DNA of 63,526 nt, filler included, from Craspedostauros australis (Eukaryota): the NCBI GenBank assembly GCA_030167865.1. It is 9 parts of 9 records of this genome, joined end to end, with 100 filler letters (N's around TTAATTAATTAA, not from the genome) between each part and the next. Parts side by side here need not be neighbours in the genome. Positions count along the whole stretch, not along the records: positions 11,402 to 41,086 come from JALAGF010003303.1; 8 more parts are not named here. One strand, given 5' to 3'. The notes under the pieces are model-generated. The model was not told the origin of the DNA and did not search any database. It worked only from the letters and a program-made list of their open reading frames with translations. This document shows, piece after piece, positions 1 through 63,526 of this stretch. Position 1 is the stretch's first letter, and each line of letters opens with the position of its first letter. The translations under genes were made by a program, and so were the position numbers.

Positions 1-1
1 C

Positions 2-205
2 AACAGATACACCATCCCACTCGATGAGTTCAGCAATGCCTGGGACTTTGCCACCGGCAAGATCATCACCCCATGCTCTGCTGACCAAAGTGTCTGCCCA
101 ACCCCAGCTGTGCTGTCCAACATCCAGTTCATGGAAATCTGGGCCCAAGGAGTCGAGGGACCGTTCTCCACTGCTCTCTTCACCATCAAGGCAGTCGGTT
201 GCTAA
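2..205 (+). CDS. 3' end of CIA30-like (complex I intermediate-associated protein 30 fold) protein, 5' truncated
   Basis: Frame 2 is open from the window edge: NRYTIPLDEFSNAWDFATGKIITPC..VCPTPAVLSNIQFMEIWAQGVEGPFSTALFTIKAVGC*, with TAA at 203-205. The IP..FS..WD.ATG / IW.(E/Q)GV.G pattern resembles the C-terminus of algal CIA30-domain proteins. It is absent from the ORF track because it has no start codon. Confidence 0.55.
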   Translation, partial: NRYTIPLDEFSNAWDFATGKIITPCSADQSVCPTPAVLSNIQFMEIWAQGVEGPFSTALFTIKAVGC

Positions 206-800
206 ATTGACAGTCGTGGCCTCCGCCCTCTTCGAGTAGGGTTGTGGATATGGATCCGGGTGCGCGAATTCAAGCAGATCCTGCCAATGCCAACTGGATG
301 ATGATTGCAAACCTAGCACATCATCACGCAGAATCGGGTGTTGCCATGCGGACCCATGAACAGCTGCAGCAGCACCCGCACCATTCACATGTCCAAACTC
401 CTTGTCAATAGAAATGCAAAGACCGAATCTTTCGCCACGCAACTAGCGTAGAGTCGAATACACACATTGGTAGAGTGGAGTATCGAGGCTTGGCTGAAGC
501 AAACACACGCTCCTATTTTGTATAGCTATTTGATAAATCAACTTCGCTGATTGGAGGCACAAATTCAGTCAATTGCTCGGCACTTTTCGTAATTGAATTA
601 TTTCTGAGACTGAGGTTTGAATTTCAAATTGTGTTGATGTTTGGTGTGGCGGTTGTGGTGGTGGGAAACCCGTTCTGGGCTTCCTCCAAGGATCGGACAA
701 TCGAACAAGAGGATGGCACGATCAATTATACTACACGAGTACGAGTAGTAGTACGAGTATCCAATCTCGTTCATCCACCATCAAGGCTTTCTATAGTCGT

Positions 801-2057
801 ATGGCAAGAGGATCCACATCATCACATGACGAAGACGCTGCATCATACAATACATGCACAACAGCCGGAGCCATCCCGTCGCACAAGTCCAACATCTGCA
901 CGGCCACCATGGTTGAGACTGAAACGAGCCCGTCAGGTAGTGCATCGATTCCATCTTCGTGGAGTGCTGCCCATGCAGCCTGCTGCATGCAACGCATGTC
1001 CTTGACTGCGACATCCGGCGATGTGCTTGGCAGTCTTCCGGATGGGTCGGAGCTCTCTTGGAGCATCCCGCAGCGACACGATGTGATTACGCTTCCTGCC
1101 GTCAATGTATCCGGAGGTGGAGGGAAGGTTCCTGATGATGACGATGGCGATAACGATGGCAATGACGATGATCGTGCAAAGAGTGCCGATGACCAACGGC
1201 TATCCTCAGCCGCAGAAGCAGTTGCGGAGCAGATGAGAATTATCAAAGCGAAAGTGCGAGAGCAGACCGATCCATCGCTCAACACGCCGCCGCCCTCCAG
1301 CAAGTCCACGACATCCTCGTCGCTTTCCTCGGGTCTGTTCTCCGTCGTCACCACCTTGTTGAGCCCTGTGACGTTAACATACAGTGTTGGAAATCATTCC
1401 CGTCCAGGTAGTGATGGCAATGATGATGACCATGCTGATGACGACTACTGCAATCCACCACCTGAATGGAGGCAGGAGGATGATGATGCAGTTCGAGTTT
1501 ACATGGCATTTTGCACTCATTCAACGCCGATGCGATTGAAAGATGCTGCAGGCAACATCGTTGCCCTTACCATATCCACCCAGGCACCGGCCTCCGATGA
1601 AGATCTTTGGAAGGGACGTGGCTCCGCTGTCGAGCTCCTGCGACAAGAGAACGCGCTTGACGGAATCCTCTCCTCCGAGCAGGAACCATTCGACGCCGAG
1701 CTCCACTTGAGTGAATTCGTATCCGGTGCTCTCCAGCAGGCTGATGGCCTCCGTAGAGAACGGAGAGATGGCGTAGGTGTAGATGAGCACCTTGTTGGCA
1801 GTGCGTTTAGCGAGGAGATCGGCGGCAACCTGGTCCTCATCGACGCCGGCGATCTTTCCGAGCACGGAGGCTTGCAGCTTGGCCTCAACACCGAAGAGTG
1901 GCTTGGTGACGGTCATTGTGGTGCCCACCGTCTCGATGACTGGGTTCGGGGACGCCAGCGACGTGACGCTTGGGATGAGCGCCACGGCGAGGAGAGAAAT
2001 GAGCGTCCGCTTCATCTTGGAATATTGGTAGAGCGCTGGTTGGTTAGTCTTGGTTGA
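801..2057 (+). CDS. hypothetical low-complexity protein; 3' half is antisense to the glutaredoxin and may not be real
   Basis: 418-aa ORF with S/D-rich tracts in its first ~240 aa and no recognisable domain. Confidence 0.3.
   Translation: MARGSTSSHDEDAASYNTCTTAGAIPSHKSNICTATMVETETSPSGSASIPSSWSAAHAACCMQRMSLTATSGDVLGSLPDGSELSWSIPQRHDVITLPAVNVSGGGGKVPDDDDGDNDGNDDDRAKSADDQRLSSAAEAVAEQMRIIKAKVREQTDPSLNTPPPSSKSTTSSSLSSGLFSVVTTLLSPVTLTYSVGNHSRPGSDGNDDDHADDDYCNPPPEWRQEDDDAVRVYMAFCTHSTPMRLKDAAGNIVALTISTQAPASDEDLWKGRGSAVELLRQENALDGILSSEQEPFDAELHLSEFVSGALQQADGLRRERRDGVGVDEHLVGSAFSEEIGGNLVLIDAGDLSEHGGLQLGLNTEEWLGDGHCGAHRLDDWVRGRQRRDAWDERHGEERNERPLHLGILVERWLVSLG
1521..2015 (-). CDS. glutaredoxin-like protein with N-terminal signal/bipartite presequence; active site SPFS (no Cys)
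   Basis: Signal MKRTLISLLAVALIPSVTSL. VLIYTYAISPFSTEAISLL sits at the CxxC position, followed by the TSLPKIFIGG cis-Pro motif and LGG motif. A possible intron 1570-1462 (G|GTAAGG...CATTCAG) would give an alternative end GGGLQ* at 1445. Confidence 0.75.
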   Translation of the reverse strand: MKRTLISLLAVALIPSVTSLASPNPVIETVGTTMTVTKPLFGVEAKLQASVLGKIAGVDEDQVAADLLAKRTANKVLIYTYAISPFSTEAISLLESTGYEFTQVELGVEWFLLGGEDSVKRVLLSQELDSGATSLPKIFIGGRCLGGYGKGNDVACSIFQSHRR

Positions 2058-2635
2058 TTGCTGTCCTTGTTGATTTAATGGAGGCGGAAGCGAGAGTGCG
2101 CCGTCGTTGGTTCAGTTGCCATTTGCTGTTTGCAAATCACAAGGAGAGGACCCATCTCTCTCCATCATCCGCAACATCAGCGGAATAGTAACATCATTGT
2201 CGTTTTCTCGTCTCGTCTTTGATGCACGTGCACATACGCGAGGGTGCGCATGCGGGTGGTGATGAGTCTGTCGGTATCGTGAGTGTGATGTGTGTGATTT
2301 GATGCCGATGAGGGTTTTGTGGGAGTTGTGATGATGTTTGTTGCGCCAACTGTTGTTGTTGTTGTTGTTAGTGACGTCTGTCATCGTACGTGTGTGCGGC
2401 CAAAGATCTCTCCCTCCGCGTCCCTTCTTCCATCTTCGTCTCTGGCAATGACGGATCCAACCACCGCAACACAATACAAGCTGTCCACTCCACCACTATA
2501 ATCGACATCTTACCTACGACCTGCTCCACACACTCGTACCTACACACACTTGTGCGAGAACAGCATCAATCCAAACAGCATATCGTACCTGCAAGGAGAG
2601 CAGATAGATAGATCACGTCGGACGGACATCACAAA

Positions 2636-3582
2636 GTCGCCATCCTTGGCGCAACGGGCAATGTCGGAACCGAGCTCATCAGGATCCTTCGCAGTCACAA
2701 AGATGCAGGCAGGATAGCCAGCATCCGGATCGTCACCAATCGGCCCGATCATGAAGCTCTCGTTGCAGCTCAGAAGCCTGCAACAACACATGCAATGATA
2801 CACTAAAACCACACCCATCGATGGACATCACTGTCATCAAGGGCAACTACATCAACGATCGAGAGTCGGTCATGAAAGCGATGGAGGGATGCGATCGAAT
2901 CTTTGTGGCCCTGCCGCAATCTCTATCATCAGAGGGCATGATGATAGCTGGGCGCTTCTTGGCCGACTGCGCCAAACAAACACCGAGTGTGCGTTGCATC
3001 ATCCGCATCTCCAGCTACGGGATCGATGAGCATTCCTTCCACTGCGTCCAATCGCAAGGTCCTCTCGGCGACGCTCATGCTGCGATCGAGCAGTATTGTC
3101 GCGAGGAATGTCATCTGCACGTTGTCAGTGTCCGACCGACATCCTTCTTTTCCAATCTCCATTTCAACATGGACGAGATACGAAGCAACGGAACCATGTC
3201 CACGCCATTACGATGCGACGCCAGTGTCAACTGGGTTTCACCGATCGATATTGCCACCATCATTGCGAACTTCCTCACATCGCCAACGCTGGTCGCACTC
3301 GCACTTGCATCTGGAAGTGACGGACAGCTCACAGTGATCGATGTTCCGGGACCAAAGCACAATACGTTATCAGGACCTGAGACGGCGTCTCTGTTGACCC
3401 AACATCTTTCGAAGGACGATGTTGCGAATGATGCCGGCACTGACGCAGCTGCTGCCAATGCAATGCCGATCGAATACGTCGAAGTGTCAGTCCCAGACAG
3501 TCTCGACTACGCTGGTCTTTGGTCTTTCTTGCGTACTGGTGGGTTCGATGTCGATGTGGACGCATTTCAGCGACGGGGTTAA
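2636..3582 (+). pseudogene. NmrA-like / atypical SDR NAD(P)-binding protein with apparent frameshift
   Basis: The Rossmann motif KVAILGATGNVGTELIRIL starts at ~2636 in frame 2 and stops at 2804-2806. The rest (AMEGCDRIFV..IIRISS..H..IE..VRPTSFFSNL..VNWVSPIDIA) lies in frame 1, 2821-3582. No usable GT-AG intron lies between them. Confidence 0.6.
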
Positions 3583-3877
3583 ACTAGCGGCAAGGCACAC
3601 AGTCAATTCCGCGCAGGCAGCGAAGTGCTCTTGTCTGATTTCGTCGAGGATGCGTTCGGGATGACGAAGTCGAGCTTGATTTGACTCCGACGTGTGAAGC
3701 AAGCAATGGAGTATGTGGTAAGCATGTGGGAGGCAGGTAAGCGGGCGATCCGCTACTTGCATGATAGGACTGTGACGATGCGAACACGATGGAGACGGGT
3801 TTGAGGAAGATTTCATTCGCAGTCACATGCTTTCTGCCATTATCAGAAGCAGACACATGTCACCAGATGGCAGGAAC

Positions 3878-3932
3878 AACACAGCACAACACAGCACAGC
3901 ACAGCACAACGGAACACGACACGACATGACAC
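3878..3932. repeat. (CACAG/CACGA)n pentanucleotide microsatellite
   Basis: acagcacaacacagcacagcacagcacaac...acacgacacgacatgacac. Confidence 0.8.
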
Positions 3933-4205
3933 TCCTCATGGATCGTTGTGAGCCTCCAATCAAGTTTCGGGTTTTCATTGTACCACAGAGGTGCTCCAAA
4001 ATCTCAACGTGGAGGTACGCTGATGTGAACTGAACAAACCAAGCTTCTTCCATCACATCCATACGTCCTCATAACAAAGGAAAACAGTGACAACATCAAC
4101 AACATCAACACCAACATACTGACATCGTCATCGCCATTCCTTTGAATCCACACAGTCTCAACAGACGTCCCCGTTCCACACAAGCCAAGAACCAAAAGAT
4201 CAACC

Positions 4206-4305
4206 NNNNNNNNNNNNNNNNNNNNNNNNNNNNNNNNNNNNNNNNNNNNTTAATTAATTAANNNNNNNNNNNNNNNNNNNNNNNNNNNNNNNNNNNNNNN
4301 NNNNN
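4206..4305. other. artificial contig-join linker
   Basis: N44-TTAATTAATTAA-N44, a six-frame stop linker. Confidence 0.97.
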
Positions 4306-4486
4306 TTTATATTGTTTTCGTTTTTTGCTTTTTGTGTGGTTTTGTTGTTGTTGGTGTGGTTTGGTCGGTGTTGATATATCATTCATTCTTGATCTCTTGT
4401 TCATACCGCTGTTGCTTTGGTGCTGCCTTCAGCTGCTGTCTTATGTCTTCATTCGTTCCGATGCTGTGCCATATGGTGCTGCCTTG

Positions 4487-5242
4487 TTACTTTGCTTCTG
4501 CTGCCGAATTCTGTTTGCTTCCCTGCGGCAAGGGCTTCTTGTTGTCCTTCAATGCGGTAGGATGCCGGCGCGTGCTGCTGCGTGTTACCACAGTTACTTT
4601 TGCAGCGGCTGTTGGTGTGTTGGAAGTGGCTGCACCATTCTTGCTCTTGTTGCTGTTTCCACCATCATCCTTCCTGCTTGTGCTGGGAAGGACTTTTGCT
4701 GCTGGCTTCCTGTTGCTTCCAGATTGGGTGCTCTTCATGCTTCGGATACTCCTATTGCTTCTGCCACTTCTGTTGCTTCGCGATGTTGCACAGCTCCTTG
4801 CACTGGCAACGCTCATGTTGCCAGTGCTTGCGGTCCCATATCTTGCCTCCTTTCGTCCGTTGGCCTTATGATACCGGACGCTGACGGTGTCTGAGTGCAT
4901 TCTGTGCGCTGCATTGCGTATGGCATCGCGGCTGATTGCATTCCTGTTCTTCCTAGTCATGCTGCTCGTGCTGTGTCGACTGTGACTGGACTTTGCACTG
5001 GACACACTCAGATCATCACTGTAGGTGCGACGACTCCTGCTGGTCCGATGGCTGCGTTTGGAGCAGCGGCTGTATGCACTGCACACACTCTCCCGCGAGC
5101 CCTTCCTGCTGCAGTGCTTCGTTGATGCACTCCGGATTCTTCTGCATGAGCGGAACATTTCGTCATCGGCGCATGACGAGTGGATGCTTATCACATCCTC
5201 ACAGTTTGTGGCGTCCACCCTTTCATCATGGTTCTTGTTCAT
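4487..5242 (-). CDS. hypothetical Ser/Arg/Lys-rich basic low-complexity protein
   Basis: 251-aa ORF rich in S/R/K, co-oriented with the 5378-6931 gene, with no recognisable domain. Its 3' end may be spliced (AAA|GTAAC). Confidence 0.4.
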   Translation of the reverse strand: MNKNHDERVDATNCEDVISIHSSCADDEMFRSCRRIRSASTKHCSRKGSRESVCSAYSRCSKRSHRTSRSRRTYSDDLSVSSAKSSHSRHSTSSMTRKNRNAISRDAIRNAAHRMHSDTVSVRYHKANGRKEARYGTASTGNMSVASARSCATSRSNRSGRSNRSIRSMKSTQSGSNRKPAAKVLPSTSRKDDGGNSNKSKNGAATSNTPTAAAKVTVVTRSSTRRHPTALKDNKKPLPQGSKQNSAAEAK

Positions 5243-5377
5243 TGTTGCAGTTCATTGGCGTTTGTGGTTTGCATGTTGTTGTGTGTGATGTGTGTGTTGT
5301 GGCAGATAGAGCCAAATCAATGTGCAAAGAGGAGGATGGTGTGAGAACATGAGCAATGCATGCAACCAATATTCTGC

Positions 5378-6931
5378 TCAGTGTGTTCTTACCTTCTGAT
5401 GTTGCACACTGCGACGTCGAGGTGGCGGCATGCCCCCTGTAGAGTTATCCAAGGAGTCCTCATCTGCGGAGCTGCCTGACTCCATCAGATCAACAATGCT
5501 CTCACCCGTTCTGTTGTTGTGGGGGTGACGTGGGCTCCCCACAGAACCTCGAGGAAGGATTTGGCCCCCAGCTGGCCAGTTCCCAGCGCATGAGGAGTAA
5601 GTGGCTCGACTCATGGGTGCGGCTGGTACAGGGCGCATAGAATGCCCTTCAACCATGCGCACGAGGAGCAGTGGGGCAGGGACTTCACCTTTTCCATTAT
5701 TCAATGGGATGGTGGGGTTCACAAAAGTGCTTCCAAGCATGACGTTGTCGTTGGTGCCTTCAAGCCTTCCACTGACTTGGAATGGTAGGGTCTCCCGATG
5801 CACTCTCACAATCGTGAAATGGTGTGTTGAGACCATTGCCACCGCCGAACGGTATGCTGCACGTCGTTCGGTCTGCAACTCAAACCCGAATAGGCGCACT
5901 CCGTCCGAGGCACCATTTCGATGGTCGATCATGGCATTGTCTTGGGATATGGTTGATCGTAGGTTGGAGTTTGCGGTAATGTGCACCTCCAGACACGTAC
6001 CATCCTCCGACACCAGGCTTCGGATGTCCTCCTCAGAGGTTCCGGCTGGCAGCTCGAAATCAATCCCGAGCACTCGATGTCCAGCACTGTTCTCGTACTG
6101 GTGACGAATGGCCGGCAGCACAATGGAGGCGTTTTGCGCCACCCATTCCTTCACCGAAGGGAGAACCCTTGCTTGTTTTGGAATCATGAATTGACAGTTT
6201 CTGTCTGCTGCTGTTGCTGCTGCTACCGCCTCTGCCTCCGTTCTTGGTGGCGATGGGCTCCATCCCGTGGTTGGGAGAGCAGGCGGCTGGGATGAACTAG
6301 CAAGCGGAGTATTTCCGTGAGACATTCCCTGTGGCCAGGCATATGCCGATGGCGATAGCTGGCGCGGTGGTGCAGGCTGCAACAAAACACCAGGGAATGT
6401 TGGGGAGGGCGTCGCCGTGTTCACGGAATTGGCATCGTGTGGCGACGTTGTTGCTGCTGTTGGTCCCCCATGACCATGATTCGCGGAATCTGTGTTGTTC
6501 GATGATGCAGTGTTGAGGAACACAGATGGCGACATCGATGGATTCGCTCGCGAGGCAGGGGACACATGATGCCGATTTTCAACATACGTTGTGATATCGG
6601 GAGCAGCGAAAGGGTTGGTGCGGCCTGAAAGGAAGTGAGTGGACATTAGAGTGGCAATACAGAAGCAATGTTCTGATTCAAAATGGCGAGCAACACAGAC
6701 ATCATTGAGGACCAGTGTTGCGCATCATGACGTACCAAGCTCCATTGCGATCTGACGTTGAAGGTTGCGGTAGTTCCTTGCAAACTGCGCCTCAATGAAC
6801 ACGTGGAGAAAGCTGTTCTGTTCCCACACCACAGCTGGGGGGAGGGAAGATGGTATCTCACCGGAGATCAGCATCCCTCGCAGCTGTTGGACCTCTGGGG
6901 CATTGCGCGACCACACTTTCCTTGCCGACAT
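5378..6931 (-). CDS. spliced hypothetical protein: short helical N-domain + disordered P/S/T linker + HSP20/alpha-crystallin-like C-domain; candidate Harbinger accessory protein. join(6736..6931,5378..6624)
   Basis: Exon 1 encodes MSARKVWSRNAPEVQQLRGMLISGEIPSSLPPAVVWEQNSFLHVFIEAQFARNYRNLQRQIAMEL. The intron 6735-6625 has a G|GTACGT donor, CTAAT branch point and CTTCCTTTCAG acceptor, and restores the frame into ORF 5378..6646. The C-part contains IDFELPAG..DIRSLVSEDGTCLEV...RETLPFQV. Confidence 0.6.
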
Positions 6932-9585
6932 GGTCGTGCGTGGGTTGATTGTGCTGATACGATGGTGATTGCTGGTGTAGCTGCGCCTGGAACTGTGGTT
7001 GTGGTGGTAGTTCCAATTGGAGTGGTGCAAGGGTTGGAAGGTCTTGTTGTATGACCACGACAACATTCAAGCAGCTGTGATGTGACTTTGGAGTGATGCG
7101 ATCATCCTTCATGTCATGGTTTGCGTTGTTGTCAACGCGTTCATCAACGACGTCGGCATCGACCTCGTGGTCTCTGTCTGCTTCAACCTGTCTCCAACGT
7201 GATCGCCCACACGCTCATCAACCCGCACATCCGCGGGAAGAGCATCAGATCAGAAAGCTGCCGAGCGGTTCAACACGTCGTCGTTGCAGACAGAGAGGAG
7301 GGAAGATCGAACCAGCAACTACTTCTCAAGCGCCACGTCGTCAGCAGGTGCACATCAGGCCTGCCTGGTGCAAAAGGCAGACAATCGGGGCACATACGAA
7401 ATTCTCGATGTCAGATACGTACGTTCGTACGTATGGCATGATAGGTACAGAGAAAAAGGATCACAGAACAAGTGCAACACAACGGATGTAACAATAATGC
7501 CATGCTTTCTTCAATGTAGTCGTGCTTTGCATTTGGCGAAAACAACGCAAAAAGAGAATTACATTCGTCAGTTTGTCTACCTCCATGACTTATAGTCGTG
7601 CCCAATGTCAGGGACTAAGTCACTGACATCAAACTCTGGAACATGGTAGTCGCGTCTTCTCCCATTTGGGGCGGCATGCACGTTCGCATCTAGAAACAGG
7701 CAGTGCACTGCTTCGTTTCAATGACGTCGACGTTCCCAATGGTATCGTTACCTTCTATGTTGGTGATACCACCCACGATAGTGCAGCAAACGCAACACAC
7801 AGCCCACTATCTCCCTATCAAGTTCTCATGCGAAAACCTCCGTCGGTGACATCACTCGTCGCCAACAATGTGAAGACGTCATCTGCCTGCATCAAGCGAC
7901 TCCACGCGTCGACTCACCGCTGTCATGCCAACTACTCTGACTCTACATCGCAAGTGCGTCGCGGAGTCGATGTGGGGACACCTTCGCAGTAGGTGGCCAG
8001 CACCTGCGCACCGCATAAACGTCGCCAGCTGCATGCGCATGAGAGCACCCTTGGGGACTTTTGCGCAAGGAACGCAGGTTTGATGTCTTATTGTAGACTT
8101 GCCACAGGAGGCTAGTTCTTTACAATGCTTGTCATGGAGCTCTCCTCGTCGGTGTAGCTGTGTTGAAGTCATGAATTTAGGTTCCCTACATTCTTCTCTT
8201 GTACAGGTGCACACAACCCCATCGAAGCTGCCATGATTGGTGTCGCAACACGGCTACATAGTCAGAGCGCAAATTGCACAAAAACGACTATTGTATTCAC
8301 AAAATGCGCATTTTCCTGCGTTGGGGAGTGCGACATTGCGACAACGGCGCACAACCGATCGCACGCAGGCGCCTGAACTGTCCTTTGTTGTCATCATTCC
8401 ATCTGTGCGCCGTAGTGTGTCTGCATGGGCGTTGATGGGGTAGTGGGATGTCATCATTGAGGGTCTCCACTTCTGCATTGTGGGAGACACGCAGGCGCCA
8501 TGTAACATATGTGTCACGGTGAGACCGACGTGGCAACAGACAGACAGAGAGCGAGAGAGAGAGAGAGGGAGGGAGAACATGCAACGTCGCCATGCAAACC
8601 ATGTCAGTGTGACAAATAAGTGCGTGGTGTCCCTCCCTCTGGCGTTTCGGCAGTTGGTTGGTTGATTTCGCCGTTTGCTCCCTTCAAGACAGCACGACCT
8701 GTCCCAAAAGGCGTGTCGGTCTACGTATACCCGCGATTGCGGCACCATCTGTTCGTCTTTCGCTAAATTCTCAACAAACAAAGCACCACGTCGTTGCCTG
8801 ATGTGCGGTGCTGCATGCCACCAAGACACCCAGCGCCCTCCTTCATACAACTCCAATGAAGTGCCGGAATAGAATGCCGGAGGTACGGTGTTATTCGTGA
8901 ATGCTGCCACACCACGTGGCGGTAGTTGTGCAGAACATACCACAACATCAATATCTTTCGAACAGTCAAGGATGTCAACATTGACGTCCTTGAGATATGC
9001 CCCTCTAGTGTATGCACTGTTCCATGCAACCTGCAATGCCAAACTTCTGGTGGGTTGTGCTTGATGAGTGGGATGGTGGATGAAGTCGTATGCAGGCTCC
9101 CTGGGGTTATGCGGTTTTTGAAAAAGCATGACGTGTTGGTATGGCATAGACCAGGTCTTCTTCCTTCAACTCCACCAATGGAACAGGCTACTTCAACTCT
9201 GCACTTTGCTCTGTGCTGGTGTGCTACGTCGACCTCTCCGCAAGGAATAGTGTGTATTGAAATAGGCACATGGAAACCTGTTGTTATGCCAAGCCAAGCG
9301 GCCGTTACGTTCAAGCCTACCTTGAAGATGATCCAAACGATACGAAGAAGTATGAAACGCCAACCCAGAGAGATGTCAGTGCCACGATGCTGACGTCTGA
9401 CAGCATCGACAACGATTGTGTAGAGCGGAACTCAGCACGCAACCTCTCTGTGCATGAGGAACAGTAGATGGGGCTGTGGATCTCGGTCTCTGCGCAACTC
9501 GCATGGTGGATGTGCCACCGTGAATCCGTGCAATAGTGCTCACACAAGACAACGGCAATTTCTTCTTTTCGCTTCTGATGATTGC

Positions 9586-10772
9586 ATGGCAACCAACAGC
9601 GTCATGTGCTCGGTCGAATACAATCGCGCTCTTCCAAGAGGTTACTTCGCAGTCACAGGTTTTTCTATGATTGGGTATTGCTATGAGTTACACGATATCC
9701 CTCATGTCAGCAAAGCTGTCCAAGGTCGTTTCAACGCCGTATTTGGAACGACTGGGGAAGTCTTGCATCTGCTGTGGAATGACATGTGGATGCATGGAAT
9801 GATTCCACGAAGTATGCAACCAAAGCATTTCTTGTGGACAAGCGCTTTTCTCAAACAGTATTCATCGGCATCTATCCTTGCGAGCTTGGCGAAATGCAGC
9901 ACTAAGACATTTAGAGAGTGGGTGTGGAAGGTGCTCGAAACCATGGAGTATGCGAAGCCACTGGTGGTAGGTATAGTGTGTACAGCATGACGAGAGTGAA
10001 ACACGCAGCATGTGGCTCGTCCTTTCTTCGTTTTCTCACGTGTGGTCTCGTTCTGTCTCCGTTGCGCTATTCTCGCTCTTGTTGAGGCGTTCAATTTCAC
10101 CACGCGAAGTTGCACTGGGGAAACCGATTCCGCAACGCATCCCCACAAGCTGTTGCTCTGGTGACAGTGGATGGAACCGACATGCGTATCAAGGAACCAA
10201 AACCATTCAACAAAGGGTGGTACTCACACAAATTTAAGGGGTCAGGTGTTCGCTACGAAATCGCTGTTTCCATCTCCAGCGGTGAGATCGTGTGGGCAAA
10301 TGGCCCGTTCCCCTGCGGCATGTTCAACGACCTTCAGATCTTCCGTTTTGGCCTCAAACATCAACTTCGCGAAGGCGAAATGGTGGTGGCGGATGCTGGG
10401 TACAAGGCAGACAAACACGTCTGGGGACCAAGCTCGGTCACTGATGGTGTCTGCCGCGCACGCCACGAAACCATCAATCGCCGCATCAAACATTGGAGAT
10501 GCATGAAAGAGATTTGGACGCATGATCCAAACAAACACCACCTCGCATTCAACGCAGTTGCTTTGTTGACCCAGATTGAACTCTCGCATGGCTTTCCTGC
10601 ATTTGATGTCGAAAGTGCGCTCGCAAACTCGTTGCACAAACGCCGGAAGAAATTCTGGGCGAGTGTGGTGAAGAATCCGAAATCGCTCAGAGCCCAGACA
10701 TGGGTCCCGCATGCAGCACGGGTCGATCTCCTCGAAACAAAACACCAAAATGTCCCACCAAACAAAGCGTAA
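9586..10772 (+). mobile_element. PIF/Harbinger-superfamily (DDE_Tnp_4-like) transposase, join(9586..9966,10110..10772), ~347 aa
   Basis: Exon 1 is HTH-like (RFNAVFG..PKHFLW..FLKQYS..KTFREWVW). A phase-0 intron GTAGGT...GAAG (9967-10109) joins KPLV|LHWGNRF. Catalytic motifs: VDGTD, WYSHKF..SGVRYE, GPFPCG..NDL, VADAGY, RARHETIN. Confidence 0.88.
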
Positions 10773-11301
10773 CAATAATACTCCCGCCGTTGTTTTCTCC
10801 GTTGTTCTCTAATTTTACGTCGCTGTTCTCAGTTCGCAAAGGGCATGTGTTGTTCTTGGAATCATTGCTGAGGGAAACGAAAACGATGTGAGGAGATGGA
10901 CTGTGCGCCGCAAATGCCGCAAGCCGTGATTTGAGGCGACAAAGCGAGTCGTGATCAACGCTCAGAATGGAAAAGGCGTAATAATGTGGAGGAATAGCAG
11001 CAATCGTTCCACTGTCAGCGATTGTGCCGAACGCCCGCCTGCGATCGCACTTATGGAGGCGACCATTGGCAGCACCAGAAAAGTATCTGTGAAGTGTCTG
11101 TGACAGACCGAAACAAAGCGACGAAGTCTGTTGGCTACATAACAAAGCAATATAATTATCTAATTGTCCATGGACAAGGCCAACAGACGCGTGCGACGCG
11201 AGAGGCAACGAAGGCCACAAAAGGTAACAATAGCAACAGGAACAACACATGCGGGTCACTGAAGTGGATGACAGAGGAGAGGAATGTGCAAATCGCAACA
11301 C

Positions 11302-11401
11302 NNNNNNNNNNNNNNNNNNNNNNNNNNNNNNNNNNNNNNNNNNNNTTAATTAATTAANNNNNNNNNNNNNNNNNNNNNNNNNNNNNNNNNNNNNNNNNNN
11401 N
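11302..11401. other. artificial contig-join linker
   Basis: N44-TTAATTAATTAA-N44. Confidence 0.97.
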
Positions 11402-12574
11402 CGACGATGGACGGAAGACGGGCATCAACCCATCCTCGAATGCTATCAGCTCCTCGCTTTCCACACCGAAATTCTCACCGATCACGATCCGCGCCTCCTT
11501 CGCGACGATCCGGCAGGATTCCACCAATCCAGCGGTCACCTCACCACTGGCACCACCGCCCTTCTCGATGGTGCGGATCTGCTTCACAGCGTTGCCAATG
11601 GCATCGACGAAGTCCGTGTGCGCAACCAGGATCGGGCCTGGGCCATCCAGCTCCAGCTCCTTCCCATCCGGGGTCGTGATCGTGTTGGGTTGCGGGCACA
11701 GGTAATGCTGCAGCTGGTTGGATCGGATGGGTGCCTGCTCTGTGCGCAAAAGCTTGTTGAGCAACGCAACACCAGCTGGGATCGTCTTCTCCACCTCCTC
11801 CTGGCAGCGCGTGTAGATGTGCTTCAGGATCTGGAATCGATTGGCACCTGCATTCTGCAACGGATTGTCGCCGTCGTCACTATCACCACCGCCGGCCTCC
11901 TCCATGCTCTTGGAGGCATCCTGCAGGTTCATGTTGAGCACCTGGAAGAATGCCACGTCCAACTTGCCACCGCGTGCGTACTTCCCGATCAACGAATCCA
12001 GCTTGCGAATCTCGCCGGCACCCAGCAGATCCTGCAAGATATCGCGTGCTTCGTTGAGACGTTCATCCATGATGACGTTGACGGCGCCGGCGATCGCGAT
12101 GGACTCAGGACGGTCATCCAACGTGGAATCCTCGCCGAGCTGGCGCAGCTTCATGACCAAGGCTGGTTCGAAGGTCGGCAGTGCCTGCAGCACGCTGTCA
12201 GTCAGTGAGGTTCCATCTTCCTGCTGCGCCTTGTCGTGCAGCGCCTTGATCGTGTCCCACTCGCTGTCAGTCAGGAACGAGGCGGATGATGCTTCCTCGG
12301 TGGTGCTGCTCGTGGTATCCTCCGATGACCACAGTCTGGTCCGTTCTTGGCGATGGCTCTGAAGAGTGTTGGTGAGTGCGTTGCCATGATTCGAGAACGA
12401 TATAGATGTTCTTTGCTGTTGTTGTTGATGTTGATGTTGATGTTGTTTGTGCTGATGCTGTCGCACGGAGACAAGTCGAGAGGAAGCAGAAGATGGTGCC
12501 CAAGCTGCAACATCATCAATCGCACAAGAGATGGCGATGGCCGCCATGAGAAATGATGAAAGGCGCATGATCAT
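11402..12574 (-). CDS. plastid-targeted helical protein (possibly At4g37920-like), copy 1, 3' truncated
   Basis: MIMRLSSFLMAAIAISCAIDDVAA|WAPSS is a signal peptide plus ASAFAP-type motif (W at +1), followed by a Q/S/R-rich transit peptide. The core ARDILQDLL..EIRKLDSLIGKYARGGKLDVAFFQVLNMNLQDA..LKHIYTRCQEEVEK runs off the contig end. Confidence 0.8.
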
Positions 12575-13228
12575 GGTTGGGAATGGAATCTGGCCTTGAG
12601 TTGTTGATGCTGTTGCGATTGGATTGATTTGGATTGGTTCGGTTTGCTTGTACTCTCTCTCTCTCTCTCTCGCTTCTTGTTGGTGTACTCGTATGACTAT
12701 GGTACTGTGTCGGTGGTGGTGCAAGTGGAACAGAGTTGAGGTGTTGGGACGGAAATACGGTTTGTGTGCAAACTGATGGATCGTCGAGGTCTTCTTTGAA
12801 TCGTTGGCACTGACGTGCGTGTGTATTGAAGTGTTGAAGTGTTGAAGTGTTGGCCATGATGTGTTGATGTGACGCGTCGAGTCGACCGATTGGTGGGAAC
12901 TCCGAGTTCGTTTTGATGTGTTGATGTGTGGGGTGGAGCGAAGGCCAGACCGATACGAAGAAGAACGGAAAAGTTCGCTTTTTGAATCAGAATTCGTGTT
13001 GACGTCGATTCTGGAAGAGTGACAGGGTTGGTCGCGTGCGAACTTTCGTTCTTGATGTCCGTCTCTTGGGTCGCAGGACGGCAATCGGCACGACCTGATC
13101 CCCAATTCCGATGCCAACACAACACTTCGTTCCCTGCGCATACACTGCAAATGCCATACCTTCCGCATCACAACCATCCAACCGAAGAGACAACAACAAC
13201 AACGACGACGACAAAGTGGCTGAAAGCA
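12575..13228. promoter_or_regulatory. bidirectional intergenic/promoter region of the head-to-head gene pair
   Basis: ~650 bp between divergent ATGs, containing (CT)n and tandem TGTTGAAG/TGTTGATG units. It is conserved in the second arm (39264-39901). Confidence 0.55.
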
Positions 13229-14896
13229 ATGATGTCATACGAAACGACACCCTTGTACAGAGCACTTCCAACACACTACGACTCCACTCCCAATGATGAC
13301 AATGATGGCATCGGCGACAGCTCCGATGACTACCTCAAGAACGACGCAGACCGCAGCAGCGACTTCACCAGCGCCACTTCGAGCAGCGGCAACAGCAGCA
13401 GTGCTGAGAGCGACGCCCTGGAGATCGATATTGATGACGCCATTGACATGATCGGAATGGGACGATTCCAGTTCGAGGTCTTGCTCTCTGCAGGCCTCTG
13501 TTTCGCATCAGATGCCATCGAGATCATGCTGCTGTCATTCCTCACCGTCGTGCTCACCGCTGAGTGGAATCTCACCGAGCGGGAGATGGACACTGTGGTA
13601 TCTGTCGTCTTCGCCGGTGCGATGATGGGGACTTTCGTTCTCGGAACCCTCGCAGATCGCATTGGTCGGAGGCCGGTGTATTTGGCAACCGCCATCATCG
13701 TGGCCGTCTTTGGCATCCTCTCGGCTTTCGTCAACGGTATTGGATGGTTCTACGTCGCTCGCTTCATGGTCGGCTTTGGGACCGGCGGAGCCACCGTCCC
13801 ATTCGACATCTTCGCAGAATTCATTCCAACAACGAATCGGGGTATGAATCTGTTGTACATTGAGCTATTCTGGGCATTGGGATCGTTGCTGACACCGCTG
13901 ATCGCCATGTGGACCCTCGGAGATGGTGAAGCCGACGGGGGCTCGTGGAGACTGTTGGTCATCTGCTGCGCTGCTCCCTGTGTGGTATCGATGATTCTGG
14001 GATTTTGGTTCGTGCCGGAATCACCACGCTGGCTTCTGACCCAGGGCCGACATGAAGAAGCCTTGATCGTGTTGAGGCATGCGGCCGACAAGAATGGGAA
14101 GGATGGGAAGACGATGTTCCCCGACGATGTCGTGATCACGCACGACGACGAAGAAGAGTCAACTGATGACGACTCTTGTTTGAAGCTGCTGTCACCCAAG
14201 TGGTTCAAGCTCACCATGCCGTTGTATTCCGTGTGGTTCGGTTTTGGGTTCCTTTACTATGGTGGTATCTTGCTGATCTCTTTGGAGTTCTCGGACATCC
14301 AAGAAGTCCTCCAAAGCAGCAGTGCCGATGACTCGCACGGCTTTGACTACAACGCACTCTTCATCAGTGGGTCTGCCGAATTGTTCGGACTGGTCGTTTC
14401 CACGCTCATCATCGACAAATTGGGAAGGGTGGCAACCCAGTTCTCAGCGTACTTCCTGGGCGGCACGGCCTGCTTGCTGCTGGGATGCCTCAGCGGATCC
14501 GCATCCAGAACCACAACTGTGGCCTTGGCCTTCGTCGTGCGATTCTTCATGATATCCGGCAGCTGCTCGACCTGGGTCGCCACGTCGGAGCTGCTGCCGA
14601 CTGACATCCGGACGACCGGACACAGCGCCGCCAATGCCGCCGGGCGCATGGGCGGATTCGCAGCTCCTTACTTGATCACGCCAGGTATCGCGCCGTCCAG
14701 TATCGGTATGCTCATGATGGGAATGAGCCTGTTCACATGCCTTATGTGCACACTGTTACCGGAGACGAGTGGCAAAGCGCTGGGGGAGGCTACGACTACG
14801 AATACTGTCGTCGTGGAGGATAGCAGAAGTACTCGAAGGGGTGGCGGAGCGTTGGACGATTTGGCAAAAGCAAGCGGCGGCAACAGCGATCTGTAA
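13229..14896 (+). CDS. MFS transporter, SVOP/SV2-related (sugar/organic cation family), copy 1
   Basis: Motifs IDDAIDMIGMGRFQ, DAIEIMLLSFL, MFS motif A GTLADRIGRRP, AEFIP..NRG, SWR, VPESPRWL, ELLPTDIRTTG and LPETSGK, with ~12 hydrophobic segments. Confidence 0.93.
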   Translation: MMSYETTPLYRALPTHYDSTPNDDNDGIGDSSDDYLKNDADRSSDFTSATSSSGNSSSAESDALEIDIDDAIDMIGMGRFQFEVLLSAGLCFASDAIEIMLLSFLTVVLTAEWNLTEREMDTVVSVVFAGAMMGTFVLGTLADRIGRRPVYLATAIIVAVFGILSAFVNGIGWFYVARFMVGFGTGGATVPFDIFAEFIPTTNRGMNLLYIELFWALGSLLTPLIAMWTLGDGEADGGSWRLLVICCAAPCVVSMILGFWFVPESPRWLLTQGRHEEALIVLRHAADKNGKDGKTMFPDDVVITHDDEEESTDDDSCLKLLSPKWFKLTMPLYSVWFGFGFLYYGGILLISLEFSDIQEVLQSSSADDSHGFDYNALFISGSAELFGLVVSTLIIDKLGRVATQFSAYFLGGTACLLLGCLSGSASRTTTVALAFVVRFFMISGSCSTWVATSELLPTDIRTTGHSAANAAGRMGGFAAPYLITPGIAPSSIGMLMMGMSLFTCLMCTLLPETSGKALGEATTTNTVVVEDSRSTRRGGGALDDLAKASGGNSDL

Positions 14897-15193
14897 ACGT
14901 GCATCATTGGAGATCCGGAGATGGTTCATAATCGCTGTACATTGAAATCGTCCAATAGAACCGCTCCCCGTTTTGACTGACACTGTCCAGAGTCCTCGAC
15001 TCTACTCGACTCGACTTCATGTAGACTGTTATTGAGGGATTGGTCCAAGTAGTCGAAAGTGTTACATTCTCATCACCAAAGTTCTTGTCGTCGTACGATG
15101 CCTGACACAAAATGACCGAAAAGCGGCATTTTGGAACAACAAACACCAACAAACACAAGAATCATTCCACACAAGAGACAGAGCACTGGATCC

Positions 15194-15239
15194 CATCAAG
15201 CATCAAGCATCAAGCATCAAGCATCAACCATCAACCATC
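15194..15239. repeat. (CATCAAG)n heptamer tandem repeat
   Basis: catcaagcatcaagcatcaagcatcaagcatcaaccatcaacc. Confidence 0.85.
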
Positions 15240-15430
15240 GAGCACCATCATCAGCAGCATCACCAGCACACACAGACGCATGTGATTGGAGATTGGAGAT
15301 CGTGCAGGAGACAAGAAAAGAGTTTACTATTATAGAATAGTACACAACAAGAGCACGCAACGAAGGACGGAAGAACAATTGTCTGAAATACATTTCATCC
15401 GCCAAGTCCATCACATCAATTGCGCTCATC

Positions 15431-16090
15431 ATGGACTTGAAGCCACTTCGCATCTTCGGATGGTACTTGCTGTCCATGCTGCGTCAGTTCTTCCGACGTC
15501 CCAACAGGCCCAGCATACGCAACGTGCTGATATCAATCAGCCTCTTCTTCCTGTATCCCTACATCATCCACTACCTGCTCAAACACTCGATGAACATATG
15601 TGGCGAATACCTACACCATTTCGTTCACGACGCATACTTCGGATGCCTTGCGATACATATTCAGTTCTGCTTCCTCATGCGCATGTACAAGACGCTGGCC
15701 ATCATCGAAGATTCCGTGAATGCCGGCAACAAGCACAGCGAAGATGAGACAGCATCGAAATCGCGACGAGCCGCGCGCTGGCTCGTGGCACAGGAGTTTG
15801 CGGCAATCCTCATTGTCGTCATATTGCTGCTGCTGTGCTTGCCTGTCTTTGCATTCTGGTATATGTTCCCATCCATCTGCATATCCACGACCAAGCTGGT
15901 GCTCATGTTTCGGAGATTATGGAGGAAGGCGCAGCAGCAGCATTCTCTGGCAACGCAAGGGCGCAACATGATGAATCGTGGCGCCGATGATGGCGGAGAG
16001 CAGATCGAGTTGATGTCGGCCGCTGGAATGGGGAACGAACCCGGGCATCAGGATTGGGATCTGTTGCCGCCGATCGACGAAGACGTATGA
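15431..16090 (+). CDS. hypothetical membrane protein (3-4 TM)
   Basis: 219-aa ORF with several hydrophobic segments and an acidic C-tail; start context ATCATGG. Confidence 0.55.
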   Translation: MDLKPLRIFGWYLLSMLRQFFRRPNRPSIRNVLISISLFFLYPYIIHYLLKHSMNICGEYLHHFVHDAYFGCLAIHIQFCFLMRMYKTLAIIEDSVNAGNKHSEDETASKSRRAARWLVAQEFAAILIVVILLLLCLPVFAFWYMFPSICISTTKLVLMFRRLWRKAQQQHSLATQGRNMMNRGADDGGEQIELMSAAGMGNEPGHQDWDLLPPIDEDV

Positions 16091-16863
16091 GCTTGGTGGC
16101 TGCACTTATGTACTGGAGCAGATTTTGCGTTGAGAAAAACGACTCTGCCAAGCTCACGAGTGGCGGTGATACGACCGCAACAATAGCAAGGCAACAGCAA
16201 AGGCAATGGCACACGAGGGGTTGTGAAAACTGGTCGCGTTGGAGGCGACCCCGCAAGGTATGGATCGGTCAATCGGTATGGATCGGGACGGGGACAATTG
16301 GGTCGCAAATGAAATGCTTCTCACTCTCAGAAGGTTATCCGACATCTCAGAAGGGCATCGCAGACGAATCCAGGGAGATCCACACGATCCATACAGGCAC
16401 CGTGATGATCTGAGGACGACGGCGAAACAGTCCGTGCCTGCTCAACCTTCGGCTCAGCGGAGCAATCCATCCAACGATTCTCCATCTTCAATAAACGTTA
16501 AAAAGAGCATTGCGAGATGGAAGCGGCTCTACACTGCTCAACGGTAGCGAAGATTGCCCGCAGTATCCACGCCAGAATGCCATTAACAATCAGCCGTACA
16601 ACTACTCTTGGGAAGGGTAAAAGTCGGAAAACTTGAACAATGACGTCGCCGCATGTGGTACAACATCATACGAGCTACTCGTAGACTATGGCATGGTAGT
16701 TGTATTTTCTGTTACTCTTTGTCTATGTATCTCTTAATACGTTTTGGACGTGATTTTGACTTCAGTGGAGAGTGGAGGCGTGGTAAAAGATATGTGTTGG
16801 TGCGTGCGCATCGTGACGCAACGGCCATCGTTTTTGTGGAAGGAAGTGCCTGGAATATCGCAA

Positions 16864-19800
16864 TTATTTGGCGGCATCGCCCCAGGTTGGCACCATCGGA
16901 CCAATGAGGCGCTGGCCATGCTTCGTCTCCGAGATAGCCACGGCTGACGCGTCTGGCACCGGCTTCGCGGAAGATTGCGGCAACGGATAATCTGGGAATC
17001 GGAATGTCTTGAACTGAGGAACGCCAGTGACGTACTTTCCGAACATGTAACGCTTCATGGCACGGAGCTTCATGAGATCTTCCTTCTGGATCATGGCCAA
17101 GCGGCGGGTGTCGTTGACTGTGGCCATCTTGCCTTGCGCCATGGCTTGGAAGTGCTTTGCCTGGTTGTCGCCCTCCTCTTCGAGCTTTCGCACAAAGTAA
17201 ATGTCGACGAGCTTCATCCACGGCCCCAGTAGCACCCAGACGAGGATGCGAACGGTCCAACGAAGGATGAAGCCCCAAGGGACGATCAAGAGCACGATGC
17301 CGAGGACCAAGCACGCGTTGACGATCATGAAGGAGTACAGACTCTCGTCCCACAGCAAGAGGCTCTTGACGATGCGGAGGCTGCGACAGACAGTTCCCAA
17401 AATGTTCTGGATTGGCAGCAGCACGCCCGCCAAGGGGTTGAAAGTAGTCTTGCCCTTCATCTCCGTCTCCATCGTCTCGAGCTCCGCATTCGCAGCATTC
17501 TCCTCTTCATGAAGGAATGCCTCCAGCTTCTCGGCATTCTCCTGTGCCTGCTCAGCCTTGAGCTTTTCTTTCTCCAAGCGTTCAGCTACAGCCGCTTCGT
17601 ACTTGCGAATGGCCGCTTCGTTCTCGTGGTCTGCGATCTCGATTGGAGGTGCCTTGTCACGGATAACAGCGTTCCACATCTCCATGTACGTCATGGATCC
17701 ATGCCATGGAGATGGGTCTCGCTGGCGCAGCTCGTTCGTGGCCAGGAGCAGCCAGGCGATAGAGAAGAGGGAGAAGGATGGGAGGTAGTTGAAGTTGTCG
17801 ATCAGTAAGACGCCCATGACAAAGGCCACCACAGAGTGAAGTGGAAGGCTGATCTTCTTCCCAAACACTGTGATTTCTCTGTGGCCACGCCACAGCACAA
17901 CTGTCATGATGGCCTGTGTGATGTAATAGGCGATATCGGCATAGCCCTCCAGTTCTGTGCGGTAGCTGTTGATCGCATCCTTGTCGTACGTTCCAAGGAC
18001 CTCTTCGCCATTGCAGACGAAGTACGACGTCTTGAAGTCGTGCTTCTTGGAGAGGTTGATGTAGTTGACTGGAGGCGGTGCCAAGGATCCCTTGAGGAAC
18101 TCACGGTAGCTGTCGTATTCGAGACGCAGACGGACAGTGACGGTGCCTGCCTTGGGACGCTCATCGTCGAGCACCGATTTGTAGAGATCGAAGGTGAGCA
18201 GGTACTCAGTCGATGGACGGAAGTTGGTGATGTCGATAGTGGAGCGCCCGATCGGGTCGTGGTCGTCCATGCCGTTCTCTGCATCAAAGTCGACTATCCC
18301 GATCATGACCTGCGAGGAGGGGTGCTGGATGTTGAAGCAGAAAGCACGCTGCGTCCACGGCATGAAACGCGGGCTGAGCTCGTCATTGACAACATCCGTG
18401 TTCACGATGGCATCCTCGTAGATGATGCATGCGAACGGATCGGACTTCCTTGTGCTGTCCTTGTTGTCAAGACCGTCGCAGTGCAGCACTTCGAGGTAGA
18501 GCTTGCCGAGCTTGCCCGAACCAGCTTCGACCCAGTTCGTCGATGGCGCCATGGCCTCTTTCATGATGCCCTCCTTCGACAGCCACTTGGTGTCGTACTC
18601 GTCGCGGGACGGGTCAGGGAATGGCTTGACTCGATGCTGCGCTCAAAAATGTGTGCAACACGATGAAAAATGCAGTTGAAGCATCACCATATCGTGGGGG
18701 TGGCGTACGAGTGGGATGATCATTCGTTATGGACAAGTCATTGTTGTGAGTGGGTGAATGCGATGCGGAGTTTCGATGTGGTCAAGCGCAAAAGACGAGG
18801 GAGAAGATTGTATTTCGCTTGTTGATTCAAGAGCACGCAACAAGCCGCCAACAAGCAGGCAATGACAAATGTACTCACCAACGTAACGCCGTCTTCCACC
18901 TTGCTCTCGCGCTTCAAGAGCTTGACTCGCTCAGTGTTTGGCGCAATGAATGCCTGGTCGGCGTAAATGCCCAACTTCTTGGCCTTTTGGATGGAATGAA
19001 GCTGACGCAAGAAGGATACGTCGAACGGAGTTGCGTTGCGCACGCGGAGGTTGAGCTTGGACGGGAAATACTTGCTGGAGGCCTTGATTGCATGCTTCAT
19101 TTCATCCAGCTCCATCTCGAAGCGCTCGATGCCATCTGACTTGGCCATCTCGAGCAACGTGGGCTGGGCGATGTTGAGCTTGGCCAACGTCACGTTCGTG
19201 CCGAGCTTGTCGTAGTCCTTGATGTAGAAGCTAATGCCATCGGCTGCGGCGAAGAATTCTTGGACGGTGCAATGCAGCACGAAGAGCGATCCGTTGTCAA
19301 CGGTCCAAATAGGGCTCACGCTGCGAGAGATGTGCTGTGTGCGATGGATCTCCTCTGACCCAAGGTAGGCGACAACGTACGGATCGCTCGTCTTCTTGTC
19401 ACCGATTGGCAGATCGGTGGCAGACACCAGCTCGAAGAGGAGCTGGATCTCGTCATCCATGGAGATGGTGGGGGCTGCTGCACCTGCCGAATCCTCCTTG
19501 CTTGTGTCGACGGGGGCGGATCCTGCCGCCGCATCCGCGCTGTCTTCCATGGGGGTGACCACTTGAGATCGTGGACGGAAGGCGCTGAGCGATTGGCCTC
19601 TGGTCACTTCTTGGATCTTGGCCTGAGCCTCGGCCTGGGACTTGCGGAATGCTTCCAAACGGATGGAAGCGCGCTCTTCGATCAGCTCGCGGAGCTTCTT
19701 CAACTCACCCACGAAGTCCTCGGCTGTTTGTCATCCGTGAGGGCGTTGTGAGATGTGTGTTTGTATTGGTTTAAAATGGTTTGCAATGGTTTGCAATGGA

Positions 19801-20535
19801 ATGGAGCAATGCAGCATCGAGGTTAGAGCACCATACATACCAATACGAGCAGCCCTCCTGCAATGATGGAGCACGGTCATTTTGTTTGCGTTCGTGTATG
19901 ACAGGCATGTCATGCGTGTAGGTCGTCCAAATCGATACTTCTGCGCACATTCGCCACAAGCAGCAGCAACTCAAGCAGCGTGATCACCGAGGATTGAACT
20001 AACCTTGTTCCTTGGTGTCGAACTTGAGTTCGCGGCGTTCGACGGTGGTGCCGTGTCCCATGGTGGCCTCCCAATCATCCTTGTCCAGCACATCCTCCGT
20101 GATCTCGTCGATGTTGTACTTGCGGTACTCGACCCAGCCATCGTCGATCTTTTCAGCGTCGTCGTCGTCGCTGTCGTCGTCACTGGAGTCGTCGTGGTCC
20201 TTCATGAGGCCCCACGTCTTGCGCGTCTTGAGGATGCGAACCACTACGCGATCGTCATCCTTGAGTTCCTTCGACAAGTCGATGACCTTGTCGGACGTGC
20301 CCTGCGAGCGCAGTAGTCCGCGACGCGAGCCCCGCGACGGAGACGGTGGGGCATTGAGCTCCTCGTTCTCCTTGGACACCATGGGTCCGTGGATCTCGAT
20401 CGTCACGCGGCGCTTCTTCTGCATGAGACGTCCCGAGAAGGCGCCCTTCACGGTGGGCACCAGACGACCTCCGACCATCTTCTTGGACGCCGGCGGCATC
20501 CGGATGTCCCAGGCGCGAGTGAGTTTCATCACCAT
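16864..20535 (-). CDS. multi-C2-domain transmembrane protein (MCTP-like), join(20004..20535,18879..19723,16864..18636)
   Basis: Two C2 domains (FELVSATDLPIGDKKTSDPYVV..SPIW; LYLEVLHCDGLDNKD..KSDPFAC) and C-terminal hydrophobic hairpins. Introns 20003-19724 (G|GTTAGT..AAACAG) and 18878-18637 (TTG|GTGAGT..GCGCAG) both preserve the frame. Confidence 0.85.
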
Positions 20536-21288
20536 GGTGGCAGGCAGATGGTTGTTGCTTGTTGCTTGTTGATGGAAGGACGCGAGGTGCGTGTCGCTTT
20601 CTTTCTCTCTTTGTGAAATGGGAACACTGCCTCCGGCTTTCCCGTTTCGTTTTTTGTGGAATCCTTTGTGCACAATCGCGGGAGAAGGAGAAAGCTGGAA
20701 ACAGGATCGGTGTGACAGTTGCACGCACCAGTTGGTGTGTTCGTCCGCTTTTGTGCACGTAATCGTCGATGGAGAACACGAACCGAGAAGCGTCCCAACA
20801 TGGGCTTTCTCGTTTCGGATGATGGATTGAGAACTCTTTCTCTTTTTGTGTCACACAAAGATACTCCAACTCCACGAGCCAAAATCTTCGTCGAGCCTGT
20901 CGGCCAATTCCTTGTCTGTGATGTGTCGCATGCTACACGAGGCACAAACGGGACTGGCAATCCGCAAGTTCCACTCCGTTGGGTCCAAGATCGCTGCAAG
21001 AGGCTAAGACTCTCTCTAGAGAGGATGATTTGTGGAGAATCCTCTGGTACGAGCAGACAACGTTGGCCAAGATGCACGATGGTGACAGCCATAACTCTCT
21101 TTATTATAACACTAGTACATGCACCATGTGGTAATGAAACAGAGAAGAGCAGTGTACAAGCATAACACTCGTAGAGTATTGAATTAGAATGGTGTTTACT
21201 TGGATTAGTACCTATTGCATTGGCACGATTTGTGCTTGAATGGCTCAGCATGACACCTTGCTGTGTCTCCAGTTGATGGTGTGGCGCA

Positions 21289-23303
21289 TTATCCGCAACG
21301 GCCAATGTCGAAGAACTCCTCTCCGCTCTCGAGCTTGCCATCGTACCACACTTCGCCGTCCACACGAACGGTGACGCCCTCGCTGGACAATCCCCTGCGA
21401 TGGAACACATCAAGGTACGTGCAACGATCGCTAGGAACGCAGGACTCCAGCTTGTACTGCTCCCAACGCTCATCGAATCCATCGTAGTCCCAGTAATCCG
21501 CGTCGCTTTCTCCGTCGTACATGAACACCTTCATCATGCGACGGCGTCTGTCCGTGTTCACCTCCATCTCGACCTTGATGCAGCTGTTGCTGCAGTCGCC
21601 GTTGATCGAGATCTGTTTGGAGCCACCAAAGTCGACGTCACCGGCTTCTTCGATGGTTCTGCCGTCGACCTTCACGGTGTATCCGCCGCCTTCGTAGAGT
21701 CTGCGAATGCAGGAGTTGTGTTCATTGCAAAAGATGATACGAGCATGAAACAGTATTGTATACACGAGGAGGTGGAGTTCATGTGAGATACGAGTAGTAG
21801 AGATGAAGAGAGTAATCACGTGAGCGAGTTCAAGGATCCGATTTCGACAGTCTCAGAATGATCACCAATTGCTGCTTGCATTTGGTTGTGCTGTTGAATA
21901 TTGAATCACAGTAACATCGACATCTGCGCCTTTCGTCTCTCTGCAATCACTTACCCATCACCTTCAGTGTCCAGCACCTTCAGCAAGTAGCAGCTGCTCT
22001 TGTCCAGACATTGCTTGATGTTGTATGTCTCGCCGCTTTCGTAGCTGCCAGCCTTCACTTCCTCCACCATGTTGCCATCGGCGGTGGTGAGCTGCCACCC
22101 AGTCTCCTCGCCCCAATCATCGGTGCGCATCTGGAATTCGAACAAGATCTCATTGCTTCCGCACGCACCGCCGTTGTCATCGCCTCCGCCATTATCATCG
22201 CCTCCATTGTCGTTGCCATCATCAAGGTTGCCGCAAAGCACGGATGGAACCTCACTCAAAGCGCAAGCATTGTCCTTGATCCACTGGTGCGCGCTGCTGA
22301 CGCGAGCATAAACACCAGGGTACTTTTGACGTGCGCAACCTGCGCCCCACGACACCACACCCACCTGTGTCGGCACTCCATTCTCCATCACCACCACTGG
22401 CCCGCCGCTATCGCCTTGGCACGAGTCCACTCCTCCCTGGTGATTTCCGTTCCTCACGAGGCCGGCGCAGAACTCTTCCGCGTCACTGATTCCATCATCG
22501 TATCGGGAAGGAGCGTTGCACCATGACGTCGCGATCTTGCTGATGTCGACTTCCTGGAGGATGTCGGCTGGTGATCCATCTTCGCTCGTGTCGCCGAACC
22601 CAATCACCGTCATTTGCTGGTTGTTGGCAGGCATGGCTGGGTCGCTGTTGAGGCGGACCATCGGCACGGCATCCCGTCCCGTGGTTGGAACCGGACGGTC
22701 GAGCTTGATGACCATGATGTCCTGCAGCTCGGACCTGGCGTATTCGGGATGCTCCGCCCACTTGTCGATCTTTCGCACGACGGGAGTCCTCCAGTTGTTC
22801 TTGTCTTCCCATGCCCACTCATCGTAGGGAGAGACAAGCACGGTCATGTCCTTGTTCTTACGTCCATCGGTGCAATGCGCTGCGGTGAGGAAGATGTCCG
22901 GTGCGATCATGGATCCGCCGCACCCGACCTCCCAGTGGACGAACCATGGGTACTCGCCGGGTTGCGCCTGCTGCCCTCCCACGATACGGGCTTCGTATCC
23001 GCGCGTTCCGACGGAGAGGGACGCGTCCTTGCCGCCGTTGCCTCGGAGCTGCTTGCTGTGGCGGAAGTTCGGGGTGTGCATCGGCGGGTGCTTGAGCATG
23101 CCTCTGTCGCCAGCACTCGTGCGAGCATGCTTGGTCTTGCCATGGGCCTTGTCCTTCGTTCTGGTGCGGCGTTGCACTTGGTGCTTGCGGCGTTCGTGAT
23201 GGAATGGGACTTCGACTTCAGCGTCTTTGTTAGCGGTGGCGGTGGATGCAACGCAAGCTGTTGCCACAGCCGACACGAGGAAGAGTGGGATCGAGATCTT
23301 CAT
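21289..23303 (-). CDS. secreted trypsin-like serine protease (S1A) with C-terminal repeated domains, join(21955..23303,21289..21700)
   Basis: Signal MKISIPLFLVSAVATACVA, activation site R|IVGG, LTAAHC, DIMVIKL, DSCQGDSGGP (S1 Asp) and VVSWG.GCA..YPGVYARVS. Intron 21954-21701 reads GG|GTAAGT..TTCGCAG. Confidence 0.93.
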
Positions 23304-24969
23304 TGTCGTTGTATCGTTTGCTTGTGTGCGTACCTGCGTGTGTGCGTGCGTGTGCTCTCTGTGTGTTTGGTTGCTTGGTGATTTGAATTGTGAGTTCAGC
23401 AAATTGTGAGCATGAGATGTGATGAACTCGAAGTGGGCAGAAGTGACTGAAGAGCACGTGGCGAAACAACACGAAGAAATGAAGCATGCCAGAGAGGCAC
23501 TGTGTGCTGTCCATTGGCACAACTTGTGGTCTTGGTTAGAATTCGGCATGGGCTAATTCGGTCAAACCACGTGATGCGATTGTTACTTGTGTCGTGTCTT
23601 TGTGTCCCTACGACACCGGATACCGGTAAGGCACATATGCACCGGGTCATCGATGGTATTGTTATTGACCTCAATACCACCGAAACTGCCAACTTTGTGA
23701 ATCGCGAAGTTGTTTTTGGATTGGTTTGGTCTTGCGGCATCGCGACTCGGAGAAGATGTTTGATTGCAAGGTGTTGCGGATCGCAGTTTGCGCGTCCTTG
23801 TCACCAGTATGAATATGGTTCGACCAGAGTACTATTGTAATATTATGTATGAGCATAGAGAGTACTAGTAGATCCAGTGTACGTGTAGTAGGATGGATAG
23901 CTCGCACACCATGTGTCCCCATGGGTACCACGAGAATGCAATGCAATGCACGAGTAGCTCGTCCAGGTATGGCAGAGGCGCGATTGGCGTTGTGACTCTT
24001 TGTGTGACGCGAGGGAGTGCTTGAACACGACCACGATGTTTGGACGAGGGATCGCTTTGGCTTCGAAGACGTCGGTGATAGCCGCTGCCATTCGAGACGG
24101 AAGGGCACCACGCATCGCATTCTCTCCAGCGAAGAGGCAGGGGTCCTGATTCATTGTTACGGGGCCTCGATGTAAAGGAATTGGAGGGAATTCAGAATCG
24201 GACATAGAATAGCAGTGCCCAACACGGAGATGAAGTGATTGCGATGAATACGCGCATGTCATCGACACTTGTCTGTGCCCAGGCAGATGATGCCTTTCGA
24301 GACTTGCACAGACAGCCACGGAGCAATACTCATACAGACAGACAGACTTACAAATCTCCCGACTGACAGCTGATCGCTCTGTGTTCATGTGGTACCATAC
24401 GCTCTGTTCCAGGAAATTCATCAACCAAAGATCCACCCCAAGCGACACGAAACAGTCCTGATGGCAGAAGGCATGGAATTGAAGGGAACGTAAGAATTAT
24501 GGGCACAGGGCACAGCGCACAGCGCACAGCGCACAAGCCCCTTCCATCTGTTGTGGTCTCTGCTCTGTTGCGTACGATTCTGCCGCTAGTGCCCCATCTA
24601 ACACCACAATAACCGGCAATGACGTCTGCGTCTCTTTGACGCATCGAGTCCTCAATTCGTTCCTCGCCAGTCGGAGCAACAAACACGATCCATGCCACAG
24701 CAACCACAACATTGGCGAGAGATTGTGTGAGTGGAGGAACTCTCCACGCTCCACATTCCCCCCAACAGCCGCATCATCCTGTGGTCACCTCGCGATGCCA
24801 CAATTCCATCGCTGTGGCCATCTCCACTCCATTAACCTGCCTACAGCCGAACCCATCTGGGTCACCCCCACCTCACTATTTTTCCTCAGCGAACAACATC
24901 GCTTCCTCTGCGAGTACGAGTGTATACGATCACATCCGAACCAATCTTGCATTCTCGACGTTCTTCAAG

Positions 24970-25437
24970 ATGGATCAAGAGCTCAACCGCCACGAAATCG
25001 TCGGCGGTGCATTCATGGAGGCCGAAGGCGATCCTGACACCGTTTGGGATGCCCGCAACAAATGGTTGTTTAGCACCGGTGCCACCATCAACACGTGCAT
25101 CAACGAGATTCCTCTTGTGGACGAGAAGCCGAGCGCCCTCACCGTCCGAACCGTGGTCGGTTCTGTCGATAATGTGCGCTCCGAAGGTCTCGTCACGCTC
25201 ACCGATTCCCTCACCGGCAACAGTCTCAAGATCACAGCTGTCAAGGCACCCGGATTCACCGAGAACATGATCAGCTTCAGCGCGCTCCACGGTATGGGCT
25301 ACAACCTTGACATTAACAACACCTGCGCGAAGATCCTTTATGGCGATTCCGGCGAGGTTGCATTCAAATTCATTAGAGAGGGTGATGGGCGATTCTACAT
25401 GACGACTACAGATGCGCACTTCCAGTCGTCGAACTGA
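24970..25437 (+). CDS. stand-alone Copia-type (Pol_BBD-like) protease-fold protein with catalytic D->S; candidate domesticated retrotransposon gene, 155 aa
   Basis: KWLFSTGATINTC..VKAPGFTENMISFSAL..GY..FIREGDGRFYM aligns by eye with the Copia protease in this window (KWLADTGATCHV..VVPGFAHNIISIPIF..GC..FHREPG..LYFL). It has its own ATG (AAGATGG) and stop codon. Confidence 0.72.
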   Translation: MDQELNRHEIVGGAFMEAEGDPDTVWDARNKWLFSTGATINTCINEIPLVDEKPSALTVRTVVGSVDNVRSEGLVTLTDSLTGNSLKITAVKAPGFTENMISFSALHGMGYNLDINNTCAKILYGDSGEVAFKFIREGDGRFYMTTTDAHFQSSN

Positions 25438-25743
25438 GCACGAGGCCTTCTTCATGAGGGATGCTGGCCATGCGGCAACCGGCGCTTCGGCGACAATGGC
25501 ACGATCATGCGCAACCCTGCAAGGAAATAGGAATCCGTTAACGAAGCCTCTCACGGATAGTCTAGTCTAGTCTACCTTGCTCTGCTCGACGTTGCCTTCC
25601 GAGATCCAATTGGCGCCAATGTTTCCACGAGCGAAGCAACGGAAGCGAGGCGCTAGTTACGAACACTTCGTGATGCGAGAGCATGATGTTGTTGTATGGT
25701 TTTATACGAGAATAGTATGATGCGTGCGTGTTCCATGACCTCA

Positions 25744-27993
25744 TCAGACCCCACGTCCTGCGGCGTTGTCGAGCAACGATGCCTGTTCTCGACCTTGCTG
25801 GTGTGTCTCCCCCTGAGGAGAGTTGGTTTGGCTGGGAGGTTCTATCAAGGCCGCGACAGTTTGGCGCATCCGGCGCGTCCAACGGCTGACGTACACCGTC
25901 ACGTACGGTCGGTACTTCTTTGCCCATGCGCCAACAATGGCGTACACGAAGAAAGCCACACCCGCAAAGAAAAATATCAAGATGAAGTCTTCGTCAGTCA
26001 AAGCGCAAAGGATGCCGGATGCCGCTAGAAGCATGCACATCACACCCATCGCAATGCCGACCTGCGTCATGTGATCCAACACGAGGCCTTGGATGCAGAT
26101 CATGATCGCGAATACGATCATCAATTCATCGAAGCACGTAGGGTATTCCACCGACAGGACACCGTACGAGGTCCAAAGCATCATGTCGCGATCCAGATAA
26201 GGGTGCTTGATGTTGTAGAGGAATAGATGAGCCAGCCACAGAAGCAAGTAGAGCGGAAACGCCCACTCTGAGCCATCCACGTCCTCCTGCAACATGGCGC
26301 CTAACAAAGTAGTCAGTGCGCAGCCGATTGGCACCAATGCTGCGGCCTTGGCCTCGGTTGATTTGAAGATCCACAGACCGCCCCAAGCAGACACGGCAAT
26401 TCCCGGCACCAGCAGCACCCAGGATATCCACTGGCTTCCCCCAGACTTCCGCTCCAGATCAAACCCGTAGATGTGCCTTCCACCAATGCGGATTTCGCTT
26501 GGAAAACTAGTATCGATGATGGTGCTGCCCTTGTACTCCAAGTTGATGTTAGGATGATCCGAAACGAAGACGGAGGCGTTGACGGAGGAACCGCATGACC
26601 TCTGCCGTTCGCAATCCCACGGGATTCCAAGATGGAGGAGCCACATCTGGCCTTGATGGAACTTCGAAATCAAGGGAAGCTTGGATACATCGGAGTGGCT
26701 CACATGGAGCGATCGGATGTCGAAAGCTGTGGTAGAGTTGTGAAAGTATCCAGCGTTGTTATTCTCGTTCTGTTGCGCATGTGTGGACGGGAGCAGATTC
26801 GCTTCGATCCCAGCTGCAAAGTAGCATGTCATGCGTACTTGTATCGGACCGGGCACGAAAGTATGAAAACCGTGCCGGTGATGGAAGCGTCGTCCTTTGG
26901 AAGTGCCATCGCTAGTTCCGGCGCGTTCCTCGTGGACGAAGCAAGCTGAAGTCACGTGGCTTCGCTCCTGCTGAGCCGTCGTCTCGTCCTCCCGTGAGTC
27001 CGAAGATGGCTCGTGCCCCTGAATCTTCTTCTTGGTTTCGCCAACGAACGCCACGGCTGCCTGGGGGTTGATGTACTCCTTGTGAATGTGGATGAAATTC
27101 GGTTCCGGTCCTTCTTGGAACAGGTAGCGATCTGCATCCTCGTTTTGATAGTAATAGCTCCCATCACCATTGTCCAGGCGGGCGATATCCTTCATGCTGT
27201 ACAAGGCGTTACCGTCTGCCATCGTGATTCTGAACGGGCCCGGCAGGTTTGGTTCGACCAGATGCCTGTTTGCCCACTCCTGCAGCCCATCCGGAAGACC
27301 TTTGAAGTTGGCGACGACTGCTGCTGGCTCGTTACGGGCCTTGTCCTCATCCCATTCACCGTAGCTGCTGTGCATGTCATCGATTCTCAAGGCGCTTCGC
27401 AGTTCCGATGGAAACATCGTGGCGATTGCGAAATTGGTGGTGACGGTTGCCAGCATTGCGCCGGAGAAGACGAATAACATGCATGCCAAGTTGATGAAGA
27501 GGGTGACCTTTGGAAGGCGCTGGCCTTGGCAGAAGAATGCGTCCAGTTTCCTGGAGACTTTGGCATGGGCATTGCTGTGATCGTTCGTGCGTGCATCATC
27601 CGCGCTGTTCGCTGTGTCTTCCGTTGCCTGGTCGATGGCATCAACCTGGCGTTGCAGCTCCGGCAAACAGCGATGAAAGAAGATGGCATTTGCGGTCTGC
27701 AGCATCATCAGCGCAACCATGGCGTAGGTATTGGATCGAACCGAACGCATGGAAGACGTCCCATATTCAAAGTGTTCGCTGACAACGCTCGTCTCGAGAA
27801 GGAAGAAGGGAATGTTGATTGCCACGATCCACCTGATGTGAATTGTGAAGAAGGCACGGAAGGCCGCCTTGGATGGGAGGAAGCTCGTGATCGGTGGCAC
27901 AGACTGATCGTCGATTCTGCCACCGCCATGGACCTCAAATGGCGTCACGTTGGATCCGGATGGCGTGGTCGGAGCTGCGTTTGGGATTGTCAT
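25744..27993 (-). CDS. hypothetical polytopic membrane protein (~749 aa)
   Basis: Long intact ORF from MTIPNAAP with ~3 N-terminal TMs, a ~300-aa soluble region and ~7 C-terminal hydrophobic segments. Confidence 0.7.
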   Translation of the reverse strand: MTIPNAAPTTPSGSNVTPFEVHGGGRIDDQSVPPITSFLPSKAAFRAFFTIHIRWIVAINIPFFLLETSVVSEHFEYGTSSMRSVRSNTYAMVALMMLQTANAIFFHRCLPELQRQVDAIDQATEDTANSADDARTNDHSNAHAKVSRKLDAFFCQGQRLPKVTLFINLACMLFVFSGAMLATVTTNFAIATMFPSELRSALRIDDMHSSYGEWDEDKARNEPAAVVANFKGLPDGLQEWANRHLVEPNLPGPFRITMADGNALYSMKDIARLDNGDGSYYYQNEDADRYLFQEGPEPNFIHIHKEYINPQAAVAFVGETKKKIQGHEPSSDSREDETTAQQERSHVTSACFVHEERAGTSDGTSKGRRFHHRHGFHTFVPGPIQVRMTCYFAAGIEANLLPSTHAQQNENNNAGYFHNSTTAFDIRSLHVSHSDVSKLPLISKFHQGQMWLLHLGIPWDCERQRSCGSSVNASVFVSDHPNINLEYKGSTIIDTSFPSEIRIGGRHIYGFDLERKSGGSQWISWVLLVPGIAVSAWGGLWIFKSTEAKAAALVPIGCALTTLLGAMLQEDVDGSEWAFPLYLLLWLAHLFLYNIKHPYLDRDMMLWTSYGVLSVEYPTCFDELMIVFAIMICIQGLVLDHMTQVGIAMGVMCMLLAASGILCALTDEDFILIFFFAGVAFFVYAIVGAWAKKYRPYVTVYVSRWTRRMRQTVAALIEPPSQTNSPQGETHQQGREQASLLDNAAGRGV

Positions 27994-28848
27994 CTTGATC
28001 GGCGAAGGGAACTGGAGGAGCGGTGAAGGATGCGTCGATTTGAGTACGTGACGAGAGGTATACTCTGTACGGGTGCGACTCTCGGGTGTGCGCAACCTGT
28101 ATTTGTGATCACAGTGGCTCGCACGGTAATTGGACGACACCCAATGTTGGGCAATAGAGAGGAGATCCCTCGCTCGTCCAGATTGTGCGCTCTTTGTTGC
28201 AGATGATTGTTGCTGGTGCGGATCTGTTGTGTTCGGAGGAAACTCGGTGAACAACAAGTTCCCACGATGAAAGATTTGAATCGTGTTTGAGATGAGTTCT
28301 TGTTGGAGTTCGGATGTGTTCAGAAACATCAGCACGTCTGCAAGCTCCACGTTTCAACTTGGACACGTTTTCGGAATCCCATATATGGTACTATGGAAGC
28401 GTATTTTAAATATACAAACGATATAGTATCATCTTGGTTCCTGTCAAATCACAAACAACAACAACAACGACGACAGACACAACAGGGAACACAACGCGAG
28501 AGCAGCGGAGACATCACCAAACACTCACAACCTCCCTGAAGTCCAGCCGCTTCTCTCAGAGTCCATTGCATGCAGGGGTGATCAAGCACCAGCTCCGCAA
28601 CCGCACCAGTGCAGTCTCTCCATTGATGCAACTCTCCGTGCAATCGAAAAACGGACAGTCGAAAGATTGCCGCTTCCAAAGTCCACGAATATCCGCGCTG
28701 TGCTTGTCTGCTCTGCGCAAAGATTTGCGTTGATTTGGGCCATCCGAAACGTGCGAACATCTCCGAGGACCTCTGAGTCTCTGCTGCTTGCTCTTCTCTC
28801 CCGCGACATCCTCGCAGCGCACAATCGCAGAAAACGAAGACAGCAAGC

Positions 28849-31800
28849 ATGACGGGATCAGGTTCTTCGTCGTCCGCAAACGGCGCTTCTGGTGGCGATG
28901 CCAGCGGATCGGCTTCGCTGGCGCAGTACCAGTCATTGTGGGATCTGCAGAGCAAGCAGCTGGATCGGTGGGTCAAGACAGTCCACGTCCTCTTTCCGAA
29001 AGGTACGACTGATCATCGGGCGCAGTTGGAATCGGATTCGATTCTCGTGCATCTGCGGGAATGATGGAGTCCTCTCCTCGCCTGCTCTGGTCTGGTCTGG
29101 TGTGCTCTTCTCCAAGTCTGTGGCATGATGTTATATCGTACTGCTACATGCTGCTACATACTCGCACTCTCCTCATTCTTGGAGATGATGCATGAGTGAA
29201 TGCGCGAATGCATTCATTCATGCATACGTTCATTCGTTCATCCAGAGGCGAACAAGCCTGTTGACATTTGATCTCAACAGATGACATTTGTACGACGGCG
29301 GCAGCACTCATGATGGTGATACAGCGTGCGAGTACACCACCAACATCACAATCGTACTACTCGAGTACCATCCTTGTGGATGTGTCCAGGCCGGCGCGAG
29401 AGTTGGTCGAAGCCGATGATGAATTCAGATACCGAAATGCAAACAGAGACTGTGCACTAATGGAAGGCAGTTCATGTGCGGATCATGCATCGGCCTTCCA
29501 TATCTCTGCTTGCATGTATGTATCCGTCTGATTTCTCACATCGTTGTGCAAGCGCCGAATCAATCCGACCCCTGTACTCGTACATTTCCGTTCTCTCTCT
29601 CTCTCTTTGTGCCCACGGCATTTGTTGCAACATGGATGTGCAGCCACGCCAAAGACCAAAGACAAGCTCTCAGACGCTGATCAGAAAAAGTTGGAGGTCT
29701 CTACAGTGCTTTGGAAGAACCTGCAGAAAGGCCTCACGGAGTTGCAGCCTGTGGAAGAACCCATCAAATCACAGGATGACGATGACAACGATGGCGATGA
29801 AAATAGTGCTGGACAGGAACAGGCTTCCAAACGTCAAAAGCTCAACGACAAGTCCTCCAAAAAAGCCAAGCAGAAGAACAAGGCGCCATCGGTGAAGATG
29901 GTCATCAAGGATCCCTTCAATCTCTGGCTTCACACGCTTCGGCGAGATCATGACAACGAGGATGGTGATAACTCAGATGATGACGACGACGAGGAAGAGA
30001 TGTCGGGTGACAATCTGAAGACAAGCATGGGTGGCAAGCTGTCGCAGCTGTCCATTTCCGGTATCCTCAACGGCATGGCGGCGACACCCAATGGCCTCGT
30101 CAAGAACAAGCGATTAACGCCGGTACAGCCAGAATTGAATGACAAGAGCATCGTTCCGTCGCTGGAAGAGCTGAAGGTCACGTTCGCTCAGCTCAAGGCC
30201 GTCGCGCGCACATTCTACAAGGCTCTGCAAACCAAAATGGAGAAGGATGTCCTCATCACAACGCCGCTACGGATCAAGCAGATGCTTGCGCCGGACCTTC
30301 TGCCGCATGAGTTCAAATCAGCCCGCAAACGTATCTACGATACGGTCGTGCTCGGGAAGGGATTGGCAGCACCGGCGGACGATGACGATATCCCCACGGC
30401 CACCGGCGGCACGGTGCATGACATAGAAAAGTTCAAGAAGTGCAAGACTTGCCAAAACAACGACCAATCTCTGTTCGTGCTGGACCGCAAGAATGGCGAT
30501 GTCATTTGCAGCAACTGCGGCACCGTCGCGTCCGAATCGCTGATGCACGAAGGGTCACAGTTCCGTAAATTCGAAGGCGAGGTCGATCGTAATCACCACG
30601 GGGATGCACAGAATCCACTGTACAGCAATGCCCACAACATGTCCACCACGCTGGGCGGTGTGCAGGTTACCACGGGTGCCGGAATCGGCGGCTTCGGTTC
30701 TCAGAAGAAGGGGCTCGAGGTGGTCCTGCGCAACGCCCATGCCTACACGGAGCTCAACATTTCTCAGTTCGGCAAGGGAGATAGACGAACGCGTACGGGA
30801 TACAAGGACAAGCAGAAGAAGGATGCCTTCGTCCAGATGGCGCACTGCGGTGATGCTCTGAGTCTGCACGAGGCGGTGGTCCAACGCGCCAAGGAGCTGT
30901 TTGCTGGATTCCGTGACGATCGTGAATTGGTGCAGCAGTTCAAGGGAATCATCGCAGCATGCCTGTGCGAGGCGTTCGATCAGCTCTCTTCCGCTGGACG
31001 TCGCATCCTGAAGCAGCAGGAGGAAGATGTCGCCTTGCAAGATGAATCCGACAGCAAAGGCAATCGATTCGCCACCAGCGCACGGGCACACCGTCGCAAC
31101 GAATTGCACCATGCCAACCTGGCAGGGCGGGGTGGTCTGCTGCTGGACTTCTCGGCCGTCGAGACCAAGGTGAAGAGCGGGAGCGGCAATGACCCGGCGG
31201 GCAAGGCAAACGCCGCGGCTGCGAATGGAGCAAGCTCAGCCGTGCAATCTAAGGTGGCCAACAAGCCATGCTCCAAGTGGGATCTCGATGATTGCCGCAC
31301 GTGGTTGCTGGAAGCATCCCGATCCATCGCGACGAGATGGATGGAAGAAAGAGCCAAGGCAGCAAAAGCGCAGGTCACGTCCTCCGTTCCCGATCCGGAT
31401 GCCGCCAAGATCCCGAAAGGTTCGAAGGAAGAGCTGGAGGGACGTCTCGTGGAACGAGCTATCGCGCTGTGCGATCTGCTGGAAGCCGAGTCGAAGCAGA
31501 AGGCCAATGCCTCTACAGGCGGCATGAACCGTGGCAGGCGTGCTGTTGTGACGCCACGCGTTCGCGACATGGCCAAGCTGGGCATCAAATGGCAGCACTC
31601 GCACGAGCGCGGTTCCGGTGGCAAGGGTGGGGTTGGCAACAGCGGTGCAGCCAAGAAGAACGCGATGGCTTCCGCTGCCTCGGCAAGGCGCGGCCCAACG
31701 GCTGGGCAGTTACTGATTCTAAAAACCTCCAAGAAGCTCGGCACGATGTTGAAGGACCCTGTCGCCGGGGATGCGATACACAAGGAACTGCGAACGCTAG

Positions 31801-31916
31801 TGGGACGACAAGACGCCATCAAACGGCAGCAGATGCGTGATGAGGCGACCAGGCAGCGATTACTGCAAATGAAGCGCAAGTCGTGGCTCCAGGCTCGGGT
31901 GGATGTCCAAACATGA
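28849..31916 (+). CDS. TFIIB-related protein (Zn ribbon + B-reader + one cyclin-like repeat, long extensions), join(28849..29002,29644..31916)
   Basis: Zn ribbon KCKTCQN..LDRKNGDVICSNCGTV, then EGSQFRKFEGEVDRNHHG, then cyclin helices AFVQMAHCGDALSLHEAVVQRAKELF..IIAACL. The putative intron 29003-29643 (G|GTACGA..GTGCAG) keeps the frame. Confidence 0.8.
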
Positions 31917-32419
31917 CGAGACGGGCTTGAAAGGAGAGGAGCAGACACAAGAACAGAAGCACGGTCATGGACATGGACATGGACATGTGTGGCGGCGAAG
32001 CAACGAGCCATCTGGATGGATGGGTGCGTCTACATGCTTGTGGCGTATCCCACTCCATGTGCTTCACAGCGATTTCACAAAAGAGAAACAATAGACAAAC
32101 AAGTGTACCCCGCTCAATGCGCATCATACTCGCACCAGGCACGGTGGTTGTTTTTCCCAATCTTTGATGCATTTGTTGATCAATACGCTCTATGGCACGA
32201 GCAGCTCGAAATCGAACAGGTGTATGCGCACTGAGACCATGACGTCCGGCTCTCCTCAACAACGACGACGCCTGCAAGGCTGCAGTACTCTATGAGTATG
32301 ATAGGATCTGTAGAGAGGGAGGACTGTGGAGTATTGCATTCTAATGCATTTGCATTACGTGCATGCATTCGACTCGTCTTCACTCAACGCATCTCATCAC
32401 ACGTGCGAGGGCACCACGC

Positions 32420-34066
32420 TCACATCGACTTGAGCAATTTGAACAGCACTGCCGCCTCGCGTATTCTTGAGAATTCGATGCAAAAGGCTTGCACCTCAAA
32501 GTAGATGTCATCGACGTGCACGATCTTGTTGCGCAGGAGGCTCTGGATGAAGACGCAGACCAACCGCACGAGCCGATTTTGTGTGTACCGATCGCCGCCA
32601 TGATGCTGGATGTTTTCGCAGCTCGCGATGCAGCTGGAGATGAAGAGGTTGATGTATTCGGGATGCAGGATTGGTTCTGTGGGTCGTTGTTTCTTGGTGT
32701 TGCGTTGCTGCTGTTGTTGTTGCTGCGGCAGATTGTGCGTGGCTAAGCGATTGACGACCTCCATGACATGCAGGGTCATGTCCATGCCCACCAACGCCGA
32801 TAGGTATTCATTCTTGGTGCTTTCATCGCTGGAGGAGAGGATGATCAGCAAGCACTCGTGGGCGAGGAGAGGATTGTGCTCAACCAATTTGGGCAGATTC
32901 TGCGATGTGAGTCCAGCATCATCCACGAGCTGCAAGAGCGCGTCCTTGTTGACGGTGTTGCGCTTGTCTTCCCAGCTGGCGTTGCGAGCGGATGACATGA
33001 TCTCCAGCACGCGGCGTTGATCGGATATCGTCAAGGGCGATTGGAAGGCCTGCTCTTGGAGCGTTGAAATGACGTAGACAAAGTCTTGGTTCGACTCTTG
33101 ACCTGCTTCGTCGTCGCTGTCGTCGTCGCTGCCATCGTCATCCTCTGGCAGCAGCATCAAACCGAGATTGGTCGGAGTCAACCACACCAGTTCGGAGCGC
33201 AGGTAGTCAATAGCCTTTGCCTCTTCCGCCTCTGTCCACGGCATGTCCTGCTCGTAGCTGTATATCGGCAACACCGGCGGTGGCAGGGGACGCGCAAACG
33301 GCGGATCTAGCGCTGGGAGAGGCTGCAGCAGCTCCTCCATCGAAGTCGTCTCTGCAGCCGCGCCAGCAGACGTCGACATAAACTGCTGTATGAGTCTGCG
33401 ATCGTCATCCGTATTGGCACATATCAGCGGCGAGACATACTCATAGCTCTGGTTCATCTTGTCTCCTCCTTCATCGTGATTTTGTTCCAGCAGCACATTC
33501 CGCAGCGAATCGATTGCATCGGAGGTTGCACCTGACTGGATCAATTGCGAAATGGCGTCGTTCGCATGCTGAGATGAGGCGAGATCTCCATCCTGCTCCT
33601 TGGATTCTGCGTGATCGTTGCTTGGAATCGAAGATAACGATGATTGAATCGTTTGAAAGTGTTCATTGCCCAACGCGGATGACATCATGGACTGAAGCAA
33701 CTCCGTGACGCAATCCTGTTCCACCGAAGGCTGCTGCATGCTTTGCAACACGAGCGCGGCATCGCGCAAGGCCATCGGAAGGATGGACAGCGCATCATCC
33801 TGCGACGACGACAAGCATTCCAACACGAGCAAGCACGCGAGCTGCTGCGGTTGCGTCAGCTGGAATGTCGTCGTTTGCGCTTGCGGCGACAACCCCGTCG
33901 TCAACAGGCTGTGCATGCCCCATGCCATCTCCAACCGCGTCATGCTCTGCTCCTGCTTGACAAAGGTGCGCACATGATCGCGCAATCGATCCAGCAGACT
34001 TCTGGAATTCGCGTCCGCAGTCTGAGGCAGGGAGCCCAGGAAGTTCTGGACGAACGCCGCATTCAT
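32420..34066 (-). CDS. CNOT11: CCR4-NOT transcription complex subunit 11
   Basis: C-terminal DUF2363-type sequence [73 protein letters not shown], with an upstream FARPLPP motif. Confidence 0.92.
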
Positions 34067-34632
34067 GTTTGCAGCGCTACACAACTCGTACGCTGGTGGG
34101 GAGACCGACCGCTCCTTGAGGAAGCGACTGTATAGCACTTGAATATCACGAAGGCAAGTCTTTCCTGCTCTTCTCCTCTTTGCCAACAGGTATTATGCTA
34201 TGTCCAGTTTCAGATTTGGATGCCACGGTCTCTCTCTCTTTGTGACAGACGAGGAACGGTAAGGAGCGCCATGGTCGTTCTGTTCCGTTTTGCGTCACGT
34301 TGCTTGGTTTTGGTTCGTTTCGGTTGGGTCTTGTTTACACGTGACTGAAAATGTTGATTGGTCCATTGAGTCGGTCAATAGATTGTTGAGGTCCAACCAA
34401 GATCGCAATTTTGCATTTGTTCTTTGTTGTTGGCCACTTTCTGTTGATGGCTGTGGATGGGCACGTTGATGTGGACGTCGGCGATGTGTTGGGTGGGATG
34501 ATGACGATGGCAACAACAACAACAACAACAACAACATGTCACGTTGGCATCTATGCGGTGGATCCATTGACCCACCTTTCAACTCTAGCTCGTATTATAT
34601 CTCCGTTCACCATCGCCGGAAACGCATGAACC

Positions 34633-35676
34633 ATGAAGATCTGCGCTTCGGTCATCGTTCTTCTGCTGCTGCTGCTTTCATGGGCAAACCCGTCGGATGG
34701 GCTGAGCTCGCCACAATTCCCTGCGTCGTCAACTGCCTCCGATGCATCCAACGCAATCAGCAGGAACACGAGAAGCGATGACGCCATGCAACCATCGCAG
34801 GAGGCCAAACCACCACGTTCCAAGTTGCGACAACGCATCCCCGTGATCCGCTACGAAAACCAATGGGTCTGCGTCAGCAAACCCGCCGGCATGACGATGC
34901 ACCGTTCCAGGCACACGCCGCGCACGCAGCCCGTCCTCAACACGTCCATCAAACGACAGCTGGCGCGCAAGGTCTTTCCCGTGCATCGATTGGATCATCG
35001 CACGTCGGGCGCCGTGCTGTTTGGATTTGATTCGCAGACGAGCGGCAAATTGCATCAGGCCATCAAGGATGGCACGAAGCAGTACATCGCGTTGTGTCGT
35101 GGAGAATGGGGGCATGAGACCGAATCCATCACGATCGATAAACGTCTGCGCATCAAGGACGAATACAAGGACGCCGTGACCAAATTCACCGTGCTGGCAT
35201 CAACGGTGGTCGAAGAAGCACGTCTGCCGGAGACGGATGCATCGACGTCGCAACCGCCTTACAACATGACACGATGTTGCATCGTGTTATGCGAACCTGT
35301 GACAGGTCGGACGCATCAGATCCGTCGCCATGCCTACGCCATGGGACACCCCGTGCTGGGCGATACTGACCACGGTGATTCCAGAGCCAATCGTTGGTGG
35401 AGGCAAAATCATGAACTAAATCGGTTGGCTCTGCATTGCTTGTGCATGGATTTTGAACTAGATGCGTGCCCCGAAACCGTCGTGGCGCCTTTGGGCGATG
35501 AGCTGCTCACGGTCTTGCAGACGTACATCCCCGACGTTTACGCCGAAGCTCTGGCGAAGGATCCAAGATTAAGCTTGCGATCCTTTGACGAAACGGGCGG
35601 GTCCAAGGGAAGGCATTTTCGAACACGGAAGGATGACGATGATGACAGTGGTAAAGATGTTGCTAGCGGCGAGTAA
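34633..35676 (+). CDS. RluA/TruC-family pseudouridine synthase with N-terminal signal/presequence
   Basis: VSKPAGMTMH, catalytic VHRLDHRTSG, KQYIALCRG, TGRTHQIRRH..GHPVLGD and RLALH; hydrophobic N-terminus. Confidence 0.92.
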   Translation: MKICASVIVLLLLLLSWANPSDGLSSPQFPASSTASDASNAISRNTRSDDAMQPSQEAKPPRSKLRQRIPVIRYENQWVCVSKPAGMTMHRSRHTPRTQPVLNTSIKRQLARKVFPVHRLDHRTSGAVLFGFDSQTSGKLHQAIKDGTKQYIALCRGEWGHETESITIDKRLRIKDEYKDAVTKFTVLASTVVEEARLPETDASTSQPPYNMTRCCIVLCEPVTGRTHQIRRHAYAMGHPVLGDTDHGDSRANRWWRQNHELNRLALHCLCMDFELDACPETVVAPLGDELLTVLQTYIPDVYAEALAKDPRLSLRSFDETGGSKGRHFRTRKDDDDDSGKDVASGE

Positions 35677-35872
35677 TCAACTAGTGCATACGCATGGTAT
35701 GTTACGAACGGAGACTATCAAAGAATCAAGTCAAGTAGCAGCACGCTGCCATGAAGTTCTTCTTCAATGATTTACGAGTACAAATCTATGACACGCACTC
35801 CGAAAAAGAGAGAGAGCAGAACCTGCATGGTATGGTGTCTGCACTACATTGTATAAGTTTCTGCCATCCCAT

Positions 35873-37346
35873 TCATAGTCCCATGATGATCTCTTCCGCC
35901 AACGCATCCTCGGGCGGCATCTCGGTCTGATTCCCATCCGACGACTTGACATGATACGCGTAGACCCGCGTGCAGTTCTGCGCCAACGGCTCCAGCTCCG
36001 TGATGTCCTGAATGAGCTGCTTGACGAACCTGGATTCGCTGTTCCCCTTGCGCACGGTGTCCATGAACTTGGGCGTCTTCTTGGCCATATTTTTGCGACG
36101 CAGCAGGCTGGAGTGAAATCCAAAGGCCGCCATGTCGAGCGCGAATTTACGTTCCGGTGCCCAGAGCACGTGCATACCTTCCACGAGGCCCGTGGTCTCG
36201 TTGACGTTGCAGCGTTCGTACGTCGAACCTCCAACGAACGCGACGGGGAACGTGCCGAACCGTTTTATTTTGCGCAACTCGCTGAACAGTTGGACTGTTG
36301 CGGGCGAGTGCAGTTAGCATTGCAAGTTTGTCATAATGTAGCGGCATGTGTTTGCATGATGGCATTGTGAGCTGGTGGCGAACACATACACTTGAATACT
36401 GGAGTATGTGGCGGGCAAGGAACGTGCGGGAGAGGCTGTTGCAATCCTATGCGGCAGTTGAACACACACACACGCCAAACCAGGCCAAGCACACGTAGTC
36501 AATGGAGATTCGGACACTGTATCGCGACACATGCGCACCAAGCCAAGAGAGCCAAACCCAACGTCGGTTGCCAACAACGGGAAGCTCACCATGATACCCG
36601 TTGTCGTCATCTCCAAAGTAAACAATCCCATAGCGGCGTTTGCTCTCGAAGTAATCTCGGATCAATTGCAAAGCAGCATTGCGCTGCGCGCGTCCTTGTC
36701 CCAAATGCGCCAGTTCCGGCGGCGTGAGGACCGCAATGTGCGCAAAGGGGATTGTGCTGGATCCTTCCTCCAGCAAATTCCGCACCTTCTTGGAGCAGCC
36801 CGTGCTGTCCTCCACGACGATCCAGTAAATCAACCCCCGGTTCGTCTTGCGTTGCGCTTGCGCCGGTTGCTCGAGAACTTGCAACACGCCCTGCAACGCA
36901 TCGGCCTGCATGGCCTGCTGCACGCGGAAGAGATCCACGAGCTGCGTCGATCGTTGGTAGGTCGGCGTGATGAAGAAGATGAGGGGTTCGTCGCGCATGC
37001 CGTAGTACAACGAGCCCGGATTGTCGTAGTAGTACGTGTCCAGGTCGTTGGTGGTCAGGATGCGTTCCTCCATCTCGTCGTACGCATCTCGGGACTTGTA
37101 CTCGCGCAACGTCCTTGGCAGGATCCGGGGCGCCGGCAGTTGCTCGTCATCCTCGCTGTCCGGCGGTTGTGCGCTTTGCACAGAGATGGCCGTCTCCGCA
37201 CACAGCGCCGCGTCCGCCTGCTTCTGCAGAAGGCTCGTCGATCGCAATTGTGAGTAGAGGGAGATGGCCGCAGTCAGAACGAACAGCAATGGCAGCAGTG
37301 TTTGGTATCGCGGCGACTTGGGTATTGTTATTGCCGTCATCGTCAT
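35873..37346 (-). CDS. glycosyltransferase family 43 (beta-1,3-glucuronyltransferase/IRX9-like), type II membrane, join(36590..37346,35873..36294)
   Basis: TM anchor, then IFFITPTYQR, YWIVVED, RAQRNAAL, GIVYFGDDDN, DMAAFGF and VYAYHVK. Intron 36589-36295 has a G|GTGAGC donor, CTAAC branch point and CAACAG acceptor. Confidence 0.9.
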
Positions 37347-37568
37347 TGTGCAAAGCTCGGTGTCATGTTTGTTTGAGATTGTGGTGCTTTTTTTGTTTGG
37401 CGATTGTTGCGCGCCAAACCGCGATCGGCAAAACATCGCGCGGCGCCATCCGGAAATCTACGAGAAGCGGCCAACGAAGGTAGACGCGCTGGAGGCGGAT
37501 CTATCAACTGGACACCGTCATAAGTCTACGAACCATATGCTTCTGATCTGTGACTAATTTATGTGCAT

Positions 37569-39263
37569 CTAGCGAACTGCATTGCTAGAATCTCTTTCAT
37601 CGCTTGCTTTTGCCAAATCTTCTGACGCTCCGCTAGCCTCACATCTGCCATCCTCCACGATGACGGTAGTCGTAGCCTCCCCCAACGCTTTGCCACTCGT
37701 CTCCGGCAACAGTGCACTCATGAAGCACGTGAACAGTCCTATGCCCATCATGAGCATACCGATACTGGACGGCGCGATACCTGGCGTGATCAAGTAAGGA
37801 GCTGCGAATCCGCCCATGCGCCCGGCGGCATTGGCGGCGCTGTGTCCCGTCGTCCGGATGTCGGTCGGCAGCAGTTCCGACGTGGCGGCCCAGGTCGAGC
37901 AGCTGCCGGACATCATGAAGAATCGCACGGCGAAGGCCAAGGCGACAGTTGTGGTCCTGGGTGCGGATCCGCTGAGGCATCCCAGCAGCAAGCAGGCCGC
38001 GCCGCCCAGGAAGTACGCTGAGAACTGGGTTGCCACTAGTCCCAATTTGTCGATGACGAGCATGGAAGCAATTAGCCCGAACAATTCGGCAGACCCACTG
38101 ATGAAGAGTGCGTTGTAGTCAAAGCCATATGAATCATCGGCGCTTCCATCAAGGGCAGATGCATTGCTGCTTTGGAGGACTTCTTGGATGTCCGAAAACT
38201 CCAAAGAGATCAGCAGGATGCCGCCAAAATAAAGGAAGGATGATCCGATCCACAACGCAAATAGCTGCATGGTGAACTTGAACCACTTGGGTGACAGCAG
38301 CTTCAAACAAGAGTCGTCATCAGTTGACTCTTCTTCGTCGTGCGTGATCACGACATCGTCGGGGAACATCGTCCTCCCATCCTTCCCGTTCTTGTCGGCC
38401 GCATGCCTCAACACGACCAAGGCTTCTTCATGTCGGCCCTGGGTCAGAAGCCAGCGTGGTGATTCCGGGACGAGCCAAAACCCCAGGATCGCCGAAACCA
38501 CACAGGGAACGGCGCAGCAGATGACCATCAATCTCCATGAGCCTCCATCAGCTTCACCATCTCCGAGGGTCCACATGGCGATCAGCGGTGTCAGCAACGA
38601 TCCCAATGCCCAGAATAGCTCGATGTACAACAGATTCATACCCCGATTCGTTGTTGGAATGAATTCTGCGAAGATGTCGAATGGGACGGTGTCTCCGCCG
38701 GTCCCGAATCCGACCATGAAGCGGGCGACGTATAACCATCCAATACCGTTGACAAAGGCCGAGAGGATGCCAAAGGCGGCCACGATGATGGCGGTTGTCA
38801 AATACACCGGCCTGCGACCAATGCGATCTGCGAGGGTTCCGAGAACGACAGTTCCCAATATCGCACCGGCGAATACGACGGATACGACAGTGTCCATCTC
38901 TCGTTCGGTGAGATTCCACTCAGCGGTGAGCACGACGGTGAGGAATGACAGCAGCATGATCTCGATGGCATCCGATGCGAAACAGAGGCCTGCCGAGACC
39001 AAAACCTCGAACTGGAATCGTCCCATTCCGATCATGTCAATGGCGTCTTCAATATCGATCTCCAGGGCGTCGCTCTCAGCGCTGCTGCTGTTGCTGCTGG
39101 TCGAAGTGGCGCTGGTGAAGTCGCTGCTGCCGTATGCATCGTTCTTGAGGTAGTCATCGGAGCTGTCGCCGATGCCATCAATGCCATCATTGTCATCATT
39201 GGGAGTGGAGTCGTAGTGTGTTGGAAGTGCTCTGTACAAGGGCGTCGTTTCGTAGGACATCAT
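37569..39263 (-). CDS. MFS transporter, SVOP/SV2-related, copy 2 (diverged paralogue)
   Basis: Same motifs as 13229-14896, with many substitutions and small indels. Confidence 0.93.
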   Translation of the reverse strand: MMSYETTPLYRALPTHYDSTPNDDNDGIDGIGDSSDDYLKNDAYGSSDFTSATSTSSNSSSAESDALEIDIEDAIDMIGMGRFQFEVLVSAGLCFASDAIEIMLLSFLTVVLTAEWNLTEREMDTVVSVVFAGAILGTVVLGTLADRIGRRPVYLTTAIIVAAFGILSAFVNGIGWLYVARFMVGFGTGGDTVPFDIFAEFIPTTNRGMNLLYIELFWALGSLLTPLIAMWTLGDGEADGGSWRLMVICCAVPCVVSAILGFWLVPESPRWLLTQGRHEEALVVLRHAADKNGKDGRTMFPDDVVITHDEEESTDDDSCLKLLSPKWFKFTMQLFALWIGSSFLYFGGILLISLEFSDIQEVLQSSNASALDGSADDSYGFDYNALFISGSAELFGLIASMLVIDKLGLVATQFSAYFLGGAACLLLGCLSGSAPRTTTVALAFAVRFFMMSGSCSTWAATSELLPTDIRTTGHSAANAAGRMGGFAAPYLITPGIAPSSIGMLMMGIGLFTCFMSALLPETSGKALGEATTTVIVEDGRCEASGASEDLAKASDERDSSNAVR

Positions 39264-40038
39264 TGCTTTCAGCCACTTTGTTGTCGTCGTCGTTGTTGTT
39301 GTTGTCTCTTCGGTTGGATGGTTGTGTTGCGGAAGGTATGGTATTTGGAGTGTATGCGCAGGGAATGGAGTGTTGTGTTGGCATCGGAATTGGAGATCAA
39401 GTCGTACCGATTGCCATCCTGTGACTCAAGAGATAGACATCAAGAACGAAAGTTCGCACGCGACCAACCCTGTCACTCTTCCAGAATCGACGTCAACACG
39501 AATTCTGATTCAAAAAGCGAACTTTTCCGTTCTCCAAGCATCGGTCTGGCCTTCGTTCCACCCCACACATCAACACATCAAAACGAACTCGGAGTTCCCA
39601 CCAACCAGCCAACTCGACGCGTCACATCAACACATCAACACATCAACGCACACGCACGTCGGCGTGGACGATTCAAAGAAGACCTCGACGATCCATCAGT
39701 TTGCACACAAACCGTATTTCTGTCCCAACACCTCAACTCTGTTCCACTTGCACCACCACCGACACAGTACCGTAGTCATACGAGTATACTAACAAGAAGC
39801 GAGAGAGAGAGTACAAGCAAACCGAACCAATCCAAATCAATCCAATCGCAACAGCATCAGCATCAGCATCAACAACTCAAGGCCAGATCCCATTCCCAAC
39901 CATGATCATGCGCCTTTCATCATTTCTCATGGCGGCCATCGCCATCTCTTGTGCGATTGATGATGTCACAGCTTGGGCACCATCTTCTGCTTCCTCTCGA
40001 CTTGTCTCCGTGCGACAGCATCAGCACAAACAACAACG

Positions 40039-40071
<33 letters not shown>

Positions 40072-41086
40072 GCAAAGAACATCAGTATCGTTCTCGAATC
40101 ATGGCAACGCACTCACCAGCACACTTCAGAGCCATCGTCAAGAACGGACCAGACTGTGGTCATCGGAGGATACCACGAGCAGCACCACCGAGGAAGCATC
40201 ATCCGCCTCGTTCCTGACTGACAGCGAGTGGGACACGATCAAGGCGCTGCACGACAAGGCGCAGCAGGAAGATGGAACCTCACTGACTGACAGCGTGCTG
40301 CAGGCACTGCCGACCTTCGAACCAGCCTTGGTCATGAAGCTGCGCCAGCTCGGCGAGGATTCCACGTTGGATGACCGTCCTGAGTCCATCGCGATCGCCG
40401 GCGCCGTCAACGTCATCATGGATGAACGTCTCAACGAAGCACGCGATATCTTGCAGGATCTGCTGGGTGCCGGCGAGATTCGCAAGCTGGATTCGTTGAT
40501 CGGGAAGTACGCACGCGGTGGCAAGTTGGACGTGGCATTCTTCCAGGTGCTCAACATGAACCTGCAGGATGCCTCCAAGAGCATGGAGGAGGCCGGCGGT
40601 GGTGATAGTGACGACGGCGACAATCCGTTGCAGAATGCAGGTGCCAATCGATTCCAGATCCTGAAGCACATCTACACGCGCTGCCAGGAGGAGGTGGAGA
40701 AGACGATCCCAGCTGGTGTTGCGTTGCTCAACAAGCTTTTGCGCACAGAGCAGGCACCCATCCGATCCAACCAGCTGCAGCATTACCTGTGCCCGCAACC
40801 CAACACGATCACGACCCCGGATGGGAAGGAGCTGGAGCTGGATGGCCCAGGCCCGATCCTGGTTGCGCACACGGACTTCGTCGATGCCATTGGCAACGCT
40901 GTGAAGCAGATCCGCACCATCGAGAAGGGCGGTGGTGCCAGTGGTGAGGTGACCGCTGGATTGGTGGAATCCTGCCGGATCGTCGCGAAGGAGGCGCGGA
41001 TCGTGATCGGTGAGAATTTCGGTGTGGAAAGCGAGGAGCTGATAGCATTCGAGGATGGGTTGATGCCCGTCTTCCGTCCATCGTCG
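37601..41086. repeat. right arm of ~3.5-kb inverted repeat
   Basis: Reverse-complement homologue of 11402-14877; both contig ends stop at the same base (..CCGTCCATCGTCG). Confidence 0.95.
39902..41086 (+). CDS. plastid-targeted helical protein, copy 2, 3' truncated
   Basis: MIMRLSSFL..VTA|WAPSS with a polyQ (CAA)n in the transit peptide; mature part identical to copy 1. Confidence 0.8.
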
Positions 41087-41186
41087 NNNNNNNNNNNNNN
41101 NNNNNNNNNNNNNNNNNNNNNNNNNNNNNNTTAATTAATTAANNNNNNNNNNNNNNNNNNNNNNNNNNNNNNNNNNNNNNNNNNNN
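41087..41186. other. artificial contig-join linker
   Basis: N44-TTAATTAATTAA-N44. Confidence 0.97.
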
Positions 41187-44100
41187 GCCTCAGTTGGGTG
41201 CTCCAGATGGGATGCAAGATCTCTGATTGCATTCGCACACTCTGGTCCAACCTTCTTCATCATCCACAAGAGCTTGCCCACAATGGAACGATATCCCTTT
41301 CGATTCACTTCTGGATCTCCTTCCTTCGCTTTCTCAAGCGTGGTGGACGGGTATGCAGGTGTTTCAAAGAATCTGACTTGCTTGCCATGATGCGATTTGA
41401 ACTCCGCAATCATCTGGCCTACAAAGTCATCCATGTTCACCTCCAGGCACTTCCCATCCGAGTCTGTCAACTTTCGATACCAGACTCCGAGATGCTTCGT
41501 GAGTTCACCGAGATCCGTGATGTTGAATTTCTTTGCAATCTCCATCTTCACCCATTCCACGATATCCTCTTCTCCTCCGATGGCTGCATCATCGACGTAC
41601 ACAATGACCAAAGCTGCCACCCGTCCGTTGCGTTTGAGAGTGAACAGACATGGGTCTGCGAGGCTCTTGTCGAATCCGATCTGCACCAGAGCAATGGTAA
41701 ACGTCTTCATCCATGCTCTTGGTGCTTGCACCGTCCCGTACACTGCTTTCAGCAGTCTCGCCACGTGTTCAGATCTGTATCTGGAGTTGTCCTTGCCTTC
41801 GAGATCTCCGTCCAGGAACCCTTCCGGAATCTCCACGTACACTTCCTCTTCGATGTGCGCGTTCAGGAAAGCTGCCTCCACGTCCAATGCTTCGATCACC
41901 CATCCAGGATTCGCCAGGCACACTGCGAGCATCGTCCGGATCGTCGTGTCACTCGCCACAGGTGAGAAAGACTCCGTGAAATCAACTCCAGGAATCTGCT
42001 CATAGCCCTTCACCACCAATCTGGCTTTGTATCGAGTCGACCCATCCTGTTCCAGCTTCTTCACAAAGATCCATCTGGATTGCAAAGCGATCCTTCCATC
42101 CCCCATCCTCTTGCGATCCATGATGGCCAGGCAATCGCGAATCCGAAAATTCTCGACCTCCTTCATCGCTGCCTTCTTCCACTCCTCGCAGTCGGGTCTG
42201 GACAGCGCTTCGCCAAGGGTCTTTGGCAGTCCAGGGTCGGAAGTCAAGGATGCATTGAACACAGCCAGGATCTTTCCATGTTTGAATCTGGTGTTGGGTT
42301 TGCCATCATCGATGTCGTCGACTGTCATTGGCTGCCAGGTCGCCAGCCTTGCGCGCTCTCGATCCAGCTTTGTGCGTGGTTCTGCCTTGGCTCGTGGTGG
42401 AATCACAGGTTGCTCATCCAAATCGACGGAGATCATGTCATCATCTTCCTTGGCTTCACTCTCATCGCTAACCAGCGGTCCTCCAGCATCGAGTAAGATG
42501 TCATACATGTTGTCCATGTCGCCATCACCGACCTCTTTATCGATGTCAAAGGTCTTGCCTTGGATGACTTCTTCGTCGTCGTCTGAGGGAATAACGTGGG
42601 GTATACCTTTGATCGACACCTCCTTGGCCCGTTTGGCGCCGCCCGTCACTCTGATCCCATCCATCTCACGCAAGATCGATTTCGGTTTTGTCTTCGACTT
42701 CACCGGAGATTCCAATGTCACCGCTTTCGTCGCGCCCTTCGTCGCATCGATGATATCCACTCCATCGGTCAGGTTCGATCCATGCCACTCCATCCAGTTT
42801 ACATCTCTGGACAAGATCACCTTCTTTGTGTCCAGTTTGTACATCCTGTAGGTGTCGCCGGAATGGTTGTCGGCGTATCCGATCATCACTGCCTTGGTTG
42901 CTTTCGGACTCATCTTCGGTTGCTTCGTAGGGTCCTTGACGTACGCAATCCTTGCCCACTCTGTCAGGTTCTGGTAAAGCCTGGGAGTCTGCCCATAGAA
43001 GATTTCATCTGGACATCCCTTGCCTTTCTCCACCACAGTCAGGTTGTTGAGGCGGGTTGCTGTGTGAACGGCCTCCGCCCACAGCATTCCCTGTGATTCT
43101 GACGTCATCTTCGCATCCAGCATCAAAGCCAGCGCCGAGTCTCGAATCGTAACAAAACCTCGCTCCACGACTCCATTCATCTGTGGGGTGTGGGGTGCGG
43201 TGTATTCCAGCTCGATCCCATGCTCGTCACAAATCCTCATCAGCTTGCTCTGGTTCTCTCCAGCGTTGTCGCACCGAATTGCATTCACCTTCAGTCCCGT
43301 TCCGTCTAGCTTCACTACCAACTCTTTCACCTTCGCGGCCAGCTGGCTCTTTGCCTTGAGGAAATAACTCCACTTCTTTCTGGAGAACTCATCCACCACT
43401 AGCAACCAATAGTTGCTTCCCTTCGCCGTCTTTTTGTACGGTCCGGAGATGTCCAGAAAGAGGCGATCAGCCACCTTGGAGGCCTTCTCCATCGCCATCT
43501 TCCTTACTCCTTTGGCCTTGGCTTTTGCCATGGCGCATGCTTCGCAGGACTTCCACACTCCAGTGAGCTTCCATCCGGCTGCCGCTGCCGTTAGCTTGGT
43601 GTACCGCTCGTTGGGATGCCCCAAGATACGATGCGCGCGATTGATGTCCATCACCGTCTTCCTCGCACTATCTCCTTTCTTCTCCGCCTGCATCACCGCT
43701 CTGGCTAGTTTTGGTTGCGGCTTGCACTTCAGGAAGTAGAGATCTGCTTCTCCATGTCCTGGTTCCCTGTGGAAGATCATTTGGTTCTTCATGTCTGAAT
43801 GGCCGATCTCGATGGTATCCCGCCTGCCCCGTATCTCACATCCTTTCTCCAGGAATATGGGAATACTGATGATGTTGTGGGCGAATCCTGGCACCACATA
43901 CACCGTCTTCAGGACGAACTTGGTTCCTTCCACCGTCTCACCATGGAATTCTCCCACATGAGTTGGCGTCACCACCGTCCTGTCGCCAACCTGCACCGTC
44001 GTGTCTCTTCCTGCTGTCCTCAAGTTTCGGATATGGTCTGGCTTCCACACGACATGGCATGTCGCTCCAGTATCTGCCAGCCACTTATCCTCATCTCCGN

Positions 44101-44818
44101 CATCACGACTGTTTCCGCAGTTGCGGCAGGTCAAGTCCGACATGCCGACAAACATCCCAGACTCTCCATCGCTCCTGTTGTTGCCATCAGACTTGTTCTT
44201 CTCCGGGCAATCTTTTGCCTTGTGACCTTTCTTCTTGCATCGGAAGCACTTGATCCTCTGCAAGTAGCTGTCGTCGTTGTTGACCTGTCCAGCCCAGCAG
44301 TCAGCTGCCTTGTGGCCGTATTTGCCACACTTGGTACATGTTCCTTTGTACCTGCCAAACCTCCTGCCGACCTGGGATGTGAATGCTTGGTTCGCTGACC
44401 CAACTCCATCACCTCCCTCATCGCCAACCTTGCGTTTCCAGAATCTGATGAGAGACTTCCGCAGAGTGTCCCACTTCAGGTCACCGTCGTTGAGTTCCCT
44501 GTCCAATGTGGTCTTGAGTTCGCTGTAGATCGATTCCGGAAGATTCACCATGACGTGTGCGATGCAATCGTCGTCGCTCTTGGTCACTCCGAAATCCTTC
44601 AGCTCCTTCACGATGCGGTTGATGCGCATCATCCACTGACTTGGGTCCTCATCTGGCGGGTTCAGTGTACAAGTGGTGAACTCGTTCAGCTTCGATACCT
44701 TATCCGCCTTGTCTCTTGGGGCGTATCTGTCCTGAAGTGCGGTCAACGCTGCCACTGCGTCACCCTTCGGTTGGTGGTCAGTCTTGCAGTCTCGCACGAT
44801 GCTCCTTGCCAGCCCATC
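41187..44818 (-). mobile_element. Ty1/Copia LTR retrotransposon internal region (gag-PR-IN-RT), open frame, both ends truncated
   Basis: Two CCHC knuckles (CTKCGKYGHKAADC, CFRCKKKGHKAKDC), protease WLADTGA, GAG-pre-integrase HRILGH..CEAC, integrase D(ISGP)..IRCDNAGE..PQMNGVVER, RT YKARLVVKGY..LDVEAAFL..VYGTVQAP..VYVDD. The PR-IN-RT order identifies it as Copia. Confidence 0.96.
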
Positions 44819-44918
44819 NNNNNNNNNNNNNNNNNNNNNNNNNNNNNNNNNNNNNNNNNNNNTTAATTAATTAANNNNNNNNNNNNNNNNNNNNNNNNNN
44901 NNNNNNNNNNNNNNNNNN
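44819..44918. other. artificial contig-join linker
   Basis: N44-TTAATTAATTAA-N44. Confidence 0.97.
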
Positions 44919-47900
44919 CATGCATTTGATCAGATGATGACGCAAGGCAAGCAGCGCGGTGCATCTGCGTCCACAACGCCAGAAGCAACGCCGACATTAA
45001 CATCAACGCCAATGCCAACATCAACGTCAAACCCATCCATTCCAGCCGCCTTCGTCTGGGGTGGCAGCGGGACGGGCAAATCTCACCTCGTCGACACATT
45101 CTGCGAGCGCATCAGCAACGAGCGCCGCAGCGACGGTGTGAACGTTCACATTATCAAGGGCAAGTTCGAGCAGCACCAGAAGAACGATCCCTACTCGGCC
45201 ATCACACAAGCATTCTCCGATTGGTGTTCTTCGTTGCTGCTATCCACTGCTGGGAAAGGATCAGACAAGCAGAATGGAATGGCCAATAGCAAACAGAGTA
45301 TATCATGGGGGGACGGCACTAATGACAATACTCATATGAATACACCTGCGAATACAAGTCTCAAGCGGTTGCGGACCAGAGTCAAAGCCAGCCAGATGAC
45401 ATCGGAACAAGCAGAGCTCTTGCAGACCTTCATTCCGCCCCTGTCCATCCTCTTCAACGACGGAGCGGATGCACAACAGTTTGGATCAGGAACACAGTCG
45501 CAGTCACAGGCACAGCCACATCCCAACTCCCGGACTTCGCAGATGCCCAACAACGACACAGCATGGAACACGTTTCAGTACGCGTTCGTCCAATTCCTGA
45601 CGGCCATTTCATCGAAGGCGTGTCCGTTGGTGCTGGTATTGGATGATCTGCAGTGGGCATCGCAGGACAGCATGAACCTTCTGTCCACCCTGCTGCATCG
45701 ACCTCACTTCCTTTGGATGGGCACCATCCGGCAGGAGTACAACCCTCATTCGCACGATGAGCTGTTGGATCCAGACGCCAGCCTGCCATTCATGAAGCTG
45801 CTGGACGAGATGCGGCAAGGACAGCCGCAGGACTTGCCAGCCGTTGCCACGCCCGGCGTTGATACGGCAATAAGCCTGGCGCTGCCATACGTCAGCGTCC
45901 AGCTTGCCAACTTCACTCGACAAGAGCTGCATGACTGGGTGTCCCAGCTGTTTCGCCAGAGTGACAACGAAACCACTTCTCATGAGCTGGCAAGTGGTCA
46001 TAGTCATGACCATAGCGAAGCCAAGGAAGAGGAAGAGGACGCCCGTGATGAATACACCATCGATCTGATCAACAGCATCGTCGACTTCCTCTTCAAGCAG
46101 ACTAAAGGCAACATCTTCCACGCCGTGCAGCTGCTGCAGGACATGGAACAAAACAACGAGCTGACATACAGTCGCATCTCCTTCCAGTGGGAGCTTAACA
46201 GCGATCTCAATGCGAATAGCGATGCGAGCCGAAACACTCTCCCTGGGGATTCGAGAGATGTTCTGCATCTCGTCACCTCCAAGTTAAGGGCCCTGTCCGT
46301 CGAGATGCAGAGGGTGCTGGCCATCGCCTCCTACATCCGATCATCGTTCGATGTCAGCCTGCTGCAGGCTGTGTTGGATCATGAACAAAATCATAGCCAC
46401 AGTCACGGCCACGTCCACGAAGACATCTTCGAGAGTATCGATGCCAATGCACATGTCATCGCCGGTGCGAATGCTTGTGAAAGCACCGACGACGCCTCGA
46501 AGAACCAAAAGCACCGATCACTTTTCGCCTTGCTGGAACAGGCCGTGCTGGAAGATCTGCTACACAACTCGATTGGTGCAACCACGTATCGCTTTGCACA
46601 CGATCGCATCCAGCAGGCAGCCCACGACCTGGTGCCGTTTGGGGAGACCCGGACCAAGCTCCGGCTCCGCATCGGCCAATGCCTTTGGGGGCTGTGCACG
46701 AGCGCGGAGTCCAGCATGGCGAATCAAGGCACCCCAGGACACGGCGGGGTGCACGCCTCGATCGCCAACGACACGGGGCTGATGTTCATTGCAGCAGAGC
46801 ATCTGAACTGCGTACCCGACAAGGATCACCTGCGAACCATGCAACGGAACCTCCGCACTGGAGAGCATGCTTTGCAGATGACCGCCCTCGTCCCGGCTGC
46901 GACGTACCTGCAGATTGCCGCAACCGCACTGCGAAAGCTCAAGTGCGATCCATGGCAAAGTCACTACGACCTGACGCTCCGGCTGTTACGCGGACGATGC
47001 GACGTTGAGCTTCTGCTGGGGAACTATGAGCAGGGATACTCAATTGGTGAAGAGGTGCTGAAGCATGCCACGGCGCTCATCGACAAGCTCCCCACATACG
47101 ATGCCATGGCGAGAGCTCTGGCCAAAGAGGGCAAGCACCAGAAGTCCCTTCAAATGAGCAAGAAGTGCGCGCAGATGTGCAGCTTGTACCCAAAGCGTGG
47201 CATCCTTTTGCGCGGCCTTCGCCAGCTGGTGTCATTGCGATCGTACTTTCGTCGCACGTCAGATGAAGAGTTTCTGGAGAATGCTACTGTCATCACGGAC
47301 CCTCAGACGCTGTTGCCAATAAGCCTACTGAGGCAGCTCACTGCACGTACGCTTTTGTGCAATGATACCAAGGCGTGGCTTCTGACCGTAACGCGTCTCG
47401 TCGACATCACAAGGCGGGTGGGCATATGCGGGGAGTGCGCGAATGCGATGGTATCGTTTGCGATGATCCATAACAAGCTGGGTGAGTATACGAATGCCCG
47501 CAGATACGTGGAATTGGCCAAGAAGATTATCCGGAAGGTTGGCGAAAACAATAGATACACGAGCTTCGTCTACTACCTGGCCGCGTCATTCATTGATCAA
47601 TACTCCAAGCCACCAGCAGAAGTTGCATCGGACTTTCAGTACTCCTACAGCTCTGCTATGTCCAAGGGTGAGTTTGAGATTGGGATCCTTGCTCACTATG
47701 GATACATCTTCCACGCATTCAACCAAGGTTACCCATTGGGCGGCCTCTTGCCTGCCATTGACTCGGTCTTCGAGCAAATGAAGATGTACAAAATGAATGG
47801 GCATTTCGAATCGATCACCGAGTACACCAGCGCACCCAGAAAAATTGCGGGGGCGCTTCCCATCGATTGGCAGGAATGCATGGATTGGAAGAAGTACGAA

Positions 47901-58946: not shown

Positions 58947-59500
58947 GTCTGTTGGCCGAGACGTTGGATTGCTGGTCACCGGCATACGGGTCGGCCTTCT
59001 TGTTGGACTGCTCGTTGGATTGCTCGTCGGTGCGCTTGTTGGTCGAGAAGTTGGTCGACTAGTCGGTGCACTCGTTGGCTGGGATGTCGGTGCATCCGTA
59101 GGTGCGCTCGTTGGCTGGGACGTCGGTGCATCCGTAGGTGCGCTCGTTGGGGTACTGGTCGGATTGCTCGTTGGCTGGGTGGTTGGCAAATCTGTAGGTG
59201 CGCTCGTGGGTTGTTCTATTGGATTGGGCGTCTCTGGGGTGGGCACGCTCGTTGGCTGGGTGGTTGGCACATTTGTCGGCAGGGCGCTTGGCGAGACCGT
59301 CGGCGCTGGTGTTGGAAGGGCAGTTGGAATGTTGGTCGGATTACTCGTTGGCTGGGTAGTTGGTACATCCGTGGGTGCCGATGTTGGAGCGGAAGTTGGA
59401 ACGCTGGTTGGTTGGGCGGTCGGGACCGCCGTCGGAGCCGACGATGCCAGCACGGTGGGGTTGCTGGTCGGCCTGGAAGTTGGCACGTCCGTCGGTGGCA
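58947..59500 (-). repeat. 12-bp-unit tandem repeat encoding (PTxx)n, copy 1
   Basis: PTSAPTDAPTSQPTSAPTSRPTSRPT... Confidence 0.9.
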
Positions 59501-62034
59501 GGATGTCGATGATCTCATCCGTCAGTCCGCAGATGCTCTCCACGCCCATCTCCGTGAGCTTGCTGTTGAGAGCAGCGTAGAGCTCCAGCAGGAAGGGGCC
59601 TCTGTCAGGAATCGCGTCCACGGCACAGAAGCACGTGTCTTCGGTTTGCATGCGACGATGGCGGGGACGGCCAGCAAGGTCCACGTTGAACTCGCGATCC
59701 AGATCCAGCTCGGTCTGGAGCTGCTGCAGGGATCGTCTTCCGGCACCTCCGGTGGCGGGGGACGTCGCAGAAGGATCTTCGTCCACCAACGGCGTGCCAT
59801 CACCGCATCCACGGCATCTTCCGTTGGTCTCCATGGTGGTGTCACCGAGAACGCATCCGTCCGAATTCGGCGTTTGTCCGGCGGGGATGTTGATGGTGGT
59901 GATCGCGCTTCCCACGAGGACGCGTCGGAAGAGCATGTCGCAGTACTGAGCCGCCAGCTCGTTGTACACCATCTCGAAGATGGTGGAGAAGCTCTCCAGG
60001 TCGGAGGCGGACACATCTGGCACCACCAGCAGCATGAGCTGCAGGTCTTCCGGCACGAAGTCATTCGTCTCCGCCTCGCAATCTTGCGTCTGGACCAGCT
60101 GGACGTCATCGAGGGTGATGTCGGGCGGGAGGTCGACTTCGTCGTCGATCTGGTCGCGGAAGTCGTCNGCGTTGAAGANGATGATCTGGTTGGTTCCGAC
60201 ACCGCAGTAGCACTGAGATTCATCTTCTCGGACTCCTTCGGTGTCNATATCCGNCTGTAGGCGTCGGAGGTTGGCAACTCCATCATACTCGTGCATGAAA
60301 TCTGGGATCTTGCTGGATCGGATGTTGGAGCGGATGCCAGAGTCGGCGCGGTCGTTCGTCTCGCCCGCAGCCGCAGTCACATCCTCAGTCGCCATGCTCG
60401 GGACAGTACGGGCATGGATGCCCATGCCAGCATCTGCGTGGAAATCCGCGCTGCCGACTCTGCCGAAGCTGTCTTCACCGCTCGCGAAGAGATGACGCTG
60501 CTTTCTCACAGTGACGAAGGAGGTTTCTGTGATGTCATTTCCAAAGCCAAAGTACGAGGAGCAGAATATGCAGGTTCCGAGCCCGGTGACCAGTATGGAG
60601 AGCGTTGGGTTGTTGGGATCGTATTGACTGAAATCGACGGATGTTTGCAGCTTTCTATGACCGTGACCGTGGCCGTTGGCATGGATGGCGGCATCAAAGT
60701 ACGGCTGGCTGCGATCGAAATCAAGGTCATCCCTGCCCTCGCTGTCCAGGTGCATGGTTTTCGAATCCTCATCCATGAGGAATCGATTTGAATTGAAGGT
60801 GAACGTTTCTCCTTCGTTGTTGATCTGGACGCTGACGATCGCGATAACGGTGGTGAGGTCACGGAAGCTGGGGTCGCAATCGCCTTGGCTGTCACTGTCG
60901 GTACTGTTGTAGAGATTGAGGAAGACCTGGACGACGGCATTGACCAGATCTTCAACCTCTTGGAAAGAGAGGGATGTTTGGCCCGGGGTTGGGTTGCCAA
61001 AGTTGGTGTCCGTGAACTGAACGTAGAGTTCCGTGGTGAAGGGTTCACGAGGTGGACATTCATTGACGCCAACGATGCAGGCCAATCCGAGGTCCTGCAC
61101 GTTGATGTTGTACACCGCCATGAGCTCTGGCTCGGATGGCGATCGTTCCGCGATGGGGGCGATGTCGCAGTAGCAGGTCTCGGTGAGCTCGTTTGTCCTC
61201 CTTGGCTTTCTTGAGTCACCGCTGCCGCCGCCGCGCGTTGCGGAGTGGGCGCCCAGGGCCCTGCCTGCAGAGCTGACAGAGGTGGTGGTGGTATCGTAGG
61301 GATGTGTGACGCTGTTGGATGTGCAGGCACGATTGTCGTTGATGTGGAGCCTGGCATCCGCGGCTGTTCGTTTGAGCACGTTGGTGCTATCATCACTATC
61401 ACTATCACCACGAGTATGACTATCGCTGTCGCTGCCGTTGACATCACCGTTGACATCACCATCGACATCACCATGTGCATTAATGCTGCTTCGAAGATGG
61501 TCGTTGAGCTGTTCGTTGATGACGTCACCCATGTCATGTCCAATATCACTGGTACCATCATAGTCACCACCATCGTGAGCACCACCATCGTGAACACCAC
61601 GATTGGAGGCATGATCGGTGTATTGCATCTTGCGAGAACGCCTACCACCTGACATGGTAGCGAGCAAGGGCCCCTCGGTATAGAGCGTGGTGACAGCCGG
61701 ATCGCATCCACGACATCGCAGGGTGACGATGGCCTCGATACTGACGGCGATAGATCCGCTGATCTCCTCCGGCACGACCGTGGATCCGTCCGTGACGATG
61801 CCCGTGAAGGTGACGTTGTTGATGACGCGGAAGAAGGGATCGCAGTATCTCTCGGCGACAAGGTCGTTGTAGGTGGTGGCGAAGGTGGCCTCGAGCTCTG
61901 GGACGCGAGGGTCGTCGAGGGAGAGAGGTGAAACCTGCTGGTCGTCCTCGCAGACCAGGAGCTCGATGGCGATGCGAATGTCGAACACCTGCTCGTCATC
62001 GACGGTGTCGGAGCAGTCGATCTCCTGCACCTCC
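58947..62034 (-). CDS. internal fragment of large modular extracellular mucin-like protein (three Cys modules, R-x-L/M-type motifs, PT repeats)
   Basis: >1000-aa frame open at both contig ends. Repeated YN..CD(P/M).FR...C(R/I).C modules, C(Y/F)C motifs, RRLQ/RKLQ/RRMQ and (PTxx)n. Confidence 0.85.
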
Positions 62035-62134
62035 NNNNNNNNNNNNNNNNNNNNNNNNNNNNNNNNNNNNNNNNNNNNTTAATTAATTAANNNNNNNNNN
62101 NNNNNNNNNNNNNNNNNNNNNNNNNNNNNNNNNN
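62035..62134. other. artificial contig-join linker
   Basis: N44-TTAATTAATTAA-N44. Confidence 0.97.
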
Positions 62135-63526
62135 GTCTGTTGGCCGAGACGTTGGATTGCTGGTCACCGGCATACGGGTCGGCCTTCTTGTTGGACTGCT
62201 CGTTGGATTGCTCGTCGGTGCGCTTGTTGGTCGAGAAGTTGGTCGACTAGTCGGTGCACTCGTTGGCTGGGATGTCGGTGCATCCGTAGGTGCGCTCGTT
62301 GGCTGGGACGTCGGTGCATCCGTAGGTGCGCTCGTTGGGGTACTGGTCGGATTGCTCGTTGGCTGGGTGGTTGGCAAATCTGTAGGTGCGCTCGTGGGTT
62401 GTTCTATTGGATTGGGCGTCTCTGGGGTGGGCACGCTCGTTGGCTGGGTGGTTGGCACATTTGTCGGCAGGGCGCTTGGCGAGACCGTCGGCGCTGGTGT
62501 TGGAAGGGCAGTTGGAATGTTGGTCGGATTACTCGTTGGCTGGGTAGTTGGTACATCCGTGGGTGCCGATGTTGGAGCGGAAGTTGGAACGCTGGTTGGT
62601 TGGGCGGTCGGGACCGCCGTCGGAGCCGACGATGCCAGCACGGTGGGGTTGCTGGTCGGCCTGGAAGTTGGCACGTCCGTCGGTGGCAGGATGTCGATGA
62701 TCTCATCCGTCAGTCCGCAGATGCTCTCCACGCCCATCTCCGTGAGCTTGCTGTTGAGAGCAGCGTAGAGCTCCAGCAGGAAGGGGCCTCTGTCAGGAAT
62801 CGCGTCCACGGCACAGAAGCACGTGTCTTCGGTTTGCATGCGACGATGGCGGGGACGGCCAGCAAGGTCCACGTTGAACTCGCGATCCAGATCCAGCTCG
62901 GTCTGGAGCTGCTGCAGGGATCGTCTTCCGGCACCTCCGGTGGCGGGGGACGTCGCAGAAGGATCTTCGTCCACCAACGGCGTGCCATCACCGCATCCAC
63001 GGCATCTTCCGTTGGTCTCCATGGTGGTGTCACCGAGAACGCATCCGTCCGAATTCGGCGTTTGTCCGGCGGGGATGTTGATGGTGGTGATCGCGCTTCC
63101 CACGAGGACGCGTCGGAAGAGCATGTCGCAGTACTGAGCCGCCAGCTCGTTGTACACCATCTCGAAGATGGTGGAGAAGCTCTCCAGGTCGGAGGCGGAC
63201 ACATCTGGCACCACCAGCAGCATGAGCTGCAGGTCTTCCGGCACGAAGTCATTCGTCTCCGCCTCGCAATCTTGCGTCTGGACCAGCTGGACGTCATCGA
63301 GGGTGATGTCGGGCGGGAGGTCGACTTCGTCGTCGATCTGGTCGCGGAAGTCGTCAGCGTTGAAGATGATGATCTGGTTGGTTCCGACACCGCAGTAGCA
63401 CTGAGATTCATCTTCTCGGACTCCTTCGGTGTCAATATCCGCCTGTAGGCGTCGGAGGTTGGCAACTCCATCATACTCGTGCATGAAATCTGGGATCTTG
63501 CTGGATCGGATGTTGGAGCGGATGCC
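62135..63526 (-). CDS. second copy (allele/paralogue/redundant contig) of the mucin-like fragment, matching 58947-60338
   Basis: Same starting base, offset 3188; translations identical except at the four N positions of copy 1. Confidence 0.85.

Follow-up and report, generated by a model that had tools for sequence, protein, structure and literature searches.

The locus analyzed here raises a simple question: is a short open reading frame (ORF) that resembles a retrotransposon protease, but has serine where the catalytic aspartate should be, a protein that a diatom has kept for its own use, or a fragment of a mobile element that happens to be still open? The window, by which we mean the whole stretch of Craspedostauros australis DNA that was analyzed (63,526 nucleotides), is made up of nine contigs with linkers of the form N44-TTAATTAATTAA-N44 between them, and the ORF lies on the contig that occupies positions 11402 to 41086. 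This contig is gene-dense host DNA, carrying MFS transporters, two C2-domain genes, a trypsin, a TFIIB-type zinc-ribbon protein, CNOT11, a pseudouridine synthase, and a GT43 glycosyltransferase. The ORF listing confirmed the 155-aa frame with its own ATG and stop, as had been described from the sequence by eye. Its reported placement between a trypsin gene and a membrane-protein gene also held; the former has a Pfam match, and the latter is an 861-aa ORF with hydrophobic segments on the other side. Coordinates of these features are collected in Table 1.

Table 1. Features of the solitary protease-like ORF and its surroundings, in positions of the window
Feature	Position	Strand	Basis and remarks
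Trypsin-family serine protease gene	21951-23549	-	Upstream divergent neighbor; Pfam Trypsin 2.3e-45
In-frame upstream stretch	24640-24969	+	110 codons open; codon score -0.025, noncoding
ORF, solitary Copia-type retropepsin domain protein	24970-25437	+	155 codons; ATG at 24970, TGA stop at 25435-25437
N-terminal leader, residues 1-28	24970-25053	+	No homology to Copia proteins
Protease (Pol_BBD / retropepsin-like) domain, residues 29-147	25054-25410	+	BLASTP, HMM, AF2, Foldseek, VIA
Ser35 codon (AGC) in the catalytic Asp column	25072-25074	+	18-row alignment
Spacer of 306 bp, from the ORF stop to the stop codon of the convergent 861-aa gene	25438-25743		No Pfam or tblastn match
861-aa ORF	25744-28329	-	Downstream convergent neighbor; hydrophobic C-terminal segments; no Pfam family

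The ATG of the ORF stands in the context ttcaagATGg, with A at position -3 and G at +4. The open but noncoding stretch in front of it may be its 5' untranslated region. A 3440-nt contig from one public run, of a kind not recorded, is identical to positions 24734 to 28173 and joins the ORF to the convergent 861-aa gene without gaps; this contig carries no strand, level, or start of transcription, and the run may be the window's own source. Should a transcript begin at 24734, one out-of-frame ATG, at 24795, would precede the ORF start. On the opposite strand, an antisense ORF of 189 aa overlaps the 155-aa ORF.

The sequence comparisons indicate that the ORF is derived from a Ty1/Copia protease domain. 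Pfam returned 0 families for the ORF at E <= 10, so there was no match to Pol_BBD (PF22936), the family of these proteases. An exhaustive phmmer search with the ORF against 1.84 billion representative proteins gave 3 matches at E <= 1e-3, with E values from 8.9e-7 to 6.7e-5. Of these three relatives, P0002 (39.4 bits) and P0003 (33.7 bits) pass the 27-bit cutoff of the Pol_BBD model, and P0001 (23.4 bits) falls below it and continues into a pre-integrase-like stretch. A complete element, L001, came from metagenome contigs, in a pattern scan that took the ORF and two of the phmmer matches as the query. L001 encodes an entire 1167-aa Copia polyprotein with Pol_BBD, an integrase SH3 domain, and RVT_2 (5.6e-29); its Pol_BBD score (43.3 bits), like that of the Copia ORF in the window (44.7 bits), is above the cutoff. 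BLASTP aligned residues 29 to 147 of the ORF with the L001 polyprotein without a gap (119 aa, 29% identity, 50% positives, E = 1e-13). Six relatives, with the ORF excluded, were made into a profile, which recognized the ORF at 79.7 bits over residues 24 to 147 (E = 9e-24 in a search of the window's 936 six-frame ORFs). Thus, the Copia-protease origin put forward in the original prediction is borne out by L001 and by the independent profile, and a profile search gave a divided answer, with the curated Pfam model silent and the profile of relatives clearly positive. A PDB sequence search with an alignment profile found only unrelated chains, the best at E = 0.57.

The kinship had first been drawn motif by motif with the Copia at 41187-44818 in the same window. 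The motifs do align: KWLFSTGAT, APGFTENMIS, and FIRE..FYM of the ORF match Copia protease motifs, and the shared pattern includes W-x-x-[D]-T/S-G-A-T, PGF-x-N-x-I-S, and G-x-Y-L/M. Direct similarity to that element is weak, however (BLASTP against its N-terminal 411 aa, 24% identity over 76 aa, E = 0.046), and the homology rests on the other Copia lineages. The Copia at 41187-44818 occupies a separate contig that is cut at both ends, so it is not a neighbor of the ORF, and the absence of long terminal repeats (LTRs) there is uninformative. In a tree, P0001, L001, P0003, and the Copia of the window fall in one group with the ORF, with weak support (83/84).

We performed structure prediction with AlphaFold2 (AF2), and the ORF product is predicted to have a retropepsin fold. 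The 18-row alignment used for this model included Copia protease domains from 13 loci, namely, L001 and 12 of 43 Copia-bearing contigs from assemblies labeled prokaryotic. The resulting model has a mean pLDDT of 84.2 and a pTM of 0.73, with 10-residue block means of 83 to 97 for residues 31 to 150; the blocks covering residues 1 to 30 average 46 to 65, and residues 12 to 23 fall under 50. It supersedes an earlier model from 7 sequences (pLDDT 45.3), with which Foldseek found nothing at E <= 1e-3. With the 18-sequence model, the best 50 Foldseek matches in the PDB were all retropepsins (XMRV, HIV, SIV, MPMV, and EIAV proteases and Rickettsia APRc), led by the XMRV protease (E = 5.7e-4, probability 1.00, TMt 0.55). 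VIA-align placed the RVP domains of DDI1/Ddi1 first (Z of 8.5, 8.4, and 8.3) and the XMRV protease next (Z of 7.4), and all 50 rows listed were retropepsins or DDI1 RVP domains with Z from 6.4 to 8.5; a Z under 8 can mean no more than a common arrangement, and here the entire list is one fold family. The structural check named beforehand, a match to the Copia or retropepsin type of fold, therefore came out positive.

These results leave next to no room for a chance ORF with chance similarity. The lack of any Pfam family at E <= 10 and the overlapping 189-aa antisense ORF would fit such an explanation, but 79.7 bits with the profile, E = 1e-13 to L001, and a confident retropepsin model would not, and the antisense frame scores at only 0.05 to 0.10 bits per codon in the codon analysis described below. 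The BLASTP alignment with L001, the independent profile, and Foldseek effectively refute it, and we give it a negligible probability.

The prominence of DDI1 among the structural matches does not extend to sequence. The DDI1/Ddi1 RVP domains (3s8i, 4z2z, and 4rgh) superimpose on the model with an rmsd of 3.1 to 5.1 over 104 to 110 residues and are its best structural matches in VIA-align, and DDI1 is a cellular retropepsin-fold protein outside retroelements. In the structural alignments, however, identity is 7 to 9%, and Pfam found no DDI1-type family in the ORF at E <= 10. DDI1 keeps its catalytic Asp and has ubiquitin-like and UBA domains, whereas the ORF, at 155 aa, has room for one domain only. 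Its sequence kinship is with Copia, not with DDI1.

The substitution at the catalytic site was confirmed in the 18-row alignment. In the catalytic column, 15 of the 16 relatives with coverage have Asp, the remaining one (P0003) has Asn, and the ORF has Ser35, encoded by AGC. A change from GAY to AGC takes two base changes. The ORF keeps Thr36-Gly37 of the D(T/S)G loop, and the loop F34-S35-T36-G37 offers no second Asp as a substitute. Since Ser35 replaces the catalytic Asp, the ORF product is no conventional aspartic protease. Retropepsin catalysis needs one Asp from each subunit. An active protease that works through Ser35 or another residue, or as a heterodimer with an Asp-bearing partner, would account for the retained fold and Thr-Gly loop, but the need for one Asp per subunit, its presence in 15 of 16 relatives, and the absence of a replacement in the loop make this very improbable.

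Elsewhere in the domain, the ORF keeps the core positions W32, G73, P94, N99, S102, and G140. It keeps 23 of the 35 conserved-group columns, and this retention (66%) is the lowest of the 18 sequences, the others ranging from 69 to 88%. Five of its 12 changes at conserved columns fall within residues 34 to 43 around the active site; this clustering is not significant (Fisher p = 0.13), and we do not treat it as a signal. The Asn-bearing relative, P0003, is a 156-aa fragment with 64% identity to the protease in L001, a complete element. Its Asn indicates that loss of the Asp is possible in a Copia copy with no sign of host use.

The ORF stands alone. We searched the whole window by tblastn with the window's Copia polyprotein and found no relic near the ORF, and a search of positions 20000 to 30000 with the Copia polyproteins of the window and of L001, together with P0001 to P0004, returned nothing but the protease at E < 0.2. 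Among 38 six-frame ORFs of at least 35 aa from positions 23550 to 25760, Pfam identified no gag, zf-CCHC zinc knuckle, or reverse transcriptase. On the 3' side, the 306-bp spacer is too short to hold an integrase. No LTR-like direct repeats or terminal repeats were found around the ORF, and its region is single-copy within the 63-kb window. Thus, the flanks lack a gag knuckle, an integrase, and an LTR in the Pfam, tblastn, and repeat searches, as had been noted by eye, save for one weak rve match (E = 0.043 among the 38 queries) upstream of the ORF at 24208-24363. We considered this match as an integrase remnant and rejected it as noise, as the best tblastn hit there with integrase-bearing proteins has E = 13 and the match is on the side of the protease where an integrase would not be expected.

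The same searches bear on whether the ORF is itself mobile, as a nonautonomous or rearranged retroelement, or another repeat unit, that contains only a dead protease domain and has many copies elsewhere in the genome. There are other retroelement pieces in the window, namely, the Copia at 41187-44818 and the ORF at 55668-56858, and the two diatom protein clusters found in the ESM Atlas (131 and 312 members, described below) could reflect repeated copies, which is a lead only. Against this stand the absence of terminal or direct repeats around the ORF, its single-copy state within the 63-kb window, and flanks that are ordinary host genes. We consider a mobile unit quite unlikely. As a separate observation, the ORF at 55668-56858 is gag/protease-like and reads 'DNQ' at the motif.

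Codon usage was scored against a table derived from 11 host ORFs (6571 codons in total). The ORF reaches 0.324 +/- 0.054 bits per codon, more than any of 408 intergenic windows of 155 codons (maximum, 0.234), and the other five frames over the same region reach 0.104 at most. In a sliding analysis, the score stays between 0.21 and 0.48 across the ORF and turns negative 3' of the stop, so that coding-type codons fill the frame up to its stop. Upstream, it lies between -0.56 and -0.02 except at 24886-24969, where it is 0.18; host-like codon usage perhaps begins about 28 codons 5' of the ATG. The 28-residue leader, which lies outside the Copia homology, scores 0.442 +/- 0.12 and exceeds all 1068 intergenic windows of 28 codons. 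The codons had been described as host-like, and this is true of the ORF. The description does not separate host from transposable element (TE), however: host windows score 0.271 +/- 0.084, TE windows 0.240 +/- 0.064, and 10% of TE windows equal or exceed the ORF. Host-like codons are therefore not diagnostic of a host gene in this window.

We looked for relatives that might show whether the ORF has been kept. Neither an orthologue nor a close relative was found in the protein and contig searches, which included the 1.84 billion representatives, and the exact ORF protein is absent from a collection of 15 billion proteins. With the ORF alone as the query, a search for proteins of near length and a scan of metagenome contigs found none. 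A search for longer proteins, scans of viral contigs, and a scan of genome contigs with an alignment profile also found none, and a profile search of proteins retrieved only P0002 and a Malus Copia fragment. All relatives of the ORF are Copia protease domains, either in a complete element (L001) or in short fragments, and its best identity to any of them is 30 to 33%.

Divergence of this degree is not peculiar to the ORF. Copia protease domains share a median pairwise identity of 21%, and for three domains besides that of the ORF, including the one in the long open Copia ORF of the window, the best matches reach only 26 to 27%. The terminal branch of the ORF, 2.08, is the longest in the tree, and those three domains have branches of 1.59 to 1.89; given these branches and identities, we rejected the long branch as a sign of accelerated evolution. 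The divergence and the long branch may instead reflect a young fragment of an unsampled lineage.

A different kind of neighbor appeared in the ESM Atlas, where the ORF adjoins (score, 0.95) clusters of 178- and 182-aa diatom hypothetical proteins that have no Pfam families and comprise 131 and 312 members. A control with the L001 protease gave no usable match there, suggesting that the clusters near the ORF are not simply generic Copia protease. These diatom clusters of about 180 aa hint at a possible wider family that might include the ORF, and we take this only as a lead.

The most serious competitor to a retained gene is an inert relic, either a short Copia fragment or cDNA captured in break repair, from an unsampled and possibly protease-dead lineage, recent enough to be still open and with an ATG and a stop that are fortuitous. 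Most TE fragments have no function, and in yeast, Ty1 cDNA fragments are captured at breaks. Several of the observations above are what a relic would give. No orthologue was found in the protein and contig searches, the divergence of the ORF is within the range between sampled Copia protease domains, and TE codon usage resembles that of the host. From the stop frequency in the flanks, an in-frame ATG would be reached ahead of any stop in the upstream direction with a probability of about 0.26, and a stop 8 codons past the end of the homology is unremarkable. The score of 0.18 at 24886-24969 suggests that an old coding fragment may reach slightly 5' of the ATG, and the lowest conserved-position retention of the 18 sequences is likewise in keeping with a relic.

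Other observations are harder to reconcile with a relic, whether old or young. An old fragment should show stops or indels, but the ORF has none: the chance of 155 open codons at the composition of the flanks is about 9e-4, and there are no indels relative to L001 over 119 aa, which together make a long-decayed neutral relic unlikely. A young relic, conversely, is hard to square with the ORF keeping the fewest conserved positions (23 of 35), and two base changes in a single catalytic codon are unlikely for a young fragment that is otherwise undamaged. The nonhomologous leader is of coding type, above all 1068 intergenic windows, and the Pfam and tblastn searches revealed no remainder of an element within 1.4 kb upstream or 0.3 kb downstream. 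We regard an inert relic as a real prospect, somewhat short of an even chance and only slightly less likely than a retained gene. In weighing retention, we counted in its favor the intact frame, the coding-type leader, the two-step codon change, and the solitary position in a host contig; we counted against it the missing orthologue, codon usage that does not separate host from TE, a divergence that an unsampled lineage could explain, the lowest conserved retention, the D-less P0003, and the out-of-frame ATG at 24795.

The reading that we tentatively favor, at a little under an even chance, is that the ORF encodes a retained noncatalytic binding protein with a retropepsin fold, that is, a pseudo-protease. 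Its origin would lie in a diatom Ty1/Copia lineage related to the group of L001, P0001, and P0003, with the catalytic Asp lost (Ser35). The product would have been kept as a small cytosolic protein that preserves the beta-barrel of retropepsins and the Thr-Gly loop ('fireman's grip'). As a dimer, it would bind peptides in extended form within its cleft and would not cleave them. Among possible partners, the Gag-Pol or protease of related Copia elements would be the most plausible, and the protein might affect them through subunit poisoning or masking of cleavage sites. We infer that the ORF is translated, that its product dimerizes, that selection has retained it, and that it may act against Copia; the last makes up about one quarter of the pseudo-protease reading, and the poison dimer is a minor subset. 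A complex prediction gave a homodimer score of 0.38 against 0.27 for the control, which speaks neither for nor against binding.

Natural precedents for interference by an element's own protein come from other parts of the element. Ty1 p22 and Fv1 are restriction factors derived from gag or capsid, in which a fragment of the element's own protein interferes with assembly or maturation. They resemble a putative role of the ORF in concept only, as their source is gag or capsid and the source here is protease. Trans-dominant protease monomers are the subject of older work. The idea of a poison dimer has its closest counterpart in engineered inactive HIV-1 protease subunits (D25N) mixed with the wild type, where the inactive subunit dilutes the active dimers; those subunits are man-made and not the product of a natural host gene. 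As described in a preprint on such mixtures, HIV-1 infectivity stays above 80% at about half inactive protease and collapses only above 75% (10.64898/2026.02.09.704886). This tolerance of about 50% inactive subunits suggests that subunit poisoning would need a large excess of the dead subunit, and as an inefficient and demanding mechanism, it counts against an anti-Copia role. We consider it unlikely that the ORF is a host gene for a dead Copia protease subunit that restrains Copia retrotransposition through inactive heterodimers or occupation of cleavage sites, which would be the first natural restriction factor to come from a retroelement protease and not a capsid. If it were, the candidate restriction gene might belong to the wider family of diatom proteins of about 180 aa represented by its ESM Atlas neighbors.

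Host genes made from retroelement proteases do exist in animals. ASPRV1 (SASPase) and PEG10 are conserved across mammals and originate from Ty3/Gypsy-like or retrovirus-like elements. Both resemble the ORF in being protease domains of retroelement origin that a host genome encodes; the ORF differs from them in its Copia source and in the loss of the Asp. ASPRV1 is reported to process itself, and the protease domain of PEG10 is described as having an Asp-Ser-Gly motif (PMC11402058, PMC7212762). With the Ty1/Copia proteases (PF22936, Pol_BBD), including those of the diatom CoDi lineages (Maumus et al. 2009, PMC2806351), the ORF has homology, motifs, and a retropepsin-like fold in common. It departs from them in lying outside a gag-pol polyprotein, with no gag, integrase, reverse transcriptase, or LTR nearby, in having Ser for Asp, in scoring below Pfam detection, and in possessing its own ATG and stop. 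Copia is described as a major and stress-activated component of diatom genomes (Maumus et al. 2009). The best match in a viral structure library (BFVD) was a 153-aa 'putative aspartyl protease' of a bracovirus (Q8QL56; Foldseek E = 8.5e-5, TM 0.48/0.48), likewise a solitary retropepsin-like ORF that is short and close in length to the one studied here. Its source is a virus associated with insects, and it has 13% identity to the ORF, with an rmsd of 14.1 over 150 columns.

To our knowledge, most known exapted retroelement genes derive from gag, env, or integrase, and most have been described in animals and plants. A TE-derived host ORF is a known kind of gene, and in the literature searched, we found no stand-alone, Asp-less, Copia-derived protease in a host genome. 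If the ORF is only a young relic, it is ordinary, and its main lesson is that a TE fragment that is still intact can pass for host sequence, given how similar the codon usage of TEs and host is in this window. If it is both translated and under selection, a diatom would have a natural pseudo-protease built on the retropepsin fold, and the idea of protease-based self-restriction of retroelements would become testable.

The flanks of the solitary protease ORF held a single retroelement-type match, to the integrase core (rve, E=0.043 over 38 queries), in a 52-aa open stretch upstream (24208-24363, plus strand). No significant tblastn support was found for this match, and its order relative to the protease is wrong for a Copia element. 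It is probably noise. Also upstream, reading of the intergenic sequence revealed a short run of GCACA-type repeats at approximately 24503-24537. On the opposite strand lies an ATG-initiated ORF that reaches just 0.05-0.10 bits/codon in codon scoring and so most likely represents a by-product of codon bias in the sense frame.

Elsewhere in the window, a second retroelement-like ORF encodes a gag zinc knuckle followed by a protease-like stretch, which scores 25 bits to the Copia protease profile (built from six relatives, leaving out the solitary protease) and reads L-L-D-N-Q-S-T at the site of the expected D-S/T-G. The 661-aa ORF that follows matched no Pfam family at 1e-4. The ORF with an endonuclease/exonuclease/phosphatase domain could be a non-LTR retroelement endonuclease or else a host gene.

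Features of the window, by position (linkers last)
Feature	Coordinates	Strand	Details
Antisense ATG ORF, 189 aa	24886-25455	-	Spans entire solitary protease ORF
Endonuclease/exonuclease/phosphatase-domain ORF	51677-52654	+	6.7e-6; open into contig end
Second retroelement-like ORF	55668-56858	+	Gag zinc knuckle (zf-CCHC_5, 6.1e-6)
661-aa ORF	56862-58844	+	Directly after second retroelement-like ORF
Linkers	4206-4305, 11302-11401, 41087-41186, 44819-44918, 52657-52756, 55032-55131, 58847-58946, 62035-62134		N44-TTAATTAATTAA-N44

Nine contigs are chained in the window with a linker at each joint; features separated by such a joint have no physical connection. Both ends of the 29.7-kb contig form an inverted duplication of approximately 3.4 kb (11402-14799 and 37666-41086), whose arms are 88-99% complementary (99% over the outer 1046 nt) and which doubles an MFS transporter gene and its neighbor. 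This arrangement could be a true inverted segmental duplication or else an assembly fold-back. The contigs at 58947-62034 and 62135-63526 are identical in their first 20 bases, and proteins encoded by both carry PT disordered repeats (8e-20 and 2.2e-22, respectively); these contigs are probably allelic or duplicated.

Beyond this genome, 43 contigs from assemblies labelled bacteria or archaea, both metagenome-assembled genomes and isolates, encode Ty1/Copia polyproteins, most likely reflecting eukaryotic contamination of these assemblies. A phmmer search also recovered P0003, a 156-aa metagenome protein related to the solitary protease. P0003 is a short Copia fragment with 64% identity to the protease (L001:132-533) of L001, a complete metagenome-derived Ty1/Copia polyprotein. 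Its catalytic Asp is replaced by Asn, making it a second copy without this residue within the nearest lineage of the ORF.
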